Shown: positions 1-64,000 of the stretch, piece after piece
Layout: every line of letters starts with the position of its first letter
How positions within the stretch are numbered: position 1 is the first letter of the stretch
Origin: Thermoplasmata archaeon
GTDB lineage: Archaea > Thermoplasmatota > E2 > DHVEG-1
Direction: 5' to 3'
Assembly (NCBI GenBank): GCA_020054495.1
Contig: JAHWGK010000002.1
Coordinates: 16,418 to 80,417 of the forward strand
DNA: 64,000 bases
Notes under the pieces: generated by a model
What the model was told of the DNA's origin: nothing
What the model saw: only the letters and a program-made list of their open reading frames with translations
Databases searched by the model: none
Position numbers and translations under genes: made by a program

Positions 1-222
1 GAGATTGATGAACAAATTCAGAATTATGTTAAACTCCTTCATTCATCAGGACCAAAAGCAGTAGAAGAAGTAAAAAAACTGGTTGATGCATGCGAGAAAA
101 TGGACGTGGAGAATTACAAAGAGTATACTGTAAAAAAGATAGCAGAGCTAAGAGTTTCAAAAGAAGGGCAGGAAGGGATAAATGCATTTCTTGAAAAAAG
201 AAAAACAAAATGGGGCGGGTAA
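1..222 (+). CDS. enoyl-CoA hydratase/isomerase (crotonase) family, C-terminal fragment; possibly methylglutaconyl-CoA hydratase
   Basis: Frame-1 translation ends ...GINAFLEKRKTKWGG*, the typical crotonase C-terminus (AFxEKRKPxW). Sits directly upstream of the acyl-CoA carboxylase genes. Confidence 0.6.
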   Translation, partial: EIDEQIQNYVKLLHSSGPKAVEEVKKLVDACEKMDVENYKEYTVKKIAELRVSKEGQEGINAFLEKRKTKWGG

Positions 223-225
223 TTT

Positions 226-1731
226 TTGTTTAAAAAAATCCTTGTAGCAAATCGTGGGGAAATTGCAGTAAGAATCATTAAAGCTTGCCAAGAGATCGGC
301 ATCAAAACTGTGGCAATTTACTCAAAGGTAGATAAAGCTGCTCCACATGTTCAACTTGCTGATGAAACAATAAATCTTGGAGATCCAACCCCTGTAGAGA
401 GTTACCTTAATATCCCTAAAATCATAAAGATAGCTCAGGACATAGGTGCCGAGGCGATACATCCCGGGTATGGTTTTCTTGCTGAGAATCCAGATTTTGC
501 TCAATCTTGTAATGATGTGAATGTAAAATTCATTGGACCTTCACCTAAAGTTATAAGCTTGATGGGGGATAAAATCGCTGCAAAAAAGACAATGGAAAAA
601 GCAATGGTACCTGTAATACCCGGTTATCATGGTGTTGAACAGGATAATGCCGCTCTTGTCAAAGAAGGAAAGAAAATTGGTTTTCCACTGTTAGTAAAAG
701 CTGCTGCTGGTGGCGGTGGTAAGGGGATGAGACTTGTTCGTTCTGAGAATCTCTTAGAAGAGTCTATTGAGGGTGCAAAGCGTGAATCCAAGTCAGCTTT
801 TGGTGACGACACTGTTTTTCTTGAGAAATATCTCGATAAACCAAGACATATTGAGTTTCAAATTCTTGCTGATGAACATGGAAATGTAATTCATCTTTTT
901 GAAAGGGAATGTTCCATTCAAAGAAGACATCAGAAAATCATTGAAGAAACACCTTCGCCTGTTATGACCCCGCAGCTCAGAGAAAAAATGGGAAACGCTG
1001 CAGTTGCTGCCGCAAAAGCAGTTGGCTATACAAATGCTGGAACTGTTGAATTTATGGTTGACGGTGACCTTAATTTTTATTTCATGGAGATGAATACGCG
1101 TTTGCAGGTCGAGCATCCAATAACTGAGATGACAACTGGTATTGATCTTGTTAAATGGCAACTCAGAATTGCAAGTGGAATGAAACTATCGCTTAAACAA
1201 AAGGATTTAACACAACGTGGTCATGCTATAGAATGCCGCATCTATGCTGAGGACCCATCTAACGGTTTTTTGCCAAGCATTGGAACCCTTGAAAAAGTAG
1301 AAGCTCCAACTGGACCTAATATTAGAGACGACTCTGGAATTTATTCTGGCATGAAAGTAACACCATATTATGATCCTATGCTTGCAAAACTCATAGCATA
1401 CGCTGAAAATAGAGAAGAGAGCATTAACAAGATGATATGGGCACTTTCACATTATGTAGTTATGGGTGTTACTACTAACATTTCATTTCTTAAAACATTA
1501 CTTAAGCATCAGGAATTTATAAAAGGTAATATTACCACTCATTTTATTGACGATTACTTTAAGGATTGGACAGTTACAAAGAAGGGTTTACCAATTGATG
1601 CAATAATAGCATTAGCTGTTTATGATTCCATACATTCAAAAAAACAGGAGATTGTAAGATATAAAGAAACTGATCCTCATTCACCGTGGAAACATGTTGG
1701 ACGGTGGAGAGTTGGAGGGAAGGGGGTATAG
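226..1731 (+). CDS. accC: biotin carboxylase subunit of acyl-CoA carboxylase
   Basis: 501 aa with ATP-grasp biotin carboxylase hallmarks (MFKKILVANRGEIAVRI, GYGFLAEN, KAAAGGGGKGMR, EMNTRLQVEHP). TTG start; ends with tandem in-frame TAG TAG. Confidence 0.9.
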   Translation: MFKKILVANRGEIAVRIIKACQEIGIKTVAIYSKVDKAAPHVQLADETINLGDPTPVESYLNIPKIIKIAQDIGAEAIHPGYGFLAENPDFAQSCNDVNVKFIGPSPKVISLMGDKIAAKKTMEKAMVPVIPGYHGVEQDNAALVKEGKKIGFPLLVKAAAGGGGKGMRLVRSENLLEESIEGAKRESKSAFGDDTVFLEKYLDKPRHIEFQILADEHGNVIHLFERECSIQRRHQKIIEETPSPVMTPQLREKMGNAAVAAAKAVGYTNAGTVEFMVDGDLNFYFMEMNTRLQVEHPITEMTTGIDLVKWQLRIASGMKLSLKQKDLTQRGHAIECRIYAEDPSNGFLPSIGTLEKVEAPTGPNIRDDSGIYSGMKVTPYYDPMLAKLIAYAENREESINKMIWALSHYVVMGVTTNISFLKTLLKHQEFIKGNITTHFIDDYFKDWTVTKKGLPIDAIIALAVYDSIHSKKQEIVRYKETDPHSPWKHVGRWRVGGKGV

Positions 1732-1734
1732 TAG

Positions 1735-2232
1735 TTGTTTATAAACTATGAGCATGAAAATCATGTATACAATGTTTCAATTGAACGTAGTGAAAATCAA
1801 TTTTTCATAACTTATAATAATACTGAGTATAAGGTGGAAGCAGAAGAAATTAAACTAGGGCAATTAAAGATAAAAATTGGTGATAGACTTATCAAATCAG
1901 TTATTACTGAGGGTGGTAAAGAAAAGTTTGTATTTGTCGATGGGGAGGTCTTTAAAGTCAGGCCTATAGAGCTTACCGGAATGAAAAAAACAAAGAAAAA
2001 AGAAGAAGGGGATCTTTGTTCACCAATATCTGGTAAAGTGGTAAATGTGAAGGTGGAAAATGGTGACTCTGTTAAAAAAGGAGATATTCTCATGATAATA
2101 GAGGCTATGAAAATGGAATATTTAATTCGCGCACCGTTTAATGGTAAAGTTGAAAAAGTGAATTTTAAAGAAAAAGATCAAATTGAAATTGGTCAAAAAA
2201 CTGTAGAATTGGCAAAAAGTAAGGAGGGCTAA
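1735..2232 (+). CDS. accB: biotin carboxyl carrier protein (separate BCCP subunit)
   Basis: 165 aa. C-terminal biotinyl domain with EAMKM motif (IIEAMKMEYLIRAPFNGKV). Same frame as accC after TAG TAG TTG. Confidence 0.8.
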   Translation: MFINYEHENHVYNVSIERSENQFFITYNNTEYKVEAEEIKLGQLKIKIGDRLIKSVITEGGKEKFVFVDGEVFKVRPIELTGMKKTKKKEEGDLCSPISGKVVNVKVENGDSVKKGDILMIIEAMKMEYLIRAPFNGKVEKVNFKEKDQIEIGQKTVELAKSKEG

Positions 2233-2235
2233 ACT

Positions 2236-3843
2236 ATGGATATTATTGAAAGTAATATAGATATATCAAGTAAGGATTATAAGGAGAGCTCTAAACATTA
2301 TGAGCTACTTATTAAAGATTTTAAAGAAAAAATTGCTATTGTACAAAAAGGTGGCGGAGAGGAAAAAATTAAACTCCATAAATCAAGGAACAAGATGCTT
2401 GCTCGTGAAAGGATTGATGCATTACTTGATCCAGATACACCGTTTATGGAATTCAACTCCCTTGCTGCATTTGGAATGTATAATGACAAAGCACCATGTG
2501 CTGGTATTGTAACAGGCATTGGTATTATTCATGGTCGTGAGGTAGTAATTGTTGCAAATGATGCAACTGTTAGTGGTGGAACATATTATCCAATGACTGT
2601 TAAGAAACATTTGCGGGCACAAAAGATTGCTATGAAAAATAATCTCCCATGTATATACCTCGTTGATTCTGGAGGTGCTTTTTTGCCAATGCAGGATGAG
2701 GTATTCCCAGACCGCGAACATTTTGGTAGGATTTTTTACAACCAAGCTGTAATGTCATCTATGGGGATCCCTCAGATATCCGCAGTTATGGGTTCATGTA
2801 CAGCCGGTGGAGCATATGTACCTGCAATGTCAGATGAAACAATAATTGTCAAAGGAACAGGAACTATTTTCTTAGGTGGACCTCCGCTTGTTAAAGCAGC
2901 TACTGGTGAGGAGGTAAGCGCTGAGGAGCTAGGTGGTGCAGATGTCCATTGTAAAGAAAGTGGAGTATCAGATCATTATGCCAATGATGATAAGGAAGCA
3001 ATACATCTGACTAGAAATATTGTTGAAAATCTTAATCGGCCAGATAAAACGCATCTTGATGTCCGCAAACCTGAGGAACCAGCATATAACATTAAGGAAA
3101 TATATGGAATTATACCAAAAGATTCTAGGAGACCATTTGATGTTAAAGAAATAATTGCTAGACTTGTTGATGGCTCAAAGTTCCATGAATTTAAAACACT
3201 ATATGGTAAAACAATTGTCTGTGGTTTTGCCAGGATAATGGGATATCCTGTTGGAATATTGGCAAATGATGGAGTATTGTTTTCCGAGTCAGCTCTAAAA
3301 GTTTCACATTTTATCGAAATGTGTTGCCAGCGGAAAATACCACTAATTTTCCTACAAAACATTACTGGTTTTATGGTTGGAAGAAAATACGAGGCAGGCG
3401 GGATTGCAAAGGATGGTGCGAAGATGGTTAGTGCTGTTGCAACCGCAAATGTTCCTAGATTTACAGTTATTATTGGCGGGTCTTTTGGGGCTGGTAATTA
3501 CGGTATGTGTGGTCGAGCATATGGACCACGACAACTATGGATGTGGCCAAACGCTCGTATCTCTGTTATGGGTGGTGAGCAAGCAGCTAATGTTCTTTTG
3601 ACTGTTAAGAAAGATCAACTTTGGAGGAAAGGTAAAGAACTGACAAAGGAAGAAGAAAAAGCTATAACTGAGCCAATACTAAAAAAATATGAAACAGAGG
3701 GAAGCCCATATTATAGCACAGCAAGAATATGGGACGATGGAATCATTGATCCTGTGGATACCAGAATGGTACTTGGACTTGGAATATCTGCATCACTAAA
3801 CGCACCTATACCAGATTGGAAACCAGGCATTTTCCGGATGTAA
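2236..3843 (+). CDS. acyl-CoA carboxylase carboxyltransferase (beta) subunit; propionyl-/methylcrotonyl-CoA carboxylase beta type
   Basis: 535 aa. N-terminal [19 protein letters not shown]; carboxyltransferase N and C domains ([27 protein letters not shown]). Confidence 0.9.
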
Positions 3844-3848
3844 AAAAT

Positions 3849-4499
3849 TTATGTAATTAGTCGATCAAGGGCCTTATATCCTCTAATGACATCTTTTTCA
3901 TCAACAATAAAAGTGATTTCGAAATCAATTGAAATAACTTCAATGATGTTGATGTTCTCCCAGGCAAAATTTCGAATAATTTGAAATAATACTCCTGGAA
4001 TATTAACTAATTTTTTACCAATGCTAAAAGATAAGGATACAAGGTTATCTTCTATGCTAAATATTCTTTCGTTTTGTAAAAAATTACATATTTTGTCTTT
4101 ATAACGTTCATTAGTAATAATATTAACCGAGTTTCTCCCATAGATTATGTGAAGAATATCCCCTTTTTCAAATTTGATGACGTCATATATTCGTTTTAGT
4201 TTATCAAACAAACCTGGAGTCTTTTGAACATTAATGTCAATAACATTTGTTTTTACGTTTACCTCTGAAGAACCAGCATCAAACTTAATTTCTTTAAATT
4301 TAACAATCATTTTTTCGGCATATCTTCGAATTGCTGCTACAATTGCATAATGCGCAACTTCCTTTCTTAATTCTTCTTCAATCTCTGATTTAAGTTGTTT
4401 TGCTACAGAACCATATGAAGCGATTCCTTTTCCTATTGCCTCTTGCAGATATATATTCTCGTCAACAAGTTTATTGACAACATGGGCTATTGTAACCAT
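3849..4499 (-). CDS. ACT-domain-containing regulatory protein (paralog of 15991..16641)
   Basis: 216 aa. C-terminal half resembles ACT/aspartokinase regulatory domains (GVLFQIIRNFAWENINIIEVIS...RGYKAL). About 35-40% identical to the 15991..16641 product. Confidence 0.45.
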   Translation of the reverse strand: MVTIAHVVNKLVDENIYLQEAIGKGIASYGSVAKQLKSEIEEELRKEVAHYAIVAAIRRYAEKMIVKFKEIKFDAGSSEVNVKTNVIDINVQKTPGLFDKLKRIYDVIKFEKGDILHIIYGRNSVNIITNERYKDKICNFLQNERIFSIEDNLVSLSFSIGKKLVNIPGVLFQIIRNFAWENINIIEVISIDFEITFIVDEKDVIRGYKALDRLIT

Positions 4500-4721
4500 A
4501 TTTCCATCACAATTTTATTATAAAACATGTATTATATAAATCTAGTAGATTAATTTTGTATCAAAATAATTTTAAAATACAAACTTTTGTAACAGTTAGT
4601 AATTATTATAACTATATTCCTCTAAAAAGTAAAAATCATAACAATTTGAAAAAATTGTCCAGTGAAATAATAGTTTTATAAATAGTTAGATGATATCAGA
4701 TTTGGTGAGAGGGAAGCAGTC

Positions 4722-5018
4722 ATGAAAGATAGAATCTTAAAAGACATTTTAGACTGGTATGACAGACATGAAGATAAAAATACTGTTTTTATTGAAGATT
4801 TCGTTGATAAAGTGATTGATAGAACAGCAGATGCTCTTTTTGATGAAATTAAAGAAGGGTTTAGAGACGAATTTAAGAAAGGAAATTTAAAACACCCATT
4901 TATAATTTCTAGTGATTACTATCTATATCTCAAATTAAAAGATATTAAAAATAAATTTATTAAAACTAAAAAGCTTGAGATATCTGAAGATGAGATCTCT
5001 ACTGAAAAATTTGAATAA
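4722..5018 (+). CDS. hypothetical acidic protein
   Basis: 98 aa ORF, SD-like gagagggaag upstream. No recognisable domain. Confidence 0.35.
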   Translation: MKDRILKDILDWYDRHEDKNTVFIEDFVDKVIDRTADALFDEIKEGFRDEFKKGNLKHPFIISSDYYLYLKLKDIKNKFIKTKKLEISEDEISTEKFE

Positions 5019-5322
5019 TAAATTTCTGCATGACCAACACTTGAGCACCATGCAACTTTCTTGTCACGGCTTTTAACTGATTTGGGAATTTCTTTGCATT
5101 CATCTTAACCATATGCGCTAGGTTCAACCAGCATTCTCGTTTTACTCCTGAAACTTCTAAAAAAATACTTATAAAAAATAATAGAATAGTTGATCTTCAG
5201 TTTGTAGGTACTATTAGGAATGCTGATCCCATTTACAGCCTTATGAAAAAGGGTTCAGATATTAGCGGTATTGAAAATAGACTGCTTGATGATAATTTTG
5301 TGATTGCACCTAATATCTATAA

Positions 5323-5952
5323 TTATAAACCTGCAGCTGCTATTATAAAGGTGAATCCAAAATACATGAGAACTATTCCAAATATAATCATTAGAGGCTT
5401 ATACCATTTTAATCCCATAACATTTGTTCCTTTTTTTGATAAATAAGCAACTCCAGTTAGCCAAACATAATCCATCCATACATGAAATATGAACATAAAT
5501 ACTACACCAAGCAAAGCAGCAAGCTCAAGAGCTATTACTATTAATTGAGCTCCTACTGTCAACCACCACAAAATAAAATAAGGATTCAAACCTGTAAAAG
5601 CCAAACCAATTAGAAATAAATGTCGATAAACCGACTTTGGTTCTTTTAATTCTTCAGGTTTAAAAATAATTGAGTTTTTTATTTGAATAGCCCCAAATAC
5701 AATAAGCACAATTCCTCCTGTAAATCCAATGGCTATCTTTACCATTGGTTCACTTGCAACTGTAAGTAGCCCAAGTGCAAGTAGCATTATGAGTAAGAAT
5801 TCAACAACAGAATGTGCAATCGAGAATACAAGACCGGTTTTCGCACCATACTTGGTTCCATGTGATATTGTTGCGAAAAACAAAGGACCTGGTGCGAGGG
5901 CACCTGAAGCAGTTAATACTACTATGGTTACAATGAAACCAATTATTTCCAT
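5323..5952 (-). CDS. LysE/RhtB family amino-acid exporter
   Basis: 209 aa, six predicted TM helices. LysE-type N-terminus (ALAPGPLFFATISHG). Confidence 0.7.
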   Translation of the reverse strand: MEIIGFIVTIVVLTASGALAPGPLFFATISHGTKYGAKTGLVFSIAHSVVEFLLIMLLALGLLTVASEPMVKIAIGFTGGIVLIVFGAIQIKNSIIFKPEELKEPKSVYRHLFLIGLAFTGLNPYFILWWLTVGAQLIVIALELAALLGVVFMFIFHVWMDYVWLTGVAYLSKKGTNVMGLKWYKPLMIIFGIVLMYFGFTFIIAAAGL

Positions 5953-6036
5953 TGAAAAAGGAAAACAAGGTTTTTTTATAATAAACTTACTTAGTTACAA
6001 ATTTAATAAAGGAAAATAAAAAAAGAGATGGAAAAC

Positions 6037-7728
6037 TTAAAGTGTCTTTAACCCACTGTCTATGAAAAGTCTCCCTATTACAAAACCATAAAATGTTTCT
6101 TCAAAGGCATATTCACCGACAGTTGCTGTTACTTCAATAACAACTGGTCCAAATCTTAGCACTATAGATCTTGGTTCTGTAGATATTTTTTGTGTAATAC
6201 CTGGACCAAGTTCATCAATTGAGCCATTAGCTGAAACGTTTATCCTGTTTAGTAAGCCACCTTTGACAGTTATATTCCAGCCGATACCAGTAAGTTCTTC
6301 TTCGACAATATTTTTGATTTTTGCTTGTATTTCACCAAAGCTGTATTTTGCAATTCCGAATTCAAGATCAGGTTCTACTGTAGGACTATATGGCTCCATT
6401 AATGGATAATTGTCCTTGTTACCTACACTAGGAATATAATACGGAGTGTCAACTATTCCATTACTATCGTTATCCCATGCGCCTTCACTTGGCTCATCAA
6501 AATCATCCCAGTAGTTACCTTCTCCAAATGTAGAATTCCAACTATTATTTTTATAATCATCATATGCTTGCACGGTGTTATTGAAAAAACTGTTGTGATA
6601 TATGGAACTATCAAAGTTAGAGCCTTCTAACGCAATACCATAAGAACAATTTTCAATTGTATTATATTGAATAGAATTATTATTAGATGCACCAAGATAT
6701 ACACCTGAAAAAAAAGCTCTACATTTATTTCCAAAAATATAGTTATTATCACTATAATAAAGGTAAATTCCAATAGAATTAGTTGATAATGAGTTCATTG
6801 TATCGAATTTACTATTTTGAATTGTGTTATTATTTGAAAAATAAAGCATCACTCCATAATATCCAGTAATATCAACGTTAGAAATCAAAAATGAGGAACA
6901 ATTTACTAGAATAATGAGACCTGCATCACTTGGAATATTAATTCCGATTTCATCTCTGTGCATGTAAATTGGTTTATCATTAACAGTGTTACTTGTATCT
7001 ATATCATTATCAACACTATAACGATCCATTTCAATAGTACAGTTAAATAAATCATTTTCTCTGAAAGTGTTGTTGAAGGACTCTGTTGATAAACAAATAC
7101 CTAAGCCATCTCTTATAGTATTTCCATTTATATTATTATGACGTGAATCAAAAAAACTTAGGCCTATTGCGTCTTTGACGCCGAAAATGAGGTTATTCAA
7201 TATTTTATTATTGTGAGATTTTATTAGTGCAATACCTCTTTGATATCCTGTATGAATGATCTTATTTCCTTCAATGATAACGTTTGATGAAATATTAATT
7301 TCATCTTGTGACTCTATTAAAAAAGTATCCTTATTTTCACTATTATTTCTTAATGTAAACCCAGATACATTTACATATTCACCAACTATCCGGATAACAT
7401 TTCCTGAATTATTACCATCTATAATAGTTGTATCTCTATCTTCACCTATTAGATTGATTAAATCTTTTGTTATATTTACATTTTCATAATAAGTTCCATT
7501 ATAGACATAAATGGTATCACCAGACGAAGCATTGTTTATCCCCTCTTGAATAGTTTTTACATGAGTAGCATTATACCAACTAGGATCAGCATCATCGTCA
7601 ACATAAATTGTATTACCACTTAATCCAACTATAGACTTTTCTCCAAATACAGATGTCATTGTTAAACAAGATAACAATAGCATTCCAATTATTCCAATTG
7701 CAAATATTCTCTTTTTCATATTTATCAC
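6037..7728 (-). CDS. secreted right-handed parallel beta-helix (NosD/pectin-lyase-like) repeat protein
   Basis: 563 aa. N-terminal signal/TM (IFAIGIIGMLLLSCLT), then TIYVDDD...TIQEGINNASSGDTIYVYNGTYYENV and many N-rich beta-helix repeats. Confidence 0.65.
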   Translation of the reverse strand: MINMKKRIFAIGIIGMLLLSCLTMTSVFGEKSIVGLSGNTIYVDDDADPSWYNATHVKTIQEGINNASSGDTIYVYNGTYYENVNITKDLINLIGEDRDTTIIDGNNSGNVIRIVGEYVNVSGFTLRNNSENKDTFLIESQDEINISSNVIIEGNKIIHTGYQRGIALIKSHNNKILNNLIFGVKDAIGLSFFDSRHNNINGNTIRDGLGICLSTESFNNTFRENDLFNCTIEMDRYSVDNDIDTSNTVNDKPIYMHRDEIGINIPSDAGLIILVNCSSFLISNVDITGYYGVMLYFSNNNTIQNSKFDTMNSLSTNSIGIYLYYSDNNYIFGNKCRAFFSGVYLGASNNNSIQYNTIENCSYGIALEGSNFDSSIYHNSFFNNTVQAYDDYKNNSWNSTFGEGNYWDDFDEPSEGAWDNDSNGIVDTPYYIPSVGNKDNYPLMEPYSPTVEPDLEFGIAKYSFGEIQAKIKNIVEEELTGIGWNITVKGGLLNRINVSANGSIDELGPGITQKISTEPRSIVLRFGPVVIEVTATVGEYAFEETFYGFVIGRLFIDSGLKTL

Positions 7729-7952
7729 TTCGTAATCTTTTTTTATTAAAATTAGGCTGATTTAATACTATATAAGCTTTTCATTACAACCATTATCTAA
7801 TCTAAAAAAAGATATCAATTTTGACGAATTCTTTTTTTATTTATTATTAATTTCCAAAAACCTTTCAGCCATTTTTTTCCGAATTAGCAAATGTATTTTA
7901 GACTCTTGCAATATATCCCCTCAACAAAGCAATTAAAATACGGAGGGAAAAC

Positions 7953-9029
7953 ATGATTACAAAAACAATTATGTGTCCTAAATGTAAAAACCAAGTAACA
8001 ATTGAGGGTAAACCTGGAGAAAAAAAAAATATCACTTGCGAAAAATGTAATACAAAAGGTGTTTTTACATTTCCAAGTGATAAACCTATTAAAAAAGCAG
8101 ATGTAGGTCCTGCTGCAATTGAAGTTAATGGTCTTACTAAAATTTATAAAGATCTAAAAGCTGTTGATAACCTTTCATTTAATGTTCGAAAGGGAGAAAT
8201 TTTTGGTCTTCTTGGTCCTAACGGCGCAGGGAAGAGTACAACAATTAAAGCAATCTTAAGCCTAATTCGTACAAATTCAGCTAATATAAAAATTAATGGA
8301 CATGACATTAAAACGGATGGTGTTGAAGCAAGAAGATCTGTTGGATATCTTCCTGAAAGGGTTTCATTTTACAATAATCTTAATCCATTACAAACAATGC
8401 ATTTTTATTGTGAACTATGGGGAGTAGATAAATCTATAGCAAAACCTCTTATAAGAGAAGTTGGACTAGAAGATGCAATAAAAAGGAAAGTGGGGAATTT
8501 TTCAAAAGGTATGGTTCAACTATTGGGTGTAGCTCAAGTAATGATTGGTAAACCCCCTGTATATATCCTTGATGAACCTATGGGAGGTTTAGACGCGAGA
8601 TGGGTTAAGACGATTAGAGAAAAAATAAAATATTTAAATGAACAGGGTGCAACAATTCTTTTTTCATCTCATATTCTTAGTGAGGTAGAGAATCTTTGTG
8701 ATAGAGTTGCAATTATTAACAAAGGAAAATTAATCGCTGAAGATACAGTTCCTAACCTTAACAAATATTTGCAAATCAAACCACGTCTTGAAATATCAAT
8801 TTTAGGATTAAATGGTAAAGTCCCAGAAGAAATAAGGAAAATGAAGGGCGTTGAAAGTGTAAATGCAGAGGGCGATATACTATATGTCACATGTGAATCA
8901 TCGATTAGAATCGAAGTTATTGCAAAATTAAAGGATTTAGGATACAATATTAAGGATATCATAACCATAGAACCTTCTCTTGAGGATGCTTTTATTAAAT
9001 TAATAGATAAGGAGGAGGGGGGCAATTAA
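7953..9029 (+). CDS. ABC transporter ATP-binding protein with N-terminal zinc ribbon
   Basis: 358 aa. N-terminal CPKCKN...CEKCNTKG, Walker A GPNGAGKST, signature LSGG-like (FSKGMVQLL), Walker B ILDEP. Confidence 0.85.
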   Translation: MITKTIMCPKCKNQVTIEGKPGEKKNITCEKCNTKGVFTFPSDKPIKKADVGPAAIEVNGLTKIYKDLKAVDNLSFNVRKGEIFGLLGPNGAGKSTTIKAILSLIRTNSANIKINGHDIKTDGVEARRSVGYLPERVSFYNNLNPLQTMHFYCELWGVDKSIAKPLIREVGLEDAIKRKVGNFSKGMVQLLGVAQVMIGKPPVYILDEPMGGLDARWVKTIREKIKYLNEQGATILFSSHILSEVENLCDRVAIINKGKLIAEDTVPNLNKYLQIKPRLEISILGLNGKVPEEIRKMKGVESVNAEGDILYVTCESSIRIEVIAKLKDLGYNIKDIITIEPSLEDAFIKLIDKEEGGN

Positions 9030-9877
9030 TGGCAATTATAAATCCTAAAACAATTTATACTATAGCAAAAAAAGAATTCATGGACAATATTAGAAGTAAA
9101 TGGATAATATTAATATCAATTATTTTTATAATTTTGACAATTGTTTCTGCATATGTTGCAGGGGGAACAAGCGATGAAGTATTTGGAGGTATGGAAGCCA
9201 CTGTTGTTTCACTCATGAGTATTTATACTCTTATCATTCCATTAATTGCTATTTTGCTTGGATTCTCAACAATTGCCGGAGAAGCTGAAACGGGTTCTCT
9301 ATCAGTAGTTCTTTCATATCCTGTAAAGAGAATAGAAGTTCTAATAGGTAAATTCCTTGGACTTGGTTCTGTATTAGCTGTTACTCCAATGATAGGATTT
9401 GGTATAAGTGGTATAGTTATTGCAGCTGTTATTGGTGCAGAAGAAGGTTTAGCATTTCTCGTATTCATAGCACTAGCAATTGTATTAGGTTTAATATATT
9501 TAAGTTTAATAATTTTCATTTCTGCACTTTGTAGAACTCGTGTGAGAGCTATTGCAGGAGGAGTTGCCTTATTTTTTTGGGCTATGATATATGGGATAAT
9601 TATTATGGCTATCTATGTGGGAACTGGGGGAGATTTAACAAAACTAATGACAGGTCAAGCTACCTACCCTGATTGGCTTTTCGGTTCGATTATTTTTAGC
9701 CCAGGTGATTTAAACCAGATGGCTGTAATGAGAGCGTTTGATCTAAATCAAGCAATGGGAATTAATCTTGAAGCCCCAGATTGGATGAGTATGCCTTTTC
9801 TTATTGTTGTTCAGATGTTATGGATAATTATACCATTGTTCTTAGCATACTACTTCTTTAAGAAGAGAGATATATAA
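9029..9877 (+). CDS. ABC-2 type permease
   Basis: 282 aa polytopic membrane protein. ATGA start/stop overlap with the ATPase gene. Confidence 0.7.
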   Translation: MAIINPKTIYTIAKKEFMDNIRSKWIILISIIFIILTIVSAYVAGGTSDEVFGGMEATVVSLMSIYTLIIPLIAILLGFSTIAGEAETGSLSVVLSYPVKRIEVLIGKFLGLGSVLAVTPMIGFGISGIVIAAVIGAEEGLAFLVFIALAIVLGLIYLSLIIFISALCRTRVRAIAGGVALFFWAMIYGIIIMAIYVGTGGDLTKLMTGQATYPDWLFGSIIFSPGDLNQMAVMRAFDLNQAMGINLEAPDWMSMPFLIVVQMLWIIIPLFLAYYFFKKRDI

Positions 9878-9951
9878 ATAGAACCATAGTAAGTAGCTAC
9901 AATAATTCAACCTTTAACTATTTAAATAAAGAAATATTTACAGTTGTTAAT

Positions 9952-11850
9952 TTGGGGGTGAAAAATATCAAATCACGATTTCATAAATTTAAGATGAGTC
10001 TTTTTTGTAGGATTTCTAATCCATATAGTATTTTGTTTCATGTTGCAGGGATTGTTTGTCTTATTTGGTTTTTAACACGAGTTTTACCAAAACCAGATAG
10101 GATAAATTACCCTTGCCAGCAGGTATCCATGACTGTAGCATCGAGCTATATTATTTTCTGGAGTATATTATGGAGTGCATTGTTTCATGGACTTGCTTTT
10201 TGGGTTAGGCGGGCCAAAACCAAAACTACAGCAATTTTACCAGTTATTTTAGTTAGCTTTGTTTTAATATTCTCTGTTTCAAGTGGAGTCTTTGCAAATT
10301 TCGATAACAATGAGTATTTAGAAGCAAGCAATTGGGAACCAACTCCTAACGAACCTATTGGAACACCACGAGGTGTGAATCCTGGACGTGTTGTTTGGGT
10401 ATGGAACCCAAATGCTACAAGAGATAATTTGATTGGATTTTGGTGGTTGAAGATAAATAATAATCAAAATGTTATTGATGAAATGTTTTCAAATGGATTG
10501 CATGTATTAACTGATGTGGAAAATGATAAGAAGGCATGGGATATTTTATTTAAATATTTTAATCAAGCCCATGGATATGGTGATATTGAATATCAACCTG
10601 GAGAGAAAATTGCAATTAAGTTAAACCTGAACAACTGTTGGGTCCCTTATTATATGGTAGATAACCAGATAGACGCAAATCCCTATGTAGTTAAAACACT
10701 TCTCAAGCAACTTGTCAATATTGTTGGTGTAGCTCAGAAAGACATCACAATTTACGATGCAGCACGTCCAATGCAAAACTGGTTTTATAATCGTGTTTAT
10801 TACGAAAATTATCCAACAATACCATTGGTGCCAGAATTTCCAGATATAAATTATGTTGATTCAACTGGAGGTGCTGTTGGACGGCAAAAAGTTGAAGCAA
10901 GCACAGAAAAAATTTACTTTTCAGATGAATCTGGTCTAATTAGAACACTTCCTACTTGTGTAGCCGATGCAAAATATATCATTAATATGCCTCAGTTGAA
11001 AAAGCATCCTAGGGAGAATGGTGTAACTTTATCAGGGAAAAACATGTTTGGAACCTGGATCGAATCTGTCCCCGAAATCCATCCTTACCATTATGCAGCT
11101 CATATCATTGGTAATCCTACTCCACAGACTGATCTCTTAGCCCACAAGGAAATAGGGGGTAAAACCTTATTGTACATTGGAGATGGAACGTATGGAACCT
11201 TAGAAGATCAGAAAATAATTGAAAAATTTCAGATGTATCCCTTTAATAACGATTGGACCAACAGTCTTTTCTTCTCACAAGATCCCATTGCTATTGATTC
11301 TGTAATGTATGACTTTCTACATTTAGAAGCTATTTCAAGTGAAGGATCACAAAACTATCTTCATCAATCTGCAGATCCACCATCAAATGTCTATGATCCT
11401 GAGAATGACGGTGTCTTTTTATCAGATAGCCTTGGCGTTCATGAACATTGGAATAAATCTGTTGATATTTTTTCAAATGATAGATACTCTGGTCCATCTG
11501 GCAATGGAATTGATTTTATTACTATGGGTAAAGAACATTCTCAACCTAGTGTTCTAATTACTCAGCCGATGAAGAGGCTTTTGTATATTTCAGGGGAACA
11601 GAAATTTCGTATTCCAGTAACTATTGTTATAGGTAATATTGATGTAGAGGCAGTGGTAAATGGTGTATCTAGTGATGTTGAAAGAGTTGAATTTTATATT
11701 GATCAAGGTTTGAAGTATACGGATTTTGAAGAGCCATACATGTGGACATGGCAAGAGGGGTCAATTTTTAGGCATACCTTGAAAGTTGTTGCTTATTATG
11801 ATGAGAGAAGCAGTTTAGAGGACGAAATAGTCGTTTGGAAGTTCGGTTAA
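9952..11850 (+). CDS. membrane-anchored hypothetical protein (possible DUF362-like domain, C-terminal beta-sandwich)
   Basis: 632 aa. Two N-terminal TM helices. Central region with GEKIAIKLNLNN. Domain call is tentative. Confidence 0.45.
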   Translation: MGVKNIKSRFHKFKMSLFCRISNPYSILFHVAGIVCLIWFLTRVLPKPDRINYPCQQVSMTVASSYIIFWSILWSALFHGLAFWVRRAKTKTTAILPVILVSFVLIFSVSSGVFANFDNNEYLEASNWEPTPNEPIGTPRGVNPGRVVWVWNPNATRDNLIGFWWLKINNNQNVIDEMFSNGLHVLTDVENDKKAWDILFKYFNQAHGYGDIEYQPGEKIAIKLNLNNCWVPYYMVDNQIDANPYVVKTLLKQLVNIVGVAQKDITIYDAARPMQNWFYNRVYYENYPTIPLVPEFPDINYVDSTGGAVGRQKVEASTEKIYFSDESGLIRTLPTCVADAKYIINMPQLKKHPRENGVTLSGKNMFGTWIESVPEIHPYHYAAHIIGNPTPQTDLLAHKEIGGKTLLYIGDGTYGTLEDQKIIEKFQMYPFNNDWTNSLFFSQDPIAIDSVMYDFLHLEAISSEGSQNYLHQSADPPSNVYDPENDGVFLSDSLGVHEHWNKSVDIFSNDRYSGPSGNGIDFITMGKEHSQPSVLITQPMKRLLYISGEQKFRIPVTIVIGNIDVEAVVNGVSSDVERVEFYIDQGLKYTDFEEPYMWTWQEGSIFRHTLKVVAYYDERSSLEDEIVVWKFG

Positions 11851-11925
11851 AGCTCTATAAAATACTGCAAATTTTAATATAAGAAACAACTATTATCAAT
11901 TTCTAATTAAGTGGAGGGAAAACCT

Positions 11926-12069
11926 ATGGCTGATGAAAAAAAAGGAAAAACTGAAGAAGCCGCCGAAAAAACTGGAGAATTTGTAGGAAAAGTAGGAAAA
12001 AAAGGGTTTAAAGTTGTAAAAGGATTTGGTAAAGGCGTAATAAAAGGTGCCACCAAGAAAAAGAAGTAA
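11926..12069 (+). CDS. small lysine-rich basic protein (47 aa)
   Basis: ATG preceded by strong SD GGAGGG 7 nt upstream. MADEKKGKTEEAAEKTGEFVGKVGKKGFKVVKGFGKGVIKGATKKKK. Absent from the ORF track because shorter than 60 aa. Confidence 0.35.
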   Translation: MADEKKGKTEEAAEKTGEFVGKVGKKGFKVVKGFGKGVIKGATKKKK

Positions 12070-12127
12070 AGATTTAAGTAATAATTAGCTTTCAAGTATA
12101 TGAAATAAGATGATGTGAGGAGATAAT

Positions 12128-13063
12128 ATGAAAATGAAAATATTTGTTGTCTGTATTATTATAGGCTTACTTGTGTTTGCCTGTGGTTGTATAGAAGAAA
12201 AAGAAGAAGGAACTGGAGCAGAAGTTCCAGTTGAAACAGCACTTGTTACAATTCAAGTTACTGATAAGATAACTGAAACTTTTGATCATGTAAATATTAC
12301 TTTTTCTGAAATTAAAATTCATAAACAAATGGACGACGATAATGCATCTTGGATTACAATTACGCCAACTCCTACAGAGGTTGATCTTATTTCTCTAAAT
12401 CTTAGTAGCATCAATGCTACTCTTGGTGTTGCTGAGATAGAAGCGGGTAACTATTCAAAACTTTGGATCAATGTTACAAAAGCCCATGGTGTTTTAAGTT
12501 CAACAGGTGAAACTGTAAATATAACTGTTCCATCCGGATGGTTGAAGATTCAACAGCTGCATTTGTTTAATTTATCAAAAGGAAATCATACAATTACAAT
12601 TGATATTGATCTAGAAAGCTCAATACATACTTTTCATGGAGGCGAGGAATATAAGTTTATACCAGTTATAAGTAGTATGGAACAGCATCATGAAAACCAG
12701 TTAAAATTCCAGGAGCACAATCATAGTCAAATCAAGAATTTGGTAGGAAATAGAGCTCCAGCAATTGATATTCTTGTAAATGGTACTCTGGTAAAGAAAA
12801 ATGCCTGGGTAAATGCAAATGAGAGCCTTGAATTTAATGCATCTGCTACTCTTGATTTAGATGGTGATGAACTAACTTTCGCCTGGGATTTTGGTGATGG
12901 AAGTGAAATACAAACAGGAGCCATTGCAAATCACAGTTTTTCAGATTTAGAGAACAACTACAAAGTTACATTAACGGTCTCTGATGGAACAGATGAAGCA
13001 ATAGCTGAAATAATAATCAATGCTCATGTAAACGGTTGGGGTAATGGACACGGACAAGGCTAG
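12128..13063 (+). CDS. secreted/lipoprotein with PKD domain
   Basis: 311 aa. Signal peptide plus Cys cluster (FACGCIEE). PKD motif FAWDFGDGSEIQ near the C-terminus. Confidence 0.6.
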   Translation: MKMKIFVVCIIIGLLVFACGCIEEKEEGTGAEVPVETALVTIQVTDKITETFDHVNITFSEIKIHKQMDDDNASWITITPTPTEVDLISLNLSSINATLGVAEIEAGNYSKLWINVTKAHGVLSSTGETVNITVPSGWLKIQQLHLFNLSKGNHTITIDIDLESSIHTFHGGEEYKFIPVISSMEQHHENQLKFQEHNHSQIKNLVGNRAPAIDILVNGTLVKKNAWVNANESLEFNASATLDLDGDELTFAWDFGDGSEIQTGAIANHSFSDLENNYKVTLTVSDGTDEAIAEIIINAHVNGWGNGHGQG

Positions 13064-13110
13064 TTGTCTGTAGAAATTTAAGGATATATAAGGCTTTCAT
13101 CACTGTTAAT

Positions 13111-14535
13111 CTAAATGTTTGTACTGATAGGGTTACTAGTACCTCCGCCTATTGTTAAACTTGGATCACCAAGAAGAGTCCATTCTTGAACGGTTTTTGC
13201 ATCAATAGAGTGAACTCCTCCAGAGGGTGTTTCCCAATCGATTGGGAAGGTGTCCACATAGCGGCTCAATGCATTTTTCCATATCTGACCAAGAATCACT
13301 GTATCATCTGCATATTCCTTAAAGAATTGCACATTAAGCCAATCTGTTCCACCACCGCCAAATTCAACTCCATACCAAGCTAAACCAGTGGCTCCAAGAG
13401 TTGCAATTGAACCACCATTTGGCTTACTGACTAACTGCCAACTCCAGCATTCTTTCAACCATTTTTGAGGACTCCAGGTTTTAATAAAATTAAACGATGC
13501 AACAGAAAATTCACTGTTGTGACATCCACCAACAAGACAGACTGGAAGTTTATGCTGGTTAGATAAAAACAATAAATTATAGCTATAAAGTCTGCCTAAA
13601 GGAGTTTTTTCAGGTATAAAGGTGTAGGTAACCCAGGCACCTGTACTGCCATGACCAGATAAATACCAAAATCCACATCCCTTGTTTACTTCTCTTATTA
13701 TATTCCAACCATTTTTTGTTAATTCACCGTTTGATGCCCAGAGTTTAATAGGAATAAAATCCTCCATAGCATCAACAGCTCGTTGGTTATTTATCTCACC
13801 TTCATAACCTTCGAATTCTTCATATGTATCTCCACCAACAACAACCATTCTTTTAAACCAAGAAGGATCAGCAGGTTGTTTTTCATAATTGATAATCTTA
13901 TTCACCACAATTTCTACTTCTGATTCATCCACACATGCTAATCTACCAAGACAAACATCAGGAGTAAGATTGATAGGTCTGTCTTCAGCTATCTCACCGT
14001 CCCATTCACCATAAATCTCATCACCGTCAGAATCCCAACTGCAAAAATCACCAACATCATCGTAAATATCTGCATAATAAAGTTCACTGATAAACTTTAG
14101 TTCCAGGTTCTTTGAATAATTATCATTATTATAGCAATAACGAACAGGTATTTGCTTAATGCTTCCAACGAAAAGTACATAGGTAATATGCCAGTTTTCT
14201 ATTGCATCTTTAATGAAGTATTTTATTTTCTCTTGATTATCACGGCCTTGCACTTCAAAATACGAGCCGCTATAAATATCGTCAAGTGAAACAAACTTTG
14301 TTATTATTCCAAGATTAGTTTTATGTTCAATAAAAGGCTCAAGACTTGAATTATAGCTTAATGGAGCAATGATAATCATATCATAATTATCAAGAGCTAT
14401 GGATTTTGAATTATCTTGAAAAATTGTAAAAGGTCGACTCAATCGTATATGACCTGCATCTACAACCATTGGTACAATCGATGTTAACAACAATAGTAAT
14501 ACCAAAAATATTATCCTTACTATCTTTTTTTGCAT
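13111..14535 (-). CDS. secreted clan-CD cysteine peptidase, C25 (gingipain)-like
   Basis: Start reassigned to MQKKIVRIIFLVLLLL (signal peptide, SD GGGGG upstream). SGHG and GGCHNSE His/Cys motifs in a caspase-like arrangement. Confidence 0.55.
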   Translation of the reverse strand: MQKKIVRIIFLVLLLLLTSIVPMVVDAGHIRLSRPFTIFQDNSKSIALDNYDMIIIAPLSYNSSLEPFIEHKTNLGIITKFVSLDDIYSGSYFEVQGRDNQEKIKYFIKDAIENWHITYVLFVGSIKQIPVRYCYNNDNYSKNLELKFISELYYADIYDDVGDFCSWDSDGDEIYGEWDGEIAEDRPINLTPDVCLGRLACVDESEVEIVVNKIINYEKQPADPSWFKRMVVVGGDTYEEFEGYEGEINNQRAVDAMEDFIPIKLWASNGELTKNGWNIIREVNKGCGFWYLSGHGSTGAWVTYTFIPEKTPLGRLYSYNLLFLSNQHKLPVCLVGGCHNSEFSVASFNFIKTWSPQKWLKECWSWQLVSKPNGGSIATLGATGLAWYGVEFGGGGTDWLNVQFFKEYADDTVILGQIWKNALSRYVDTFPIDWETPSGGVHSIDAKTVQEWTLLGDPSLTIGGGTSNPISTNI

Positions 14536-14626
14536 AGTTCTTACCCCCGTATGTGTTATAGAAAGAAGTATTATTAATAAATATCTATAAAAATTAAAAT
14601 TACTATTTATTAAAAATCCCTTGCAT

Positions 14627-15748
14627 TCAATGAAACATAACACTTTCAATTTCACTAATGTTTAACAATCCCCGTAGTTCCTCATCTGAAACAGTTCCTT
14701 TTTCTTTTGACTTCACGTAGCGCATTATTCTGGTGATATTATCATTATTAGTAGAAACGCCAATCTGTTGCAGTTTTTGTTTAATCGTTTGTATACTAGC
14801 CATCTTGTCTAAGATAAATTTTCTATTTCTTCCTACAAGCTCGGCAGGAAATACTTCATAATACGAAGGATCATGAAGAACAGCTGCAACATGCAAGCCT
14901 GCATTATGTACAAAAGCATTTTTCCCAACAACAGGAGTATTCGGTGAAATATTTATTCCAGAAAATTCCGATACCTTTTGTGATATTTTTGAAATCATTT
15001 CTAGTTTCCAGTTGTTTTTTACACAATAGAGCGAATGCAACGCAAGACAAAGTTCTGAAAGCGGAGTAATTCCTACTCTTTCGCCTAATCCATTAACTGA
15101 TACATCAATCATTGTCACTCCAGCTTCATAGGCTGCCAATGCATTTGCTGTAGCAAGGCCTAAATCGTTATGACAATGGGCGTTAAATTTTACTTTTATT
15201 TCAGATTGCAAACTTTTTATAAGATCATACATTCTTGTAGGAGTTACTGCTCCAACTGTATCTGCTATACTTATTCTATCCGCACCTGCTTCAACAGCTG
15301 CTCTAGATACTTTAATTAAAGAGGTAAAGTCTGTCCTAATAGCATCTTCAGGAGTATATCTAACTTTTAATCCATAGTCTTTTGCATACTCAATTGTCTC
15401 TGTTATTAGATCAGTAACTTTATTTATATTTGATCTGAATTGTTGTTCGAGTCTACGGTTTGAAACACAGAAAAATATACCAACCCAATCCACATTGCAA
15501 GATCTAGCGACATCTATGTCTTCTTTTATTGCTCTACAATGAGCCAATATTTCTGCATTATACCCCTGATTAGATATCTCTTTGACTCCTCTAAAAATAT
15601 CCTTAGATACCCTTGGGTGACCTGCCTCTATTATATCTACTCCAAACTCATCTAGTAAACTAGCAATTGTGAGCTTTTCTTCTACACTAAAGGTTATACC
15701 CGGAGTTTGTTCACCTTCCCTAAGTGTAGAGTCAAGTATTTCAACCAC
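14627..15748 (-). CDS. homocitrate synthase / 2-isopropylmalate synthase family (short form, no LeuA regulatory domain)
   Basis: 373 aa. ILDSTLREGEQTPG, HCHNDLGLATANALAA. GTG start 15 nt downstream of the lysW stop, in the same frame. Confidence 0.85.
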   Translation of the reverse strand: MVEILDSTLREGEQTPGITFSVEEKLTIASLLDEFGVDIIEAGHPRVSKDIFRGVKEISNQGYNAEILAHCRAIKEDIDVARSCNVDWVGIFFCVSNRRLEQQFRSNINKVTDLITETIEYAKDYGLKVRYTPEDAIRTDFTSLIKVSRAAVEAGADRISIADTVGAVTPTRMYDLIKSLQSEIKVKFNAHCHNDLGLATANALAAYEAGVTMIDVSVNGLGERVGITPLSELCLALHSLYCVKNNWKLEMISKISQKVSEFSGINISPNTPVVGKNAFVHNAGLHVAAVLHDPSYYEVFPAELVGRNRKFILDKMASIQTIKQKLQQIGVSTNNDNITRIMRYVKSKEKGTVSDEELRGLLNISEIESVMFH

Positions 15749-15763
15749 TTGTTCACCTATATT

Positions 15764-15910
15764 TCATTCTTCTGATGGCCCCAAATGCAAACCAACTAGA
15801 TGATCTCCAGTAACTTCCATTTCAGTACCACATCCAGGGCAATCAACTACTGCTCCCTGCTCTGGATTTTGTAGATCTATTCTTGTACTACATTCTGCAC
15901 ATTCAAACAT
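15764..15910 (-). CDS. lysW: LysW-like alpha-aminoadipate/amino-group carrier protein (48 aa)
   Basis: Manual translation: MFECAECSTRIDLQNPEQGAVVDCPGCGTEMEVTGDHLVGLHLGPSEE. Two CxxC pairs and an acidic C-terminus ending in Glu, as in Thermus LysW. Not in the ORF track (below 60 aa). Confidence 0.7.
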   Translation of the reverse strand: MFECAECSTRIDLQNPEQGAVVDCPGCGTEMEVTGDHLVGLHLGPSEE

Positions 15911-15990
15911 AATATTATCGTTAAAATATCAACAATAAGTTATATATATACTTAATGTGATTATAATCACAAAATTCGAGGGTATTTGTA

Positions 15991-16641
15991 ATGGTAACTG
16001 TGAGCCATATTGTCCAAAAATTGGTCAATGAAAGAGTTTTTATTCAAGAATCCATGAACAAAAAAATCATTTCATATGCATCATTAGCAAAACAACTACA
16101 ACCAGAGATAGAAGAAGAATTAGAAAAACCAGTTAAAAATCATGCAATAGAAATGGCTCTCCGCAGATATGCAGACCAACTACAAAAAAAACATAAAACC
16201 ATATCTTTTGATTATTCATCAGATATCATCATGAAAACACAAGTATGTGACATCTCAGTTTTACGTTCACCGATGTTACTTAAAAATTTAAAAAATTTTT
16301 ATAATATTGTACAACTTGAAAAAGGAGATATTCTTAATATTATACTTGGAAGTAACGAGGTAAGCATTGTCACAAACGAACGATATAAACAAAAATTTTG
16401 TGATATGCTAAAAAATGAAATTGTTCTTAATGTTGAAGAAGAACTTGTTTCCTTAACAATGACGCTTTCTAAAAACTTCCTCAACACACCAGGTGTCATA
16501 TTCAACATTATTCGTAACATCGCTTGGGATAATATCAACATTTTTGAAATCGTTTCAACAAATACTGAATTAACATTTATTATTCACAAAAAAGATGCTA
16601 TGAGAGGTTACAAAGCATTAGAAAAACTTATCCCTCAATAG
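15991..16641 (+). CDS. ACT-domain-containing regulatory protein (paralog of 3849..4499)
   Basis: 216 aa. Same architecture and conserved blocks (MVTxxHxVxKLV, NERYK, GYKALxxLI) as the 3849..4499 product. Divergent from lysW-HCS. Confidence 0.45.
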   Translation: MVTVSHIVQKLVNERVFIQESMNKKIISYASLAKQLQPEIEEELEKPVKNHAIEMALRRYADQLQKKHKTISFDYSSDIIMKTQVCDISVLRSPMLLKNLKNFYNIVQLEKGDILNIILGSNEVSIVTNERYKQKFCDMLKNEIVLNVEEELVSLTMTLSKNFLNTPGVIFNIIRNIAWDNINIFEIVSTNTELTFIIHKKDAMRGYKALEKLIPQ

Positions 16642-18073
16642 ATCTAGAGTTCTTCTGAAAATCTTCACCAGTCCAACAGTATAAACATAGTTTGTCTTTT
16701 GGTAAACCTATTGCCTCAACCATATCATCCAATAGTTGATATCTTAATGATGTTACATCTAGATCTTTAGCAATCCAATCAAGCATTTTTTGATATTTCT
16801 TTGATTTAGGATCCGAATATTCAGAAACATCTTCGATATCTTTCCCTTCAAGTGCTTTTATTGCTTTCCTAGCAGCTAATTCATCGACGCTCCTTGCAGA
16901 CAAATTATATATGCACGGAAACATCAATGGTGGACATGCAGGTCGTACATGTACCTCTTTAGCACCAGCATCTTTCAATTTTGTAATTGTAAAATTTTTT
17001 AGTTGCGTTCCTCTAACAATTGAATCTTCACATAAAATGATCCTATTCCCATCAGCAATGTCTTTATTCGCTATTAATTTTAATAAAGCAACTCTATCTC
17101 TTCTATCCTGTGTCAAAGGTGTGTAACTCCTCCCGTAGCCCGGTGTATATTTAAACAAAACCCTTCTAAATGGTTTGCCAGACTTTATAGCGTACCCGAT
17201 AGCATGAGCTGTTCCAGAGTCAGGAACTCCTGAAGCTAAATCTATTTTAACATTATCTCGTTTGGCTAAAAACTTTCCACAATTTTCTCTTACCTTCTCT
17301 ACATTTATACCCTCATATGTAGAAGCTGGAAATCCTGTATAAATCCATAAAAAGGCACATATTTTGTTGGTTTTAGTCCCAGCTTTTTTCTTTCCAATGC
17401 CTTTTTTACTGATAAAGACAATTTCCCCTGGAGAAAGAAATTTTTTAATTTTAAAACCTAAATTTGGAAATGAGCAGGTTTCACTTGTAACTGCAATCTC
17501 ATCTTTTTTTTCACCAATAATCAAGGGGGTTACCCCATATCTATCTCTTACACAATATATTCCATCCTTTGTCAATAAAAGTAAAGATATCGATCCATCA
17601 ATCTTATCGTACATCTTTTCAATACCAGTAATAATGCTATCCTCTTGGTTAATTAAGTAGGCAACAAGTTCTGTTGTGTTGATATCGCCCTGCCCAAGTT
17701 CACTAAAAGAAATCCCCTTTTTGATTAATGTTTTTGACAATGCGTCTTTGTTAGTTACTAGGCCAGCGCAACATATTGCAAAAGGCCCAAATTTACTTTC
17801 AAAACTTAATGGTTGAGGATCTTTATCAGATATCACTCCAATGCCCAAATTACTTTTTATTTTATCAGAGCCTTCGTAAAACTTTGATTTAAACTGTGAA
17901 TTATCGATATCATGGATTTTCTTAACAGGCATTCCATTATTTTCATCGATAAAAGCAATTCCTCCATACTCGGTACCTAAATGACTATGGTAATCGGTTC
18001 CATAGTACAGACTAGAAATACAATTTTTTTTGCTTACAACACCAAATAATCCGCTCATAATTCCCCCAATCAA
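16628..18073 (-). CDS. amidophosphoribosyltransferase (PurF)-like protein with Ser replacing the N-terminal Cys nucleophile
   Basis: 481 aa. Ntn-amidotransferase-like N-domain (MSGLFGVV instead of MCGIVG). C-terminal PRTase domain with PRPP motif IILCEDSIVRGTQ. Confidence 0.65.
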   Translation of the reverse strand: MIGGIMSGLFGVVSKKNCISSLYYGTDYHSHLGTEYGGIAFIDENNGMPVKKIHDIDNSQFKSKFYEGSDKIKSNLGIGVISDKDPQPLSFESKFGPFAICCAGLVTNKDALSKTLIKKGISFSELGQGDINTTELVAYLINQEDSIITGIEKMYDKIDGSISLLLLTKDGIYCVRDRYGVTPLIIGEKKDEIAVTSETCSFPNLGFKIKKFLSPGEIVFISKKGIGKKKAGTKTNKICAFLWIYTGFPASTYEGINVEKVRENCGKFLAKRDNVKIDLASGVPDSGTAHAIGYAIKSGKPFRRVLFKYTPGYGRSYTPLTQDRRDRVALLKLIANKDIADGNRIILCEDSIVRGTQLKNFTITKLKDAGAKEVHVRPACPPLMFPCIYNLSARSVDELAARKAIKALEGKDIEDVSEYSDPKSKKYQKMLDWIAKDLDVTSLRYQLLDDMVEAIGLPKDKLCLYCWTGEDFQKNSRSIEG

Positions 18074-18230
18074 AACGGAATCAGCGATGTGTATTTAATG
18101 ATTATTAAATTAATAAAAGTTTAATTTGCAATTTAGAAATTAAAGACCTATAAGGTTTTGCTCCAATGATTTACTATTTTTTACAAATCATCGCCTTGTT
18201 TAAAACACAGATAGGGACCTTTAATTATGT

Positions 18231-19481
18231 TTAGTAAGGTTCCAACGCAGGATGTCTATCAAATTTAAAAATTGGAAAAATATTCAATTCTTTATGAATG
18301 GATTTTCGGAATCCAAAAATGATTTTTGGCATCCATCGCATGAATGATATTTTAAGCCCGATCCAATCGTCCCAGTAATTACTATCATAACAAATATTTT
18401 TTGACTCTGCAAATTTTTGATATTTCTTTTTATAAGAAAACACAGGTTGATCATGTTTAAAACATTTGATAAAATTATTATGATGAATATAGAAATTAAT
18501 ACCTCCTTCTAGATAACAACCATAGCTACAATTTCTGAATGTATTATTATATGCCTCACTATTATTTCCATGTAGCGAAATCCCACCTCGATGTATATTT
18601 TCAAAAGTATTATTTCTAATGACTAAGTTAGATGAATGGCTAATTATAATTCCAATGCTGGTATTATGTATAGTCATATTTTCTATTATGCAATTATGAC
18701 AATCAAGGATAATTAATTGTCCTGCATCAGGATGAGATATTACAGTATTTTCCTCGTTCAAATGAAGATAGACTGGTTTACCATTTACCAAATTATTCAA
18801 AAAAACACAACTTAAAACATTACAGGGCGTGTCACCAAAAATAATACCTGAATTTTGGCATGAATTGTTCACAATATTATGATCCTTCATACGAATAAAA
18901 TACATACCAAAAACATTAAATTGAAAATCATTACCTTCAACAGTACAATTTATCGGAAAATTCTTAATTTTTAAAAATTTTGAAAGACGATCTCTCCCAA
19001 AAAATAATCCCATAAAATTATTTTTAAAGGTATTATTAGAAATAGTATGGTTATTACTTGAAGCAACAAATAAACCATTTCCTTCAGTTCTAAGATAACC
19101 TGCATTAATTATCTCAAAACAAGAAACTGTACAACCGTCAGCATAAATTTCAATTACATTACCTTTACATCTTCCATCAACAACAGGTTTACCAATATCA
19201 TAACCAGTATCTAGCTCATATGGGATTCCTATCAATGTTAGTTTTTTATTGACTCTAACACGTTCTTTATACGTACCGCTATAAACATTAATTGTATCCC
19301 CGGAATTTGCTTGATTAACAGCACACTGAATAGACTTAAAATCCCCATCACCTTCATTATCAACAATCCAAGTTTGAGGTGGCATAGTTCTATTAGTTTG
19401 TAATTTAACCGCCATTGTAGAAGAAAAACTTGATATCAAGAGTATAGAAATTATCGTCACCACAACTAAAAATTTTTTCAT
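18231..19481 (-). CDS. secreted right-handed beta-helix repeat protein
   Basis: 416 aa. Signal peptide. DGDFKSIQCAVNQANSGDTINVYSGTYKERV, the same N-terminal architecture as 6037..7728. Confidence 0.6.
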   Translation of the reverse strand: MKKFLVVVTIISILLISSFSSTMAVKLQTNRTMPPQTWIVDNEGDGDFKSIQCAVNQANSGDTINVYSGTYKERVRVNKKLTLIGIPYELDTGYDIGKPVVDGRCKGNVIEIYADGCTVSCFEIINAGYLRTEGNGLFVASSNNHTISNNTFKNNFMGLFFGRDRLSKFLKIKNFPINCTVEGNDFQFNVFGMYFIRMKDHNIVNNSCQNSGIIFGDTPCNVLSCVFLNNLVNGKPVYLHLNEENTVISHPDAGQLIILDCHNCIIENMTIHNTSIGIIISHSSNLVIRNNTFENIHRGGISLHGNNSEAYNNTFRNCSYGCYLEGGINFYIHHNNFIKCFKHDQPVFSYKKKYQKFAESKNICYDSNYWDDWIGLKISFMRWMPKIIFGFRKSIHKELNIFPIFKFDRHPALEPY

Positions 19482-19563
19482 AAAAATAAATATATATACA
19501 CTTATTAATAAGATTTATGTAATGCTCTTGTTGTTCATATCCAATTGCTAGATATTGTATGCA

Positions 19564-20295
19564 TTATACCAATTCGGATAAAACTTTTGATGCACTCTCA
19601 TGAATAACTATATCAGCCATATCATCCATTGGAGTTGGATCAATATTTACAATCACCAAAACAGCTTCATTCTTCTTTGCAATTCTTGGCATTGAAGCTG
19701 CAGGATATACTACAAGCGAACTACCTATTACAAAAAACATATCGCAGTTCTTCGCAGCAAGAGCAGCCATATCAAGTGCAACTTGAGGTAAAGGCTCACC
19801 AAAGAGTACAGTACTTGGTTTCAATATAGCCCCACAAGAGCATCTTGGAGGTAACTCTTTTTTTAACCGCCCATAAGCTTCATCCATAGAATAAAATTTA
19901 TCACAGCTCGTACACAAAATTTTTCTAGTATTACCATGAAGTTCAATAACATCTGACTGCCCAGCTACCTGATGTAACCCATCAATGTTTTGAGTGATCA
20001 CACGGTAAAGCTTCCCACGCTTTTCTAGCTCAACCAATGCATAATGACCATCATTAGGCTTAGCTTTCTTAATAACAGGATATCTTTCATCTTTAAAGAA
20101 GTTCCAATAATAGGAGGGCTCCTGAATAAAATAATTTATATCTGCATATATTGATGAATCATACTTTGACCAAAGACTACCAGCACCACGAAAGGTAGAA
20201 ATACCGCTCTCAGCCGAAAAACCTGCTCCTGTAAACGCTACAATTTTATCCGAGGTTGATACAATTTTCTTTAGTTTAGAAATCTTCTCATCCAT
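19564..20295 (-). CDS. cobB: NAD-dependent protein deacylase, Sir2 family (sirtuin)
   Basis: 243 aa. GAGFSAESGISTFRG, QNIDGLH, Zn-binding CTSC...CSCG. Confidence 0.9.
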   Translation of the reverse strand: MDEKISKLKKIVSTSDKIVAFTGAGFSAESGISTFRGAGSLWSKYDSSIYADINYFIQEPSYYWNFFKDERYPVIKKAKPNDGHYALVELEKRGKLYRVITQNIDGLHQVAGQSDVIELHGNTRKILCTSCDKFYSMDEAYGRLKKELPPRCSCGAILKPSTVLFGEPLPQVALDMAALAAKNCDMFFVIGSSLVVYPAASMPRIAKKNEAVLVIVNIDPTPMDDMADIVIHESASKVLSELV

Positions 20296-20298
20296 GTC

Positions 20299-20937
20299 TC
20301 AAGCCTTAACAAAAGCATTATATCTTTTTTCATCACCAATAGTAGTAACAGGACCATGACCAGTATAAACAATGGTATCATCTGGAAGCGTGTAAAGACG
20401 AGTTCGTATTGATTTTGCTAAATCTTCAAATGAACCTTTTCTAAAATCGGTTCTTCCAATACTACCCTGAAAAAGAGTGTCACCACCAAATAGCATACGA
20501 TCATAAAGAAAGCTTACACCACCCGGTGAATGGCCTGGTGTATGAATAACCTCAAGTTCGAATCTTCCAACTTTTATCTTATCGCCATCTTCAATGAACT
20601 TATCCGGTTTTGGAGGTTGCTCAATATTTATTCCCCATCTGTTTGCAGCATTTAGACCATCTTTAAGGAAAAAGAAATCACCCTCATGAGCAAGAAAATC
20701 AGCTTTAAGCTCTCTTCTAAGAGAGGCTACAGCTCCAACATGGTCAAAATGACCATGAGTAGCAAGAATATAATTTATTTTAATATCAAGTTCGTTAACT
20801 TTTTTCAATATAATATTAGCATCATCACCTGGATCGATAGTAGCGCCTTGTTTTACAGCATCATCCCAAATAATATAACAGTTTGAAAATAATGGACCAA
20901 CAATCAATGGTTCTACTTGAAGTTTAAAAGAGGTCAT
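20299..20937 (-). CDS. MBL-fold metallo-hydrolase (glyoxalase II-like)
   Basis: 212 aa. ATHGHFDHVG, HTPGHSPG. Confidence 0.85.
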   Translation of the reverse strand: MTSFKLQVEPLIVGPLFSNCYIIWDDAVKQGATIDPGDDANIILKKVNELDIKINYILATHGHFDHVGAVASLRRELKADFLAHEGDFFFLKDGLNAANRWGINIEQPPKPDKFIEDGDKIKVGRFELEVIHTPGHSPGGVSFLYDRMLFGGDTLFQGSIGRTDFRKGSFEDLAKSIRTRLYTLPDDTIVYTGHGPVTTIGDEKRYNAFVKA

Positions 20938-21273
20938 CTAGTTCATCACCTCTTGCACCAACAGCACATGCCCGAGACTAATCATAGGACCGGGGATATG
21001 GCCAGCACCTATCATACCTGCAAGCCATGGTGTACCATAAAAGGCTGAAATCTGAGGGATACTAATACTAAAAATTAACTCATCAAATTCTTTAGGTGAA
21101 ATTTTATTTTCTTGCAAAAATCTCTGTCCAATTTCTGCAGCAAATTTAATCGAATGAAGGCTTTGGAAACTTCCGTGCCATGCACAAAATGGTGCGCCCC
21201 AATAACCACCATATGGTATATATATATCTCTAAAGACCATAACTTCTCCTGGTCCCAATATGAAATTAACCAT
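20938..21273 (-). CDS. hypothetical protein, weak resemblance to a thiolase N-terminal segment
   Basis: 111 aa ORF abutting the MBL hydrolase. No catalytic Cys motif. Possible gene fragment. Confidence 0.3.
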   Translation of the reverse strand: MVNFILGPGEVMVFRDIYIPYGGYWGAPFCAWHGSFQSLHSIKFAAEIGQRFLQENKISPKEFDELIFSISIPQISAFYGTPWLAGMIGAGHIPGPMISLGHVLLVQEVMN

Positions 21274-21376
21274 ATAAATTTCTATCTCCTTGTATCTGAA
21301 AATTACAATAAATTTATTATAACGAATTTAACATATCTTAACCCCTCAATATAGTTAAGCAGAGGAGGCAAAATAG

Positions 21377-22582
21377 ATGGATTTTAGTTGGACAGATGAG
21401 CAGGAGATTTGGAGGAAAACAGCTAGAGATTTTGCTCAGAAAAAAATAAAACCAAAAGTAAGAGAGATTGATACTAATAAAAAGATACCAGAAGAAATCA
21501 TCAAAGATATGGGAAAGCTTGGATTGCTTGCACCTACCGCATCAACTGAATATGGTGGAGCCGGAGTCGATTGGACCATGGCAGCAATTGCTGCAGAAGA
21601 ACTTGGGCGAGCAGATATTAGTCTTGCAATTCCTGTTCTTTATCTTGTTGAAGCAGCATGGGGCTTTATCTTTAGTCAATATGGAACTGAAGAAGCAAAA
21701 AAGAAATATTTACCAAAAATTACATCAGGAGATGCCTTTTGCGGCATAGCTGTAACAGAACCTGAGGGAGGGTCTGATATAGTTGGAGCTGCTAAAACAA
21801 AAGCAGAAAAAAAAGGTAAAAACTGGTTACTTAATGGCGAGAAGATATTTATCAGCGGTATAACTGAATCAAGTAAATGGGGTGGTATTCATCTTACGCT
21901 CGCACGCACTAATCCATCTAAGGCCCATAAAGGATTTTCTTTTTTTGCATTACCGTTAAAAGATAACCCTAATGTCAAGACAACATTGTTCGAGGACATG
22001 GGACGAATGGGAATCTCAACAGGTGGTTTTACAATGGAAAATGTTGAGATACCTGAGAATCATCTCATTGGTAAATTTAATCGAGGCTTTTACTATGCTA
22101 TGGAAGGTTTCTCAGCTGCTCGTGTTCTTATTGGAGCAACCTGTGTTGGAGCTTCAGAAGCAGCAATGGAACTTGGTATCGAACATATTAAAACAAGAAA
22201 AGCATTTGGACGACCATTAGGAAGCTTTGAAGGAATCCAATTCCCTCTTGCGGAACATCATTGTAATATCGATGCTGTAAAACTCCAAACCTACCGTGCT
22301 GCTTGGACAATGGATAAGATGTACAAGGAAAATAAGGCTACTCATCATGACGTTGCTATTGCAGCTGCTATAGCAAAGCTTCGTGCACCCATCTATGCAT
22401 TTGGTGTAATGAATGAAGTAGCAGATTGGCTAGGCGCTACGGGCTATACAAAAGAATACCCAATAGAGATGGGTATAAGAGGAGTTAGATCATATTCGAT
22501 TGGAGCAGAAGGGACTATGAATATTATGAAAATTATTATTGGAAGAGAACTTTTAGGAAAAGAGTTTTTACCATACAAGTAA
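21377..22582 (+). CDS. acyl-CoA dehydrogenase
   Basis: 401 aa. ACAD N/M/C domains (AVTEPEGGSD, catalytic region YAFGVMNEV). SD GAGGAGG upstream. Confidence 0.9.
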   Translation: MDFSWTDEQEIWRKTARDFAQKKIKPKVREIDTNKKIPEEIIKDMGKLGLLAPTASTEYGGAGVDWTMAAIAAEELGRADISLAIPVLYLVEAAWGFIFSQYGTEEAKKKYLPKITSGDAFCGIAVTEPEGGSDIVGAAKTKAEKKGKNWLLNGEKIFISGITESSKWGGIHLTLARTNPSKAHKGFSFFALPLKDNPNVKTTLFEDMGRMGISTGGFTMENVEIPENHLIGKFNRGFYYAMEGFSAARVLIGATCVGASEAAMELGIEHIKTRKAFGRPLGSFEGIQFPLAEHHCNIDAVKLQTYRAAWTMDKMYKENKATHHDVAIAAAIAKLRAPIYAFGVMNEVADWLGATGYTKEYPIEMGIRGVRSYSIGAEGTMNIMKIIIGRELLGKEFLPYK

Positions 22583-22589
22583 GAATTTT

Positions 22590-23729
22590 TTATAACCCTA
22601 GTCTTTTTGATATAACCATCCTTTGAACCTCTGAAGTTCCCTCACCAATTTCACATAATTTTATATCTCTGAAATATCTTTCAACAGAATATTCACGGGT
22701 ATAGCCATATCCACCAAAAATCTGAATTGCATTTCTTGTCGCTCTCATTGCTATTTCAGCTGCAAATAATTTTGCCATAGATGCTTCTATGCTAAAAGGT
22801 TTACCTTGGTCTTCTAAAAACGCAGCCCGATATACAAGTAAACGAGCAGCATCAACCTCGGTTGCAATATTTGCTATCATCCACTGAATCGCTTGAAATT
22901 TACTAATAGGTCGTCCGAATTGTTGTCTTTGTTTTGCATACTCAACACTATCTTCCAGAGCACCACGTGCAATACCAACTGACATGGCACCAATTGCATT
23001 ACGACCCCTGTCAAGTATGTTCATTGCTCCAATAAATCCTAAATTTTTTTCTCCTAGTAAATTATCCTTAGGAACATGACAATTTTCAAAAATAAGTTCT
23101 GCGGTTCTACTACCTCTAAGACCAAGTTTATTTTCAAGTTGTCCAATTTTAAATCCTTTAGTATCCTTTTCGACAAGAATTGCACTAATTCCTTTTGCCC
23201 CTCTTTCTTTATCTGTTTTAGACATTACTACAACTACATCAGCTATATCCCCAGTAGTAATGAATTGTTTTGTTCCATTTATCACCCATTCGTTACCATT
23301 TAATACAGCTGTTGTTTGAGTAGCTGCTGCATCAGAACCTGCATTTGGTTCTGTTAAAGCCCAGGCAGCAAATCCTTCACCGCTACAGAGTTTTGGTAAA
23401 TATTTCTTTCTTTGTTCTTCGGTTCCATGTTCATAAATATGACCAATACCAAGTGAATTATGTGCTTCAACCGTTAAACCTGTGGAGCCACAAAAACGAG
23501 AAATCTCTTCAAGAGCAATCATATAACTAACTTTATCAATACCCGCTCCACCATACTTTTGTGGAACGGTCATTCCCATTAGACCCATTTGACCCATTTT
23601 TTTATAAAGATCAAATGGGAAATATTCTTCTTGATCAATTTTTGAAGCAATTGGTTTTAACTCTTTTTCACAAAATTCTCTTATAACTTTTTGAAACATT
23701 TGTTGTTCTGAAGTTAGATTGAAATCCAT
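22590..23729 (-). CDS. acyl-CoA dehydrogenase (short/branched-chain, isovaleryl-CoA dehydrogenase-like)
   Basis: 379 aa. ALTEPNAGSDAA, QIFGGYGYTREYSVERYFRDIKLCEIGEGTSEVQ. Confidence 0.9.
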   Translation of the reverse strand: MDFNLTSEQQMFQKVIREFCEKELKPIASKIDQEEYFPFDLYKKMGQMGLMGMTVPQKYGGAGIDKVSYMIALEEISRFCGSTGLTVEAHNSLGIGHIYEHGTEEQRKKYLPKLCSGEGFAAWALTEPNAGSDAAATQTTAVLNGNEWVINGTKQFITTGDIADVVVVMSKTDKERGAKGISAILVEKDTKGFKIGQLENKLGLRGSRTAELIFENCHVPKDNLLGEKNLGFIGAMNILDRGRNAIGAMSVGIARGALEDSVEYAKQRQQFGRPISKFQAIQWMIANIATEVDAARLLVYRAAFLEDQGKPFSIEASMAKLFAAEIAMRATRNAIQIFGGYGYTREYSVERYFRDIKLCEIGEGTSEVQRMVISKRLGL

Positions 23730-23804
23730 TCAAATCACCACATCCGTGATATACTAGCCCTCTAAAAATGTTTAGGTAAAAAAACGTTATTAGCCGAAAA
23801 AAGG

Positions 23805-24902
23805 CTAAAGGAAAATGTTGAAAATATAAGATAGGATTAGTACCTGAGGTATTGTAATAATTGGTATCCAAAGAGCTGCTTTTTTACCAATATTTTGCCA
23901 TATTAAACCAATTTCTGTATAATCAGTAACTACACCTGCCATGAGGAATGTGAAACTGTTTCCAAATGCTCCTGTTTCACTAAATATTTCAAAGGCAAGA
24001 GGTGAGCTTCCTTCTGAACATACTTCGATAATTGTTGCAAGAAATAGTGTTACAAATAAACCTAATAAAGTTGGCCCCATATATCTCACGAAGAAATGTG
24101 ATGGTACATATGCATCTGCAAGTGCTGCAATTGTCATACCCATTAGTATCCACCATAGTATCATTTTTGCTAGAGTCCATGACCCCTTAAATGTTCCCTT
24201 AAATGCATTTTTCAAATTTGTCTTTGTTAGTTTGTATTCTCTTATTCTTCTTTTAGCATCTTGAGTTATTGAGAAATCCTCATGAAGTGGTGTATCTTCT
24301 CCCAGACGACATTTATCACATTCTACCCATCCTCTCTTTTCAAGTTGTAAAAATATTACACCTGTTATAAATGCAATAATTAATGCTGATATTACTATTA
24401 ACGCTGCTTTTATTCCAAAGAATCCAAAAAGTAGTACAGTTATTGGGAGATTTGCCCATGGTGATGCCAGAAAAAATGCCACAATTGCTGATGTACTTGC
24501 TCCCTTTTTGTATAGCTCTATTCCAATTGCTAATATGCCATGACAACATGCAGTCATTAAAAAACCAAACATTATCGCGTAAAGTATTGTTCTTTTTCTA
24601 TGACGAGATAGATATTTTTCTATGTACTCTTTTGGTATGAAATAATCTATTATTCCTCCAATAAAAAATCCTACAATTACTGGTAGCCACATTATTAATA
24701 TGTAAACTTTGAATGAATTGTAAAACGGTTTTAGTACGGGTGTAAAATAGCTGATTATTAAAAATATAATTAAAATTATCCCTGCTATAAACAGCCGTTC
24801 TTTGTACCATTTTTTTGGCTCAGGGCAGCAGGATCCACAACTTGGTTCGGGATTTTTAGGTTTTTTATTAAATTTCACTGTATCACTCTGTAACATGGTC
24901 AT
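23805..24902 (-). CDS. predicted permease (DUF318-type) with Cys-rich N-terminus
   Basis: 365 aa polytopic membrane protein. Overlaps and is co-oriented with the ArsR regulator gene. Confidence 0.55.
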   Translation of the reverse strand: MTMLQSDTVKFNKKPKNPEPSCGSCCPEPKKWYKERLFIAGIILIIFLIISYFTPVLKPFYNSFKVYILIMWLPVIVGFFIGGIIDYFIPKEYIEKYLSRHRKRTILYAIMFGFLMTACCHGILAIGIELYKKGASTSAIVAFFLASPWANLPITVLLFGFFGIKAALIVISALIIAFITGVIFLQLEKRGWVECDKCRLGEDTPLHEDFSITQDAKRRIREYKLTKTNLKNAFKGTFKGSWTLAKMILWWILMGMTIAALADAYVPSHFFVRYMGPTLLGLFVTLFLATIIEVCSEGSSPLAFEIFSETGAFGNSFTFLMAGVVTDYTEIGLIWQNIGKKAALWIPIITIPQVLILSYIFNIFL

Positions 24903-25248
24903 ATGCCATTTTTATTAGTTGAACTACGTAATCATCATCAAGTGAGTAGTATACAGATTTGCCTTCTTTTCTGTATTTCACCAATTTTTTGTCTCTAAGT
25001 ATTCTTAATTGATGTGATACTAATGAAATACTCATATCTACAATTGCTGATAAATCACAAACACAAAGTTCTTCTTTTGACAGTGCGTATAATATTTTTA
25101 GTCTTGTTTTATCTGATGTTGCTTTGAAAGTCTCTGCCATTTCTTGATATGTAGTTTCTTTTTTCATTTGCTTTTTTACTTTATCTACTTTTTTTTTGTT
25201 TATTATCTTTATTTGACACACATCTTCTTTGCTCATATTTAACAACAA
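24883..25248 (-). CDS. ArsR family transcriptional regulator
   Basis: 121 aa. ArsR HTH (ELCVCDLSAIVDMSISLVSHQLRILRDKKLV). Confidence 0.8.
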   Translation of the reverse strand: MLLNMSKEDVCQIKIINKKKVDKVKKQMKKETTYQEMAETFKATSDKTRLKILYALSKEELCVCDLSAIVDMSISLVSHQLRILRDKKLVKYRKEGKSVYYSLDDDYVVQLIKMAYDHVTE

Positions 25249-25332
25249 TATTATTTGAACATTTATTCAAATGTTCAATCAAGTATTAAATTTTTTGGTA
25301 TAATTATTACGTTCTAGCCGCTAAAAATTATT

Positions 25333-25965
25333 TTATTTGAGTATTTTTCCAGTTTCCATATACCATAAATACAAATCAAGTTCAGCTAATGTTAAATCAG
25401 TTTTTTTTGCAAGCGTTCTTAATAAATCTTCGATTTCAAAATATCTCTTTTTCGTAAGAGTTTTTGGTTTTTCTATCAGGCTAAAATCTACGAGGATATC
25501 AACAATATGAAAATCAATTATAGCATAATCGTCAAATCCAATGTTTCTAAGAAAATGACTTGCTTCTTTATAACCAAGACCTTTAACATTGTTTACAATC
25601 CAATCTCTTAAAGCAGTTTTATCATGAAATTGAACAATTTCTTCTAATTTATCTTTACATTCTAAGGATTTTGAAATATAATCTGCTCTAGTATTAGGAA
25701 ATCTATGGCCAAAATTTTTTAGCTTTTTTGAAAGCTCTTCTTCTGAATCTGTTGAAAAACACTCTCCTATTTCATTTTGAATCTTAATGCTTTTTTCAGC
25801 GTTAAAATTTGCTGTCAGTATACAAAAACACATTTCTTTAAAAAGTTCGTCGTTAGATCTTTTATTTATATTTTTAAATTCATTTATTTTTTTATCAATT
25901 GTTTTTTTTACATTGGTTTTTTTAAGTGACTCAACTCTGTAAATTAGTTCTTTCATATGTGTCAA
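25333..25965 (-). CDS. ogg: N-glycosylase/DNA lyase, archaeal Ogg2-type 8-oxoguanine DNA glycosylase
   Basis: 210 aa. HhH-GPD element VKGLGYKEASHFLRNIG followed by catalytic Asp context IIDFHIV. Size matches archaeal Ogg. Confidence 0.7.
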   Translation of the reverse strand: MTHMKELIYRVESLKKTNVKKTIDKKINEFKNINKRSNDELFKEMCFCILTANFNAEKSIKIQNEIGECFSTDSEEELSKKLKNFGHRFPNTRADYISKSLECKDKLEEIVQFHDKTALRDWIVNNVKGLGYKEASHFLRNIGFDDYAIIDFHIVDILVDFSLIEKPKTLTKKRYFEIEDLLRTLAKKTDLTLAELDLYLWYMETGKILK

Positions 25966-26378
25966 CTATGCTATTATATTCGATTTATGATAATGTAATG
26001 TTTAAGTTATTAAAAAAAGATGTGAGGGGTGTCAAAAGTGGAAAGGGATCTAAAAATAAATTTTTGAGGAGAGGAGGAAAGGATGGGATGTTAACAAAGA
26101 CGGGATCTCCTTAGCTTTTGCACCCCTATATTATGTAAGTCTAATTTAGATTGTTTTTTACCACCTCGTTTTTATTATTAAGTAGTTATTTTTACCCCCA
26201 CAACATCTCTAATTAACAATTGTTAATATCGTTATTGGTATTTAAATATTTCGGCGATTTTTACGTTTTTGGTGAAAAAAAAATTAAAAAAAATTTAGTT
26301 TATATCACTAAAAAGTTCTTTTACCTAAATATAATAAACAATCGTTAGTTATAAGTACATAAAATAAGATTAGCAACA

Positions 26379-26714
26379 ATGAAACGTACTACTTGCGAGT
26401 ACATGATGTGGAGTGGGTTGCCCGTAATTAGAAAGGGAATTGCAGAGAGTATGATTAATGATTTTGGATTAAGTCAAAAAGAGGCAGCAGAACAGCTAGG
26501 ACTTACACCCGCTGCAGTATGTCTGTACGTATCAAATAAACGTGGAAAGATTGATATTTCAGATGAAACTGTCTTAAATGAAATAAAGATATCTGCAGGA
26601 AATATAATAGAAAATGAAAATAGCTCTATAATTTCAGAAACATGCAGAATTTGTAAACTTCTTAGATCCACCAGTAAATTTTCTTTATATTGTCCATCAT
26701 GTGATGAAAAGTAA
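26379..26714 (+). CDS. HTH transcriptional regulator with C-terminal CxxC...CxxC zinc ribbon (paralog of 51105..51437)
   Basis: 111 aa. HTH segment GLSQKEAAEQLGLTPAAVCLYVSNKRG. C-terminal CRICKL...CPSC. Confidence 0.5.
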   Translation: MKRTTCEYMMWSGLPVIRKGIAESMINDFGLSQKEAAEQLGLTPAAVCLYVSNKRGKIDISDETVLNEIKISAGNIIENENSSIISETCRICKLLRSTSKFSLYCPSCDEK

Positions 26715-26731
26715 AAACAAGAAATGTTATA

Positions 26732-27646
26732 CTAAATCGATATGCTTTGTTTGTTTATATGAAAGACTTCTATCATGCGATGAGGCCGGTATGACATTTT
26801 TGCCTTTCTTAAGCCAGGTAGATCCATATCTGATTCTCTATTGATAAACGCAAAATCTTTTTGAAGTATTTTTGCTGTTTCTTGATTTATTGCTTTGTAT
26901 ATGCCATCATAATCTGGTGATCCTTTTTCATAATGTACTACTGCAGTGTCAGGGCTTATCTTCTCATGTACAGCTATTGCCTCAATGTTTCCATTTATAC
27001 GCATAGCAATACCTGACAACTTAAGCTCAAAGAAACGAGACATCGAAAAAAGTATTGCCTTTTTTTCATTTTCCAATAGAGGATCCGATTCACAATCTTT
27101 CCGGAGACACCACCTTTTAAGAAACTCTCTTACCTCAGTCATATTTTCCTTTGTAATTTTTTCAACTGTGTAGCCATAGTTTCTTTTGAATTTGTTAAGG
27201 CGATTACGTATCTTACTGTATCCAGATCCAGACAACTCTGCAAGGTCAGATGCAAGATAAACATAATCAAAATAGTTTCTATCTGGAATAAATTCTAACC
27301 CAGAGTAGTTTTTTGAAAGCCAATCTTTTGTTTGTGTATCTATTAGACCAATTGGAGAATCAGAGCCTTCTTTTTTTGCTAGTTGAAGAACTTGCTTTAC
27401 AATATCCTTGTTATATTTTCCTGAGGGCGGTCTAAATTGAATTTGATTTTTAATTTTACTCATTATTATTAAGTTTTTTTCCAGGAAAGCATAATGGTAA
27501 TTACTGTAATCCATCCAGCTAATTATGGTTGTGAAGACGTTGTCGCTGTGAACAGGCGGGTACTTTGCATGATGTTTGTCAAATAGAGGCTTATCTTCTA
27601 TTTTGATGGGTTTAAAATCATCGATTGAAAGAGAGCGTGAAAGCAA
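26732..27646 (-). CDS. DUF2156-like protein (lysyl-phosphatidylglycerol synthase C-terminal-like acyltransferase fold)
   Basis: 304 aa. Similarity pattern to MprF C-terminal/DUF2156 family. Adjacent to a GNAT gene. Confidence 0.5.
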   Translation of the reverse strand: MLSRSLSIDDFKPIKIEDKPLFDKHHAKYPPVHSDNVFTTIISWMDYSNYHYAFLEKNLIIMSKIKNQIQFRPPSGKYNKDIVKQVLQLAKKEGSDSPIGLIDTQTKDWLSKNYSGLEFIPDRNYFDYVYLASDLAELSGSGYSKIRNRLNKFKRNYGYTVEKITKENMTEVREFLKRWCLRKDCESDPLLENEKKAILFSMSRFFELKLSGIAMRINGNIEAIAVHEKISPDTAVVHYEKGSPDYDGIYKAINQETAKILQKDFAFINRESDMDLPGLRKAKMSYRPHRMIEVFHINKQSISI

Positions 27647-27648
27647 TC

Positions 27649-28074
27649 TTATTCCCCCGTTTGATATTTCATTGGGACATAGTTCGTCATATGTTTAAAA
27701 CCAAGAGATAAGTAAAACTTGTCCTGCTCCGGTTCAGCAATGAGGCCGATCCAATGAAGTTTTTTTGATAAACAGTAGTCTAAAAGAGCGTTAGTTAGCT
27801 TTTTACCAACACCATGGCCACGATGTTCAGGTAAAATAACCAGATCCTGTATGTATGCATCAGACACTCCATCAGATATAACACGACCCATACCAATGGC
27901 TTTACCAGTATCTTTTTTAACTACAACTGCAAAAGCAAAACTTCCCTCCATCAAAGGTTTTATTCCAGATGGATCATAGGAATCTTTCCACCAGCCTCCA
28001 GTTTTGTATAATTCAACTATTTCACCCTCAGGCCAATTATTAACAAATTTGATTTCAATATTTTGTTTTTTCAT
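27649..28074 (-). CDS. GNAT family N-acetyltransferase
   Basis: 141 aa. Acetyl-CoA binding motif RGHGVGKKL. Confidence 0.8.
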   Translation of the reverse strand: MKKQNIEIKFVNNWPEGEIVELYKTGGWWKDSYDPSGIKPLMEGSFAFAVVVKKDTGKAIGMGRVISDGVSDAYIQDLVILPEHRGHGVGKKLTNALLDYCLSKKLHWIGLIAEPEQDKFYLSLGFKHMTNYVPMKYQTGE

Positions 28075-28213
28075 ATTATACCAATCTTAAAATCAATTTA
28101 TATCACCCCTTATAAAATTGATGCTATAATAGTATTTTCAAAACTTCTATTTTTATAAGGAAGATATAAAAAACAGAAGTATATACAGAAATTACTGGGA
28201 GTTATTATAGAGT

Positions 28214-28660
28214 ATGAGTGAATCTATTAGTATTCTCGGATCAATGATAAAAGATCATTGTAAAATTAAAAAGTTGATCAATGATTTAGAAGAAAAAACA
28301 AAGCAAGATTTTGATTCTATGAGTAAATCATTTAACAAATTTGAATGGGAACTTGAAAAACATGTTTTTGCAGAGGAAAAAGCAATATTTACTTCATATA
28401 ACCCTGAGGATGTTACTGAAGGATATAAAATGTTACCCGAACTTACAAAACAACATAACTTTATTATTAATACACTTAACAACTGGAGAGAAGACGTTCG
28501 TAAAAAAAGAATGATAAGTGAGGTATATAGTTTTAAAGAGTTTATAACTAGACATAAAGATTTTGAAGAAGAAAAAGTTTATCCAAAACTTGATGAAGTG
28601 TTATCTGAAGAAGAAAAAAGACACATTGTTGCAAAAATCAATGAAATTGTACATAAGTAG
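28214..28660 (+). CDS. hemerythrin-like (HHE cation-binding) domain protein
   Basis: 148 aa with repeated H-x3-EE motifs (HVFAEEKAIF, HKDFEEEKVYP). Confidence 0.6.
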   Translation: MSESISILGSMIKDHCKIKKLINDLEEKTKQDFDSMSKSFNKFEWELEKHVFAEEKAIFTSYNPEDVTEGYKMLPELTKQHNFIINTLNNWREDVRKKRMISEVYSFKEFITRHKDFEEEKVYPKLDEVLSEEEKRHIVAKINEIVHK

Positions 28661-28669
28661 AGGGAGATA

Positions 28670-28855
28670 ATGGAAGAAATCTATGAATGCAAAAACTGTG
28701 GTAAAACCGTAAAAGTAAAAGATGGAAAAGCTCCAGATTGTTGTGGTAAATCCATGAAAAAGATGTCGCTTGATATTTGCATTCAGCCAGCTCATGCAGA
28801 ACATGCAAGACCTATGGAAGATGAAGACGCATGTGATGATGGTCGTGCAGGATAA
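28670..28855 (+). CDS. desulforedoxin-like small metal-binding protein
   Basis: 61 aa. MEEIYECKNCGKTVKVKDGKAPDCCGKSMKKM matches the desulforedoxin CxxC...CC-G-x-x-M pattern. SD GAGGGAGA upstream. Confidence 0.5.
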   Translation: MEEIYECKNCGKTVKVKDGKAPDCCGKSMKKMSLDICIQPAHAEHARPMEDEDACDDGRAG

Positions 28856-28880
28856 AAAATTAAAGGAGGTAAGAAAAGAA

Positions 28881-29012
28881 ATGGAAGAAATTTATATTTG
28901 TTGTGTTTGTGGAGAAGAACACAAAGATGAAAACATACATCATATCGATGTAAAAGGTGAAACTAAGGATATATGTAAAGGATGTGCTACTTCCATAAAA
29001 GGACTTGCATAA
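28881..29012 (+). CDS. small zinc-ribbon/rubredoxin-like protein (43 aa)
   Basis: ATG at 28881 preceded by AAAGGAGGT SD. MEEIYICCVCGEEHKD...CKGCATS. Same MEEIY N-terminus as the preceding gene. Confidence 0.4.
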   Translation: MEEIYICCVCGEEHKDENIHHIDVKGETKDICKGCATSIKGLA

Positions 29013-29017
29013 AAGAA

Positions 29018-29524
29018 TTATTTCATAAATATTTCAAATCTGTCTTTTTTTACTTTACAAATTGGACAAATTTCTGGTGGTTCATCTCTTCCACAGAGAT
29101 ATCCGCATACTTTGCATCTCCAAACAGGTTTAGATAATGATGAAATATTAGTTTCACTTTGTTTTTTATCCATTTTTTCCCGTTCTTCCTTTAAAGGTCT
29201 TCTATCAGGAATTGACTCTAATTCTTTTTTTCCATTAATAACTTCTTTTGAAACATATAATGCACAATAACATGTTCCAAAATCATTCAAATCTGGATCG
29301 CGATAATCACAAGGACATATCATATCTAAATCCTCTTTTTTATTACCCGCTGCAAGTCTACAAGGACACACTTGATACCCATATCTTTTTTCATTTACAA
29401 TAAGGCCTTTAACAATACCTTTAGTAAATTCTAAATCAGAATTTATGTAATATCCTCCAGATTCTGCATCTTTTTTTAGCCTTTGGTATAATTTTTCAAC
29501 TTCATCATCGATTACATTACTCAT
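29018..29524 (-). CDS. ferredoxin:thioredoxin reductase catalytic-subunit-like protein fused to C-terminal rubredoxin domain
   Basis: 168 aa. CPC-x16-CPC-x12-CYC (FTR catalytic chain pattern). C-terminal WRCKVCGY...CPICKV rubredoxin fold. Confidence 0.7.
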
Positions 29525-29802
29525 AAGCCTAAAGCCTCTTTAATCTCATCCTCTTTGTAACCAACAATACATCCTTCATCGTTAATTACCAATGTTGGAA
29601 ATGAGCATCGAGGATTCCATTTTTTAATATCATCCATTACCTTGTCTTTTTCGCTTTCCTCAACTTGATCTACGAAAATATATGAATATTCTACATCCAA
29701 TTTTCTAAGGAAATCTTTGGTTTTTTTACACCATCCACAGGTGCTTAATGCATATAGTAAAATCTTTCCTCTATTTTCTCCCGCAACATGTTCAATTTTC
29801 AT
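29521..29802 (-). CDS. glutaredoxin-like small redox protein
   Basis: 93 aa. Active site CGWC ([16 protein letters not shown]). 4-nt overlap with the FTR-like gene. Confidence 0.75.
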
Positions 29803-29817
29803 CTTATATCACATCTT

Positions 29818-30372
29818 TCAAATATATCTATTTATATATACAAAATCATCTATAGGAATTCTTTCAGGTCTTTCTTTCTCGGCTTTTACCTGCTTCTCTG
29901 AAAGAACTGGGTCAATTTTATCTGAATGCTTACCCACAATTACAAGTGCAATAACATCAATATCCTCTGGAATATCAAGAATTTCTCTAGTTTTCTTTGG
30001 ACTATACCCTGCAATTGGATGAGCAACTAGCCCAAGCTCTGTTGCTCTTAGAATCATTGCTTCAGTAGCCATTCCAATATCAAATCGGTAGTAAATTCTA
30101 TCATGGATTACACAATCATCCTCTTGTTTTCCTATAACAACTATAATCATTGATGCCTTATAAGCCCAGACATTACCTGATGATAAAGCTTCATGCATTT
30201 TCTTAAGCATTTCTGGATCATAAACAAAAATATATCTCCAGGGTTGATTGTTAAAACAGGATGCTGTAATTTGAGTACATTCCGCTAAATCATTAATCAG
30301 ATCTTTTGTAATTTCAACAGGCTCCAAAGAGCGATAAGCTCTTCTTTTTCTAATTGTTTCCTTCACATCCAT
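29818..30372 (-). CDS. nitroreductase family protein
   Basis: Start moved to MDVKETIRKRRAYRSL (canonical nitroreductase N-terminus). The longer ORF would overlap the thioredoxin gene. Confidence 0.75.
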   Translation of the reverse strand: MDVKETIRKRRAYRSLEPVEITKDLINDLAECTQITASCFNNQPWRYIFVYDPEMLKKMHEALSSGNVWAYKASMIIVVIGKQEDDCVIHDRIYYRFDIGMATEAMILRATELGLVAHPIAGYSPKKTREILDIPEDIDVIALVIVGKHSDKIDPVLSEKQVKAEKERPERIPIDDFVYINRYI

Positions 30373-30382
30373 ACAAATGCGC

Positions 30383-30784
30383 CTAGGCATATCCCGTGAT
30401 ACCTGGGTCAACCCATGTTGTGTTTTTAGCACATTGAGGACCATGTTCAAGAGATTCCTCAACTGCTTTTTTCAATAACGATGGATACATTGCACCTGTC
30501 AGTTCATGAACAGGTTTGCCATTACAAAAAAACTTGAATGTTGGTGTACCCATAACTCCATATCTATTGGCAATAGTCAGATTTTCGGCAATATCAACCT
30601 TAGCAAAAATTATTTTTCCTTTATATTCCGATGCATATTCATTAAAATGCGGTTCCATTTGTTGACAAAAAGGACAAGTAGGGCTAGAAAACATTACTGC
30701 AACTGGTTTGTCTCCCTTTTCTACTGTTTTTTCCCAGTTGGAATCATCCAATTCAACAAGATTTTCAGAACTCATAATATTCAC
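30383..30784 (-). CDS. trx: thioredoxin
   Basis: 133 aa. CPFC active site in a Trx fold (VAVMFSSPTCPFCQQM). Confidence 0.8.
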   Translation of the reverse strand: MNIMSSENLVELDDSNWEKTVEKGDKPVAVMFSSPTCPFCQQMEPHFNEYASEYKGKIIFAKVDIAENLTIANRYGVMGTPTFKFFCNGKPVHELTGAMYPSLLKKAVEESLEHGPQCAKNTTWVDPGITGYA

Positions 30785-31255
30785 CTAATCCCCCTCTCTC
30801 AAAAATGTAAGAACTTCATTAATGTCAGGTAATTCTCCTAACTCATAAATTCTTACAAACTCAATTTCTTGATTTTCGTTTATAATAATATTAGCCCTAT
30901 CTGAAAAACCTTCTTCTTCTCTGAATAATCGGTATAGCTTTGCTACTTTTCCATGAGGCCAAAAATCAGAAAGAAATCTAGTATGCTTTATGCCAAGATT
31001 TTCAGCCCAGGCTTTTTTAGAAGGAATAGAATCAACGTTTATTCCAACTGCAACCATATTTAATTCTCCAAATTCCTTCCAATTATCTTCAAGTGATTGC
31101 ATCTGTTTAGCACACACACCAGTCCAAGCAAGGGGGTGGAATGATAGAAGAACCCATTTTCCTTTAAAATCAGATAACTTGAATTCCTTTTCATTCTGAT
31201 CATTCAAACTAAAATCAGGAGCTTTCTCTCCAGCTTCAAAACATTTTTTTTCCAT
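30785..31255 (-). CDS. peroxiredoxin-like (AhpC/TSA/redoxin family)
   Basis: 156 aa. WTGVC peroxidatic Cys context. Abuts the thioredoxin gene. Confidence 0.65.
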   Translation of the reverse strand: MEKKCFEAGEKAPDFSLNDQNEKEFKLSDFKGKWVLLSFHPLAWTGVCAKQMQSLEDNWKEFGELNMVAVGINVDSIPSKKAWAENLGIKHTRFLSDFWPHGKVAKLYRLFREEEGFSDRANIIINENQEIEFVRIYELGELPDINEVLTFLREGD

Positions 31256-31267
31256 ATTTAATGCCTC

Positions 31268-32119
31268 TTAAATCCATTCTTCCTTTAGAATATCTCCTTT
31301 AATTCCTACAACAATTGACTTAACCGGAATTTTTCTTGAAGCATTTTCAACAGCTTTTTTAGCAAGACCTAATAAACCACTGCAACATGGAACCTCCATA
31401 GTCATCACCGTAAGAGTATTGATATTTGCACCATCAATTAACTTAGTCAATTTATCTAAGTAAATTTCTTGATTAGAATCTAATTTTGGACATGCAATAG
31501 AAAGACTTCGACCTTTTAGATAATCTTTATGAAAATCGGCAATGGAATAACCAACACAATCAGCAACAAGTAAAACATCTTTATTCTTGAAATAGGGTGC
31601 ATTTGGGGGTACTAAATGAAGTTGAACTGGCCATTGCCTAAGTTGAGAACTCCGGGTTCCACTTTCTCCATTATCGCTTTTTTTTTCATCTGAAAAGTCT
31701 ATAACTCTTGAGCCAGGACATCCTTGAGGTGGATTAGTACACTTATCATCTGGTTTTTCATCAAGATCTATCTCCATTCCTTTTTCTTTTAAAACCTCTA
31801 AAGCGTCATTGTAATAACCTAATTCGCCATGATCTTTCAAATGCTTAAGATGTGCAATAATCGTGTTTTTACCAGCCTTTATGATATTTTCTCGCATTAC
31901 CTTTTTTTCATCATAAGGTTCCGCGTCTCGTTCCTCAGTACTCATTGCACCTTGTGGGCATTCGCCAACACATGCTCCTAGGCCATCGCAAAAAATATCA
32001 CTAATCAGTCTTGCTTTTCCATCAATTACTTGCAATGCTCCTTCAGGGCAATTTGGAATGCATAATCCACAGCCATTACACTTTTCTTCATCAATTTTAA
32101 TTATTTTTCTTTTTGCCAT
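31268..32119 (-). CDS. 4Fe-4S dicluster domain protein (HCP-associated)
   Basis: 283 aa. CNGCGLCIPNCP and CDGLGACVGECP ferredoxin motifs, plus extra Cys-containing C-domain. Confidence 0.65.
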   Translation of the reverse strand: MAKRKIIKIDEEKCNGCGLCIPNCPEGALQVIDGKARLISDIFCDGLGACVGECPQGAMSTEERDAEPYDEKKVMRENIIKAGKNTIIAHLKHLKDHGELGYYNDALEVLKEKGMEIDLDEKPDDKCTNPPQGCPGSRVIDFSDEKKSDNGESGTRSSQLRQWPVQLHLVPPNAPYFKNKDVLLVADCVGYSIADFHKDYLKGRSLSIACPKLDSNQEIYLDKLTKLIDGANINTLTVMTMEVPCCSGLLGLAKKAVENASRKIPVKSIVVGIKGDILKEEWI

Positions 32120-32129
32120 ACATATCTCC

Positions 32130-33752
32130 CTATGTAACTATTTGTAATACTGGAAGATCATTTTCGACTGTTGAATTTGGTCGTATGTTGAATTTCTCAA
32201 CCAAAACCTTTAACACATTTGGCGAGACAAATGCAGGTAGAGTTGGACCAAGCATAATATTTTTCACACCAAGTGATAAAAGTGTAAGTAATACCAAAAC
32301 TGCTTTTTGTTCATACCAGGCTATATTAAATGAAATCGGCAATTCATTAATACCAACTCCAAATGCTTCTGCAAGTTTTTGTGCTATGGCCACAAGAGAG
32401 TACGAATCATTGCACTGTCCGGCATCAATCACTCTAGGAATACCATCAATATCTCCAAGACCAAGTTTGTTATATCGATATTTAGCACACCCTGCAGTAA
32501 GGATCACTGTATCGTTTGATAGTGCCTTAGCAAAATCAGTATAATATTGTCGATTTTTTCTTCGGCCATCACATCCAGCCATAACTACAAACCGTTTTAT
32601 TTTACCTGATTTCACTGCCTCAACAATTTTATCTGCAAGATTTAATGTTGCTTTGTGGGCAAAACCTATAATTATCTCACCCTCCTCAATTTTTTCCGGA
32701 GGTGAACTCTTTTTTGCATGTTCAATGACCTCAGAGAAATCCTTAGAACCTCCCTCAATTCTATCAGGAATGTATTTCAAACCATCAAAACCGACAACAC
32801 CTGTCATATAAACTCTATCTTTATACGAATCTCTTGGAGGAACCAAACAATTTGTTGTCAGAAGAATAGGTCCATTGAATTTTTCAAACTCTTCTTTTTG
32901 TCTCCACCACGAACTACCATAGTTACCCACAAAATGAGAATATTTTTTAAACGCAGGATAAGCATTTGCAGGAAGCATCTCTCCATGAGTATAAACATCA
33001 ATACCAGTTCCTTCAGTTTGTTTAAGCAGTTCCTCTAAGTCCTTTAAGTCATGACCGCTGATAAGAATGCCTGGATTGCTACGCACTCCAATGTTTACTT
33101 TTGTTATTTCTGGATTGCCATATGCAGAAGTATTTGCATTATCAAGCATTGCCATAGTTTTTACACCCATCTCGCCACATCTCATTACAAGATTTATCAA
33201 TTCATCTATGGGCAATTCTTGTGTAGTGCTAACTAATGCCTCTTCAATAAACTTAAAAATTTCATTGTCTTTTTTTCCAAGTACATAAGCATGATCAGTG
33301 TATGCAGCCATTCCTTTTAATCCATAAGTTAGCAGCCAACGAAGTGACCTAATATCTTCATTTTCTGTGCTTAACACACCGATTGTTTCTGCTTTTTTTA
33401 AGATATCTTCCTCGTCATCATATTGCCAGGTTACAGCATCATGTTGAGAGTCAACTGAGACGTTTTCCTTTATTTTCTCTCGTAATTCTATTGCTTCTTG
33501 AATTTTATCAAAAAAATGGTTTTTATTAAAATTAGCATTTGTAATTGTTGAGAACAAACCAGCCATGATAAATTCATCTGCTTCTTTAGTATTCTTTCCT
33601 TGTTTTCTTGCTTCGATGTTGCAAATAGATATCCCTTTCATTAGATATATTAAAAGATCCTGTAAATTTGCTACATCACCTTGTTTACCGCAAGCACCAG
33701 CATTTGTACAACCTTTATTATTTATTGTTTCTTCGCATTGATAACAAAACAT
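32130..33752 (-). CDS. hcp: hybrid cluster protein / hydroxylamine reductase
   Basis: Start set at MFCYQCEET (canonical HCP N-terminal Cys cluster). The longer ORF overlaps the AhpD gene. Confidence 0.9.
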
Positions 33753-33756
33753 TTCT

Positions 33757-34086
33757 TCACCTCGAAAACTCATCAAGAGCTTTTTTGACTTCAACGATAT
33801 AAATCATAGCTGGGCCACCACCCATGAGTATCGCTACGCCAGCAACCTCTAAGATTTCTTCTTTGGTGGCACCTACTTTAAGGGCTTTTTCTACATGAAT
33901 AGCAATACAATATTTACACCGAGCAGTTATTGCCGTTCCAACTGCAACAAGTTCTTTTGTTTTAGTATCTAGAACTCCTTCTTTGAGAACTGAGCCCATA
34001 AATGCTTTAAAATGCCTCAAAGTTTCCGGTTGTTGTTTTGATAATTCACCCATCATTTCCATTACGCTATCCACGGATTTTTTCAT
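33757..34086 (-). CDS. carboxymuconolactone decarboxylase family / AhpD-like alkylhydroperoxidase
   Basis: 109 aa. CxxCxxxH motif (RCKYCIAIH). Confidence 0.8.
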
Positions 34087-34116
34087 TTAATTCAAATTTA
34101 TCACCTATTTCAAAAT

Positions 34117-34497
34117 TCAACTGGACTTCCACAGCCCATGTACATTACAGTACTCTCTAGCATCTATTGCATCTGCTTTTATTTCAAACTCAGCCTGTGG
34201 TTTGTCACCAGGTTTTAGAAACTTTCTATAAGCAGCACCATCAGCAATTATTTGTATCCATTCAATGTGGTGTTCTTCGATCATTGGGTGATCTTGGTTT
34301 TGACCAACCTTGACAAGAACTCCATTAGAAGTCTTTTCAATATAAGGGACATGTTTTTCAACAGTAGAATCCTCAGTTTTTTCTTCCATAAGTTTCATAG
34401 GTTCTCCACAACATACGAGTTCCCCAACACCAGCATGTAAAACTTCAACAATATTTCCACAAATATTACATTTGTAGATTTCTCTAATTTTTACCAT
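34117..34497 (-). CDS. dfx: desulfoferrodoxin (2Fe superoxide reductase)
   Basis: N-terminal desulforedoxin module ([12 protein letters not shown]...CCGEPM). SOR domain with HVPYIE...H and CNVHGLW. Start at ATG 34497, with GGAGG 8 nt upstream. Confidence 0.85.
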
Positions 34498-34516
34498 AAT
34501 TTCTACCTCCAAAATT

Positions 34517-34900
34517 TCATTTTTTCTTTTTTTTATAGTCTTTTATAGCCTCATGTAATGCATCAGCAGCTAAATTGGAGCAATGCATCTTTTGAGGAGG
34601 AAGGCCATCAAGTTCGTCAGCCACATCATTACGAGTTATTTTAATTGCATCATCAACATGTTGTCCTTTAGCTAGTTCAGTAACCATACTACTTGTAGCA
34701 ATTGCAGACCCACATCCAAAGGTTTTGAACTTGATATCAGTAATAATGTCGTCTTTTACCTTGATGTATATCTCCATTAAATCCCCACAGACTGGGTTTC
34801 CAACTTTTCCATATCCATCTGGGTTCTCTATCACCCCTACATTTTTTGGATTCATAAAATGCTCCATTACTTTCTCACTATATCCTGGAATTTTTATCAC
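34517..34900 (-). CDS. iscU: IscU/NifU-type Fe-S cluster scaffold
   Basis: 127 aa. Three conserved Cys ([15 protein letters not shown]). Confidence 0.85.
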
Positions 34901-34906
34901 CTCTTA

Positions 34907-36061
34907 TTATGTCAACGGTGAAAGTTGTCTCAGTCTTTGAACTGTTTCTTTCACCCCTTTTACAATAACTGGTACTTGTTCTCTTTTATTTGAACGGCCG
35001 AGGGTCATTACCATCGATCCATGAGCCTCTTCATGTTTCAAGCCTATTGCAAGTAGAACATGAGATGGCTCTAATGTTTTATGGGAACAAGCTGAACCAG
35101 TTGCTATTTGAATATTATACATATCCATATTCAACAATATGCTTTCACCTTCTATATAGCTAAAACGAAAACTGGCATGATGCGGAAGTCTCTTTGTAGG
35201 ATGACCTGTTAAATAGGTGTCTTCGATCTTCAATATCTCCTTGATAAGCTCATCTCTAATTTTTTTGAGTCTCTCACTTTCATTTTTCATTTCTTTTTGG
35301 GCAATTCTAGCTGCTTCCCCCATTCCAACTATCGCAAATACATTTTCAGATCCAGACCTTAAACCTCGTTCCTGCCCACCGCCGAGAAGAACTGATTGAA
35401 CCTTAACACCTGGTTTTATATAAAGTGCAGCAGCTCCTCTTGGACCATAAAGGTCATTGGATGATAAAGTCAAAAGATCAATTCCATCCTCCTGCACATC
35501 AATAGGTAAACGCCCTGCAGCAGCTGTTGCATCAACATGCAAATATCGCCCTTTTTCATGAACAATTTTACTAACCTCCTTAATTGGTTCAATTGTACCA
35601 ATCTCATTATTTGCATACATAAGAGAGGTAACTGTCGTGTTTTTTGTTAAAAGGCTTTCAAGTATTTCAAGATTAATGATACCATATGGGTCAACTGGAG
35701 CTACATTAAATGTAAAACCATTTTTCTGAAGTTCTTTCATAGGATTAATAACTGAGATATGATCTATGGCACTAGCAAGAACTTCTTTTCCATCTCTTAT
35801 ATTCCTAAGTGCTGTTCCTCTTAAAGCAAGATTGTTAGATTCAGTCGCACTCCCTGTAAAAATAATTGATTTTTCATTCTCTGCATTGATAAACTCTGCA
35901 ATTTTTTTCCTAGACTCTTCAATAGCGTTTTTTATCTCTAAACCAATTGAATAAAGAGAGGAGGGATTTGCATAATCCTTTATTAGATAAGATTTTGCAA
36001 ATTCAAATACCCGTGGATCAACAGGCATTGATGATGCATGGTCTAAATAAATTCTTTCCAT
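34907..36061 (-). CDS. iscS: cysteine desulfurase (IscS/NifS, class V aminotransferase)
   Basis: Start at MERIYLDHAS with GAGGAAA SD. PLP-Lys region (SSNDLYGPRG) and active-site Cys (SACSHK). Confidence 0.9.
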   Translation of the reverse strand: MERIYLDHASSMPVDPRVFEFAKSYLIKDYANPSSLYSIGLEIKNAIEESRKKIAEFINAENEKSIIFTGSATESNNLALRGTALRNIRDGKEVLASAIDHISVINPMKELQKNGFTFNVAPVDPYGIINLEILESLLTKNTTVTSLMYANNEIGTIEPIKEVSKIVHEKGRYLHVDATAAAGRLPIDVQEDGIDLLTLSSNDLYGPRGAAALYIKPGVKVQSVLLGGGQERGLRSGSENVFAIVGMGEAARIAQKEMKNESERLKKIRDELIKEILKIEDTYLTGHPTKRLPHHASFRFSYIEGESILLNMDMYNIQIATGSACSHKTLEPSHVLLAIGLKHEEAHGSMVMTLGRSNKREQVPVIVKGVKETVQRLRQLSPLT

Positions 36062-36071
36062 ATTTTCCTCT

Positions 36072-36434
36072 TTAAAACCACATAGTTGCACCCGCGTCAA
36101 GAGCGAGATCATTTAAGGTTCCTGCACCAACTATTTTTACCCCAGGTATTAGATTAATTTTTTCCAAGCCAAGCATTTGCTTTGATGCTTCACACACATA
36201 AATCTCAATTCCCATGTCAAGGGTTTTTTTAATCATCTCGGCAACACTAGGGAAATTACCAAGTTTGATTTTTTCAGCTTCGCCAGCCATTAATATTTTC
36301 AGACCAGTGCCAAGATAATAAATCATTGGTTTAATGTCCATCATCTTAGCTGTTTGTGCTAAAACCAAAGGCGAATATTGTTTTTTAGGCGCATCAGTTG
36401 TTTGCACATATAATATAGAATTTTCGTCTTTCAT
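36072..36434 (-). CDS. DsrE/DsrF-like sulfur-relay family protein
   Basis: 120 aa, DsrE/YchN fold pattern (conserved Cys in VCEASKQ). Confidence 0.65.
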   Translation of the reverse strand: MKDENSILYVQTTDAPKKQYSPLVLAQTAKMMDIKPMIYYLGTGLKILMAGEAEKIKLGNFPSVAEMIKKTLDMGIEIYVCEASKQMLGLEKINLIPGVKIVGAGTLNDLALDAGATMWF

Positions 36435-36445
36435 TAAATTTCACC

Positions 36446-36697
36446 TCATTTCATTCTTTTAATATAGAAGGTCAAGATTGTACCTTCTTTTTCAAATTTT
36501 AATATTTCGTGACCTGTTCTTTTAGCCCACCGTTTAATATCCTCTTCAGCGGCAGGATCATCAGCTTCGACTTTTAATACTTGCCCAACTTCAATTTTAT
36601 CAATTTCTTCCTTTGTCATTGCAATGGGCATAGGGCAATAGTATCCAATACAGTCCAATTCAGCATCAGCAACAATGTCTGAACTCAGATTATACAC
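36446..36697 (-). CDS. tusA: TusA-like sulfurtransferase
   Basis: 83 aa with CPxP motif (CIGYYCPMP). Confidence 0.8.
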   Translation of the reverse strand: MYNLSSDIVADAELDCIGYYCPMPIAMTKEEIDKIEVGQVLKVEADDPAAEEDIKRWAKRTGHEILKFEKEGTILTFYIKRMK

Positions 36698-36703
36698 CTC
36701 TCA

Positions 36704-37213
36704 TTAATTCCCCAAATAATCTAATTCAAACCAGTAACCAGTACTATTTATGTGGTGGAATTCTCCCTCAAGAACGTTATAGTGGTTCTTTTCTTGGTTA
36801 ATGATTTCATCAATGATTTCATTAATCTGATCGTCTTTAGAATTTTCTCTTATTTTTGTATAATATTCAATAGCGTCTTTTTCACTATCCATTGCCATTC
36901 GTAAGGCATCAATTTCATTTGTATCGGGGTTTGCTCCTTCCACTGTCTGTAGATCTTTTGGGAATATTGGAATATCAGCATATTTTTTACTAGTATTTGT
37001 AAGATCATACCATTCCGTTTTTCCAATTTTTTCGTCAAATATTTTTTGAAAAATTTCAAGATGCAAAAGTTCATCAGCAGCTAGGCTTTTAAAGACAGAT
37101 TTGCCCATTTCACTTGAGGTCTGAGCCGCTGCTTTTTGATAAAAGGAATAGCCGGCTTTTTCCATTTGAATAGCAGTTTTAATTGCATCTTTCACATTTT
37201 CAATTTCTGTCAT
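36704..37213 (-). CDS. rubrerythrin-family ferritin-like diiron protein (no rubredoxin domain)
   Basis: 169 aa with ExxH pairs (ELLHLEIF, QEKNHYNVLE). Confidence 0.6.
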   Translation of the reverse strand: MTEIENVKDAIKTAIQMEKAGYSFYQKAAAQTSSEMGKSVFKSLAADELLHLEIFQKIFDEKIGKTEWYDLTNTSKKYADIPIFPKDLQTVEGANPDTNEIDALRMAMDSEKDAIEYYTKIRENSKDDQINEIIDEIINQEKNHYNVLEGEFHHINSTGYWFELDYLGN

Positions 37214-37232
37214 TTATCTTCACCATTTTTTT

Positions 37233-37808
37233 TTAGTAATTCTCCATCCAAATTTCGCAATAACTTTGTTTATGTTGACATGCAGGGCATACATCAGGGG
37301 CTTCTTCTCCTTCGTAAACATATCCACAGTTCCGGCATTTCCATTTGATAACTTTGTCTTTTTTGAAAGCTCGATTTTTATTTACATTATCAAGTAGTTT
37401 TCTAAATCTTCTTTCATGATAAGCTTCTACTTTACCTATCTCCCTAAAACTATGAGCAACCATAGGAAATCCTTCATCCTCCGCAGCCTTTGCAAAATCT
37501 GGATAAAGCGTTCCCCATTCCATTTTTTCACCTTCTGCTGCAGCATGTAAGTTTTCAGCAGTCGTTCCTATTACACCTGCGGGGTATCCTGCAATAATTT
37601 CAACATCTCCGCCTTGAAGGTGTTTGAAAAAGACTTCAGCATGCTCCTTTTCATTGTCAGCTGTTTCTTGAAATATTGCTGCAATCTGTTCATATCCTTC
37701 TTTTTTGGCTTTTGAAACAAAAAATGTATATCTGTTTCTAGCCTGTGATTCTCCAGCAAATGCTGCAAGAAGATTTTTTTCAGTTTTTGTTCCTTTGATG
37801 CTTTTCAT
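37233..37808 (-). CDS. rbr: rubrerythrin
   Basis: 191 aa. Ferritin-like diiron domain plus C-terminal rubredoxin CRNCGY...CPACQH. Confidence 0.9.
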   Translation of the reverse strand: MKSIKGTKTEKNLLAAFAGESQARNRYTFFVSKAKKEGYEQIAAIFQETADNEKEHAEVFFKHLQGGDVEIIAGYPAGVIGTTAENLHAAAEGEKMEWGTLYPDFAKAAEDEGFPMVAHSFREIGKVEAYHERRFRKLLDNVNKNRAFKKDKVIKWKCRNCGYVYEGEEAPDVCPACQHKQSYCEIWMENY

Positions 37809-37832
37809 TTTTTTTCCTCCAATTCAATCAAA

Positions 37833-38324
37833 TTAAGGACCCACATGAACCATGGGCCAATACACATCACCTTCTTCAAAACGTTCCATACTTTCTTTTT
37901 CCATTTTAAGAATTTTATAATGGCCAATTTCCATATCTGAAAAATACAACAGAGTATTATGTATCTTATTTCCAGTCTCAAATCGAGTTGCTAGAGATTT
38001 GTAAAATTCACTTGCGGATTGTTCTGCATTCATTGCTTGAGTTAATAATTTACTTAAAGGGGTGTCTTCAGTAAACTCTACTTCAGGTAGTGGAACTGGC
38101 GTTTTCTTAGGCAAAACTAACTCGTTTTCAGGAAAATGATTTGCATAAATTTCCTCAATAAATTTTCTATGCTTATTTTCTTCCTTAGCAAGAAATTCCA
38201 GTTTATCCTTTAATAATCCATTTTTTGTTTTTGTCGCCATTTTTAAATAAAGCTGGTGGCTATCTTCCTCACTCTTTATTGCAGCGAGAAATAAATCTTC
38301 TAGATCATAACTACTTAAATCCAT
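37833..38324 (-). CDS. rubrerythrin-like ferritin-domain protein
   Basis: 163 aa ferritin-like four-helix-bundle pattern (EENKHRKF, EIGHYKIL). Confidence 0.55.
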   Translation of the reverse strand: MDLSSYDLEDLFLAAIKSEEDSHQLYLKMATKTKNGLLKDKLEFLAKEENKHRKFIEEIYANHFPENELVLPKKTPVPLPEVEFTEDTPLSKLLTQAMNAEQSASEFYKSLATRFETGNKIHNTLLYFSDMEIGHYKILKMEKESMERFEEGDVYWPMVHVGP

Positions 38325-38357
38325 TTTATTTCACCTAAATATAGTTATTTTTTCTCC

Positions 38358-38894
38358 TTATTTTATATTCTCAGCATGCAAATCAAGGTGATCAGTTTCT
38401 ATCTCAACTAATTCAGCAAAAAATTCTTTTAACCTTGGTTCTGTTGCCTCATCTCTAAATTTTGCATATGCTTTTATTGCACGATCCTCTCGTTCCCAGC
38501 CTTCTTTTGAATTTTCTTTTGCATTTGCATTACATAATTGTTTCCCTAGTTCAGGCCTAGAGATTTTTAAGAATTTAGAGATAACAGAAGCATGTTCACG
38601 TTCGACTTTCATTAAAGCTTTGAACTTTGCTAAACTGTAATGGTCACTTGCTTTATCTGCAGCATTTTTTGCACAATCATAAAACGCAGCATTATCTAAC
38701 TCAAGTTGCAAGGCAGCCTCAAGATTCTTGCGTGATATATCGCTTAACAATACGTTGAATTCATCTAGATTCCAATCCTTTGCTTCAACGAAAAATCTTT
38801 TTTGCGCACCGCAAAATGGACATTGAGTTGGTGCTTCAGATCCAATGTATGGATCACCACATATTCTACATCTAAATACCTTTATCTTAGCCAT
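38358..38894 (-). CDS. reverse rubrerythrin (N-terminal rubredoxin + C-terminal diiron domain)
   Basis: 178 aa. N-terminal FRCRICGDPY...CPFCGA, followed by ferritin-like domain (EREHASV, IETDHLDLH). Confidence 0.8.
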   Translation of the reverse strand: MAKIKVFRCRICGDPYIGSEAPTQCPFCGAQKRFFVEAKDWNLDEFNVLLSDISRKNLEAALQLELDNAAFYDCAKNAADKASDHYSLAKFKALMKVEREHASVISKFLKISRPELGKQLCNANAKENSKEGWEREDRAIKAYAKFRDEATEPRLKEFFAELVEIETDHLDLHAENIK

Positions 38895-38920
38895 TCAACT
38901 TCCACCATCACAAATTTATT

Positions 38921-39076
38921 CTATTTTATTCGTTTCATTGGCACGCCACAACAATAGGGTGCTGCCTTTGGTTCTTCATCAAATTCTATAATGCTACAAC
39001 TACAATCCTCTGCTGAACATTCGCATTCATATTGTATTGGCTTGTCTGCTTCTTTACAACCACAACTTTTACACAT
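38921..39076 (-). CDS. Cys-rich small protein (51 aa, 11 Cys; desulforedoxin-like CCGVPM motif)
   Basis: Manual translation MCKSCGCKEADKPIQYECECSAEDCSCSIIEFDEEPKAAPYCCGVPMKRIK. GGGAGG SD 9 nt upstream of the ATG. Not in the ORF track. Confidence 0.4.
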   Translation of the reverse strand: MCKSCGCKEADKPIQYECECSAEDCSCSIIEFDEEPKAAPYCCGVPMKRIK

Positions 39077-39109
39077 TTTTCCATACCTCCCTTATATTTA
39101 ACATATTTC

Positions 39110-40171
39110 TCATTTCTTTTTAATTTTTACTAACCTTTTTCCAATTTCTTTAGCTTTTTTTAACTCATTTTGATCGGGAACATAGTTAATATTAATGCTA
39201 TCTAAAGGAAAATCCCAAGATACTTCCTTTAGAATTTTTTCTATTTCACTAACCGCCTGGCCGCCCCAACCATAGGATCCAAAAACTAAACCTATTCGAT
39301 TTTTAGGTTTAAGACCTTTGAGATATGTTAGGAAACCACCCATTGACGGAAGCATTGAATTATTAAACGTAGGAGATCCTATCAGTATATATTTCGAAGT
39401 AATTACATCTGTTATTACATCTGAAATATGGGATGTTTTTAGATCCCTAATAGCAACTGGAATACCTGCTTCTTCGATACCTTCTCGAAGTGAATAAGCT
39501 ATTTTTTCTGTTGAACCCCACATAGAATCGTAAACAATCAATGCTTTATTTTCAGTTTCATATCGGGCCCATTTCGTATATTCTTTGAGGATTTGTGGAA
39601 TCAATGAACGCCATATTATTCCATGGCTTGGTGCAATCATATCGATGTCAAGTCCAGAAATAGCTTCAAGAGCCTTTTCTACTTGACGACCATAAGGCAT
39701 TACGATATTTGCATAATACTTCGCCGCCTCCTCCTTCAAAATCCCCCATTCAATTTCATCATCAAAGCGCCCTGAACTTGCTATATGTTGTCCAAAAGCA
39801 TCATTTGGAAGAAGAAGTTTATCACTGGGAATGTATGTTACCATGGAATCTGGCCAATGAACCATTGGTATTTCAACAAAATGAAGTGTTCTTTTACCTA
39901 TATTGAGTGTATCACCAGATTTTACTACTTTAAAGTTCAAGTCTTTTTTGTAGTGTCTTTTAAGTCCTTTTTCTCCTCTTGTTGAAGTTATAACTGTTGC
40001 ATTTGGACAGAATTCAAGAATTTTTAGTATAGAACCAGAGTGATCCATTTCAACATGGTTTGATATAATATAATCTATCTTTGAAGGATCTGCGATTTCT
40101 TTAATTCTAGTAAGCATTTCATCAAAAAGATAGTGTTTTACTGTATCTACTAATGTTATTTTTTTATCCAT
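39110..40171 (-). CDS. fprA: flavodiiron protein (FprA-type; MBL-like diiron domain + flavodoxin domain)
   Basis: NHVEMDHSG diiron motif, flavodoxin domain (IVYDSMWGSTEKIA). The conserved FDP N-terminus continues in frame upstream to 40288 without ATG/GTG/TTG (see findings). Confidence 0.8.
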   Translation of the reverse strand: MDKKITLVDTVKHYLFDEMLTRIKEIADPSKIDYIISNHVEMDHSGSILKILEFCPNATVITSTRGEKGLKRHYKKDLNFKVVKSGDTLNIGKRTLHFVEIPMVHWPDSMVTYIPSDKLLLPNDAFGQHIASSGRFDDEIEWGILKEEAAKYYANIVMPYGRQVEKALEAISGLDIDMIAPSHGIIWRSLIPQILKEYTKWARYETENKALIVYDSMWGSTEKIAYSLREGIEEAGIPVAIRDLKTSHISDVITDVITSKYILIGSPTFNNSMLPSMGGFLTYLKGLKPKNRIGLVFGSYGWGGQAVSEIEKILKEVSWDFPLDSININYVPDQNELKKAKEIGKRLVKIKKK

Positions 40172-40293
40172 AATTAGGTAAGCATTATACGTTGTACCAC
40201 GGTTTGTTGAGTATCCATGGAAATTACGAATATTCCAGTCAATACCACCGACCCAATAAATATCCTGCTTTATGTCAACCTTATTCAGCTAAA

Positions 40294-40989
40294 TCACTCC
40301 TTTTCAAAATCTTCTTTTCTAGCTCCACAGACCGGACAAACCCAGTCCTCAGGAACATCTTCAAATTTTGTCCCAGGTGCTACTCCATTATCTGGGTCTC
40401 CTTTTTCAGGCTCATATACATAACCACACACTTTGCAAACATATTTGTCCATTTTCTTTTCCTCCTTTTTTCTTGCTCTATCTACTTCGCCACTATAAGT
40501 TGGGGCTGTTTTTGGTGAATATCCTCCTTTTACTTTATGATAAAACTCATAAGTCATTGGTTTTTCTTCAGAAAGTACTTCTGCATCCTCTACATTACCA
40601 ATAAAAATCGTATGTGTGCCAACATCGATTTTATCTATTAATTTCGTTTCTAAGCATGCAAGAGCATAATCTAAAACAAGTGGTACTTTGCTGTTCCCTA
40701 GCTTAAATTCAACGTCCTTAAATTTATCAATATCTCTTCCAGATTTAAACCCAAAATTTCCAATGAAAGTTAATGGTGCTTTTTCTGAAAGAATTGACAC
40801 TGTGAAGCATTTACTTTTTTCTATGTATTCATGTGTTAAATTCTGTTTATTAATACTAACTGCAATTGTCGGTGGTTCAGATGTAATTTGAAATAAAGCA
40901 TTTGCAATCTGCCCATTTATTTTTTCACCTTCTTTTGAACAGACGATGTATAAACCATATGATATTTTATGTAATGTTTTAGGATCCAT
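40294..40989 (-). CDS. hrb: high-molecular-weight rubredoxin (flavin reductase domain + C-terminal rubredoxin), Hrb-like
   Basis: 231 aa. Flavin reductase-like split-barrel N-domain. C-terminal CKVCGY...CPVCGA. Classic partner of FprA. Confidence 0.8.
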
Positions 40990-41413
40990 CCTTGATTTTC
41001 TCCTTGTTCATACATTTTTTACAGATGCCCTTGAAGTATCCGTGCACCTCCTCAACATTATGTCCACATTCCAACATTTTACCTAAATTAGGGCATACAA
41101 CATCTATATCAATAATCCTCCCACATTTTTTACAGAGAAAATGATGATGCATTTCATGTCTAAAATCATATCTATGCTCTAAACCAGATATTGTAATAGA
41201 CTGGATTATACCATGTTTTTCTAGAATTTCTAATGAATTATATACAGTAGTTTTTGATAAAGAAGGATTATTTATTTTTAAATCTTGATATATTTTATCT
41301 GTGGCGGGATGGGTGGAATGTTCATTTAAATATTTTAATATAATTAATCTTTGCGGTGTAACTTTTAGATTCTTTTCTCTTAACATTTTCACATATTTTT
41401 CCAAATAATCCAC
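40979..41413 (-). CDS. Fur family transcriptional regulator (PerR-like)
   Basis: 144 aa. Fur DNA-binding helix ([13 protein letters not shown]), metal sites HEMHHHF, CKKCG...C..C. GTG start. Confidence 0.85.
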
Positions 41414-41421
41414 CTACAATG

Positions 41422-41451
41422 TGTAATAATTACTAATTTGTAATAATTACA
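41422..41451. promoter_or_regulatory. tandem 13-bp palindromes TGTAATAATTACt / TGTAATAATTACA, candidate Fur/PerR operator
   Basis: A perfect A/T-rich palindrome and a near-copy 17 nt apart. They lie 9-40 nt upstream of the Fur-family gene start, between it and a TATA-like TATATATTTAAAG. Confidence 0.35.
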
Positions 41452-41520
41452 ATTTGACATGGAATGCAAATTATATATTTAAAGCTTTCTACCAGCAGTA
41501 TATTAAATCTTAAAAAAAAT

Positions 41521-41730
41521 TTAGCAGGAACTGTGCTCAATAGCTTCATTTGGACATGAACTAACACATGCACAACATTCAATACATTCCCCAAGGTTTT
41601 TACAAACTGCTTTTCCATCCTCAAGTTCAAATATTTCCACTGGACAAGCAGTTACACAGTCTCCAGCACCTGTACATTTCTCATAATCTATAATTATCTT
41701 TATGTCTCCTTCCTTAAATTCTTTTTTCAT
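41521..41730 (-). CDS. 2x[4Fe-4S] ferredoxin
   Basis: 69 aa. CTGAGDCVTACP and CIECCACVSSCP. Confidence 0.8.
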   Translation of the reverse strand: MKKEFKEGDIKIIIDYEKCTGAGDCVTACPVEIFELEDGKAVCKNLGECIECCACVSSCPNEAIEHSSC

Positions 41731-41871
41731 ATATTACTAACCACCCACTAAAGCGAAATATTGTAATTAAATAGGACTATTTTAGTATTTCTTTTAATAA
41801 TTATTATTATCTTTTTTCGAAGCTTTTTTGAATAAACAGGCGTTTCATAAAAAGTTAGGGGATTTTATAAG

Positions 41872-43815
41872 ATGAGTGAGATTGTATGGAGGCCCTCTGA
41901 GGATTATATTGAAAAAGCAAACATAACAAGATTTATGAAAAAACATGATATCAAAGATTATGATGAGTTAATAAAAAGATCAACTGAAGATCTTGAATGG
42001 TTTTGGAATGAAGTTATCAAAGACTTAAATATAGAATGGTACAGACCATATGATAAAGTATTTGATGATTCTAAAGGAATTCAATGGACAAAATGGTTTA
42101 TTGGCGGTAGAATAAATATAGTGCACAATTGTCTTGATAGACATGCAAAATCTGACAAGAAAAACAATATTGCAATTATCTGGGAAGATGAAAACGGAAA
42201 TGTAAGAAAATTAACTTATGTAGAACTTTTTCGAGAAGTTAATAAATTTGCAAATGCATTAAAAGAATTAGGAGTAAAAAAAGGGGACAGAATTGGCATT
42301 TATATGCCAATGGTACCTGAAATTGTAGTCGGTTTTTTGGCAGGGATAAAAATTGGTGCCATAAGTATTCCGATATTTTCTGGTTTTGGAGGACATGCTC
42401 TTGCTTCACGTTTAGATATCGCCGGAGCTAAGATTCTACTTACCGCAGATGGATCTGTCAGAAGAGGTAAGACAGTAGAAATCAAGAAAGAAGCAGATAA
42501 AGCGCTTGATAACGTATCAACTTTGGAACATGTTATAGTCTATAAACGACTTGGGATAGAAATCCCATGGAAAGATAGTAGAGACATATGGTGGGAGGAT
42601 ATTGCCTCTAAAAAATCAGATGAATGCAATACAGAACAAATGAATTCTGAGGATTATGCGATGATAATTTTTTCATCTGGCACAACAGGCAAACCCAAGG
42701 GTACTGTTCACACCCATGGAGGAGCACTTGTCCAGATAGCTAAAGAACTTGGTTACTATTTTGATGTTAAGGACGACGATGTGTTTTTTTGGCTCACCGA
42801 TATCGGTTGGATGATGGGGCCTTGGATGATTATAGGTGTTCAGAATTTTGGTGGAGCCATTGTTATTTTTGAGGGCGCTCCAAACTACCCTAATCCTGAC
42901 AGATTGTGGGAGCTAGTCGAGAGACATAAAATTACTTCATTTGGTATTTCACCGACGGCCATTCGTTTGCTGATGCGATATGGTGACAAATGGGTTAAAA
43001 AACATGATCTTAGTTCGTTGAGATTTTTAGGTTCCACTGGTGAACCCTGGGATCCTGATTCATGGAATTGGTTCTTTGAAAAAGTTGGCAACAAAAAAAT
43101 TCCGATTATAAATATCTCAGGGGGAACAGAAATCGTTGGGTGCTTCTTATCACCACTTCCAATAACAGCTCTTAAGCCTTGTACACTTCGTGGACCCGGC
43201 TTAGGTATGGACATTGATGTTTTTGATGATGATGGAAAACCAATTCGAGGAAAGATGGGGCATCTTGTTGCAAAGAAGCCTGCACCATCAATGACACGTG
43301 GGTTTTGGAATGAGCCTGAAAGATATATTGATACTTATTGGTCTAGATGGCCAAACGTTTGGTATCATGGCGATTGGGCCAAGGTGGATAAAGACGGTTT
43401 TTGGTCTCTACACGGCAGAAGTGACGATACAATAAAAATAGCAGGAAGGCGTACTGGACCTGCTGAAATCGAAGCTGCACTCATTGAACATCCAGCAGTA
43501 TCAGAGGCTGCAACAATTGGTGTACCAGATGAGATAAAAGGGGAAGATATTGTCTGCTTCGTTATGTTAAAACCTGATTATGAGCCTAGCGAAGAGATAA
43601 GAGAAGAACTCAAAGATCAAGTTGTAAAAATAATGGGAAAAACATTAAAACCACGTGATATCAAATTCGTAGGAGATTTGCCAAAAACTAGATCCGCAAA
43701 GATTGTAAGAAGGATTATTAAGGCAGCATTTCTTGGGAGAGAGGTTAGCGATATTTCCTCAGTAGAAAATCCCAATGCAATTGAAGAAATAAAAAAATGC
43801 CATTTGAGTAATTAA
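41872..43815 (+). CDS. acs: acetyl-CoA synthetase (AMP-forming)
   Basis: 647 aa. AMP-binding motif SSGTTGKPKG. Acs-type N-terminus and C-terminal acetylatable Lys region (PKTRSAKIVRR). Confidence 0.9.
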   Translation: MSEIVWRPSEDYIEKANITRFMKKHDIKDYDELIKRSTEDLEWFWNEVIKDLNIEWYRPYDKVFDDSKGIQWTKWFIGGRINIVHNCLDRHAKSDKKNNIAIIWEDENGNVRKLTYVELFREVNKFANALKELGVKKGDRIGIYMPMVPEIVVGFLAGIKIGAISIPIFSGFGGHALASRLDIAGAKILLTADGSVRRGKTVEIKKEADKALDNVSTLEHVIVYKRLGIEIPWKDSRDIWWEDIASKKSDECNTEQMNSEDYAMIIFSSGTTGKPKGTVHTHGGALVQIAKELGYYFDVKDDDVFFWLTDIGWMMGPWMIIGVQNFGGAIVIFEGAPNYPNPDRLWELVERHKITSFGISPTAIRLLMRYGDKWVKKHDLSSLRFLGSTGEPWDPDSWNWFFEKVGNKKIPIINISGGTEIVGCFLSPLPITALKPCTLRGPGLGMDIDVFDDDGKPIRGKMGHLVAKKPAPSMTRGFWNEPERYIDTYWSRWPNVWYHGDWAKVDKDGFWSLHGRSDDTIKIAGRRTGPAEIEAALIEHPAVSEAATIGVPDEIKGEDIVCFVMLKPDYEPSEEIREELKDQVVKIMGKTLKPRDIKFVGDLPKTRSAKIVRRIIKAAFLGREVSDISSVENPNAIEEIKKCHLSN

Positions 43816-43927
43816 GGAGCAATACGTCAATAAACGATAACATTTTTCAACTCGTTTACTATTGCATAATCAAGTGAGGCGGATAGAAAAAAATATTTTT
43901 TCGTCTCATGTCGAAGGATGGTTAGGC

Positions 43928-45178
43928 ATGACAAAAAAAGTTTGTGTAATAGGAGGAGCCACGACACCATTTGATTATGGTCCAACTGGTTTTGAAAGTA
44001 TAGAGGGCGGGGCAGCAGAATGTATAAGGGAGACTAGAGAAGATATTCCAGATTTTTCTATGAGAGATATTGACTTGATGATTTATTCTCATTTTTCCGT
44101 TCATTTTGGACATCAACTCTGCTCTGAATGGATTATCCATGATCATCTAGGTCTTGTTGGAGTTCCACAGTATCGTATCGAAAACGGAGGTAATACCGGT
44201 GGATCGGCATTGTATGCAGCAGCTCTTGCGGTTATGTCTGGTCATCATGATGTCGTTGGTGTTTGCGGATGGGAGACTATGGATTCCGTGTCACAATCTC
44301 AAGGTAGTGAGTTCATTGCACTTGCATCTGATATTAGATATGAACTCCTAGTTGGAGGAATTTATCCAATTTACTATGCTGCAATGGCCAACAAATGGAT
44401 GAAAGATAATAAAGTGACTGAAGCAGATGTTGCAACAATTGGTGCAAAAAACAGAAATAACGCTATGGATAATGCTAAGGCTCAATGGTATAGAAATGAA
44501 CATAAATATATTACTGTGGATGATGTGATGAATTCTCGCCTTATATCATATCCAATTAAGAAGTATGATTGCTGCCTAATGTCACGTGGAGTTGCTTTTC
44601 TTCTTATTTGTTCAGAGGAGTATGCCAAAAAGGTTAATCCTGACGGATATGTCACAATTGATGGTATTGGACTTTCTAGTTGCACTATTCGTGCTGGGGA
44701 TAGATTGAATTTTCCAGGTTGGACAGAACGTTATGGTAAAAACTATCCAGGGATGACTGAATTTGGTGCATGTCGGAGTTCCGCAGATCAAGCGTATAAA
44801 ATGGCAGGAATTGAAAATCCATTAAAAGATATAGATTTTGGTGAGATTCATGATGCATTTTCCACATCAGAGGCGCAGATCTATAAAGCATTGTATCTCG
44901 CTGATGAAAATAACATTGCTCAGTTTCTTCGTGATGAAAGTACACACATGCATGGACAAATACCTATGAATCCCGGTGGGGGATTAATGGGCTATGGCCA
45001 TCCTGTCGGTGCAACTGGTCTTATGAGTGCGATTGAATGTTTCTACCAATTATCAGATTTAATTCCAAAGAAACACCTTAGTAAAAAAACTGAGGTGCCT
45101 GATGCCGAATGTGGTATAGTTAATAGTCACGCTGGAACTGGGACAAGTATTTCTAACTTTATCATGCGGAGGAGTTAA
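43928..45178 (+). CDS. thiolase (archaeal acetyl-CoA C-acetyltransferase type)
   Basis: Start at MTKKVCVIGGATTPF. Thiolase catalytic Cys/His regions. Followed by a DUF35 partner gene, as in archaea. Confidence 0.8.
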   Translation: MTKKVCVIGGATTPFDYGPTGFESIEGGAAECIRETREDIPDFSMRDIDLMIYSHFSVHFGHQLCSEWIIHDHLGLVGVPQYRIENGGNTGGSALYAAALAVMSGHHDVVGVCGWETMDSVSQSQGSEFIALASDIRYELLVGGIYPIYYAAMANKWMKDNKVTEADVATIGAKNRNNAMDNAKAQWYRNEHKYITVDDVMNSRLISYPIKKYDCCLMSRGVAFLLICSEEYAKKVNPDGYVTIDGIGLSSCTIRAGDRLNFPGWTERYGKNYPGMTEFGACRSSADQAYKMAGIENPLKDIDFGEIHDAFSTSEAQIYKALYLADENNIAQFLRDESTHMHGQIPMNPGGGLMGYGHPVGATGLMSAIECFYQLSDLIPKKHLSKKTEVPDAECGIVNSHAGTGTSISNFIMRRS

Positions 45179-45180
45179 TA

Positions 45181-45846
45181 ATGGGCGAGGTGACAATTAT
45201 GAAAAAAAGGAAAAAATTTGCTGAAGAACCGAATTTCACAGAAAAAAAATCTTATAGACCTGAGGGTGTAAAAGAAACAGGCCTTGCTTTTATCGGCCAT
45301 GAAATATCTGAAGATGGAAATGTAATGAATCAATTCCTACATTACGATCAACTATATACTATCAGACATGGGGAGAATAGCAAATTCTTCAAAGGACTTC
45401 TTGAAGGAAAGATTCTGGGTACAAGATGCCCCAAATGCGGTGATATCTGGGTACCTGTCCGTACTCATTGTTGGAATCTCAACTGCAATCTTGAAAAAAC
45501 CGAGTGGTTAGAAATGCCACTAACAGCCAAAGTACATACATGGACTATTGCAGGATGGAGCGGTAGATCATCACTCAAACGATTGCCTATTGTACTCGTC
45601 TATGCAGTCATAGGTAATAGCAATGTAGCTATTGCAAATGAGCTTCATGATATTGAACCTTGGAATGTTGAATTTGGTATGCCTCTAAAGATCGTATTTA
45701 AACCAGAAGAGGAGAGAATCGGTGCTGTCACTGATTTTCACTTTAAACCTGCTGATGGTTGGGAACCATCACCTTGGAATAAAGAAAAGGAACGCATCCA
45801 AAAACTTGTTGAACCTGTTTATGAATGGGTTAAAACATTAAAATAA
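45181..45846 (+). CDS. DUF35 OB-fold/zinc-ribbon protein (thiolase-associated)
   Basis: 221 aa. Rubredoxin-like zinc ribbon CPKCGDIWVPVRTHC..C followed by OB fold. Start overlaps the thiolase stop. Confidence 0.65.
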   Translation: MGEVTIMKKRKKFAEEPNFTEKKSYRPEGVKETGLAFIGHEISEDGNVMNQFLHYDQLYTIRHGENSKFFKGLLEGKILGTRCPKCGDIWVPVRTHCWNLNCNLEKTEWLEMPLTAKVHTWTIAGWSGRSSLKRLPIVLVYAVIGNSNVAIANELHDIEPWNVEFGMPLKIVFKPEEERIGAVTDFHFKPADGWEPSPWNKEKERIQKLVEPVYEWVKTLK

Positions 45847-45890
45847 AGTTGAATAAGGTTTAAACATACATCATTATTTACTTTGTTTAA

Positions 45891-46901
45891 ATGGATTATG
45901 TTTCAGGGGAAATTTTAACTGAGAATGGATTTAAAAGTGGTTACATCGCTTTTGAAAAAGGTAAAATTGCTCAAACTGGAAGTGGTAATTCTCCAAAAAA
46001 GCCAATTTATAAAGGATTAATTGTACCAACTTTTGTTAATGCTCACACTCACATTGGCGATTCTTTTATTAGAGAGAAAAATATTGATTTGCCTAAAAAC
46101 ATTGAAGAATTAGTAGCACCACCTAATGGTCTAAAACATAAGTTATTGCAAGAAGCATCTGATGAAAATATAATTGAAGGAATGGAAAAATCTATAAATA
46201 TTATGATAAAAAGTGGAACAAAATATTTTTATGATTTTAGAGAAAATGGAATTTTAGGAATTAGTCAACTGAAAGCTGCGTTACGTTTATTGAATATAAA
46301 TTCATTCATTCTTTCAAGACCTAACACTTTAAATTATAACAAAAATGAAGTCAATATTTTATTAAAAAATTCAGATGGTATCGCGATAAGCAGTATTTCT
46401 GATTGGGATTATTCAGAACTCCAAAAGATCGCAAGAGATGCAAGAGGAAAAAATAAGATATTTGCTCTTCATGCCAGTGAAAGAGTTAGAGAAAATATTG
46501 ATAATATTTTAGACTTGAAACCAAATTTTTTAGTTCATATGATTAAAGCATCAGAGTCAGATTTTATTAGAGCCAAGGAAAACAAGATTCCAATTATTAT
46601 CTGCCCGAGAGCTAACTCCTTTTATGGTTTAAAGCCAAATTTTAAATTATTAAAAAAAGTTGGAGTTAATCTATTATTTGGAACAGATAATGCAATGTTG
46701 AATTCACCAGTCATTTTAGATGAAATAAATTTTGTTAAATCAATATCAAAAGATTTTTCAACTTTTGAACTTTTATATATGATAACATTTGGGGCAAGGA
46801 AAGCTTTAAATCTAGATTGGGACATTCTTGGTCCCAATTCTAAGGCTGACTTTGCAGTATTGGAAAAAAAATCATTAAAGCCTTTATATATTTCAACTTG
46901 A
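45891..46901 (+). CDS. amidohydrolase-family metal-dependent hydrolase
   Basis: 336 aa. HxH motif FVNAHTHIGDS, downstream His/Asp ligands (LHASE, GTDN). Confidence 0.65.
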   Translation: MDYVSGEILTENGFKSGYIAFEKGKIAQTGSGNSPKKPIYKGLIVPTFVNAHTHIGDSFIREKNIDLPKNIEELVAPPNGLKHKLLQEASDENIIEGMEKSINIMIKSGTKYFYDFRENGILGISQLKAALRLLNINSFILSRPNTLNYNKNEVNILLKNSDGIAISSISDWDYSELQKIARDARGKNKIFALHASERVRENIDNILDLKPNFLVHMIKASESDFIRAKENKIPIIICPRANSFYGLKPNFKLLKKVGVNLLFGTDNAMLNSPVILDEINFVKSISKDFSTFELLYMITFGARKALNLDWDILGPNSKADFAVLEKKSLKPLYIST

Positions 46902-46913
46902 TAAATAAGAGGG

Positions 46914-47759
46914 ATGAATGTGAAAGTAGAAGAGGTGATGTCAGAGAATTTAATTATAGGATACGTCCCAGGTACAGTTAGAGACGCGTTAGCGATACTT
47001 GCAAAGAATAATGTTTCAGGTATGCCTATTTTAAAAAAAGATACAAAAGTGGTTGTAGGGATTTTAACTAGAACTGATATTTTCAGAAATCCTGAGGAAG
47101 ATCAAATAGCATTGATTATGAGTGAAGATTATCAGTATGTTGAAAAAGAAAAAGATGTTAAATATGCAGCTAAGCTATTGTATGAGCATAGAATACATGG
47201 TTTACCAGTAATTAATAACCGAAAAAATCTTATTGGCATCATAAGTCCAACAGACATATTACGCAGTGTACATAAGAATATAACTGAAAACATTGAAAAG
47301 CATTTCACTAATTTAGTTGTTCCAATTTATCAAGATACTCCAATCAATATTGTAATGGAAATTATCAGTGTTACACATGAACATGCACTTCCTGTTTTGA
47401 ATGACGAACGGAAGTTAATCGGGATTGTAACTGATGGAGATTTGTTTAAACTTACTCATATCCGCGAAAGCGTTTCTCAAACAAACCTTGGAATGGGTGG
47501 AGATGAGGACGCTTGGACTTGGGAAGGAATACGAGATACAGTAAGATTACATTATTCAACATCAGAAGTTTCCTTACCACAAGTTGCTGTTAAAGAGGTT
47601 ATGATTACTGATGTGAAAAAAGCATACACAAATACACCTGTAAATGATATTGCAGATATAATGCTTAATAACAATATTAGTCACATACCTGTTGTTGACT
47701 CTAATGATAGACTAATTGGCATGGCTACGGACATTGATTTAATGGCCTGCATGTTTTAA
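46914..47759 (+). CDS. CBS-domain protein (four CBS modules)
   Basis: 281 aa. Repeated CBS patterns (GMPIL, GLPVIN, LPVLN, IPVVD). Confidence 0.8.
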   Translation: MNVKVEEVMSENLIIGYVPGTVRDALAILAKNNVSGMPILKKDTKVVVGILTRTDIFRNPEEDQIALIMSEDYQYVEKEKDVKYAAKLLYEHRIHGLPVINNRKNLIGIISPTDILRSVHKNITENIEKHFTNLVVPIYQDTPINIVMEIISVTHEHALPVLNDERKLIGIVTDGDLFKLTHIRESVSQTNLGMGGDEDAWTWEGIRDTVRLHYSTSEVSLPQVAVKEVMITDVKKAYTNTPVNDIADIMLNNNISHIPVVDSNDRLIGMATDIDLMACMF

Positions 47760-47810
47760 ATCCTATAATCTTATTCTATTTTTAATTTCAAGATTTGGAG
47801 ACTTTCGTTT

Positions 47811-49460
47811 ATGCCTCAAGATATTTATGATAAAATCATGATGCTTGCAAAAAGAAGAGGTTTCATCTATCCCTCCTTTGAAATCTATGGCGGTGTTGCT
47901 GGTTTTTATGATTACGGCCCACTAGGATCTCAACTTAAACTGAATATCGAAAACCTTTGGCGTAAATTCTACCTGCTTAAAGACAACTGTATCGAAATTA
48001 TTACTCCAACTATAACATTACATGAAGTTTTGAAAGCTTCTGGGCATGTTGACGAGTTTACTGATTTTACTGTGGATTGTAAAAAATGTAAACAATCCTA
48101 TAAAGTTGAGGATGTTATAGATGATGATATCGGTATTGAAGCGGCGTTAAAGGAAAATAAAGTGAAATGCCCGAATTGTGGTACTAATCTAAAAGATGCT
48201 TATCCTGTTAATCTTATGTTTTCCACTAAAATTGGAATCGGAAGTGCCAGGGATGCTTTTCTTAGACCCGAGACCGCTCAGGGTATATTTACGGATTTTC
48301 ATCTTCTTTATAGATATGCCCGCGAGAAGTTACCCTTTGGAGTTGTACAGATTGGTGAAGGATATAGAAACGAGGTATCACCTCGCCAAGGTATCATTAG
48401 ACTCAGAGAATTTTCAATGGCCGAAGCAGAGATCTTTTTTGATCCGAAAGATAAAACACATCCTAATTTTGGAAGCATTAAGAATAAAGAACTATATCTT
48501 TTTGATAATGAAAAAGAAATTAAACTTTCAATTGAAAAAGCTGTCAAAACCAAGGTGATTAACAACCAGGCACTTGCATATTATATGTATCTCACACAGG
48601 ATTTTCTAATGACTGCAGGAATTGATCCTAAAAAATTTAGATTTAGGAAACATGCACCAGATGAACTAGCTCATTATGCCACAGAGTGCTGGGATGCAGA
48701 AATATTCAGTGAGAGATTTGGCTGGATAGAATGTGTTGGTATCGCAGATAGATCTGCATATGATTTACGTTCACATATCGATTCATCAGGAACAGATATG
48801 TATGCTTTAAGGAAATATGATAACCCAAAGACTGTTGAAGTAAAAAAGATCGTTCCAAATATGGGCAAATTAGGGCCACTTTTTAAAGGAGAAGTTGGAA
48901 TGATCAAAACATTACTTGAAAACATGGAAGTAAAAGATACAAAAAAGATTTCTGTTAACCTTGATGGTAAGACTATAAAGATACCTAATGAGTGCTATAA
49001 AATAACAGAAACTAAAGAAAAGGTAGCTGGTGAGAAGTTTGTACCTCATGTAATCGAACCATCTTATGGAATTGACAGAATTTTGTATTGTTTAATTGAG
49101 CATAACTATCATGAAGGTAAGAAAAAAGAAGAAGAATATAGAATGCTCAAATTTAATCCAATAATTGCTCCAATAAAAATTGGGGTTCTTCCGCTTATTA
49201 GTGACGAAAGACTTATTAAAATCGCAAATGAAATTGATAGAAATCTTAGAGATGCTGGTATAACAACATATTATGATGAAAGTGGGTCAATAGGTCGACG
49301 TTATGCCAGAATGGATGAAGTAGGAACGCCGTTTTGTATTACAATTGATCATGATACATTAAAGAATAATACTGTGACTATTAGGAATCGTGATACTACA
49401 AAGCAGATTAGAATAAAAATAGATGAAATTACGAGTTATCTAGCATCTAAAGTAAATTAG
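47811..49460 (+). CDS. glyS: glycine--tRNA ligase, archaeal/eukaryotic alpha2 type
   Basis: 549 aa. N-terminal MLAKRRGFIYPSFEIYGGVAGFYDYGPLG. Class II motifs. Internal zinc-finger insertion CKKC...CPNCG. Confidence 0.9.
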   Translation: MPQDIYDKIMMLAKRRGFIYPSFEIYGGVAGFYDYGPLGSQLKLNIENLWRKFYLLKDNCIEIITPTITLHEVLKASGHVDEFTDFTVDCKKCKQSYKVEDVIDDDIGIEAALKENKVKCPNCGTNLKDAYPVNLMFSTKIGIGSARDAFLRPETAQGIFTDFHLLYRYAREKLPFGVVQIGEGYRNEVSPRQGIIRLREFSMAEAEIFFDPKDKTHPNFGSIKNKELYLFDNEKEIKLSIEKAVKTKVINNQALAYYMYLTQDFLMTAGIDPKKFRFRKHAPDELAHYATECWDAEIFSERFGWIECVGIADRSAYDLRSHIDSSGTDMYALRKYDNPKTVEVKKIVPNMGKLGPLFKGEVGMIKTLLENMEVKDTKKISVNLDGKTIKIPNECYKITETKEKVAGEKFVPHVIEPSYGIDRILYCLIEHNYHEGKKKEEEYRMLKFNPIIAPIKIGVLPLISDERLIKIANEIDRNLRDAGITTYYDESGSIGRRYARMDEVGTPFCITIDHDTLKNNTVTIRNRDTTKQIRIKIDEITSYLASKVN

Positions 49461-49469
49461 AATTGCCTA

Positions 49470-49582
49470 AAATCTGCTATCCCAATCGATGCAGAGCATC
49501 GGGGCATTACGCAGATTTTCGAGACGGCAATTCTTCGTTGATAGATTCTCAGTCATCATCGGAGCAGAGCTCCGGGGTATTA
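49470..49582. other. structured RNA-like element: 9-bp outer stem enclosing a hairpin, plus a second covarying hairpin
   Basis: AAAATCTGC(49470-78)/GCAGATTTT(49511-19) flank CGATGC-AGA-GCATCG. The second copy CGGAGC-AGA-GCTCCG at 49556-70 has compensatory changes. Each is followed by GGGGYATTA. Locally GC-rich. Confidence 0.3.
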
Positions 49583-49589
49583 AACCCAT

Positions 49590-50822
49590 TTAGGAATAAA
49601 ATAACAATCTTTCCAGCAATGGAAATCTTTCAAGCAACGGGAAACGCTCTAACAACCCTGATAAAAGATTGTGGGTAACAATTTTATTTCTAGGCATATT
49701 CACCTCGAGTGTCCCCCATTCGCTTTCATTACCATATCGATCTGTAGCTTTAGCTCTAATTATATAATTACCCTCTTCATCCCAACTATGATCAAGAATT
49801 ATTTCCTCACCAGACTCATAGGGACCTACAACTACTTCTCCAGTGTCATCACTCCAGTTAATGCAGTAGTATAAAATATCAAAATCAGGATCTGCCGCAA
49901 CAAATGTATATGAATACACTTCTCCTGCAGTGCCATCTGTTTCACCAGTAATCGTTGGTTTGTCTGGTGCTCTATTTGGAACTGTTGGATACCCTGCTGC
50001 ATCCCAACCAGTAATTCCACCTGGCATGTTATAAATCGTTCCATTAAACTCATTATCAATAAGGATATTAGTTGCAATAATACTTCGAGCCCCTGAATGA
50101 CAGGTAAGAATAATTTCCATACCTTCATATAATTCTAAAAATTCTTGTAATTTAATCTCATCTTGCAGATCATTAAGGCAATGGTGTTTTGGATTTTCTG
50201 GAGAAGGTGTGTCAATATGCCAATCAATCCACTCTCCATCAGTTCTTACATCAATCGGAATTTGAATACCATTAGCAGTATCAGTTAAAAGATCCCATGC
50301 TTCTTCAACTGTAATGTTTGTATGACCGCCACTCATAGTAGGAAGCCCTGCATCTACCCAGGCAGACATTCCACCTAGCATGTTATAAATCGTTCCATTA
50401 AACTCATTATCAATAAGGATATTAGTTGCAATAAAACTTCGACCCCCTAAACCACAATAAAGAACAATTTCCATACCATCGTATAATGTCATAAATTGTT
50501 GTAACATGGTTTTATTCTGCAACAAGTTAAGACAAAAATGCCGTGGATTCTCTGGAATTGGAGTGTCTATACGAACAACAGCCCATTCTTGATTTGTTCT
50601 AACATCAATAGGAATTTGAATACCGTTACCAGTGTCAGATAATAGATCCCGTGCCTCTTCAACTGTTAAATTGGTATAATCATCATTTAATTTCTCAAAT
50701 AATAAATCACATTCTGATTTATATTGAACGTTTGTTGCGTTTACAGCCGATCCAAATATTAGCCCAAGCATTAAAACTGTAATATTTAGAACCAAGCATT
50801 TTTTTATAATATTTTTTTTCAT
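49590..50822 (-). CDS. secreted tandem-rhodanese sulfurtransferase-like protein with C-terminal beta-sandwich and LLERFP x3 tail
   Basis: 410 aa. Signal peptide. Two rhodanese domains with active-site Cys loops (YCGLGGRS, TCHSGARS). PKD/Ig-like region. Terminal LLERFPLLERFPLLERLL. Confidence 0.7.
   Translation of the reverse strand: MKKNIIKKCLVLNITVLMLGLIFGSAVNATNVQYKSECDLLFEKLNDDYTNLTVEEARDLLSDTGNGIQIPIDVRTNQEWAVVRIDTPIPENPRHFCLNLLQNKTMLQQFMTLYDGMEIVLYCGLGGRSFIATNILIDNEFNGTIYNMLGGMSAWVDAGLPTMSGGHTNITVEEAWDLLTDTANGIQIPIDVRTDGEWIDWHIDTPSPENPKHHCLNDLQDEIKLQEFLELYEGMEIILTCHSGARSIIATNILIDNEFNGTIYNMPGGITGWDAAGYPTVPNRAPDKPTITGETDGTAGEVYSYTFVAADPDFDILYYCINWSDDTGEVVVGPYESGEEIILDHSWDEEGNYIIRAKATDRYGNESEWGTLEVNMPRNKIVTHNLLSGLLERFPLLERFPLLERLLFYS
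50015..50484. repeat. intragenic tandem duplication (period 354 nt) within the rhodanese gene
   Basis: About 110-nt blocks at 50015-50125 and 50369-50479. A 60-nt core (gcatgttataaatcgttccattaaactcattatcaataaggatattagttgcaataa) is 100% identical. Confidence 0.7.
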
Positions 50823-51104
50823 GTTATTACCTCCCCATATTTCTATTAACCTATTTTTTTTAATTTTTACTTACCACGTGGTAAATATATTAATATTATA
50901 ATCCTATATAAATTTTTCCTACTAATAATATTCAATTTTTTAAGCCAAAAGCATCAAATTTTTCCTTAGAAAAAACTGATTTAGTTATTTAATATGATTT
51001 CTCTTTTTCAGATACATATTTAGATATTTACTCGCTCCTAATACAATTGACAATTATTAAATATAGATATATATTCCATATTATTCGTTAATGGTTACTT
51101 GTGA

Positions 51105-51437
51105 TTGAATATGAAAACACCGTGTGAGATAATTGTGTGGAATATTGTACCTGTAATCAAGAAGGAAATAGCAAAGAGTTTAATTAACGAATTTAGATTT
51201 AATCAAAAGATAACGGCAGAAAAATTAGGTACTACTGAAGCAGCAGTTTCTAGATATATATCTGGAAAAAGAGGTGCATTGGAGATTACTGATAAGGATA
51301 TTTTGAATGAAATTAGTAAATCTGCTAGAAGAATAGCTAATAAAAATAGTTCTGTTTTAATAATGGAAATCTGTAGAATTTGTCGACTTTTCAGGAGTAA
51401 AGAAATTATTGATGGAATTGATTATGAATGTGATTAA
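51105..51437 (+). CDS. HTH transcriptional regulator with C-terminal CxxC zinc ribbon (paralog of 26379..26714)
   Basis: 110 aa. GTTEAAVSRYISGKRG HTH. CRICRLF...C. Same architecture as 26379..26714. Confidence 0.5.
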   Translation: MNMKTPCEIIVWNIVPVIKKEIAKSLINEFRFNQKITAEKLGTTEAAVSRYISGKRGALEITDKDILNEISKSARRIANKNSSVLIMEICRICRLFRSKEIIDGIDYECD

Positions 51438-51599
51438 AATAAAACTTATTTAACCCAAGTTAAACTTGGTATTTGCCCAATTTACTTATACCTATTTCAT
51501 CCCCCCCAACTTTCTTAGATCATTGTGGACGCCTACGTATGTTTTGTTAATACATATACCGATATCATCCCAACAATGAAAGCAATTGTCTACAAGAGG

Positions 51600-51794
51600 C
51601 TAATTTATTTTATGAATAGTTACTGTTCCATCGTTTAGAACAATCCATCGCAACTTATCACCATTTTCTAAATCTAAAATTTCAACAACCTCAGAAGGCA
51701 CTGTTATCCTTCTTCTTGAGCCACGAATTGTAATTGCTGCCTCCTTAATACATCTAACATCATCCAGTTCAATCTTTATGAAAGCCACCAACAA
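51600..51794 (-). CDS. AbrB/SpoVT-type swapped-hairpin DNA-binding protein
   Basis: 64 aa. RITVPSEVVEILDLENGDKL. Last gene of the pst operon direction. Confidence 0.55.
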   Translation of the reverse strand: MLVAFIKIELDDVRCIKEAAITIRGSRRRITVPSEVVEILDLENGDKLRWIVLNDGTVTIHKIN

Positions 51795-51953
51795 AGAAAG
51801 GGAAATCGATTACAAATATTTTGTTATTTCTACAATACAGTTTGGTAATTAATCAGTAATGAATTGTAAACTCAACTATACGGCATGCTGATTAGATAGT
51901 AAACAGTCAGTTATCACCATCAACTGTAATAAAATTTGAACAAATCGGGCTTT

Positions 51954-52727
51954 TTAACTTATGTCTCCATCAATATACGCTTTTGTTTTAGGATCTTTAG
52001 GATTGTTAAAAACCTCGTCTGCTGGTCCTTGTTCAACAACCTTGCCAAAGTATAGGAAAACCACATGATCGGCAAGTCTTTTCGCTTGACGTAGTGTATG
52101 CGTCACGAGTACCACAGTATACTCCTTTTTTAATTTTAAGAGAAGTTTTTCAATCTGCTGCGCAGCAATCGGATCTAGGGCAGACGTTGGTTCATCACAT
52201 AATACTACTTCTGGTTCTACCGCTATAGCCCTTGCCAAACACAGACGTTGTTGTTGCCCTACTGAAAGTCGTGATGCAGGATCATGAAGTCTATCCTTTA
52301 CTTCATTCCATAGGCCTGCTTCTTGTAAGTAATGTTTAACGGCACTATCTAACTCCTTTGCATTTTTCTTACCATGAATTCTCAATCCATATGCAACGTT
52401 ATTATAAATTGACATTGGCAAAGGATATGGTTTTTGTGAAAGTAATCCCATTTTTTTTCTCATATCTGGAACATCTACCCTAGAATCAAAAATATTTTCA
52501 CCATCAACAAGTATTTCCCCTGAAGTTTTGATGTTATCCCTTAGATCTAGCAACCTATTAAACGATTTTAACAAGGTTGTCTTCCCACAGCCAGAGGGAC
52601 CAATAATAGCAGTAAGTTGTTTTGTTGGGATTTCTATATTAACATTTTTTAGAACATAATTATTATCATAGTATACATTAAGGTTTTTGGTTTCTATATG
52701 TATATGTATATCTGATTTTTTAATCAT
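51954..52727 (-). CDS. pstB: phosphate ABC transporter ATP-binding protein
   Basis: 257 aa. Walker A GPSGCGKTT, signature LSVGQQQRL, Walker B VLCDEPTSALD. Confidence 0.9.
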   Translation of the reverse strand: MIKKSDIHIHIETKNLNVYYDNNYVLKNVNIEIPTKQLTAIIGPSGCGKTTLLKSFNRLLDLRDNIKTSGEILVDGENIFDSRVDVPDMRKKMGLLSQKPYPLPMSIYNNVAYGLRIHGKKNAKELDSAVKHYLQEAGLWNEVKDRLHDPASRLSVGQQQRLCLARAIAVEPEVVLCDEPTSALDPIAAQQIEKLLLKLKKEYTVVLVTHTLRQAKRLADHVVFLYFGKVVEQGPADEVFNNPKDPKTKAYIDGDIS

Positions 52728-52740
52728 AGTTAATCCTCTT

Positions 52741-53598
52741 TTATCTTATTACAAATTTTGTATATCTTTTTGACAATGCCCTAGATACTATACTAATTGA
52801 AAGAACAATTACCACCAGTATAAACGCTGCAGCATACGCCCTCTGTCGAACCAATGGATAAGGTGAAGCATATAGATGATAAATCATCGTAGGGAGAGCA
52901 GCCGTTGAATCAAAAAGCGATCCAGGAATACGATCTGAAAAACCAGCGGTGAACAAAATAGAGGCAGCATCACCAATTCCTCTACCAAGCCCCAAGAGAA
53001 CTCCAGCAATAATTCCTGGGAGTGCCTGTCTCCGTACAACCTTCACTGCGGTCTCAAATTTCGTTGATCCCAACGAATATGCCCCTTCTTTAAGCTCAAT
53101 AGAGACCATCTTAATTGATTCATCCATATATCTTGTAATTATAGGGATTTCAAGTAAGGTTAATGCTATAATTCCAGCAAGCAATGATGTTCCAATTCCT
53201 ATAAATACCATAATCATGAGACAAAAAATCCCATATACTATTGATGGTATGCCCCATAGGATATCAAGAGACAATCGAATAAATGCAGATATCCTAGGAT
53301 GAGTAAATTCTCTTTGGAGATATAATGCAATTCCTAACCCTATTAAACACGCTAGAGCCGTAGCAGGCAACGCAAGAAACAAAGAGCCAAGTATAGCATT
53401 TAATATTCCACCACCCCGTCCTAAATAATATCCTCCACCTGATGTCTGAGTAAACATTTCTATAGTAAGTGACGAGCCGCCGTTAAAAACGACCAGTCCA
53501 ATAATGATTACCAAGCTACCCATTACTATAAAAACAGAGGCGAGCATAAGTATTTTAAAAATCTTTTCCTCAAGAATACGTCTATTCAATAACTCCAC
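52741..53598 (-). CDS. pstA: phosphate ABC transporter permease PstA
   Basis: 285 aa polytopic. Overlaps pstC by 13 nt. Confidence 0.85.
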   Translation of the reverse strand: MELLNRRILEEKIFKILMLASVFIVMGSLVIIIGLVVFNGGSSLTIEMFTQTSGGGYYLGRGGGILNAILGSLFLALPATALACLIGLGIALYLQREFTHPRISAFIRLSLDILWGIPSIVYGIFCLMIMVFIGIGTSLLAGIIALTLLEIPIITRYMDESIKMVSIELKEGAYSLGSTKFETAVKVVRRQALPGIIAGVLLGLGRGIGDAASILFTAGFSDRIPGSLFDSTAALPTMIYHLYASPYPLVRQRAYAAAFILVVIVLSISIVSRALSKRYTKFVIR

Positions 53599-54479
53599 CT
53601 CCTCTTAGCTCTTCTAAGAACAACTACTGCTAAGACATTAAACAACAATACTACGACAAACAGAATCAATGCTACCAACATAAGCGCCGACTCATAAAGA
53701 GGCACTGACATCATTTCACCATATGCAGAGGCTATCAATGAAGCTAGTGTCTGCCCAGGATGCAACAAAGAAGAGGGTATCCTAGGAATTCCGCCAACCA
53801 CCATGTTCACAGCTATTGTCTCACCAAAAGCCCTCCCAAAACCAAGCAATACTGCAGAAATAATACTAGGTGCAGAAGCGCGAAAGATAACTTTTTTTAC
53901 AGTTTCCCATTTCGTCGCTCCTACAGACAACGATGCCTCCTTCAGCTCAATAGGTATAGCACTAAATGATTCTACACACAATGAGATAATTATAGGAAAA
54001 ACCATTATCGCCAAGGTTACAGATGCTGTAAGTATACACAGACCCGTACTTTCTATACCAAACCATGGTGCTATCACGTCCTTGACCAGTGGCACCAGAA
54101 AAAGAAATGCGCACAACCCGTAGACAACAGAAGGAACACCGGCAAGTACATCAAGAAAAGGTCTGATCACCCGCCTAATTTTTCCAGGGGCATACTCAGC
54201 AATATAAACTGCACTGAGCAAAGAAATTGGTATCGCAATAATGAGGGAAATCCCAGTTACTAATATGGTTCCAATAATGATTGGATAAAGACCAAACTCA
54301 CCCTTTTCAGGATTCCATAATGAAGAAAATAATAATTCGGCGATAGACTGAGTTTCCAAAATGAATATAGACTTATACAATAGAATTAAGAATATCGCGA
54401 AAAATAAAAGAGAAGCAAATATCGTAACCGTAAACATCAGTTTTGTGCCAATGAAATCACGCAACTTTCTCTTATTCAT
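53586..54479 (-). CDS. pstC: phosphate ABC transporter permease PstC
   Basis: 297 aa polytopic, same fold pattern as PstA. Confidence 0.85.
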   Translation of the reverse strand: MNKRKLRDFIGTKLMFTVTIFASLLFFAIFLILLYKSIFILETQSIAELLFSSLWNPEKGEFGLYPIIIGTILVTGISLIIAIPISLLSAVYIAEYAPGKIRRVIRPFLDVLAGVPSVVYGLCAFLFLVPLVKDVIAPWFGIESTGLCILTASVTLAIMVFPIIISLCVESFSAIPIELKEASLSVGATKWETVKKVIFRASAPSIISAVLLGFGRAFGETIAVNMVVGGIPRIPSSLLHPGQTLASLIASAYGEMMSVPLYESALMLVALILFVVVLLFNVLAVVVLRRAKRRWSY

Positions 54480-54530
54480 GATGAATTCTTTTCCCTCAAA
54501 TATTGGAATATAAGGATAACCGGAATTTTC

Positions 54531-55554
54531 CTAGGTAGTCTCTGGTCTTTCTCCTTGTTCTAGATACTCCATCTGTTCACCAATCATATCTTCGGATAAC
54601 TGGATATAACCATTATCAGGGACATATTGCTGCCCATCTGTTAAAATCCAGTAAACAAACTCCTTTGCCACCCCGGTGAAGCTGTTTTTTGTCACTAAAT
54701 GTAGAGCTCTTGCTGGTGGAGATGGATATACATTACTAGCTATTGCATTCACAATATTGGTTCTGTTATCATAAAAATTCTCGTTCTCATCTAGTATACC
54801 ATTCTCATCCAAATCTATAGGAACAGGCTTTATCCCATTAAATGGTTTTTTTGTCTCTGGATCATATACAAAGTTAATGTTATTATACCCTATGCCACGT
54901 TTATCTCCTTGTACGGTTGCAGCAAGATTCGGATCTCCATTTATAGCTGAATCCGCTGCATTTGTCAGATCATCTTGTGTATACTCTCCAAGGTATTTTG
55001 CCCATGTTTTAGCAGCACCACATGCATCAGATCGAGTATATACCCTAATTTTATCTGTCACAGCAGGATTATCAACTAGTTCTCCCCATGTTTTGATGTT
55101 TCGTGTAATGAATATGTCTACAAACTGCTGTTTTGTAATACCTCTTGTAAGGATGGTATTAGCTACAGGATTATCTGTATTAATCGTTGCAAGCACAGCG
55201 TCTTTTGCAACAGAAACCCAAAATATTCCCTGATCTATTTCCGACTGATATATGTCTCTTGAGACCATGCCTATATCCACAATTCCCTGGATAGCATCTG
55301 ACATCCCCTTGCCGGCACCACCGGCAGATACATCAATTTTAACCTCTGGATGAATTTTTCCATATTCCTCAGTCCATATACCCATCATTGGATAAAGGGC
55401 AAACGCACCTGATACTTTTATTGTGTTTTTCTGTTCGCCTATGCAGCCACATGTGCTAACAACTCCGAGCATAACAATGATTAGAACCGCGCCTATTTTC
55501 ATTATTTCATTCCGTGTTTGCTTCTCTTTTGTATATTTCTTCATTTCAATCATA
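54531..55554 (-). CDS. pstS: phosphate-binding protein PstS (lipoprotein-like)
   Basis: Start moved to MIEMKKY (GGAGG 7 nt upstream). Signal/TM plus Cys lipobox-like STCGC. PBP domain (SAGGAGKGMSDA). Confidence 0.8.
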
Positions 55555-55835
55555 TAAAAACCTCCTTCTGTTCCATATTTATTCCCGAAATACTCGCTAG
55601 GAATAATGCAAATCGTGTTGAACAAGACATTGTCATAAGACATTATTATGTAATAACCCATATTTAAAACTATTGGTAATTTTCATATATCAAACCAAAT
55701 TAATCCAAGTTTAATGGTTTTAATCCAATTTATCCAGGTTCTGTTGGAATGACAGGTTGGAAAAATCTGCTAAGTATGATTTATAATGAATTGCTATATT
55801 CCATCGATTTTTATGACTCTCTTCATCTTGTGGAA

Positions 55836-56597
55836 CTAGGAGCATTGTTTACATAGTGTTTTAAATTTACACCAATCACACAACCTTGAAGGATTTGCAG
55901 GGAACTTTTCAGCGTTCTCGATAACATCTATTAATTCAATAGTGTCCTGTTTTAATTCTTCAAGCCCATCATCTGTTCTAGTGGCATCAATCTCCTTGTT
56001 GAATTTTAGGAAATGTCAAATCAAACGAACATCTTTGATATCTGGATATCTCTGTTTTATGCCAATTGAATAGAGTGCCAACTGTCTATCATTTTCAATA
56101 GTTTCTAAAGAAGGCAACCGTGAGCATGTCTTATAATCGTGTATCTCATAACAACCATCCTCTATCTCTGTAAGTCTATCAATATAACCACATAGTTTGT
56201 ACTCACCAGATTCATCTAGATTTATGAGAATACGTTCTTCAAGCGCAATAGTTCTTCCCTGATCAAATGGTTTATACATTTTGTAGTAGTTAGTGATACA
56301 TCTTTCAGCTATCAACAGATAGTCTTTAGGACGATATTTCTCCTTTACAATCACAATCAAGTCATTCCAGTTTTTAGTCCATCGAATATGTAAAAAAACA
56401 AGCAAATCTTCCAAAGTATTTTCTTTTTGATATTGAATATCACGATATAATTTTTTCAAGGTTTCATGGACTCTTTTACCAAGAAATAGTTCAATGCTTT
56501 CTCTTGTTTCTGTTTTTACCTTGTCAGTATATTGGAGTTTATATTTTTGTGGACATTGTTCATAGCAGCTTAAACGGGAATGAGAACAAATTGTCAT
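55836..56597 (-). pseudogene. Cas4/RecB-like PD-(D/E)XK nuclease interrupted by in-frame TGA (56016-56018)
   Basis: The 193-aa ORF carries N-terminal Cys (YEQCPQKY), catalytic D...EIHDYKT and QLALY. The same frame after the TGA encodes 59 aa ending with the Fe-S motif CDWCKFKTLC. Confidence 0.55.
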
Positions 56598-56770
56598 AAA
56601 ATATCACATCTTGCGACTGCAAAATTATTTTTGAAAACGTTCTTCAGCAACTCAATAAATGTAAGTTGCTTTAGTTCAGAAAAAGAAAGAAAAAAGGGTT
56701 TAAATTGCGGTTTAATAACCACCTTAAGAATAAAAAAAAAGAATGGTTTAACCTGATACTTTTTATGATA

Positions 56771-57472
56771 TTATTCAGTAATTTCAAATGTATAATGCTC
56801 TGTTTCGAGTGTGCCTAGCCAGATTTTAGGGAATTCTGAAGTTAGTGAAGGGATTGGTAGAAATGATTTATATGCTGCGTAAATTCCATAAGCTCCAGGA
56901 ATGAAGTCGTAAGGTACGGGTACTTGAGAAGAAACATCTGTTGCAGAGTTTAGAATACCAAATAATCCACATTTTATATCTATTTCAATTGAGCTAGAAT
57001 CTTCTGGATATAATGTCAATAATTGCACATTATTAGGATCAACTGGGCCTATGAATTGAATTTCAAATCCATCTGGTGTACGAATGAAGAAATCAATAGT
57101 CCCAACTTTAAAATTCATTTCACTAACATAAATGATTTCATAATCAATATTAGTCAAAGTTGCTCGTACGAAAATTGGCTCCTCTAGCTTATATTCTTCT
57201 TTGCCGGAGATATCAAACAATAATTTGGGAGGTGCTGTGTCAGAATCTGGTTTTGGTGGTTCTACAGATTGAAAATTATCAAAGAATTTAGCTAAAATTG
57301 GGAATGTATTACAGATTTTACTAATAAAATCAAAAATCTTACTTTGAAATACAGTTTTTATTCCAATCACTTTCGTTTCATCAACTGAATTTTGAGCCAT
57401 AGCAACTGTAGAAATTGAGGCGCAAAAAAGTAAAGTTACTAGCATAATTGTTACAAATTTTTTATATTTCAT
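56771..57472 (-). CDS. secreted hypothetical protein
   Basis: 233 aa with N-terminal signal peptide (LVTLLFCASISTVAMA). No recognisable domain. Confidence 0.45.
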   Translation of the reverse strand: MKYKKFVTIMLVTLLFCASISTVAMAQNSVDETKVIGIKTVFQSKIFDFISKICNTFPILAKFFDNFQSVEPPKPDSDTAPPKLLFDISGKEEYKLEEPIFVRATLTNIDYEIIYVSEMNFKVGTIDFFIRTPDGFEIQFIGPVDPNNVQLLTLYPEDSSSIEIDIKCGLFGILNSATDVSSQVPVPYDFIPGAYGIYAAYKSFLPIPSLTSEFPKIWLGTLETEHYTFEITE

Positions 57473-57567
57473 ATTTTTACCTCTGTCTTTATTTATATTT
57501 TTATTTTAACATTTATATATATTTATGATTATTTATAAAACTTTCGTTTATTAATAGACAAAAAAAT

Positions 57568-58887
57568 TTAGTAAAAAACAAGCGTATCATCAATGATTTC
57601 AAGTGCTTTATCAATTTCCTCAGAAGAAATAATCAATGGTGGACGGAATCTAATTGTATTTGCTCCACATCCAATAACGATTAAACCATTTGCATATAAT
57701 TTGTCTTTCAGCTCATTCCTCTTTTTGGCGTTTGGTAGATCAAACGCACACATAAGACCTAGTCCTCGAACATTAGATATTTTATCTTGATGCTTTTGAG
57801 CAAGTTTTTCAAGACCTTCTAAAAGACGTTTTCCCTGCAATTCTGCATTTTTTATTAGATTCTCTTCTTTTATCACTTCAAGATATTTTTGGCAGCGAAC
57901 CATATCAACAAGATTTCCACCCCAGGTAGAGTTGAGTCTACTTGAAATATTAAAAACATTTTCTTTGATTTCATCTACCCGATTACTAACCATAATCCCG
58001 CATACTTGTGTTTTTTTTCCAAAGGCAAGTATATCAGGCGTAAAACCAAAATGTTCGTGAGCCCACATCTTACCAGTCAGTCCAACACCAGTTTGTATTT
58101 CATCTAATATGAACATCATTTCATGTTTGTCACAAAGTCTTCTCAGCTCTAAGAAAAATTCTTTTCTAAAATGATTATCTCCACCCTCACCCTGAATAGG
58201 TTCAATAATAAGAGCGGCAATATCATTTGGATTTTCTGAAATAGCGGTTTCTATTTCAGATACTGCCTGTTTTTCAAGTTCTTTTACTTTTTCTAGGTTT
58301 TCTTTGTTTAAAGGATATGTAATCTTTGGATTTATGATACGTGGCCAATTAAATTTTGTAAAATATTTAGTCTTATCAGTATTAAACGTATTTGTCATTG
58401 AAAGTGTATAACCTGTTCTACCATGGAATGCTTCGTTAAAATGTATGACTTTTGTGCCAAGTTTTTCACTGTCTTCTTTTTCAATGTTTTTTCTCACCTT
58501 CCAGTCAAATGCAGTTTTCAATCCGTTCTCAACTGCTAGTGCACCACCACTGATAAAAAAAAGATGTTTGAAATAATTTGGCACTGCATGTTTTGCAAAA
58601 CTATTAACAAATTCTGACATTTCTGTAGTATATATATCAGAGTTGGTTGGCTTGTTTACTGCAACTTCTCCAATTTTTTTTATAAACTCTGGAGTGGTAA
58701 GTTTAGGATGATTACAACCTAGGGGGGCTGAAGCAAAAAAGGAGAAACAATCAATCATATATCTCCCAGTTCTTGAATCATAGATTTGGCATCCCTTGCT
58801 TTTTTTTAAATCTAAAACAAGGTCAAAACCATCTGCAAGTATATATTTGGCGAGTGTTTTATGTACATTTGTTGGCTCAATTGTCAT
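57568..58887 (-). CDS. lat: L-lysine epsilon-aminotransferase (class III PLP aminotransferase)
   Basis: 439 aa. Close block-by-block match to characterised LAT (DLVLDL, FFISGGALAVENGLKTAFDWK, EPIQGEGGD, PDILAFGKKTQVCG, NSTWGGNL, GLMCAF, IRFRPPL). Confidence 0.85.
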   Translation of the reverse strand: MTIEPTNVHKTLAKYILADGFDLVLDLKKSKGCQIYDSRTGRYMIDCFSFFASAPLGCNHPKLTTPEFIKKIGEVAVNKPTNSDIYTTEMSEFVNSFAKHAVPNYFKHLFFISGGALAVENGLKTAFDWKVRKNIEKEDSEKLGTKVIHFNEAFHGRTGYTLSMTNTFNTDKTKYFTKFNWPRIINPKITYPLNKENLEKVKELEKQAVSEIETAISENPNDIAALIIEPIQGEGGDNHFRKEFFLELRRLCDKHEMMFILDEIQTGVGLTGKMWAHEHFGFTPDILAFGKKTQVCGIMVSNRVDEIKENVFNISSRLNSTWGGNLVDMVRCQKYLEVIKEENLIKNAELQGKRLLEGLEKLAQKHQDKISNVRGLGLMCAFDLPNAKKRNELKDKLYANGLIVIGCGANTIRFRPPLIISSEEIDKALEIIDDTLVFY

Positions 58888-59067
58888 TATATCTTTATTC
58901 CCCCTTAAAATTGTTTTTTTACTTGTTAGAGCGCTATATCTCGTGCTTATAAAACGGTATCGGTAGTTTTTAAGAAATAATTAAAATTAGATTGAGAGAG
59001 GGGGAGGTGGAGGTAGAAAAGGGAGGATTTAGATGAGCTGATTACCCCTCTCTCACAGTATGGCGCT

Positions 59068-61017
59068 CTATTTTAAGTCCACACTGTTGATTTCACTAAG
59101 ATCCTCCAAATCGTTCATTTTAACCATGTTATCAGAAATCGTGTAGAGAACATCACCAATGTATAATGAACGAATTACATCAAATGAAGATGAACCCCAA
59201 TACCACCGATATTCATCTAAGAATTCGTCATCATCCATGTGAGTTATTTGACCTCTAAATTCAAAGCCGTTTTCTAAAGATAACCTATAAACAAATGCAC
59301 CTTGGAATGTAAACTTACCATAAGTACTTCCAGTATAGCCGTTGTTTTGCTCTTTGATTTCATCACTGATTTCATAAAGACTAATAGGTAGAACTAGTAA
59401 TTCTCGTTCTCTGTCAAAGAGAAAAGCTTTATGCTCATAAAGGACAGGACTATCTGTTCCTCGGTCACCAATTGTAATCTTTGCTACTTCTTTTGGATTA
59501 TTAAAGTCACTAACATCAAATAATGCAATTTTAAGACCTTGGTACCAAGCAAAATTACCAGAACTTGATTCCACTGTGTCTTTTCCAATGCCAATAATAT
59601 GGTTTTCATCAAAGGGGTGTAGGTAATCAGAGTAACCTGGAATCTTTAGTATACCAAGAATTTTTGGATTATACGGGTCAGATAAATCAAGTGTAAAGAA
59701 TGGATCAACTTTTTTGAAAGTTACAAGATATGCTTTATTACCCATAAATCGGGCAGAGTGCATCCTTTCACCAGGGGCAATATTTTCAATCTCAGATGTA
59801 CGATTCATATCCTCATCTAGTATATACAGGTTAGTAGTAGAATCATACCATTTCTGAGTTGCAATTCTAAAAAATCCGTTATGTTCATCCATAGAAAATT
59901 GATTTAAAGTATCTCCGGGAACTTTTCCTTTGGCTATGTAATCAATATTTCCATTTTCAATTGAAATCTTGTGTATTATTGTTGCTTCCTCATAGTGATA
60001 ATCATCTCCCCATAAAGAGCAATAATAGCTATATTCTTGACATGCTAAGAAAATATTGTTATTTGATACATACATATTTTGCGAATTACCAAGTAGGAAG
60101 CTTTTTTGATCTACTTCATCTCCATAAATATCAATTGAAATAATGTGGGTCATTGAGTCAATTTTTTCAGAGTTGTTTACATAATAAATATCCTCAATAG
60201 GAATACATCTCGTATAATCATTAATCGTTATCTCAGGTATGTTAATTGTAATATTATCCTCAAGTTTATAATATATATTACTAGTATACTCGGTAGTAAT
60301 GATATAGATATAATTACCTATCATTCTTGCATTAAAAAATGATCCATCAGCCTCAATGTCTCTAATAAGCTCTGGAACTTCTCTATCAGATATATCATAA
60401 ATATTAATAACAGTAGTTGAAATTCCCCACCAATATGGACAATATCCATAGATAGTTTTACAATCTACATGTTCATGGGAATCTCTTTGAGAATTACCAA
60501 AAGCAATCAAACGATCCTTGTTTATGAAAAAGTTTTGAACATTGACATCATCTTCAAAATTGATAATTGATAAAACTGTTGCCGATTCTGCCGGGTAGGC
60601 TTTTATTATGTAAATCTTAGAATCTACTAAAATATACAGATACGCTCCATCTGTTTTTACTAAATCTGGCTCATCAACACCTTCAACTTGTATATTTGTT
60701 TTAGAGTAATCAACAATTTTTCCATTCCCAAAACTATCAGACATGAATCCATTTCTTCCGTTATTTGATTGCGATATCAATATTTTTGGAGCAAAATCGC
60801 TCTCTTCATAGCCCCAACTATTATATTTATAGGTATTACTTCCTAAAAAATCGATAAATTCATCATATGAATCAAAAGTGTTTAACCCAGCATATGTTCT
60901 ATACCAACCTGAACCGCCTATTACCACAGGTTGTACATTAATAGCACAGGCAAAGCTTACAATGATAATAACTCCTGCAAGCATCATTCCGCTTATTTTC
61001 AAATTTTTACTTTTCAT
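59068..61017 (-). CDS. secreted beta-propeller domain protein (PF09826-like)
   Basis: 649 aa. Signal peptide. YSKTNIQVEGVDEPDLVKTDGAYLYIL motif typical of the archaeal/bacterial beta-propeller family. Confidence 0.55.
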   Translation of the reverse strand: MKSKNLKISGMMLAGVIIIVSFACAINVQPVVIGGSGWYRTYAGLNTFDSYDEFIDFLGSNTYKYNSWGYEESDFAPKILISQSNNGRNGFMSDSFGNGKIVDYSKTNIQVEGVDEPDLVKTDGAYLYILVDSKIYIIKAYPAESATVLSIINFEDDVNVQNFFINKDRLIAFGNSQRDSHEHVDCKTIYGYCPYWWGISTTVINIYDISDREVPELIRDIEADGSFFNARMIGNYIYIITTEYTSNIYYKLEDNITINIPEITINDYTRCIPIEDIYYVNNSEKIDSMTHIISIDIYGDEVDQKSFLLGNSQNMYVSNNNIFLACQEYSYYCSLWGDDYHYEEATIIHKISIENGNIDYIAKGKVPGDTLNQFSMDEHNGFFRIATQKWYDSTTNLYILDEDMNRTSEIENIAPGERMHSARFMGNKAYLVTFKKVDPFFTLDLSDPYNPKILGILKIPGYSDYLHPFDENHIIGIGKDTVESSSGNFAWYQGLKIALFDVSDFNNPKEVAKITIGDRGTDSPVLYEHKAFLFDRERELLVLPISLYEISDEIKEQNNGYTGSTYGKFTFQGAFVYRLSLENGFEFRGQITHMDDDEFLDEYRWYWGSSSFDVIRSLYIGDVLYTISDNMVKMNDLEDLSEINSVDLK

Positions 61018-61162
61018 ATTATCACATCGATTCTAATTTTATCAAGAATTATGTCTTCCATGGTTTATATATAATCGGAAAATGTTCGGAAAAAACCAAA
61101 CAACCACTCCTTAAAAAACAAGAAAATAAAGAAAGAAAAGACAAATAAAAAAAAGATAAGAA

Positions 61163-62485
61163 TTATAAAATTTCTATTTTTTCATCAAACTTAATACCTA
61201 TATCTTCTAATTCATCTAGAATTGGATTATAGATTCCAGGAGTTACAGGAATGTGAACACCAGTTAAGCAAATTTCTCCATTAAGAATCATTTTTACAGC
61301 CATTGCTGCGGGTAGTGAAACTGTTCGTGCAATGGAAGAGTCATCATCAGGTATGCCATAATCAAGTAACGTTGAGGTGATGTACTCCTTTTTAGATGGA
61401 TATTCTGCTATGAACTCATGATGCATAACTATCATATCTCTTTCATTTTTATCAAGAGACATCTTACTTAACGTCAAAACGTTAAGATAATCTAACGGAT
61501 TATCGCGATCTTTAGGTAGTTCTTTATCGCTAAAGAGACCTAACCATTCAAGTCTTTTTATAACTGTTGAATATGTTTCTATATCAAGGAATTTTGCTGT
61601 TGCTTTTACAATATCATCTTTTTGACCAGCACCAACAAGATGCCTAGTTAAATCACCATATGTTTTACCAGAGAAATTCTTTATAGGTTCTTCACCTAGC
61701 CAACCAAGAGCAACTATTTTCCGCATGGTTTCACACCAACCTGTCATCCTAAAGGTTCCCCGATAAACAGTGTGTGCATCTTTCAAATCATAGATGTTTT
61801 TGTAAGGGGTAGAATTTCTATTTGGGTAGTTCTCAAATGATCCAATTCCTGGAACATCTTGCATCGTATAATTCTCAAATAATTGTTCACCAGGATATGA
61901 TACCTTTTTTCCGTCTTGTAGCCACTCTGAAGCATTTTTTGAAGCTAAAAGAACTCCACGGGGTGCCCATGAAAACTTGTAGCCAAATGGATTGTTGTTT
62001 GCTTCGTGTGATGGCAGAGCGCCAGTTGTAGATTTGAAACTTACAATCTTCCCACCATTGTTTTTAACTTTATGAATAATTTTCATTGCAGACATGTGAT
62101 CAATACCGGGGTCAAGACCACACTCATTGAGAATAAGAATATCAGCATCCTTTGCTTTTTTGTCTAGTTCATTCATCTCATTGCTTACATATGAGGTTGT
62201 AACCAGGTGTTTTTTATGTTTGATACAAAGTTTTGCAACCTTTACATGGAAAGGATATGGAAGAAAACTTACAGAAAGATCTGATTCGGAAATTAATTTT
62301 TCTAATAAATTGTCATCAGTGACATTAAGCGGAATTGCTGTTCCATCAGGGTGACCATTAAGTATCTTCTCTACTTTACTAACTGTTCTACTTGCCATTG
62401 TTACAAAACAATCTGGTTGATCTAAAAGATACCTCACAAGCGGTCTTGAAACCATTCCTGCCCCGAGAACCAATATTTTTTTCAT
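61163..62485 (-). CDS. saccharopine dehydrogenase (NADP+, glutamate-forming) / saccharopine reductase; homolog of AASS SDH domain and fungal LYS9
   Basis: Start at MKKILVLGAGMVS (GGGAG SD). GLDPGIDHM, GYPNRNSTPY and TGVHIP blocks align with the human AASS C-terminal half. Confidence 0.85.
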   Translation of the reverse strand: MKKILVLGAGMVSRPLVRYLLDQPDCFVTMASRTVSKVEKILNGHPDGTAIPLNVTDDNLLEKLISESDLSVSFLPYPFHVKVAKLCIKHKKHLVTTSYVSNEMNELDKKAKDADILILNECGLDPGIDHMSAMKIIHKVKNNGGKIVSFKSTTGALPSHEANNNPFGYKFSWAPRGVLLASKNASEWLQDGKKVSYPGEQLFENYTMQDVPGIGSFENYPNRNSTPYKNIYDLKDAHTVYRGTFRMTGWCETMRKIVALGWLGEEPIKNFSGKTYGDLTRHLVGAGQKDDIVKATAKFLDIETYSTVIKRLEWLGLFSDKELPKDRDNPLDYLNVLTLSKMSLDKNERDMIVMHHEFIAEYPSKKEYITSTLLDYGIPDDDSSIARTVSLPAAMAVKMILNGEICLTGVHIPVTPGIYNPILDELEDIGIKFDEKIEIL

Positions 62486-62539
62486 AAGTATACTCCCTTC
62501 TGAATAATATAAAACGTTCATGCAGCGAAAAGAATTCAC

Positions 62540-63838
62540 TTATAAATATTTGTTGATATAGCTGTAATTTGGTGTCAGTTCACCACGATGTAATACCACA
62601 GCATTTTTTATCTCAGGTGGTAACTCTAATCTATCAAAATCCACGTTATAGCTGGCCTTAACAATGGCAGGAACAAAACTAAATAGAGAATCACTAAAAA
62701 CCTGTGAAGATTCTTTTGGCACTTCACATGGAAGATTATCTACAGCCATAACAACCACACCGCTGCCCGCATATCCCTCTTTAATTTCGCCACTTAAGTG
62801 ATTATAAACAAAAATAGGATTATCAGGGGGAGTAGCTTTTTCAGTGAATTCAATTGCACCGTTAATATCAACACTAATATCACCAACAATCTGGAGTTTG
62901 GAACGATCGTTGTAGTTTTCCTTCATAAACTCCTTGGAAATAAGACGAGGGTACTGTTTATTCCAATAAATGCAATTCATAAGAATAGATAAACGAGGAA
63001 GATATCGATGAAAAACAGAACGATACAAATGAGGATGATTATAATACTCCTGTAGCTTAAAATTTTTTCCACTAGAAATAGGTTCCACCATATCTTCTTC
63101 TTTAAAAACTACTTTATAGATAACTCTATCTGAAAAGTTCTTATGAATAGCTTCAAGTTGCTTAGGAGTAATCTCTTTTATAGGTAAAATATCAAGAATT
63201 TCTTGGCCACCCTGTGATACATTTCCATAACCTGCAAATCCTACAACTAAAGGAGTTAATGAATCAGGAAGTCCCTCTTGTTCAATTCTATTTCCAACTT
63301 CTTTTAAGTGAATCTTTGTTTTATTAAGATCTTGGTAATAAATCGTTTGTTTTATTTTACTAAATGGTGTGTTTATTCCTTTCCATTTCATCCTTTGTCC
63401 AAATGCCCAAAGTGTATCAATCATTCCTGCAAGACCCGCGAATCTCCCAAAAAAAACTAAACGACGACCTTTTTCATCAGTAATCTTTTCATAGTCAATT
63501 AAATTACATTTAAGTTCCATCATTTTTTTTAACATGGGCATATTATAGCTCTGACCCTTGATTGTATGAGAAAAAAACACATATGTTTTACCAGGTTCAA
63601 AGAAATTAGTTGGAACCTCTTTTACAGCAAAAACAACAGAAGATTTTGATAAATCTTCATCTATATAAGCTCCGGCAGATTCGTATTCTTTATTAGCAAA
63701 TACTCTGATTTGTGATGGTTGAATTATTGTTTTAACACCATGTCTTTCTTTCAATTCCTTTATATGTTCGGGTGTTAATGGAACGCGTCTTTCCCACCTG
63801 TTTTTATCTTCTCTACGGATGCCTAGTATAAACTCCAT
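62540..63838 (-). CDS. lysine-ketoglutarate reductase / saccharopine dehydrogenase (lysine-forming); homolog of AASS LKR domain and fungal LYS1
   Basis: 432 aa. IRREDKNRWERRVPLTPEHIKEL, FFSHTIKGQ, LIDYEKI, GFAGYGNVSQG align with the human AASS N-terminal domain. Confidence 0.85.
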   Translation of the reverse strand: MEFILGIRREDKNRWERRVPLTPEHIKELKERHGVKTIIQPSQIRVFANKEYESAGAYIDEDLSKSSVVFAVKEVPTNFFEPGKTYVFFSHTIKGQSYNMPMLKKMMELKCNLIDYEKITDEKGRRLVFFGRFAGLAGMIDTLWAFGQRMKWKGINTPFSKIKQTIYYQDLNKTKIHLKEVGNRIEQEGLPDSLTPLVVGFAGYGNVSQGGQEILDILPIKEITPKQLEAIHKNFSDRVIYKVVFKEEDMVEPISSGKNFKLQEYYNHPHLYRSVFHRYLPRLSILMNCIYWNKQYPRLISKEFMKENYNDRSKLQIVGDISVDINGAIEFTEKATPPDNPIFVYNHLSGEIKEGYAGSGVVVMAVDNLPCEVPKESSQVFSDSLFSFVPAIVKASYNVDFDRLELPPEIKNAVVLHRGELTPNYSYINKYL

Positions 63839-63922
63839 TAGTAATTCCCCAGAAAAACCTCATCTTTTACGATTTTAAAAAGGTTATGAGAGGTTTTGAA
63901 GATTTGATGTGGAACAAAAACA

Positions 63923-64000
63923 TTATTTAAATCTTAAAATTGCGCCCACATGCCCAAGGTCTGCGATTTCTTCGTCATCAGTAAATTCAATCTCCGCATC
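63923..64000 (-). CDS. hypothetical protein, C-terminal fragment (window edge)
   Basis: Minus-strand frame reads ...DAEIEFTDDEEIADLGHVGAILRFK* and runs off the window. Confidence 0.25.
   Translation of the reverse strand, partial: DAEIEFTDDEEIADLGHVGAILRFK

Follow-up and report, generated by a model that had tools for sequence, protein, structure and literature searches.

The window analysed here is a 64-kb stretch of DNA (64,000 nt) from a Thermoplasmata archaeon. The genes and regulatory features considered first are grouped around one divergent intergenic region:

14627..15748, minus strand: homocitrate synthase (HCS) gene, GTG start, 373 aa, without an extra regulatory domain
15749..15763, minus strand: 15-nt spacer between the stop codon of the lysW-like gene and the HCS GTG, with a Shine-Dalgarno-like motif GGTGA at 15753–15757
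15764..15910, minus strand: truncated lysW orthologue, ATG start, TGA stop, 48 aa, MFECAECSTRIDLQNPEQGAVVDCPGCGTEMEVTGDHLVGLHLGPSEE
15940..15950, minus strand: TATA-like box TATATATATAA, ~30–40 nt upstream of the lysW-like ATG and directly downstream of the palindrome
15957..15970, no strand assigned: perfect palindrome GTGATTATAATCAC in the divergent intergenic region, candidate operator, single occurrence in the window
15991..16641, plus strand: ACT216, divergent gene for a 216-aa protein with an N-terminal four-helix domain and tandem ACT domains

The 48-aa peptide ends in ...LHLGPSEE and has two CxxC pairs supplying Zn ligands C4, C7, C24, and C27, consistent with the zinc ribbon with four (or three) Zn-binding Cys by which LysW is recognized (PMC10433800). 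It matches the Pfam family PF21344 over residues 3–43 (42.7 bits vs. the gathering score of 27, E = 4e-11), while both NCBIfam LysW models, which align to residues 2–36 only, score it below their cut-offs (36.6 vs. 53.2 bits for TIGR01206, lysW, and 24.1 vs. 75 bits for NF041070, carrier_LysW_Arch). When the AlphaFold (AF2) model of the peptide (mean pLDDT 85.5) is compared with the PDB by Foldseek, ranks 1–6 are all occupied by LysW chains (5eio_C, 3wwn_B, 3wwl, 5k2m_F/E, and 3vpb_E; probability 0.99–1.00, rmsd 0.5–2.1 Å), and the structural alignments give 40–48% identity to the solved LysW chains in the globular domain. The last eight residues have pLDDT of ~63, so that the C-terminal end is predicted to be flexible, as in LysW. 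Similarly, the best PDB sequence matches of the subfamily profile are TkLysW and TtLysW, and a gapless full-length alignment with classic Thermoplasmatota LysW shows 56% identity. Matches to DUF7560, HVO_2142, DmmA, and RNA polymerase subunit P are weak and all below threshold. The PF21344 score, the 46 homologous peptides with synonymous turnover described below, and the LysW fold matches make this ORF far more than a chance one: it is a real gene for a LysW-family zinc ribbon that is not a canonical LysW.

The original prediction, made from the sequence of this window, had described an unannotated 48-aa lysW immediately upstream of HCS with an unusual GPSEE end. Its coordinates and translation are correct, a homologous gene is present in JGI and ENA gene calls, and the likeness to LysW is upheld by the Pfam domain, the fold, the identity to classic Thermoplasmatota LysW, and the positional orthology. 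The suggested profile search gave a divided answer, positive with PF21344 and negative with TIGR01206, and the reading held in reserve, namely, that the peptide is just a small zinc-ribbon protein of a generic kind, is excluded by its LysW-specific sequence, fold, and synteny. The plain label "lysW" does not hold either, as the peptide scores below both NCBIfam cut-offs, does not have the carrier-defining motif, and belongs to loci none of which, out of 24, has LysX/Y/Z/J/K nearby. What had been seen as one odd tail turns out, upon comparison, to be a conserved lineage-wide truncation of five residues, accompanied by swapped downstream pathway genes.

LysW serves as the amino-group carrier of the prokaryotic alpha-aminoadipate (AAA) route to lysine. 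The EDWGE tail is the defining trait of LysW-type amino-group carrier proteins, and it includes the attachment Glu, which forms a gamma-amide link to AAA or Glu. In canonical LysW this motif is recognized by the GSWGR motif of LysX/ArgX (PMC10433800). Most of the classic loci checked, with three out of the four Thermoplasmatota sister loci among them, encode a LysX that has GSWGR. The gapless alignment with classic LysW confirms the predicted loss: the 48-aa peptide is collinear and stops just before the terminal EDWGE, and the residue opposite its last Glu is a Glu of the classic linker instead of the attachment Glu. A limited literature search brought up no account of an EDWGE-less LysW.

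Related loci, collected with a 12-sequence alignment of family members, form a truncated subfamily of 54 loci and 46 distinct peptides, all on Thermoplasmatota-type contigs. EDWGE is absent from all 46 peptides. They share 38–100% identity, none is interrupted, and their length is fixed at 45–48 aa; C4, C7, C24, and C27 are invariant in 20 out of 20 aligned family members and remain so when the classic type is included. The tail is shorter than that of classic LysW (13 vs. 18 aa), and the protein carries about half the negative charge (median net charge −7 vs. −15). The new C-terminus (...LGPSEE) is nonetheless the most conserved segment, although synonymous sites have changed widely and the stop codon takes three forms: counted from the end, G−5, E−2, and E−1 are invariant in 45 out of 45 distinct sequences, though encoded by every Gly and Glu codon, and the other residues are nearly so (P in 43/45, S in 41/45, L in 44/45). 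Judged from this synonymous turnover over invariant residues across the truncated loci, the subfamily and its ...LGPSEE end are under clear purifying selection.

These data bear on the possibility that the gene is a decaying relic, in which, after the loss of lysXYZJK, the lysW ORF has been kept between the promoter and HCS, e.g., for translational coupling, and has no function as a protein. Such a scenario would account for the loss of exactly the functional pentapeptide, the very short ORF, and the local absence of the canonical partners. It is hard to reconcile with the uninterrupted reading frame, fixed length, and invariant Cys ligands of the 46 diverged peptides, with a C-terminus that is conserved while the codons beneath it change, and with the three loci where the peptide is intact and HCS does not follow; we consider it very improbable and strongly disfavored.

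The upstream region allows for relating the truncated gene to classic lysW genes. ACT216 shows weak matches to ACT and aspartokinase C-terminal profiles, and its AF2 model (pLDDT 85.3) retrieves aspartokinase regulatory subunits in Foldseek with probability 1.00. The ACT216 gene lies divergently upstream of the truncated gene in all 43 loci with enough upstream sequence, including loci without HCS. The palindrome, in a degenerate form, and the combined palindrome-plus-TATA promoter are each found in 44 out of 45 distinct upstream regions of the truncated type. The degenerate palindrome is also present in five out of six classic-lysW Thermoplasmatota loci having the ACT gene and in none of the 84 other classic loci. 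In three sister loci (L008, L010, L011), the ACT216 gene and the palindrome/TATA promoter precede a classic lysW-lysXYZJK cluster, the protein encoded upstream being 62–63% identical to ACT216 of the window. Since the sister classic loci share both the ACT216 gene and the promoter, the 48-aa gene is, by position, the lysW orthologue of an uncultured Thermoplasmatota lineage. By its position and conservation, the TATA-like box at 15940..15950 is presumed to be the archaeal promoter of the lysW-like/HCS operon, and ACT216, as modeled, is probably an amino-acid-sensing regulator of this operon. The conserved palindrome together with an ACT-domain protein also offers a testable archaeal amino-acid regulon.

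The gene downstream had been named homocitrate synthase, and this assignment stands. Its product exceeds the cut-off of the NCBIfam equivalog TIGR02146 (434.1 vs. 413.55 bits) and contains the HMGL-like and HCS_D2 Pfam domains; its four best PDB sequence matches (6ktq, 3ivs, 2ztj, and 3a9i) are all homocitrate synthases, ranking above isopropylmalate and citramalate synthases. HCS directly follows the truncated gene in 47 out of 50 loci, the exceptions being L086, L098, and L109, and GGTGA recurs in many spacers of these 50 loci. The 15-nt spacer with its GGTGA implies, at the sequence level, tight operon coupling of the two genes. In canonical clusters of Methanofastidiosum and Ignavibacteria lysW also directly precedes HCS, and therefore adjacency alone does not imply a complex of HCS with the peptide.

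The TGA of the lysW-like gene indeed lies 15 nt before the HCS GTG in the same frame, as had been pointed out with a view to possible readthrough or fusion, and a recoded TGA would yield a LysW–HCS fusion protein. The stress laid on this stop codon did not survive the comparison. Stop codons vary (TAA 33, TGA 8, and TAG 4 in 45 distinct sequences), as do the spacers (1–21 nt) and the relative frames (0, 1, and 2 in 15, 22, and 13 loci, respectively, n = 50), many spacers contain extra stops, e.g., TGAGATAGGTGAAAATAGATG, and HCS has its own Shine-Dalgarno-like GGTGA and the conserved N-terminus M(V/I)EILD(S/T)TLREGEQ. The fusion is ruled out by these comparative data, its probability being negligible, and the shared frame is, on the same sequence evidence, a coincidence.

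The statement that the window has no other LysW-pathway genes holds for LysX, LysY, LysZ, and LysK, no match to which, nor to homoaconitase or homoisocitrate dehydrogenase, was found in the 64 kb by tblastn (dozens of queries per family, E ≤ 1e-3); no pathway genes occur in ~6.8 kb beyond the right end of the window either. Other lysine-related genes had been missed. The sole LysJ-family match in the window (tblastn) is the first of the following three genes, which lie 41 kb from lysW-like/HCS, at 57.6–63.8 kb:

57568..58887, minus strand: LAT-family L-lysine 6-transaminase (LAT), 439 aa, TIGR03251 664.1 vs. the cut-off of 520.8 bits
61163..62539, minus strand: saccharopine reductase/saccharopine dehydrogenase (SDH; Sacchrp_dh type, LYS9-like), 458 aa by ORF, identified by Pfam
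62540..63838, minus strand: LKR-like protein, lysine-ketoglutarate reductase/saccharopine dehydrogenase (AlaDh_PNT type), 432 aa, identified by Pfam

Further genes of the window encode acyl-CoA dehydrogenases, a thiolase, and an acetyl-CoA synthetase, and gingipain-like peptidases adjoin the lysW-like locus. Scans of the window for tRNAs and Rfam families gave no matches.

To our knowledge, all characterized LysW-type carriers work with a LysX/ArgX ligase. The comparison with orthologous loci, which had been proposed as a check, separates the two types: among the 54 loci sharing the truncated peptide, LysX is near none of the 24 with at least 3 kb of downstream sequence, vs. 68 out of 73 classic loci (Fisher p = 3e-18). 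LysY, LysZ, LysJ, and LysK are likewise near 0 of these 24 loci; none of the five was found within about 10 kb in any of them, in ~0.56 Mb of flanking DNA in total, and LysJ-like matches near truncated-type loci are LAT genes only. Homoaconitase and homoisocitrate dehydrogenase were not found near 53 related loci, save for one HICDH-like gene in L106. At the locus, the truncated lineage has HCS in place of lysX-lysY-lysZ-lysJ-lysK, with the lysW-like gene as the first cistron.

The truncated protein resembles LysW/ArgW of Thermus thermophilus, Sulfolobus, Thermococcus kodakarensis, and Natrinema gari in its zinc-ribbon fold with two CxxC pairs and in an acidic C-terminal tail, predicted here to be flexible, with Glu at the end. 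Like lysW of the Methanofastidiosum and Ignavibacteria clusters, its gene opens a lysine-pathway operon directly upstream of HCS, and it shares the promoter and regulator module with classic lysW of sister Thermoplasmatota. Unlike LysW/ArgW, it is five residues shorter, with the invariant end LGPSEE in place of EDWGE, about half as acidic, below the NCBIfam cut-offs, and without LysX/Y/Z/J/K nearby.

One alternative is a carrier role retained with an altered tail. In that case an unlinked, co-adapted LysX/RimK-family ATP-grasp ligase would load AAA (or Glu) on Glu48, the kinase, reductase, and hydrolase would be encoded elsewhere, and LAT or LKR/SDH may replace LysJ. The invariant E47 and E48, giving a Glu–Glu end in all 45 distinct tail sequences, the predicted flexibility of the tail, and the remaining acidity of the protein suit this role, and the search for partners covered locus flanks and the 64-kb window. 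The E. coli S6 protein has the end ...GDSEE, resembling GPSEE. In general, acidic C-terminal Glu tails, among them those of S6, LysW, and tubulin, are targets of RimK-family ligases (PMC10375531), and the truncated protein is, similarly to S6, small, with an acidic C-terminus ending in Glu–Glu. Unlike the RimK/S6 system, no RimK-family ATP-grasp gene was found near any truncated locus; a suspected one, a 288–291-aa gene overlapping the HCS stop codon (L089, L091, L099, L172), is PhzF-like, and so this HCS-coupled gene of one subgroup is not an ATP-grasp ligase. Moreover, EDWGE, the target of the LysX/ArgX GSWGR, is wholly absent, no locus of the 24 has the canonical enzymes within about 10 kb while LysX adjoins most classic lysW genes, and five enzymes would have to re-adapt to a tail shorter by five residues and to a less acidic globular domain. 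We regard a retained carrier as unlikely, yet as the most serious competitor to the explanation preferred below.

The three genes at the far end of the window recur next to lysW-like/HCS in other genomes. The LKR-like protein matches, over its full length, the human AASS LKR domain (262 bits, residues 4–429); its orthologue, 68% identical, directly follows HCS in L006, and the same arrangement is seen in L102, L105, L111, and L139. The saccharopine-reductase-like protein scores 320 bits to PDB 1e5l (Magnaporthe) and 306 bits to yeast 2axq, and in L006, L105, and L111 its orthologue, 75% identical, comes after HCS and the LKR-like gene. The LAT orthologue, 79% identical, belongs to the same gene string in these three loci. 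In sum, lysW-like, HCS, LKR, SDH, and, in part, LAT genes are contiguous in this order in five or six loci (L006, L102, L105, L111, and L139 among them); in L105 all five genes share a strand, with less than about 100 nt between neighbors. Of the 24 truncated loci with enough downstream sequence, only four have adjacent saccharopine genes, and of the 73 classic loci none does. No description of an archaeal cluster of HCS plus saccharopine genes was found in a limited literature search.

The fungal AAA lysine pathway runs from the HCS Lys20/21 to the saccharopine reductase Lys9 and the saccharopine dehydrogenase Lys1. Some of the genomes studied here likewise combine, in one string, HCS, a LYS9-like saccharopine reductase, and an AlaDh_PNT-type saccharopine dehydrogenase. 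Unlike the fungal pathway, the host is an archaeon, the AlaDh_PNT enzyme resembles yeast Lys1 less than it does the animal LKR domain, the direction of the flux is presumptive, and no enzyme for the reduction of AAA to the semialdehyde, including the Lys2/Lys5-type aminoadipate reductase, was identified here. The archaeal loci also have a LAT gene and a LysW-derived peptide, and we know of neither in fungi.

In bacteria and animals, LKR, SDH, and LAT classically serve catabolism. As the saccharopine steps can run either way (PMC9854754), the direction of the pathway is read from operon logic. In a catabolic neighborhood, LKR, SDH, and LAT would degrade lysine in protein-degrading archaea, lysW-like/HCS would be a separate biosynthetic or regulatory remnant, and the role of the peptide would be unrelated to saccharopine, e.g., that of a co-factor of the ACT regulator. 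The LKR-like protein indeed has its nearest counterpart in the LKR domain of human AASS, which is catabolic. Full-length matches extend to both domains of this human enzyme; bifunctional AASS has its domains in the same order as the LKR-like and SDH-like genes, and LAT, a classically catabolic enzyme, is above its curated cut-off. The acyl-CoA dehydrogenases, thiolase, and acetyl-CoA synthetase of the window and the gingipain-like peptidases adjoining the locus fit degradation as well, as does the low number (4/24) of loci with adjacent saccharopine genes, and ACT216 is the sole neighbor retained in 43 out of 43 loci, including those without HCS. Unlike the LKR/SDH and LAT catabolism of animals, plants, and bacteria, however, the genes are co-oriented and contiguous with HCS and the LysW-derived gene, behind a promoter common with biosynthetic lysW operons. 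It would be futile to co-transcribe a committed biosynthetic enzyme with degraders of its end product, as the five-gene string of L105 and the similar strings in the other four loci would require, and saccharopine-type genes are not found near classic lysW loci (0/73). We consider the catabolic assignment improbable.

The conserved LysW orthologue without EDWGE, in a lineage with swapped locus genes, suggests a rewired lysine pathway. Our preferred explanation, in which a lysW orthologue has lost EDWGE, the pathway has been rewired to the saccharopine type, and the tail docks into a partner such as HCS, has, taken as a whole, a probability of about one half. According to this explanation, the AAA lysine pathway of the truncated lineage would have had its second half rewired to a saccharopine-type (fungal-like) end, and LysW of this lineage would no longer work as a canonical LysX-loaded carrier. 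Given strong purifying selection on the zinc ligands and on the exact C-terminus, we infer that the protein may still act through its flexible acidic tail, ending in Glu–Glu with free carboxylates. The mechanism we favor is that the tail docks non-covalently into a partner binding a C5-dicarboxylate; the likeliest partner would be HCS, to which the peptide is translationally coupled and of which it would form a small accessory or regulatory subunit, and ACT216 is probably a lysine sensor in control of the shared promoter.

A more far-reaching form of this proposal, which we put forward tentatively, is that the AAA lysine pathway exists in a third, so far undescribed version in uncultured sediment Thermoplasmatota, where a prokaryote-type HCS front is joined to a saccharopine-type back (LKR-like and saccharopine-reductase-like proteins, with or without LAT) that replaces LysW-LysX/Z/Y/J/K, and where the former carrier has been exapted, via ...GPSEE, to a LysX-independent role. 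Such a role could be that of a small subunit of HCS or of another 2-oxoglutarate/glutamate-binding enzyme, or of a carrier for a ligase of a different kind.

The case is of interest since a LysW orthologue throughout a lineage has precisely lost its tail, is under strong selection, and stands in a neighborhood where lysXYZJK has been swapped for HCS and saccharopine-type genes. If the preferred explanation is true, this would be the first indication that archaeal lysine biosynthesis can have a fungal-like saccharopine end, and a natural example of a repurposed carrier protein. It would also be relevant to an old question, that of how the variants of the lysine and arginine pathways arose from each other. 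The case also has a practical side: annotation may miss the 48-aa gene or label it "LysW," so that a LysW-dependent route would be missed or wrongly inferred in abundant sediment archaea. Finally, the window also encodes a LysE exporter and two copies of an ACT-domain protein.

The small ORF predicted immediately upstream of the homocitrate synthase (HCS) gene is present as described: on the minus strand it translates into MFECAECSTRIDLQNPEQGAVVDCPGCGTEMEVTGDHLVGLHLGPSEE, running from an ATG start to a TGA stop, and this stop is separated by 15 nt from the GTG start of HCS, in the same frame, with a GGTGA motif preceding the GTG. The locus comprises the following features.

15764-15910, minus strand: truncated 48-aa lysW orthologue ending in GPSEE (the short type; hereinafter, the peptide)
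14627-15748, minus strand: HCS gene, 373 aa, GTG start
15940-15950: TATA-like box, abutting the palindrome
15957-15970: perfect 14-bp palindrome GTGATTATAATCAC in the divergent intergenic region, occurring only once in the window
15991-16641, plus strand: ACT216, a divergent 216-aa ACT-domain protein

The HCS gene scores above the NCBIfam TIGR02146 equivalog cut-off (434 vs. 413.6 bits), and its best four matches in the PDB sequence search are all HCS, isopropylmalate and citramalate synthases ranking below.

The proposed assignment of the peptide to LysW was upheld by the HMM search against Pfam PF21344 (LysW globular domain), with 42.7 bits (gathering score 27). It was not upheld by the NCBIfam LysW models, including the lysW model suggested originally: residues 2-36 align, but the scores stay below both cut-offs (36.6 vs. 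53.2 and 24.1 vs. 75 bits), since the alignment is limited to these residues. Similarly, the nearest solved relatives of the peptide family in the profile search are Thermococcus and Thermus LysW, with the match confined to positions 1-35. The AlphaFold model has a mean pLDDT of 85.5, falling to about 63 over the eight C-terminal residues, and its best six PDB fold matches are LysW chains, with rmsd of 0.5-2.1 Å. The peptide is LysW-like, yet fails full-length LysW models.

The peptide and its relatives form a conserved subfamily of their own. Five close relatives, all with the C-terminus GLHLGPSEE, came from a word-index search. When 1.84 billion cluster representatives were searched exhaustively with a profile, the top positions went to some 15 clusters of proteins, mostly of 48 aa, that end in L(Q/H)LGPSEE or near variants (GLSEE, LPPCEE), with classic LysW (...EEDWGE) ranked under them. 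Scans of GTDB species genomes and JGI metagenomes provided 160 related loci, to which earlier-fetched loci and the window were added; 54 loci are of the short type (46 distinct peptides of 45-48 aa), 103 are classic, with terminal EDWGE, and a further six differ from both in their tails. Among the returned loci, short and classic types never occurred together in one assembly. Short-type genome contigs are labelled Thermoplasmatota or Thermoplasmatales with one exception, a 5.3-kb contig (CAYTTK010000170.1, locus L013) binned as "uncultured Pirellulales bacterium," which carries the archaeal triad of ACT216, truncated lysW and HCS together with a C25 peptidase and is probably misbinned.

Aligned with MAFFT, the short and classic types show no gaps save one single-residue column, and the short type is collinear with classic LysW, ending immediately before EDWGE (...L-Q-L-G-P-S-E-E vs. 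...L-Q-F-A-P-Q-E-E followed by E-D-W-G-E). The peptide shares 56% identity with classic Thermoplasmatota LysW and is equally close to other short members. In LysW proteins, Cys residues bind Zn, the C-terminal Glu of the EDWGE motif is covalently linked to alpha-aminoadipate (AAA) or glutamate, and EDWGE is recognized by the GSWGR motif of LysX/ArgX (PMC10433800); hence the segment missing from the short type is the carrier-defining one. GSWGR was seen in LysX of most classic loci checked, including three out of four Thermoplasmatota sister loci.

Loss of this segment could mean that the gene is a relic, but the comparative data disfavor this. At the nucleotide level there are 45 distinct tails; all of them encode G(-5), E(-2) and E(-1), using between them all four Gly codons and both Glu codons. 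L(-6) is retained in 44 (with six different codons), P(-4) in 43 and S(-3) in 41. Judging by this codon usage, the new C-terminal end is under selection. The four Cys are likewise invariant; the short type, with its tail five residues shorter, is less acidic than classic LysW (median net charge -7 vs. -15). The in-frame TGA had also raised the possibility of readthrough into, or fusion with, HCS. This too is disfavored: stop codons vary (TAA 33, TGA 8 and TAG 4 in the 45 distinct tail sequences), and the spacer to HCS, 1-21 nt in 50 loci, falls in frames 0, 1 and 2 in 15, 22 and 13 loci, respectively, frequently with extra stops. The shared frame is thus coincidental.

ACT216 (AF2 pLDDT 85.3) starts with a four-helix domain, and the tandem ACT domains that follow superpose on aspartokinase regulatory subunits (Foldseek probability 1.00); some family members are labelled "aspartokinase" by JGI, which looks like misannotation. 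It lies divergently upstream of the peptide in 43 out of 43 short-type loci, and in three Thermoplasmatota loci (L008, L010, L011) the protein encoded upstream of classic lysW shares 62-63% identity with it. A degenerate form of the palindrome, a candidate operator for ACT216, was found in 44 out of 45 distinct short-type upstream regions and five out of six classic Thermoplasmatota loci with ACT216, compared to none of 84 other classic loci. As both types share this promoter and ACT216 module, the short gene is the positional orthologue of lysW; the same module suggests that ACT216 is an amino-acid-sensing regulator of the peptide–HCS operon. An ACT216 paralogue, 53% identical to the 15991-16641 copy, occurs near a LysE-type amino-acid exporter (3849-4499 and 5323-5952, both minus strand), suggesting a small family of lysine-responsive regulators.

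Neighboring ORFs were clustered, and the clusters labelled with NCBIfam (LysX by TIGR02144, 347 bits; LysY/ArgC, LysZ, LysJ, LysK, homoaconitase and homoisocitrate dehydrogenase likewise). Classic gene order is lysW>HCS>hacA>hacB>HICDH>lysX>lysY>lysZ>lysJ in Methanofastidiosum and lysW>HCS>lysX>lysY>x>lysZ>lysJ in Ignavibacteria. In classic-tail Thermoplasmatota, divergent ACT216 is followed by lysW>lysX>lysY>lysZ>lysJ(>lysK) in L008, L011 and L043, and by lysW>lysX and then unrelated genes in L010. In the short type, divergent ACT216 is followed by peptide>HCS and then variable genes, HCS being directly 3' of the peptide in 47 out of 50 loci. Where 3 kb or more of downstream sequence was available, LysX is present in none of 24 short-type and 68 of 73 classic loci (Fisher p = 3e-18); LysY, LysZ, LysJ and LysK are each absent from the same 24 and occur in 66, 64, 63 and 38 of the 73, respectively. 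As originally noted, the window contains no other LysW-pathway genes: tblastn with all collected pathway proteins found none in the 64 kb, nor in 6.8 kb past its right end.

The peptide is a conserved, selected, HCS-coupled LysW orthologue without EDWGE. The main alternative for its function is that it is still a carrier, served by an unlinked ligase. We favor a LysX-independent role, which would be exerted via the C-terminal Glu-Glu, the peptide docking into HCS or another C5-dicarboxylate-binding enzyme.

Elsewhere in the window lie three more lysine-related genes.

62540-63838, minus strand: lysine-ketoglutarate reductase-like gene (LKR; AlaDh_PNT-type), full-length match to the LKR domain of human AASS, 262 bits
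61163-62539, minus strand: saccharopine-reductase-like gene (SDH; Sacchrp_dh-type), 320 bits (Magnaporthe saccharopine reductase) and 306 bits (yeast enzyme)
57568-58887, minus strand: L-lysine 6-transaminase family gene (LAT), 664 bits vs. cut-off 520.8

Orthologues of all three (68, 75 and 79% identity, respectively) directly follow HCS on the same strand in locus L006, and L105 has contiguous peptide>HCS>LKR>SDH>LAT; the gene string of L111 resembles L105, and the contigs of L102 and L139 end past the LKR gene. LKR-like genes occur in four out of 24 short-type and none of 73 classic loci, and no LKR-like, SDH or LAT genes were found near classic loci. In this lineage the lysW locus has no lysXYZJK and is in some cases joined to saccharopine-type genes, and the AAA pathway may have been rewired in its second half. 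Pathway direction is not readable from sequence, as both saccharopine reactions can run either way and LAT turns lysine into aminoadipate semialdehyde (PMC9854754); co-transcription with HCS, the committed enzyme, would favor the biosynthetic one. No aminoadipate-reducing enzyme was identified. In the literature covered by the searches, neither an EDWGE-less LysW nor an archaeal HCS-plus-saccharopine cluster was described.

A PF09826 beta-propeller gene lies between SDH and LAT in the window (59068-61017, minus strand), L006 (10221-12272) and L111 (12723-14870), with only about 40% identity; this position is empty of PF09826 in L105. Loci of the subgroup with ...LHLGPSEE tails have a PhzF-like gene of 288-291 aa (isomerase or epimerase fold; L091 11278-12144, L089 3910-4785, L099 10686-11552, L172 7767-8642) in 4-nt overlap with the stop codon of HCS, implying translational coupling of the two. 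Three loci retain the peptide with the full GPSEE tail and no HCS downstream (L086 518-664, L098 285-431, L109 10001-10144); ACT216 adjoins it in L086 and L109, the L098 contig being too short upstream, and L109 is otherwise syntenic with the HCS-containing L124. In L009 (11303-13307 and beyond), a second, divergent paralogue of ACT216 (23% identity) comes after the peptide–HCS pair, and then genes of clusters c24 and c9, whose haloarchaeal members lie immediately upstream of argW/lysW and are, by size and position, putative argG and argH; this arrangement may go back to ancestral synteny.

LysW-family tail diversity may be wider than recognized, as other LysW-like zinc ribbons (L053 9992-10159, L058 9983-10150, L157/L159/L160, P0037) have non-canonical tails, e.g., ...EEEK in Dojkabacteria, whose loci lack adjacent LysX, ...EEEEDEEW, and, in one case, ...EEVDWGEYWGE. 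A 140-aa ORF in L044 (9416-9838) joins a LysW N-terminus to unrelated C-terminal sequence, which may reflect a frameshift, assembly artefact or gene fusion.

Genes for gingipain-like peptidases (Peptidase_C25) are repeatedly found next to the locus (window 13111-14655, minus strand; L001, L006, L007, L013, L170), and the window also encodes several NosD/beta-helix and beta-propeller secreted proteins, which fits a protein-degrading sediment archaeon. Unrelated to lysW, a dense anaerobe oxidative-stress/redox block at 29818-41413 contains a hybrid-cluster protein, rubrerythrins, a flavorubredoxin-like protein, a rubredoxin fusion and NifS/IscS.

Follow-up and report, generated by a model that had tools for sequence, protein, structure and literature searches.

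A characterized analogue of the locus described here is the rbr1-perR-rbo operon of C. difficile, which is autoregulated by PerR (PMC8546684). The only archaeal PerR characterized so far, that of Saccharolobus, governs the homeostasis of metals and not the enzymes of antioxidant defense (PMC11724291). The archaeal perR gene found here heads an array of antioxidant genes. The host, an uncultivated archaeon from sediment, is placed in Marine Benthic Group D (Thermoprofundales, Thermoplasmatota) by its GlyRS, which shares 82% identity with its counterpart in Thermoplasmatales archaeon SG8-52-4. With a probability of roughly 0.7, the region is a chromosomal oxidant-defense and repair locus whose PerR-headed 21-gene array is served by a single BRE/TATA promoter and is vertically inherited. 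Positions refer to the window, i.e. the whole 64-kb stretch of DNA that was analyzed.

Gene content and organization

The locus holds 25 genes (the first-pass annotation had counted about 27) in three units: an array of 21 minus-strand genes running over 12.4 kb from perR to FTRc-Rd (41413 to 29018), a separate minus-strand ferredoxin gene, and a convergent plus-strand unit, Hr-pepA-pepB. Gaps between neighboring array genes range from -11 to +33 nt (20 spacers, all ≤33 nt), a wider range than the 0-25 nt given before, and the ferredoxin-perR gap measures 107 nt and contains a promoter. A Shine-Dalgarno sequence (GGAGG/GGTG) precedes most array genes, and T-runs of six or more are absent from all minus-strand spacers within the array. 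Pfam and NCBIfam models back nearly all gene identities proposed from the sequence, with complete catalytic motifs in all products so confirmed; these identities bear out the earlier picture of a consolidated set of defenses directed at O2 and at reactive oxygen and nitrogen species.

The first array gene, perR (40979..41413), encodes a Fur-family repressor of 144 aa with a GTG start (Pfam FUR, 92 bits). It overlaps by 11 nt with the gene for Hrb (40294..40989), a 231-aa fusion of flavin reductase and rubredoxin (Pfam Flavin_Reduct, 115 bits; Rubredoxin, 87 bits), and is followed further downstream by the 392-aa flavodiiron protein FprA (39110..40288; Pfam ODP/Lactamase_B and Flavodoxin; HxExDH motif). 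FprA starts with a CTG codon 5 nt past the Hrb stop codon, with its N-terminus in frame to it. The CTG start is kept in eight relatives, with TTG or ATG in others; an N-terminal truncation of FprA, as suggested by the list of ATG, GTG and TTG reading frames, was rejected, the protein being full length from the conserved CTG. Cys51 (38921..39076) belongs to an uncharacterized family with a desulforedoxin-like C-terminal CCGxPM motif and has nine cysteines in 51 aa, not the 11 first reported. It has no match in Pfam or NCBIfam and about 30 homologues, all hypothetical; motif and position are kept in 21 loci. Four rubrerythrin-family genes follow. The reverse rubrerythrin (38358..38894) combines an N-terminal rubredoxin-like domain (Pfam RUBY_RBDX, residues 7-35) with a diiron four-helix domain (Rubrerythrin, residues 56-172) and shows CxxC..CxxC and two ExxH motifs, and the classical rubrerythrin of 191 aa carries its rubredoxin-like domain at the C-terminus (37233..37808; Rubrerythrin, 110 bits, and RUBY_RBDX). 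The remaining two are diiron proteins without a rubredoxin domain, of 163 aa (37833..38324; Rubrerythrin, 65 bits) and 169 aa (36704..37213; 55 bits).

The center of the array is formed by a sulfur and Fe-S cassette: a TusA sulfur carrier with a CPMP motif (36446..36697; Pfam TusA, 90 bits), a DsrE-like sulfurtransferase with a single conserved cysteine in VCEAS (36072..36434; DsrE, 51 bits), a MisS-like cysteine desulfurase of the NifS/IscS type (34907..36061; Aminotran_5, 247 bits) and a MisU-like, IscU-type scaffold with three cysteines and LPPQK (34517..34900; NifU_N, 173 bits). TusA adjoins DsrE in 62 of the 68 testable loci. The desulfurase has an alternative upstream ATG at 36112 and scores higher with the NCBIfam model for NifS (421 bits) than with that for IscS (367 bits), both under the cut-offs.

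Downstream lie a desulfoferrodoxin, i.e. a 2Fe superoxide reductase (34117..34497; Pfam Desulfoferrod_N, 71 bits, and Desulfoferrodox, 76 bits; CxxC..CC, EKHVP and CxxH motifs), an AhpD/CMD-family protein with CxxC (33757..34086; CMD, 82 bits) and the hybrid cluster protein Hcp (32130..33752; Prismane, 600 bits; N-terminal CxxCx8Cx5C). FeS283 (31268..32119) consists of a ferredoxin domain and a Cys-rich C-terminal domain, with Fer4 matches in residues 4-62 only; its homologue in locus L165 has a precomputed PF27217:AF_0155 match. The thiol block comprises a 156-aa peroxiredoxin of the AhpC/TSA type (30785..31255; AhpC-TSA, 115 bits; PxxWTxxC), a thioredoxin with CPFC (30383..30775; Thioredoxin, 86 bits), a nitroreductase-family flavoprotein (29818..30372; Nitroreductase, 58 bits) and a glutaredoxin-like protein with CGWC (29521..29802; Glutaredoxin, 47 bits). 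The latter overlaps by 4 nt with the final array gene, FTRc-Rd (29018..29524), a fusion of the catalytic subunit of ferredoxin:thioredoxin reductase and a rubredoxin-like domain (FeThRed_B, 83 bits; RUBY_RBDX, 54 bits; CPC, CPC and CYC motifs). A TATA-like TATATATA at 29833-29840, near the 3' end of the nitroreductase gene and 38 nt upstream of the glutaredoxin gene, could be an internal promoter for the last two genes.

Upstream of the array, the ferredoxin gene (41521..41730, minus strand) forms its own transcription unit and encodes a 69-aa protein of the 2x[4Fe-4S] type (Pfam Fer4 families). Directly past its stop codon lies a T8 run (41512..41519), likely the archaeal terminator of the ferredoxin transcript and the sole minus-strand intergenic T-run of at least six between 29018 and 41730. 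The gene adjoins perR in six further loci (L101, L106, L114, L139, L140, L165). On the plus strand, a hemerythrin-like diiron protein (Hr, 28214..28660; Pfam Hemerythrin, 49 bits), which is kept at the equivalent position in L085 and L139, is followed by two short genes that had been described as desulforedoxin or zinc-ribbon peptides. The 61-aa PepA (28670..28855) belongs to a real, conserved family with 117 cluster representatives at E≤1e-3; it has a C-terminal AEHAR..CDDG motif, invariant C7, C10, C24, C25, C37, E44, R47, C55 and D56, and a score of 19.6 bits against Pfam Desulfoferrod_N, under the cut-off. The 43-aa pepB (28881..29012) has a strong Shine-Dalgarno sequence and a zinc-ribbon-like CxxC..CxxC pattern and is a weakly supported gene: no family was matched in Pfam or NCBIfam, and it is missing from the syntenic loci L085 and L139. 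L125 and L160 encode related C-terminal domains in a different context.

The perR promoter and its operator

The sole consensus TATA-like motif in any spacer of the cluster lies upstream of perR, where a BRE/TATA element, AGAAAGC-TTTAAATA, is found at 41476..41490 on the minus strand. Between this TATA box and the perR start, three tandem operator sites of the TTGTAATnATTACAA type with 17-nt spacing (41420..41470, minus strand) are predicted to cover the expected transcription start: the degenerate site 0 (41454-41470), site 1 (41437-41453), a near-perfect palindrome TTGTAATTATTACAA, and site 2 (41420-41436). The operator scores 21.9 bits with the position weight matrix, compared to a shuffle maximum of 19.8, and GTAATTATTAC occurs in two exact copies in the 64 kb, both at the perR promoter. 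In more than 20 related loci, GAAAA[GC]-T[TA]TAAATA is kept at an equal distance from the operator. The layout of BRE/TATA and three sites is likewise kept in more than 20 metagenome contigs or loci, in which the surrounding sequence is not conserved; PerR identity is 57-89% across the contigs and 57-69% among the loci with a GC of 0.29-0.47. Across 1.84 Mb of scanned loci, hardly any strong site lies outside perR promoters.

A look for the palindrome at internal promoters had also been suggested. It sits at the main promoter, that of perR, and no further copy was found at internal promoters or elsewhere in the window. This includes the ferredoxin promoter, with a best site of 8.6 bits, and the Hr-pepA-pepB unit, so that co-regulation of the entire "supercluster" is not required.

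Conservation among relatives

Gene order is collinear in all loci examined, and homologues are not dispersed in relatives. L085 has all 21 array genes in order, together with pepA, Hr, GNAT and LPGsynC. The same order with blockwise differences is found in L139, L140, L083, L090 and L165: L139 lacks AhpD-Hcp-FeS283-Prx, and L140 lacks FprA and two rubrerythrin genes. In L005, IscU is directly followed by the glutaredoxin gene. perR is carried by 17 of the 22 loci with enough upstream sequence. The clustering is not due to chance, since dozens of contigs, independent of one another, show the identical order.

The inner cassette has a wider distribution. IscS matches at 66-76% identity were found in ten GTDB loci, all with the identical four-gene cassette, the next matches being at ≤51%. 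IscS identities in this range come from Bathyarchaeia, WOR-3, Methanocellales and one true bacterium; the cassette is thus common to other archaeal phyla and to a genuine bacterium. Together with the blockwise presence and absence of genes, this lends partial support to the proposal that the locus was adaptively assembled.

Proposed regulation and alternative readings

We infer repression by PerR, induction by peroxide and the following electron routes. Under anoxia, metallated dimers of the bacterial-type PerR would occupy the three 17-nt-phased sites, which begin shortly past the TATA box and span the transcription start, and would block initiation. Peroxide would oxidize the histidines of the Fe site and release PerR from the DNA, and the array including perR would be transcribed. 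The short spacers suggest a single transcript over all 21 genes, in line with the very long operon(s) with their own metalloregulator that had been proposed. Electrons from NAD(P)H would pass via Hrb to FprA for the reduction of O2 or NO, H2O2 would be reduced by the four rubrerythrin-family proteins and superoxide by desulfoferrodoxin, and Hcp with its Fe-S partner may handle NO or hydroxylamine. Peroxiredoxin, AhpD, thioredoxin and the glutaredoxin-like protein would keep thiols reduced, with recharging by the FTRc-rubredoxin fusion, and TusA-DsrE-IscS-IscU would mobilize sulfur to rebuild oxidized Fe-S clusters. In the distal half of the array, gene blocks would have been gained and lost, and some cassettes would have been exchanged with other anaerobes.

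The spread of the cassette across phyla and domains, and the view that non-crenarchaeal PerRs are bacterial in origin, would suit a recently acquired mobile genomic island, as the first-pass annotation had considered. This is hardly credible and is rejected because the composition is native (GC 0.346 inside and outside the cluster, GC3 and codon usage matching the surrounding genes, and an RSCU distance within the null distribution) and because no tRNA was found at the locus and no direct repeats around the cluster, and the flanking ORFs include neither an integrase nor a transposase. Moreover, chromosomal flanks are kept on at least one side in three contigs (in L139 thiolase/Acs borders one end and GNAT/LPGsynC the other; L140 keeps only thiolase and GNAT, and L085 the GNAT/LPGsynC end), and hundreds of close PerR homologues occur within the lineage, in which the locus appears to be vertically inherited. 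The regulator's generic annotation as a Fur-family "Fe2+ or Zn2+ uptake regulation protein", its score under the PerR equivalog cut-offs, the Fe or Fe-S nature of nearly all array products and the role of the Saccharolobus protein could also point to a Fur-, Zur- or Mur-like metal sensor that tunes the array to iron or zinc supply. The operator matches the B. subtilis consensus sequences of the Zur and PerR boxes equally well (12 of 14 positions each), so its sequence alone cannot identify the sensor. Such a sensor is nonetheless unlikely. In the PDB, the top matches are the PerR proteins of S. pyogenes (5e-23) and B. subtilis (3e-22), far ahead of Fur and Zur (85 bits versus 67 and 33), and PerR is the top NCBIfam model (108 bits versus 75 and 37), under its equivalog cut-offs. 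Equivalents of the five regulatory ligands of B. subtilis PerR (H37, D85, H91, H93 and D104), the Cys4 site and N61, with the Asp (D104) being PerR-specific, are kept in 24-26 of 26 family members. The operon contains no metal transporter, and a Fur that shuts off iron-rich enzymes under plentiful iron would be physiologically implausible. By metal ligands, Cys4 site and top structural matches, the regulator, formerly placed at the flank of the cluster as a Fur/PerR protein, is thus PerR-like and encoded by the first gene of the array itself.

Given a PerR-like repressor, its reach can be read differently. PerR might control promoter-proximal perR-Hrb-FprA and perhaps the rubrerythrins, with the Fe-S cassette and the thiol/Hcp block under their own, possibly constitutive promoters. 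The TATA-like motif in the nitroreductase gene and the blockwise differences in L139, L140 and L005 allow internal promoters, and Fe-S assembly is normally required constitutively. Several such units are a rather unlikely reading: none of the 20 spacers leaves sufficient room for another BRE/TATA element and leader, neither T-runs nor a further intergenic TATA consensus occur in them, and gene order stays collinear. It is quite improbable that the whole array is a constitutive housekeeping locus for redox and Fe-S biogenesis in which the sites would fix basal expression or be used by a different factor, with no induction by oxidants. IscS-IscU does lie within the array, and C. difficile 630 delta-erm expresses a similar operon constitutively, with Rbr among its most abundant proteins, but there a PerR point mutation is the cause. 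A repressor gene in first position, together with three palindromes in phase that span the transcription start and are kept across diverged lineages, is the signature of negative autoregulation.

One point against the PerR-controlled single array concerns the cell's Fe-S supply: if IscS-IscU is the sole cysteine-dependent Fe-S system, tight anoxic repression would be awkward. The locus is a real, unusually large and new archaeal form of the PerR antioxidant operon.

Gene content of the redox-defense cluster

Open reading frames were listed over 26-44 kb of the window (GC content about 33-35%), and all candidate proteins were scanned against Pfam and NCBIfam. The cluster was confirmed, nearly all gene names of the first-pass annotation were upheld and its reading as a redox-defense locus was supported; the estimated size of about 27 genes was corrected to 25. 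On the plus strand, a hemerythrin-like protein identified in the Pfam/NCBIfam scan (Hr, 28214-28660) is followed by two small Cys-rich open reading frames, pepA (28670-28855) and pepB (28881-29012). The minus strand encodes, in coordinate order, an FTR-catalytic-subunit::rubredoxin fusion (FTRc-Rd), a Grx-like protein, a nitroreductase, Trx, Prx, a 283-aa Fe-S protein (FeS283), Hcp (600 bits), AhpD/CMD, desulfoferrodoxin (Dfx), IscU, IscS, a DsrE-like protein, TusA, four rubrerythrin-family proteins (Rbr, one of them a "reverse" rubrerythrin), a 51-aa Cys-rich protein (Cys51), FprA, Hrb, a Fur-family regulator (perR) and a ferredoxin (Fd, 41521-41730). Ligand and catalytic motifs are intact in all cluster proteins. 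No Rfam families or tRNAs were found in the window.

FprA combines a metallo-beta-lactamase-like diiron domain, with an HVEMDH motif of the HxExDH type, and a flavodoxin domain. It is separated from Hrb by 5 nt and is predicted to be a class A flavodiiron protein with an adjacent flavin-reductase::rubredoxin partner. Dfx has the Fe(Cys)4 N-terminal domain and the centre II (EKHVP, CxxH) of a 2Fe superoxide reductase and is a predicted member of that class. FTRc-Rd is a predicted disulfide reductase (Pfam FeThRed_B, 83 bits) with two CPC motifs and a third motif that reads CYC instead of CHC. In FeS283, the ferredoxin domain alone was matched by solved structures, with no match for the C-terminal domain.

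In the list of ORFs starting with ATG, GTG or TTG, FprA appears as a 353-aa protein that is cut at its N-terminus. The conserved N-terminus continues in frame up to a CTG codon located 5 nt past the Hrb stop (40286-40296, minus strand), and the Hrb stop TGA forms part of the Shine-Dalgarno sequence GGAGTGA. The CTG is kept in eight independent relatives (loci L085, L083, L101, L139, L098, L106, L121 and L133), which rules out a truncated pseudogene or an error; one other relative has TTG, and four metagenome loci as well as L006 have ATG. The CTG thus appears to be a conserved non-canonical start codon, and it probably serves termination-reinitiation coupling with Hrb.

Cys51 and pepA represent uncharacterized families of Cys-rich small proteins. 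Cys51 (38921-39076, minus strand) contains nine Cys residues, not the eleven initially reported, in the motif MCKxCGC-x10-CxC-x4-CxC-...EFDxEPKxxPYCCGxPMKRIK. About 30 homologs, all hypothetical, were retrieved in a word-indexed search, and the gene always has Hrb/FprA on one side and the rubrerythrins on the other. The CCGxPM at the C-terminus of Cys51 is similar to a motif in pepA and in the N-terminal domain of Dfx. The pepA family, with no Pfam family above threshold, was delineated by exhaustive search and comprises proteins of 60-70 aa (117 representatives at 50% clustering). Invariant features are a desulforedoxin-type CxxC..CC and a second set of residues, C37/E44/R47/C55/D56, in the motif C..P..AEHAR....PCDDGRxG. 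The least secure gene of the cluster is pepB, since it is absent from syntenic relatives. Outside the cluster, two paralogs of about 110 aa with a weak HTH match and Cys pairs are encoded at 26379-26714 and 51105-51437 (both plus strand), one of them 1.5 kb from the Hr end. Both carry a C-terminal CRIC(K/R)L(L/F)RS and might act as small redox or metal regulators based on Cys residues.

Regulator, promoter and transcription units

The perR product has the winged-helix and dimerization fold of the Fur family (Pfam PF01475, 92 bits vs. a cut-off of 23). Its best matches among solved structures are PerR of S. pyogenes (5e-23, 85 bits) and B. subtilis (3e-22, 82 bits), ahead of Fur (at most 68 bits) and far ahead of Zur (33 bits) in the PDB. 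PerR is also the top NCBIfam model, at 108 bits and below the equivalog cut-off of 180. Twenty-six archaeal family members were aligned with a fragment of B. subtilis PerR. All 26 have the structural Zn(Cys)4 site (C94/C97 and C131/C134, aligned with B. subtilis C96/C99/C136/C139). The same applies to H35, H89 and H91 of the regulatory Fe/Mn site (B. subtilis H37, H91 and H93), while D83 and D102 (B. subtilis D85 and D104) are found in 24 of the 26. The equivalent of B. subtilis N61 is invariant in the aligned members. We take the regulatory site to be defined by His37, Asp85, His91, His93 and Asp104, as in the structures 2fe3/3f8n.

The 107-nt perR leader contains AGAAAGC-TTTAAATA (BRE/TATA), a degenerate site and then two exact copies of GTAATTATTAC at 17-nt spacing, with no other exact copy in the 64 kb. 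The operator is a conserved 7-1-7 palindrome. With a position weight matrix (PWM), the site at 41437-41453 (site 1) scores 21.9 bits vs. a shuffle maximum of 19.8, and no comparable site was found elsewhere in the window. Operator copies were also sought at internal promoters; none rises above background in the window, including the Fd and Hr promoters and the array interior. If the TATA box is centered some 26 nt upstream of the expected start of transcription, site 1 covers the start, and site 0, the first of the three tandem sites, fills the interval between TATA and start. Such a placement is the usual geometry of archaeal repressors.

More than 20 loci from relatives retain the arrangement GAAAA[GC]-TTTAAATA-N5-TTTGTAATACATAC-TAAATTGTAATnATTACAAATTAGnAATTATTACA, with PerR just 57-69% identical and GC contents from 0.29 to 0.47, and with unrelated sequence farther upstream. 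Across 1.84 Mb of fetched loci, strong sites are almost confined to perR promoters. One exception is an extra operator at the Fd promoter, seen only in L139, a 225-kb contig. A different element, TTCAAAAAAGCTTCGAAAAA(A/G), is conserved in the divergent Acs-Fd intergenic region (41811-41832) of the window, L139 and L140 (194 kb); it bears no relation to the PerR operator, and some other regulator of Fd or Acs may act there. The window also encodes two 216-aa paralogs (3849-4499, minus strand; 15991-16641, plus strand). About 100 nt upstream of the former, at 4596-4612, lies a one-mismatch operator core, GTAATTATTAT, whose score of 12.9 bits is within the range of chance.

Intergenic distances divide the region into three units. 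The perR array comprises 21 genes over 12,396 bp, from 41413 down to 29018 on the minus strand, with perR first and FTRc-Rd last. Fd probably has its own transcript, because a T8 run directly 3' of the gene is followed by a 107-nt gap. Hr-pepA-pepB lies on the opposite strand, convergent with the array end, with stop codons 5 nt apart. All junctions within the array measure -11 to +33 nt, most with a GGAGG/GGTG Shine-Dalgarno sequence, and no spacer contains a T-run of six or more. These features fit one operon, and we infer a single transcript. A rival reading splits the array into several transcription units. One TATA-like motif does occur inside a gene, while the sole intergenic match to the archaeal TATA consensus is upstream of perR. 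In a second rival reading, the regulator would be a metal sensor and not a peroxide sensor. Compared with the B. subtilis consensus sequences, TTGTAATnATTACAA matches both the PerR box and the Zur box at 12 of 14 positions, and agreement with the Fur box is 10 of 14. Because of this tie, the putative assignment as PerR-like is drawn from the protein and its genomic context and not from the box. The third alternative, constitutive expression of the array, is to be weighed against the operator retained at the perR promoters of relatives.

Conservation and origin of the array and its Fe-S cassette

The taxonomy of the window rests on the names of its glycyl-tRNA synthetase (GlyRS) matches. The archaeal GlyRS is 82% identical to that of "Thermoplasmatales archaeon SG8-52-4" and 78% to that of "SG8-52-2", the other named matches being Thermoplasmata MAGs. 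On this marker, the window is placed in MBG-D (Marine Benthic Group D)/Thermoprofundales.

Relatives of the array were found by a metagenome scan with the DsrE-like protein, followed by tblastn mapping. The array is conserved and collinear across these relatives, and its homologs are not dispersed. The White Oak River SMTZ contig L085 has all 21 genes in the same order (64-93% amino-acid identity), and beyond the array pepA, Hr, GNAT and LPGsynC are arranged as in the window. L139 keeps both flanks (thiolase/Acs and GNAT/LPGsynC) and lacks AhpD-Hcp-FeS283-Prx; L140 keeps thiolase and GNAT and lacks FprA, two Rbr genes and AhpD through Trx. In L165, AhpD is missing and the upstream flank is rearranged. 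A group with higher GC content has the mini-core PerR-Hrb-(Cys51)-Rbr-Rbr-TusA-DsrE-IscS-IscU-Dfx. Of the 22 loci with sufficient upstream sequence, 17 have perR. The cluster is held by all flank-bearing loci, namely L139 on both sides, L140 with thiolase and GNAT, L085 on the GNAT/LPGsynC side and L106 and L101 on the Acs/GlyRS side, and no empty site between conserved flanks was seen among them.

The composition of the cluster was compared with the other 43 genes of the window. GC content is 0.346 in both, GC3 is 0.221 vs. 0.235 (p = 0.41) and the RSCU distance is 0.0237 vs. a null of 0.0258 +/- 0.0037. The flanking ORFs are metabolic genes with no integrase among them, and flanking repeats are at chance level only. 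The suggestion of a mobile module was therefore not borne out: the absence of tRNA and integrase, chance-level repeats, native composition and conserved synteny lead us to reject a mobile genomic island. On the same grounds, the cluster appears to be a chromosomal locus of ancestral origin that has gained and lost modules.

Several relatives carry other genes at equivalent positions of the array. In L006 (5870-7670), Cys51 and the reverse rubrerythrin give way to a Prx of 213 aa, a ferritin and a PAS-like protein. A further hemerythrin is inserted between TusA and DsrE in L085 (5710-6132), and the order in L116 (an entry that also covers L126) is Dfx-FeS283-Hr-Prx. Hemerythrin-like proteins thus appear to be recurrent members of these arrays. 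In the JGI contig L166 (16722-18692), Dfx and Hcp are called as one 656-aa fusion, while they are separate genes in the sister contig L165; the call may reflect a genuine fusion or else a frameshift or an error of assembly.

The TusA-DsrE-IscS-IscU cassette has a wider distribution. When GTDB species genomes were scanned with IscS, at least 10 loci showed 66-76% identity; among the matches listed, identity then falls abruptly to at most 51%. All 10 such loci listed share the same order of the four genes, and most place the cassette among Dfx, Prx, Rbr, FprA, Hrb, Fur or Hcp genes. Their labels are Bathyarchaeia, WOR-3, Methanocellales, Thermoplasmatota and Deltaproteobacteria. In the metagenome loci, DsrE is adjacent to TusA in 62 of 68 and to IscS in 42 of 45 cases, and 33 of 35 contain IscU. 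The deltaproteobacterial locus (L004 9327-17484, CP070704.1) belongs to a MAG with a closed 2.5-Mb chromosome. There, the cassette (IscS 73-74% and IscU 89% identical to the window) is located between dcw genes (MurC, MurB, FtsA, FtsZ) and SufC/SufB(SmsB)-like genes. Since it sits among MurC-MurB-FtsA-FtsZ on a closed chromosome, its host is a true bacterium. The neighborhood ties the cassette to Fe-S biogenesis, and the cassette is common to both domains.

IscS of the window matches the NCBIfam models NifS (421 bits) and IscS (367 bits) and has the TGSAC active-site loop, and there are no nif genes near the cassette. IscU is a single-domain protein (NifU_N, 173 bits) with C38, C63 and C107. 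These features resemble the MIS system (MisS/MisU; Garcia et al. 2022 as summarised in PMC13066941), which combines a NifS-like desulfurase with an IscU-like scaffold in non-diazotrophs, is said to have no accessory components and is the least studied Fe-S machinery (PMC13066941). The cassette likewise pairs a NifS/IscS-like class I desulfurase outside a nif context with an adjacent three-Cys IscU-type scaffold, in an anaerobic archaeon and without chaperones or an A-type carrier. Unlike MIS, it does have accessory genes, and it is usually embedded in reactive-oxygen defense genes. Because TusA and the DsrE-like gene always precede, the cassette is classified by sequence as an accessorized, horizontally shared MIS variant and not as a plain two-gene system. 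No description of TusA-DsrE-IscS-IscU was found in the searchable open-access literature.

Proposed function and relation to known systems

As a whole, the locus appears to be a new, unusually large archaeal variant of a PerR antioxidant operon. Under anoxia, PerR would repress the array, and peroxide would release PerR and derepress it. Hrb and FprA would then clear O2 and NO, the four rubrerythrin-family proteins H2O2 and Dfx superoxide, while Hcp and FeS283 would handle NO or hydroxylamine. Prx, AhpD, Trx and the Grx-like protein, among whose genes a nitroreductase-family flavoprotein is also encoded, would maintain thiols and be recharged by FTRc-Rd; TusA-DsrE-IscS-IscU would rebuild Fe-S clusters. 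The full reading, tentative at a probability of about 0.3, is that in MBG-D archaea a PerR circuit of bacterial style operates on an archaeal promoter that drives one 21-gene transcript. The cassette would be a horizontally exchanged, oxidant-inducible Fe-S/sulfur relay, an accessorized MIS that serves strict anaerobes as functional counterpart of stress-induced SUF, and Cys51 and pepA would feed the system as new redox carriers or metallochaperones of the Fe(Cys)4 type.

Among clostridia, the PerR regulon of C. acetobutylicum is a case for comparison. The closest characterized analog of the array appears to be the C. difficile operon rbr1-perR-rbo-CD0828, which is autoregulated by PerR (PMC8546684). 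Shared features with the clostridial operons are a PerR-type repressor gene within an operon with rubrerythrin and desulfoferrodoxin, a 7-1-7 AT-rich palindrome at the promoter and a regulon with reverse rubrerythrin, FprA and Hrb-like partners. In contrast to the four genes or dispersed regulon of clostridia, 21 genes form one array here; the host is archaeal, with a BRE/TATA promoter and three phased copies of TTGTAATnATTACAA downstream of TATA, and the array adds Fe-S assembly, Hcp and a branch for thiol reduction of the ferredoxin type.

Moorella thermoacetica reportedly has a five-gene cluster of rubrerythrin, FprA, Hrb, rubredoxin oxidoreductase and rubredoxin, in which Hrb-FprA is said to be an NADH:NO/O2 reductase pair. 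It likewise has Hrb directly upstream of FprA and rubrerythrin plus superoxide reductase in the locus; it differs in being bacterial, with five genes in two divergent operons and without regulator, Fe-S or thiol modules. Methanogens are said to have FTRc-rubredoxin fusions that are ferredoxin:disulfide reductases, such as FDR of M. acetivorans. FTRc-Rd shares their FTR catalytic fold with CPC motifs, rubredoxin-like fusion and Grx/Trx-like neighbor, and differs in CYC vs. the plant-type CHC and in being the terminal gene of a PerR array. MsvR of the small, oxidant-responsive Methanothermobacter operon MsvR-fpaA-rdxA-rdxB is a divergently transcribed ArsR-type Cys-based sensor. Both loci are archaeal, with a flavodiiron protein and rubredoxins beside a redox-sensing repressor (putative in the array) whose sites overlap the promoter, but ArsR-type Cys sensing, divergent transcription and a small operon are features of MsvR. 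The only characterized archaeal PerR, the H2O2-responsive Fur-family protein SisPerR of Saccharolobus islandicus, controls metal-homeostasis genes and not antioxidant enzymes (PMC11724291). PerR homologs are scarce in euryarchaeal lineages except some methanogens (PMC11724291). Unlike SisPerR, the PerR described here heads a Thermoplasmatota antioxidant array, and its close family members number in the hundreds. No paper describing this cluster in MBG-D/Thermoprofundales was found in the open-access literature.

The locus yields a well-footprinted operator, a cross-domain accessorized MIS cassette, two uncharacterized Cys-rich families and a CTG start. Because its operator set is exceptionally well footprinted, it offers a clean test case for a bacterial-type PerR on an archaeal BRE/TATA promoter. 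The cassette bears on the accessory factors and conditions required by MIS, a poorly studied Fe-S system, and leads for biochemistry come from the two small Cys-rich families and from the conserved FprA start at CTG. MBG-D/Thermoprofundales are among the most abundant archaea of marine and estuarine sediments, and none is cultivated. The array names genes to track in metatranscriptomes, and a conserved, self-regulated set of 21 genes suggests a route by which these archaea may survive oxygen and peroxide pulses at redox interfaces.

Follow-up and report, generated by a model that had tools for sequence, protein, structure and literature searches.

Tandem Fur-family-type palindromes as candidate operators of a PerR-like regulator at the head of a redox-defence gene cluster in Thermoplasmatota

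Introduction

Few oxidant-sensing transcription factors have been characterised in archaea. The window, which here means the whole 64-kb stretch of Thermoplasmata archaeon DNA that was analysed, carries two short palindromes directly upstream of a gene for a Fur-family regulator, and this gene is followed by a long run of redox and oxidative-stress genes. The locus therefore raises the question of whether the palindromes are the operator through which the regulator controls its own gene and the genes behind it, and if so which signal would relieve that control. A preliminary description of the locus, made from the letters of the window, had proposed an autoregulatory operator controlling the adjacent stress island, and we have followed up that proposal by comparative analysis.

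The background to the question is largely bacterial. SisPerR of Saccharolobus islandicus is an archaeal Fur-family, H2O2-responsive repressor that counts perR among its direct targets, and the text of that study reports no DNA motif for it (PMC11724291). PerR is described as scarce in most Euryarchaeota outside the Methanobacteria and Methanomicrobia, and the only oxidant-sensing regulators given there for Euryarchaeota, besides SisPerR, are MsvR, SurR and OxsR (PMC11724291). SisPerR, which is crenarchaeal, was the only characterised archaeal PerR in the literature searched, and no description of a Thermoplasmatota PerR operator was found in that literature.

Materials and Methods

The comparative set grew from an alignment of 24 relatives (A1) to 80 loci fetched from species-representative genomes. 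Nearly all of these loci come from Thermoplasmatota MAGs, at 53-73% protein identity, and MAGs SG8-52-3 and SM1-50 are among the close relatives of the locus, which is also present on complete MAG chromosomes such as CP070724.1, CP070836.1 and CP070712.1. Metagenomes were scanned with a pattern consisting of the TATA box, 23-25 nt and the palindrome, which gave at least 123 matches. Genome loci and promoters from the metagenome scan together made up 92 unique promoters, whose proteins are 53-85% identical. Metagenomes moreover hold hundreds of relatives of the regulator at 70-85% identity, the few named ones being labelled Thermoplasmatales or Thermoplasmata archaeon.

Results and Discussion

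A pair of palindromes 17 nt apart

On the plus strand, positions 41439-41451 read TGTAATAATTACA, a perfect 6-1-6 inverted repeat, and positions 41422-41434 read TGTAATAATTACT, a near-copy with one mismatch. The two are 17 nt apart from start to start with a 4-nt gap between them, and in this the coordinates and spacing first reported for both copies are confirmed. The perfect copy had also been called a 13-bp A/T palindrome; it is indeed perfect, but it is not purely A/T, having G and C at positions 2 and 12. With its flanking bases it extends to a perfect 15-bp 7-1-7 repeat, TTGTAATTATTACAA. The Fur-family gene lies on the minus strand, which the preliminary description had left unstated, and in the orientation of the gene the perfect copy (copy 1, 41451 to 41439) comes first and the imperfect copy (copy 2, 41434 to 41422, reading AGTAATTATTACA) second.

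These two are the only matches to the palindrome with at most one mismatch in the 64 kb, against 0.59 expected from shuffles, and 14 of 100 shuffled windows contained two or more such matches anywhere. Because the window is AT-rich (GC 29-38%), a single site is unremarkable, and it is the occurrence of two sites 17 nt apart that is unusual. From the shuffle rate we estimate the chance of such a pair at ~3e-4 per window, which is far rarer than two sites anywhere. Matches with two mismatches are at chance level (12 versus 9.8 expected), and none of those in the 64-kb window lies at a promoter-like position. The features of the locus are collected in Table 1.

Table 1. Features of the perR promoter and of the gene cluster behind it, in window coordinates.
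Feature	Position	Strand	Remarks
T8 run	41512..41519	-	Immediately follows the stop codon that ends the ferredoxin gene upstream; putative termination signal
BRE-like purine-rich element AGAAAGC	41484..41490	-	Abuts the TATA box upstream; A is 77-91% conserved at -37 to -35 from the first operator base (92 promoters)
TATA box TTTAAATA	41476..41483	-	Conserved as TTTAAATA; 32 bp before the first palindrome in the window
Site 0, TTGCATT (family consensus TTGTATT)	41463..41469	-	Half-site-like; precedes copy 1 by 17 bp and lies between TATA box and predicted start
Candidate operator copy 1, 7-1-7, TTGTAATTATTACAA	41438..41452	.	Core 41439-41451; overlaps the predicted transcription start
Candidate operator copy 2, weaker, AGTAATTATTACA in gene orientation	41422..41434	.	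+17 from copy 1
Shine-Dalgarno GGTG	41411..41414	-	GGTG/GGGG/GGAG 5-6 nt before the aligned TTG/ATG
PerR-like Fur-family regulator gene	40979..41413	-	Maximal ORF from GTG 41413; likely start TTG 41404
20 co-directional redox/oxidative-stress genes after perR	29018..40989	-	Domain assignments; co-transcription inferred
Cluster, first part			Flavin reductase-rubredoxin, FprA (flavodiiron), Cys-rich 51-aa ORF, reverse-rubrerythrin-like, rubrerythrins, ferritin-like
Cluster, middle			TusA, DsrE, IscS, IscU, desulfoferrodoxin, CMD-family protein, Hcp (hybrid-cluster protein), Fer4 protein
Cluster, end			Peroxiredoxin, thioredoxin, nitroreductase, glutaredoxin, FTR-rubredoxin (ferredoxin:thioredoxin reductase-rubredoxin fusion, at 29018)

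The palindrome is conserved at a fixed distance from the TATA box

The palindrome is conserved in about 100 homologous promoters of related uncultured archaea. Among the 80 genome loci, 77 carry TGTAATNATTACA with no more than two mismatches (mostly none or one), about 32-44 nt before the predicted start, and conservation across the 92 unique promoters is 93-100% at every one of the 14 specified positions of TTGTAATNATTACAA. The two copies are conserved to different degrees. Half-site pairs are symmetric in 91.5% of cases in copy 1 and in 53% in copy 2, and the information content per position is 1.4-2.0 bits in copy 1 and 0.5-1.3 bits in copy 2. Copy 2 is found exactly 17 bp downstream in 52/74 loci and was never seen at any other spacing; in about 30% of loci it is degenerate or absent. 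Measured from its first T, the TATA box precedes the first palindrome by 31-33 bp in 56 of the 74 loci, and the distance from palindrome to start codon is much more variable (15-63 nt in the same 74-locus spacing analysis). When anchored on copy 1, the alignment gives an ungapped conserved module, gAAAa-TTTAAATA-N6-tTTGTATT-N2-aTgTTAAAT-TGTAATgATTACA-AaTT-AGtAATnATTACA-(~8 nt)-GGTG-start.

In the window this module lies in a 107-nt intergenic region. Along the minus strand, 5′ to 3′, a ferredoxin (2x[4Fe-4S]) gene ends with its stop codon, and T8, AGAAAGC, TTTAAATA, TTGCATT, copy 1, AATT, copy 2 and AGGTGG come next, ahead of the coding sequence. The palindromes had been placed between a TATA-like element and the start codon, and the TATA box is real. 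The AGAAAGC next to it is read as a putative BRE by analogy with archaeal promoter architecture. In archaea the centre of the TATA box lies ~26-27 bp upstream of the transcription start, and from this distance the start is predicted at the 5′ edge of copy 1, at ~41449-41453. The end of the TATA box and the beginning of the operator box are 24 bp apart, a geometry that fits an operator downstream of BRE/TATA which leaves the TATA box free. Site 0, at positions -18 to -12, is 75-91% conserved in the 92 promoters, with 1.1-1.7 bits per position, and could be either a third half-operator or a core-promoter element. At the other end of the region, oligo-T terminators are known in archaea and the T8 run is likely to be one, separating two transcription units. 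No sigma-70-type promoter and no hairpin or intrinsic terminator was found at the site on the gene strand, and no hits came from scanning the entire window against Rfam or from a search for tRNAs.

The palindromes had further been described as lying immediately upstream of the GTG start of the Fur-family gene. Their position upstream of the gene stands, but the GTG at 41413-41411 is probably part of the Shine-Dalgarno sequence GGTG. Since the aligned start of relatives is TTG in 41 loci and ATG in 25, 5-6 nt after GGTG or GGGG, the likely start of perR is the TTG at 41404-41402. Of the 51 loci in which this spacer was scored, 42 have GGTG, GGGG or GGAG 5-6 nt ahead of the aligned TTG or ATG.

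The adjacent gene encodes a PerR-like regulator

The regulator, a protein of 141 or 144 aa, has the Fur-family fold and domain (PF01475, E=3.4e-26). Its best matches among solved structures are the PerR proteins 4i7h and 2fe3 (S. pyogenes and B. subtilis), ahead of Fur proteins, whilst its best NCBIfam match, PerR NF052545 (TransRegPerRClab), scores 108.2 bits and so falls below the cut-off of 180. On these matches we class it as PerR-like and not as an equivalog of a characterised PerR. The metal ligands of PerR are H37, D85, H91, H93 and D104, together with a Cys4 Zn site (PMC11724291). The alignment to B. subtilis PerR (2fe3) has no gaps in the region concerned and is offset by +2, so that H35/D83/H89/H91/D102 correspond to H37/D85/H91/H93/D104 and N59 to N61, with C94, C97, C131 and C134 as the structural Cys4 Zn site. 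All six of these residues and the four Cys are invariant in the 24 sequences of A1. Canonical PerR proteins are distinguished by N61, which serves in box discrimination, and D104, which serves in H2O2 sensitivity, where Fur has Arg and Glu (PMC8638851); both discriminators are thus present in the regulator as N59 and D102. Moreover, the recognition helix hardly varies between loci, and the box hardly varies either. Covariation between box variants (TGAAAT, ATTTCA and others) and the helix was uninformative, as the helix is essentially invariant.

The box is of the Fur-family type

The consensus TTGTAATNATTACAA is a 15-bp 7-1-7 repeat with a TAATNATTA core, which is the operator architecture of the Fur family (Fur/PerR/Zur). 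The preliminary description had likened the palindromes to Fur/PerR boxes as inverted repeats of similar size, and the likeness extends to this 7-1-7 type. Published examples are the B. subtilis PerR box TTATAATNATTATAA, the Gram-positive Zur box TAAATCGTAATNATTACGATTTA and a site predicted for the perR-rbr-rdl genes of D. vulgaris, CAGTAATtGTTACTG, at -36, besides which Geobacter has perR-rbr-roo operons (PMC545781). The TAATNATTA core is common to the B. subtilis PerR, Gram-positive Zur and D. vulgaris sites and to the box described here. Within B. subtilis, the PerR (TTATAATNATTATAA), Fur (TGATAATNATTATCA) and Zur (TCGTAATNATTACGA) boxes are all 15-bp 7-1-7 repeats with this core, as here.

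The differences between these boxes are small. From the B. subtilis PerR box the archaeal box differs by A to G at position 3 and, symmetrically, by T to C at position 13. A single substitution per half-site separates it from the PerR box, and likewise from the Zur box, and no characterised PerR box matches it exactly. Its G at position 3 is that of the Zur box and its T at position 2 that of the PerR box, the latter fitting Asn59 at the N61 position. By sequence, TTGTAATNATTACAA is a putative distinct specificity class within the Fur family.

The site is nearly exclusive to perR promoters

Within 566 kb of homologous flanks, 79 sites with at most one mismatch lie within 80 bp upstream of perR and four lie elsewhere. 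Three of these four head duplicated promoter-operator cassettes and the fourth appears to be a chance match inside one of the loci (L023). A background frequency without promoter enrichment, which would have spoken against an operator, is not what these flanks show. The site stays with perR although the gene upstream of it varies, being the ferredoxin in 29/80 loci and otherwise acetyl-CoA synthetase (in either orientation) or other genes. Downstream, perR is followed by a co-directional flavin reductase-rubredoxin gene in 70/80 loci and by FprA in 64/80, often with rubrerythrins, so that its genomic association with peroxide and O2 detoxification genes is present across the set.

The metagenome scan agrees with this picture. 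Among the matches listed, 21 (and one partial) have perR directly downstream, and the combination of site 0, the AAAT/AATT flanks and copy 2 occurs in exactly the perR promoters. About 100 other listed matches were considered as regulon sites and rejected as chance matches, being without site 0, the flanking bases and copy 2; many of the non-perR matches among those listed are copies of one repeat of unknown origin that recurs across contigs. No further regulon promoter emerged from the window, from the 566 kb of flanking DNA or from the metagenome matches listed. Enrichment upstream of stress genes, which had been suggested as a check, is not seen for a range of separate stress genes in the sequence covered. 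Control thus appears to be local, through a single promoter that heads a long operon, and the predicted link between regulator and site rests on one type of promoter together with its duplicates ahead of a small RNA (see below).

The genes behind perR form a tightly packed redox-defence cluster

All 20 genes downstream of perR have functions in O2, ROS or thiol-redox metabolism (Table 1). The cluster, which counts 21 genes with perR, has intergenic gaps of no more than 33 nt, each holding just a ribosome-binding site, and T-runs are absent; perR itself overlaps the next gene by 11 nt. A gap of 122 nt before FprA was considered as the place of an internal promoter and rejected, because a homologous N-terminus continues in frame from 40288, a position that is CTG in the window and a TTG start in a relative (L002). 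The simplest reading is that the cluster would be co-transcribed from the PerR-controlled promoter, although internal promoters may exist within the 12 kb.

A model of repression and its alternatives

The pairing of a conserved, nearly exclusive 7-1-7 site at a fixed promoter position with a regulator gene of invariant PerR signature residues in conserved synteny is directly observed, and it supports the autoregulatory operator of the preliminary description. Our preferred reading, to which we give a probability of roughly 0.6, is that the palindromes are tandem operators of the adjacent PerR-like repressor and that the redox cluster would be derepressed on oxidation. In outline, a metal-loaded dimer of the PerR-like protein would sit on the strong TTGTAATNATTACAA site, overlapping the predicted start ~24 bp after the TATA box, with a second dimer on the weaker site 17 bp further downstream and a possible further contact at the TTGTATT that is conserved between TATA box and start. 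BRE/TATA could remain accessible to TBP and TFB, and it would be the recruitment of RNA polymerase or its escape from the promoter that is blocked. The predicted outcome is repression of perR itself and of the closely spaced redox-defence genes that follow. As in the PerR mechanism, the repressor would then come off the DNA once H2O2 or O2 had oxidised its regulatory Fe site, and the entire cluster would be derepressed. Binding, the place at which transcription starts, the mode of repression, the signal sensed and the extent of the operon are all predictions of this model. A similar operator layout is known from MDR1 of Archaeoglobus fulgidus, a bacterial-type, metal-dependent repressor of the DtxR family. 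Its gene stands first in its own operon, and a metal ABC transporter is under its control; its tandem operators downstream of BRE/TATA span the transcription start, and the recruitment of RNA polymerase is blocked. The regulator described here differs in belonging to the Fur family, with a mechanism that we infer from geometry alone.

The same operator and repressor might serve a different signal, namely a metal (Fe, Zn or Mn, as in Fur, Zur or Mur) in place of peroxide or O2. The box AAATTGTAATNATTACAATTT is one transition per half-site from the Gram-positive Zur consensus AAATCGTAATNATTACGATTT, the cluster includes Fe-S assembly and ferritin-like genes (IscS, IscU, ferritin-like), the regulator scores under the PerR equivalog cut-off, and the sole characterised archaeal PerR found controls metal-homeostasis genes (PMC11724291). 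Yet both PerR discriminators are invariant, with Asn and not Arg at the N61 position and Asp and not Glu at D104, the operon contains no metal transporter, and its genes are overwhelmingly O2/ROS scavengers (FprA, rubrerythrins, desulfoferrodoxin, peroxiredoxin), in a set that matches the clostridial PerR regulon (PMC7482061). We consider a metal signal unlikely. Less likely still is that the palindromes are the operator of another transcription factor encoded elsewhere, the PerR-like protein binding other sites. Archaea do have the redox regulators MsvR, SurR and OxsR (PMC11724291), but the site travels with perR whatever the upstream gene, and the neighbourhood is without any other conserved regulator gene. 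The exact 7-1-7 TAATNATTA architecture of Fur-family boxes and the invariance that the recognition helix shares with the box likewise point to the adjacent protein, and perR-led operons of anaerobic bacteria are autoregulated as a rule (bioRxiv 10.1101/2024.09.17.613384, PMC545781).

Two further alternatives were weighed. The conserved sequence might merely be a core-promoter or initiator element of a strong promoter, as its overlap with the predicted transcription start and the conservation of TTGTATT between the TATA box and the start would allow. However, a perfect dyad whose halves are both conserved above 93% is what marks a dimeric DNA-binding protein and not an initiator, a second copy follows at a fixed 17 bp, and outside these promoters the window has no match to the motif with at most one mismatch and the flanks hardly any, all of which makes this explanation highly improbable. 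The remaining alternative acts at the level of RNA. Each copy is self-complementary, which allows the two to pair, and they could form a 13-bp AU-rich hairpin in the 5′ leader that affects mRNA stability or translation; the minimum-free-energy fold of the window leader does pair both copies, and on average across loci 71% of the inter-copy positions can pair. Pairing is, however, 0.709 as against 0.697 when copy 2 is swapped between loci, and is almost fully explained by the shared palindromic consensus. The leader fold of -7.7 kcal/mol is matched by 28 of 200 shuffles (z = -1.1). Moreover, the two arms are conserved very unequally, about 30% of loci are without a recognisable copy 2, and the distance that is conserved is that to the TATA box and not to the ribosome-binding site. 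The conserved object is thus a dyad at a fixed TATA distance, and we reject the RNA-hairpin reading of the two copies, leaving it the very slightest of chances.

Comparison with known PerR systems

Operons led by perR, with rubrerythrin and FprA genes and autoregulatory boxes, are already known in anaerobic bacteria, and the concept is not new. The PerR regulon of C. acetobutylicum comprises reverse rubrerythrins, FprA1/2, rubredoxin and desulfoferrodoxin (PMC7482061), and in C. difficile an operon, rbr-perR-rbo-gltD, is autoregulated (bioRxiv 10.1101/2024.09.17.613384). As in the clostridia, a Fur-family PerR is here associated with the O2/ROS-scavenging genes of strict anaerobes (flavodiiron proteins, (reverse) rubrerythrins, superoxide reductase, rubredoxin), for which repression is predicted in the archaeal case. 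Also shared are a box between the core promoter and the ribosome-binding site and a regulator, by prediction here, inside the operon that it controls. The archaeal system differs in its BRE/TATA promoter, where clostridia have sigma-A -35/-10 elements, in having perR as the first gene of an apparently much longer operon (21 genes), in the box itself and in a protein that scores below the cut-off.

The perR operons of delta-proteobacteria (Rodionov et al. 2004, PMC545781) are similar in arrangement, with perR first and with rubrerythrin and an FprA-type rubredoxin:oxygen oxidoreductase. Their predicted operator is palindromic and lies ~36 nt before the start codon, and that of D. vulgaris, CAGTAATtGTTACTG, has a GTAATNrTTAC core, as here. 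Regulation in both groups is mainly local and was deduced by comparative genomics. Their sites are single and in bacterial promoters, whereas those described here are in tandem with a 17-bp period, stand in an archaeal promoter and are conserved over far more orthologous promoters. SisPerR differs in another way. It is without the equivalent of H93 and two of the four Cys, whereas the protein described here keeps the full bacterial ligand set, and it controls the metal-homeostasis genes dps, nirD and mntH and not ROS scavengers, whereas perR here heads a ROS-scavenger operon.

What is new is a well-supported candidate for an archaeal, specifically Thermoplasmatota, instance of the bacterial kind of PerR operator. 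For uncultured Thermoplasmatota, which are widespread in sediments, it provides a precise and testable candidate operator (TTGTAATNATTACAA, in tandem at a period of 17 bp), along with a predicted promoter geometry and candidate targets, namely the oxygen-defence operon and a small RNA in some lineages. It also illustrates how a bacterial-type PerR with the full ligand set may be wired into an archaeal BRE/TATA promoter. Moreover, the box would be a simple marker for oxygen-responsive promoters in metagenomes and metatranscriptomes of supposed strict anaerobes.

A duplicated cassette precedes a hairpin RNA in some lineages

Five loci (L013, L015, L047, L048 and L100) carry a second full BRE-TATA-site 0-copy 1-copy 2 cassette ~250 bp upstream of perR. 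Behind it, in these five, comes a ~100-nt hairpin (at 672-781 in L100) that contains no ORF, with a large CU-rich loop, CAUCCUUUCCUCCUCUCC, and a T-run at its end. The arrangement supports the view of the cassette as a transcription-control module independent of the perR coding context, and suggests a PerR-controlled small RNA in some lineages. We tentatively hypothesise, whilst regarding it as doubtful, that a portable BRE-TATA-operator cassette defines the PerR regulon of sediment Thermoplasmatota, consisting of the 21-gene, 12.4-kb operon and, in some lineages, the ~100-nt small RNA, whose CAUCCUUUCCUCCUCUCC loop could mask Shine-Dalgarno sequences. Fur and RyhB are the familiar case of a bacterial Fur-family repressor that controls a small regulatory RNA, and if true the present arrangement would be an archaeal counterpart of such circuits.

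The hairpin has no match in Rfam. Its stem has 24 predicted pairs, and at 12 of them one or more of the five sequences carry a compensatory double change. A covariance model of the hairpin moreover identifies a relative, without an operator, in the window itself, at 26014-26132 on the minus strand (46 bits, E=1e-8).

Organisation of the perR-led redox cluster

The gene for the PerR-like Fur-family regulator (perR) heads a run of 21 co-directional redox and oxidative-stress genes, a putative and unusually long single operon. Its products include O2/ROS scavengers, the Fe-S assembly proteins IscS/IscU, sulfur carriers (TusA/DsrE) and Hcp, together with a thioredoxin/glutaredoxin/ferredoxin:thioredoxin reductase module. 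In the perR start region (41402-41414, minus strand), the GTG taken in the preliminary description as the perR start codon probably belongs to a Shine-Dalgarno GGTG. Because the aligned starts of perR relatives (TTG in 41 loci, ATG in 25) lie 5-6 nt downstream of GGTG or GGGG, the comparison points to the TTG at 41404 as the start in the window. On the 5′ side, the T8 run that follows the upstream ferredoxin gene is likely an archaeal oligo-T terminator insulating the perR promoter.

Within the cluster, a Cys-rich 51-aa ORF found no match in Pfam or NCBIfam and is kept at the same position in 26/80 related loci: after FprA or, if there is no FprA match between, after flavin reductase-rubredoxin. 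Its product is probably a small metal-binding protein. The reading frame of FprA itself extends 39 residues upstream of the ATG picked by the ORF finder, and the start position is occupied by CTG in the window, whereas the related locus L002 has a TTG start codon there. Either translation of the window FprA begins at this CTG or another non-canonical codon, or the protein is N-terminally truncated.

Features of the perR-led cluster and of the hairpin RNA candidate (L-numbers, loci outside the window; other coordinates, window)
Feature	Coordinates	Strand	Remarks
Putative single operon	29018-41413	minus	21 genes, 12.4 kb; all gaps <=33 nt
Cys-rich 51-aa ORF	38921-39076	minus	MCKSCGCKEADKPIQYECECSAEDCSCS...CCGVPMKRIK
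FprA N-terminal 39 residues	40172-40288	minus	in frame
TTGCATT (TTGTATT in relatives)	41463-41469	minus	-18 to -12 in related promoters; 75-91% conserved
T8 run	41512-41519	minus	directly 3′ of ferredoxin stop codon
Hairpin RNA candidate	L100:672-781; L015:3768-3878; L047:3767-3876; L048:3760-3876; L013:96-190	plus (of each locus)	
Hairpin RNA candidate, window copy	26014-26132	minus	covariance model 46 bits, E=1e-8

Promoter elements and a hairpin RNA candidate

Placed downstream of the TATA box and ahead of the predicted transcription start, the TTGTATT element precedes copy 1 of the predicted PerR-type operator by exactly 17 bp, a spacing equal to the period from copy 1 to copy 2. It may serve as a third half-operator or form part of the core promoter.

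Upstream of perR in five loci, a duplicated PerR-type promoter-operator cassette stands directly 5′ of a hairpin RNA candidate of ~100 nt, which holds no ORF, ends in a T-run and has no match in Rfam. Its large, CU-rich loop (CAUCCUUUCCUCCUCUCC) is anti-Shine-Dalgarno-like, and comparison of five sequences revealed compensatory changes at 12/24 stem pairs. The window copy is located elsewhere and carries no operator.

Among the matches listed from the metagenome scan for TATA, 23-25 nt and a palindrome (L084-L202), many contigs, e.g. L084, L086, L090 and L152, share a repeated element (gccaaccttcctatttatatagaggcagcagaacactgcagtaacTGTAATGATTACAacatcc...). We rejected it as a PerR operator; it is a chance match to the TATA-plus-palindrome pattern, unrelated to the operator.

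Follow-up and report, generated by a model that had tools for sequence, protein, structure and literature searches.

Palindrome-associated transposable elements (PATEs) are too short to encode a transposase, lack terminal inverted repeats, and have near each end a palindrome of a kind related to that of IS605-type elements (PMC3119063). Some of them arise through deletion of the core (PMC3119063), and PATE-like elements are also known in Geobacillus stearothermophilus (PMC10055086). For IS608, the subterminal hairpins of the top strand are bound by the transposase TnpA (PMC3201880). The left cleavage site of IS608, which is also the target site, is situated outside the IS, 19 nt away on the 5' side of the hairpin of the left end (LE); the right one is situated inside the IS, 10 nt away on the 3' side of the hairpin of the right end (RE). 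Both sites are recognized through pairing with a 4-nt guide located 5' of the hairpin foot (PMC3201880).

The window analyzed here, that is, the whole stretch of 64,000 nt, contains an element of about 144 nt (49452–49595, minus strand). This non-autonomous element very probably derives from an IS200-type insertion sequence (IS200/IS605 family) as a miniature form that lacks the transposase, similar to PATEs. Like the PATEs of Haloquadratum walsbyi and G. stearothermophilus, it is short and has similar palindromes on the same strand, IS200/IS605-like ends, and a short conserved terminal or target oligonucleotide (PMC3119063, PMC10055086). Also as in PATEs, the left border is farther from the palindrome than the right border in the complete copies (see Metagenomic relatives and the linked transposase). 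The haloarchaeal PATEs are mostly tied to IS1341/TnpB-carrying elements and those of G. stearothermophilus often encode omega-RNAs, whereas the relatives found in this study have tnpA only. Specific to the subfamily described here, as compared with PATEs, are the AGA loop, the GGGGYAT motif, and the pentamers TTTAT and TTTAC, with one copy known in the 64-kb window.

With IS608 (Helicobacter pylori) and ISDra2, the element shares the LE and RE subterminal imperfect palindromes on one strand, a right site on the 3' side of the RE hairpin, guides of 4 nt that are located 5' of the hairpin feet and match the respective cleavage motif position by position and, in the complete relatives, a Y1 HUH transposase of ~140 aa. 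The distance from the left site to the LE hairpin is about 21 nt, as compared with the 19 nt of IS608. Unlike IS608 and ISDra2, the element in the window has neither tnpA nor tnpB, and its RE carries extra nested stems. The motifs also differ: the pentamers have the form TTxAy, as opposed to TTAC and TCAA, and four C residues separate the guide from the 6-bp stem.

Genomic location of the element

The window was placed in uncultured Thermoplasmatota by the GlyRS homologs, with up to 80% amino-acid identity. The element is located between two convergent genes and fills all 129 nt of the space between them. The first of these genes, glyS (47811–49460, plus strand), encodes a protein of 549 aa, which was judged to be an archaeal-type glycyl-tRNA synthetase (GlyRS) by its Pfam domains (tRNA-synt_2b and HGTP_anticodon) and its 80% identical homologs in Thermoplasmatota MAGs. 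The second, herein referred to as the rhodanese ORF (49590–50822, minus strand), encodes a protein with two Pfam Rhodanese domains and no exact match on record. The first-pass annotation had located a pair of hairpins just after the glyS stop; this is so, and the element additionally reaches the stop of the convergent rhodanese ORF. The last codon and TAG stop of glyS (AAT TAG, 49455–49460) are inside the element, as are the last codon TCC and the TAA stop of the rhodanese ORF (49590–49595). Both convergent genes now take their last codon and stop codon from the element, which would be a consequence of the insertion. The C-terminus of the rhodanese protein is ...LLERLLFYS-stop in the window versus ...LLERLLSFLF-stop in its 82% identical homolog P0001.

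Two tandem repeats were found in the rhodanese ORF. An 18-nt repeat (49606–49641), located just outside the element, corresponds to a duplicated LLERFP at the C-terminus of the protein; P0001 has one LLERFP unit fewer. A 354-nt repeat (50014–50666; 1.8 copies, 79% matches) is probably the counterpart of the two Pfam rhodanese domains.

The gene order amidohydrolase, CBS, glyS, and convergent class-III aminotransferase was found in about 30 related genomes. In the window, glyS is parted from the class-III aminotransferase gene (57568–58887) by an 8.1-kb block (49461–57567). Besides the element and the rhodanese ORF, this block contains a pst-like ABC transporter operon, an ORF of 110 aa that is unannotated, an ORF for a PD-(D/E)XK nuclease, and an unknown ORF of 233 aa. 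The nuclease ORF (56016–56597; PF12705, 193 aa) is solitary inside the variable block, with no cas genes nearby. An intergenic AT-rich tandem repeat with a period of 30 (57461–57536) is located at the far edge of the block, before the aminotransferase stop. Other, shorter insertions were found at the glyS/aminotransferase junction in several relatives. This junction is thus a variable spot in this lineage of Thermoplasmatota, and the element marks it as one.

The element was not found downstream of glyS in about 40 relatives. The conservation in related genomes that the first-pass annotation had proposed as a check for the structure is thus not seen at the syntenic site. The element is also absent after the stop codons of P0001 and P0002, the closest homologs of the rhodanese protein (82 and 74% identity, respectively), and no copies were found by the covariance-model search of the relatives' loci. 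Because of this absence after the glyS and rhodanese homologs of relatives, the element is not a conserved appendage of either gene. The relatives without the element have another gene, that for the aminotransferase, beside glyS, and no empty site was found among them. Before the insertion, the plus-strand junction might have read ...CTAGCATCTAAA joined to ATAAAATAACAATC..., with one TTTAT/ATAAA kept afterwards. With such a junction, GlyRS would have ended in ...LASKIK-stop (still 549 aa) and the rhodanese protein in ...LLFYFRC-stop.

In the 64-kb window, no further copies of the module were found by a search with the covariance model R1, and a tblastn search for tnpA with three TnpA sequences gave nothing below E = 0.4. 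The full-length relative of this single copy, L148, is located at an unrelated locus of another organism. Only one public contig, L089, encodes an identical GlyRS. This contig stops inside hairpin 1 (its positions 2366–2399 equal 49461–49494 of the window), which fits a break of the assembly at an element that is repeated or palindromic, or else a difference between strains at this point.

Hairpins, borders, and guides

Two hairpins were found in the element, both on the same strand and both with a loop of 3 nt that reads AGA on the plus and TCT on the minus strand. Hairpin 1 (CGATGC-AGA-GCATCG, 49487–49501, minus strand; 40.0 bits with the covariance model R1) corresponds to the subterminal palindrome of the RE (IPR), and its stem is extended by CCC (49481–83) and GGG (49502–04) across an AAT bulge. 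Hairpin 2 (CGGAGC-AGA-GCTCCG, 49560–49574, minus strand; 46.7 bits) corresponds to the subterminal palindrome of the LE (IPL); its stem has 6 bp, and its counterparts in an alignment are the LE hairpins of L210 and L152, two copies that carry tnpA. The loop and four of the six stem pairs are identical in the two hairpins, the remaining two adjacent pairs differ by compensatory changes, and the two copies are 74% identical. Each hairpin is followed by GGGCATTA or GGGTATTA, i.e., GGG(C/T)ATTA. The 19-nt pattern common to both hairpins occurs twice in the window versus 0.07 occurrences expected.

The first-pass annotation, made from the letters of the window, had described most of this anatomy. 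The two AGA-loop hairpins, their compensatory differences, and the shared GGGGYATTA are all present; in GGGG(C/T)ATTA, however, the fourth G is the last base of the stem. The second hairpin, reported about 65 nt downstream, begins 73 nt after the start of the first one, with 58 nt in between. The 9-bp inverted repeat described around hairpin 1, AAAATCTGC/GCAGATTTT, was found at 49469–77 and 49511–19. It is not the only one, since an outermost 9-bp inverted repeat, AGAATTGCC/GGCAATTCT (49459–67 and 49526–34), had been missed. Together, these two stems wrap hairpin 1 into a 76-nt extended palindrome (49459–49534), of which the outermost repeat was seen in the window only. The GC enrichment reported for a genome of about 30% GC is real, with 44% GC in the element; the window itself has 34%. 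The 71-aa ORF overlapping the hairpins had been called implausible, and no Pfam match was found for it.

The element folds strongly on both strands. The z-scores relative to shuffled sequences were -4.6 and -4.8 for folding as RNA and -6.4 and -5.5 for folding as DNA.

The extent of the element was taken from an end-to-end alignment with L148 and from the LE and RE of L210 and L152. The borders were drawn at the positions where the similarity between the window and L148 stops and at the conserved pentamers. Which of the two pentamers would belong to the element was inferred from the topology of IS608. The minus strand of the window corresponds to the sense strand of tnpA in the complete relatives, and on this strand the order is LE, short core, and RE. 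The target or left cleavage motif TTTAT (TAM or CL; 49596–49600, minus strand; ATAAA on the plus strand) flanks the LE and, by analogy with IS608, would lie outside the element. At this border, (G)AATAAA is kept in 25 distinct LE-type copies. Directly 5' of the foot of hairpin 2 is GGGTATTAAACCC (49575–49587, minus strand), which includes the putative left guide (minus strand, AATA; plus strand, TATT, 49578–49581) and in which GGG and CCC are able to pair as a small stem; GGGGTATTA(A/G)ACCC is kept in the LE-type copies. On the sense strand of tnpA, the layout of the LE is TTTAT followed, across the border, by TCC-N5-GGGTTTAATA-CCCC-hairpin.

The putative right guide (CATT on the plus strand, AATG on the minus strand; 49505–49508, minus strand) is the position-by-position complement of TTAC in TTTAC, the terminal pentamer of the RE. 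This right cleavage motif (TEM or CR; 49452–49456, minus strand; GTAAA on the plus strand) forms the last bases of the RE and is located within the last codons of glyS. L148 has the same motif at the same distance from hairpin 1, and the similarity stops there; GTAAA was also found at the borders of families A and B. On the sense strand of tnpA, the layout of the RE is AATG (window) or GATA (L210 and L152), followed by -CCCC-hairpin-ATTGGG-...-TTxAy, with the border after the pentamer. In both the window and L148, the RE is atypical, with ~30 nt and extra stems before TTTAC versus ~9 nt in the complete copies.

By inspection, no terminal inverted repeats were found: the ends of the minus strand, TCCTAAATGG... 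and ...TTCTAATTTAC, are not reverse complements of each other. The inverted repeats that are present are internal, nested around hairpin 1. The two border pentamers (TTTAT and TTTAC) are unlike each other, which argues against a simple target-site duplication.

The relation between the guides and the pentamers was tested with 191 distinct modules, taken from the loci L090–L209 and the window, and with swapped controls. The guide TATT was accompanied by ATAAA in 49 of 69 copies (1 of 69 in the swapped control), and CATT was accompanied by GTAAA in 57 of 67 copies (control, 9 of 67). The rarer guides TATC and TATG were accompanied by ATGAA in 5 of 7 copies and by ATCAA in 4 of 6 copies, respectively, as compared with none in the corresponding controls (0 of 7 and 0 of 6). 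Many of the copies are related, so these counts are higher than the number of events that were truly independent; agreement was seen nonetheless for four different guide/pentamer combinations. The window fits the rule at both ends: CATT (49505–08) occurs with GTAAA (49452–56), and TATT (49578–81) occurs with ATAAA (49596–600). This pairing of tetranucleotides with pentamers looks like a readable guide/cleavage-site code of an IS200 subfamily. Since the pentamer at the border can be predicted from the tetranucleotide next to the hairpin, the C/T difference in the GGGG(C/T)ATTA motif of the first-pass annotation is the difference between the right guide and the left guide.

Metagenomic relatives and the linked transposase

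A metagenome scan with the pattern CGNNGCAGAGCNNCGGGGYATTA matched at least 120 loci, which bears out the recurrence of the motif elsewhere that the first-pass annotation had proposed to look for. This pattern was derived from the window, and thus only the unconstrained positions and the flanks of the matches carry independent information. The matches listed belong to contigs with 29–57% GC, unrelated gene contexts, and unrelated organisms. Among the 120 matches listed, 102 show Watson-Crick pairing at every free stem position, with at least 11 pair combinations. Pairing is kept in 98% of the stem cells of 33 distinct copies, and the observed covariation was attained in none of 500 shuffles and in no slid register. 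By these values, the structure is real and under selection, and the earlier proposal that it is non-coding is upheld.

Clustering of the ORFs around the 120 matches listed revealed no one protein family linked to most of them. It exposed a small group of proteins of ~140–160 aa, which are assigned by homology to the IS200-type Y1 transposases (TnpA). These proteins match the Pfam family PF01797 (Y1_Tnp) with E-values of 1e-32 to 1e-43, and their best matches among solved structures are the IS200-type TnpA chains 2f4f, 2ec2, 2xm3, and 2a6m. Their relatives are recorded as 'IS200/IS605 family transposase' and come for the most part from DPANN archaea, Woesearchaeota among them. A Y1_Tnp gene is located at most 50 nt from the module in 12 of the 120 matches listed, always in the same relative orientation. 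Six complete copies (L152, L170, L184, L110, L094, and L104) have the order hairpin-tnpA-hairpin, with both hairpins on one strand and 490–575 nt apart. A reverse test was carried out with contigs picked solely because they encode P0166 (NCBI: IS200/IS605 family transposase, Candidatus Woesearchaeota); on these contigs, covariance-model matches were found on both sides of the gene. The tnpA gene was found on many small contigs, as is the case for multi-copy IS elements. Additionally, there are many loci with two modules 44–170 nt apart and no gene in between.

The relative most similar to the element of the window is L148, which resembles it over the whole length and is likewise located between convergent genes, unrelated to those of the window. 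This element (4190–4340 of its contig) is flanked by a HIT-family gene and an unannotated 137-aa ORF, and it also supplies the stop codon of the downstream gene. The contig encodes a TyrRS-like protein that we take to be of bacterial type. The hairpin CGATGCAGAGCATCG is identical in the window, in L148, and in L170, where it is found beside a tnpA remnant. The inner enclosing stem of L148, GCATCGCC/GGCGATGC, differs wholly from that of the window in its letters, with complementarity kept. The similarity of the two elements ends with GTAAA at one border and with (G)AATAAA at the opposite one.

A further group, 'family A', consists of a MITE of ~100 nt found in 36 contigs (L090, L093, L096, L097, and 32 more), largely from freshwater-sediment metagenomes. 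It has the same AGA hairpin, its termini pair in inverted orientation over 13 nt (CCCCGTTAGAAAT/ATTTCTAACGGGG), GTAAA is present at each border, and some of its copies carry nested insertions. Family A, which may move either like a PATE or like a classical MITE, also resembles the latter, which was counted against the PATE interpretation.

Two other searches gave no signal. A partner scan for 'hairpin + GGG' produced noise, with 19 same-strand versus 17 opposite-strand loci, and the covariance model was used instead. A scan of viral contigs gave five matches, all in one unrelated high-GC phage family, and a viral link of the module was rejected as chance on account of this confinement.

Taken as a possible PATE, the element of the window has similar near-terminal hairpins on the same strand that score 40–47 bits with R1, a length of about 144 nt that includes no transposase ORF, homology of its two ends to the LE and RE of Y1 TnpA elements, and border pentamers that pair with the guides (TTTAT with AATA, TTTAC with AATG). 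On the minus strand, the parts would be the LE (hairpin 2 after the guide AATA-CCCC), a core of ~58 nt, and the RE (hairpin 1 after AATG-CCCC) with its terminal TTTAC; the target motif TTTAT would adjoin the left end. If the element behaves like IS608, both hairpins would be bound, during a single-stranded phase of this strand, by a dimer of TnpA from another locus, and each cleavage pentamer would be brought into place by pairing with the guide on the 5' side of its hairpin. The enzyme would next cut the strand out as a circle and insert it anew on the 3' side of a different TTTAT. That the minus strand is the active one is suggested by the position of the guides and the topology of IS608. 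The cleavage points given above are predicted positions, and this copy may be mobile at present.

Alternative explanations and biological meaning

Several other types of features were searched for in the window. The first-pass annotation had proposed an Rfam scan; with Rfam 15 at the gathering threshold, no family matched the element, anything else in the window, or the module in 20 related loci. With E-values up to 10, the best hits for the element had E-values of 1.1 to 8.7, far under the gathering scores. These included the archaeal C/D sRNAs sR14 and sR1, which were judged to be noise, with the C-box-like GATGATGA on the minus strand. A C box-like sequence followed by a D box-like one is present in CCGATGATGACTGAG (49546–49563, minus strand), with sR14/sR1 at E-values of 4–9 and 9–10 bits versus gathering scores of 38–45; this likeness is judged to be due to chance, because no second box pair is in register. 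By eye, H/ACA and C/D sRNAs and a K-turn were rejected as well, as there is no ACA box, no in-register D box, and no G-A pairs after a 3-nt bulge. No tRNA or split tRNA was found in the window by ARAGORN. Among the 26 neighboring ORFs scanned (roughly 36.7–64 kb), housekeeping genes were found, with no cas and no orc1/cdc6 genes, and origin-recognition boxes were rejected on the latter ground. A scan of 49200–49900 for sites resembling intrinsic terminators gave one hairpin with a T-run (49706–49722), which is outside the element, and none at the hairpins.

A structured RNA, i.e., an sRNA gene or a 3'-UTR element of glyS or the rhodanese gene that acts on stability, protein binding, or regulation at the RNA level, would agree with the strong folding of both strands as RNA, with the covarying stems, and with the high GC content in a window of 34% GC. 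The location of the element in the 3' region of two genes also makes its transcription within their mRNAs probable. Nevertheless, such an RNA is very unlikely here. It has no family in Rfam, even at the most permissive E-values, and the syntenic site of relatives lacks it. The same module lies beside Y1 transposase genes, on both sides, and recurs in unrelated gene settings of organisms with widely differing GC content. Moreover, the guide-to-pentamer rule has no RNA rationale, and the stem pairs are nearly all Watson-Crick, so that no strand is marked by G-U pairs. For these reasons the sRNA, 3'-UTR element, or terminator suggested by the first-pass annotation was given up. Its broader proposal of a functional RNA or a protein-binding site came near the mark with protein binding, while the evidence points to single-stranded DNA hairpins for an IS200/IS605 TnpA. 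A REP/REPIN-type element moved by a domesticated RAYT (TnpA-REP) would share with the element the short GC-rich extragenic palindromes, the non-autonomous nature, and the need for a Y1 HUH enzyme. RAYTs also match the Pfam family Y1_Tnp, and REPs are short GC-rich extragenic palindromes in pairs (PMC3337134, PMC8266576). REPINs are inverted doublets, however, with single-copy RAYT genes between inverted REPs, whereas all informative pairs found in this study are direct and on the same strand. The transposase genes here lie between direct-orientation hairpins, inside an IS with a distinct LE and RE and with conserved border pentamers. No RAYT chain is among the best solved-structure matches, and the distribution of tnpA over many small contigs is that of a multi-copy IS. 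The REP/REPIN explanation is thus extremely unlikely.

The two hairpins, an ATTAAAC-like handle, and the 73-nt period could also recall a degenerate mini-CRISPR array or a CreA-like repeat pair, as a 73-nt period with a hairpin followed by ~8 nt resembles some CRISPR repeats. This explanation is effectively refuted: the window has no array, the 26 neighboring ORFs scanned include no cas genes, the identity of the two copies is just 74%, tnpA is what the module is linked to, and among the metagenome matches listed the module occurs once or twice per contig and not in arrays. A transposon remnant could, finally, have been co-opted so that its hairpins now serve as a two-way transcription stop or as an mRNA 3'-end stabilizer between the convergent genes. 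Both the element of the window and L148 are located exactly between convergent genes, each giving a stop codon, and the stable hairpins face both directions of transcription. The left-end hairpin of IS200 of Salmonella blocks incoming transcription; archaeal termination, on the other hand, rests mainly on T-tracts, and no hairpin with a T-run is present at the element. An intergenic position is to be expected in any case, since insertions are tolerated there and the AT-rich TTTAT/ATAAA overlaps stop codons. Such co-option is accordingly considered quite unlikely.

A derivative of an IS200-type insertion sequence remains the explanation preferred here. An extended form of it, rather unlikely as a whole, would combine exaptation of the hairpins, which would set the 3' ends of both convergent mRNAs, with an IS200 subfamily common to DPANN, Thermoplasmatota, and bacteria, in which a guide x'ATy' would pair with TTxAy. 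If true, the target code would explain both the landing of such elements on stop-codon-rich gene ends and the rewriting of C-termini.

For annotation, the element demonstrates that a GC-rich, covarying, and well-folding intergenic sequence of an AT-rich archaeon can mimic a new sRNA and yet, very probably, be a transposon end. Covariation by itself cannot tell RNA hairpins from those of single-stranded DNA. A small insertion can swap the last codons and the stop codons of two genes. The covariation of guides and pentamers across metagenomes is natural evidence for an IS608-type recognition code in an unstudied IS200 subfamily, and this code could aid the re-targeting of such transposases.
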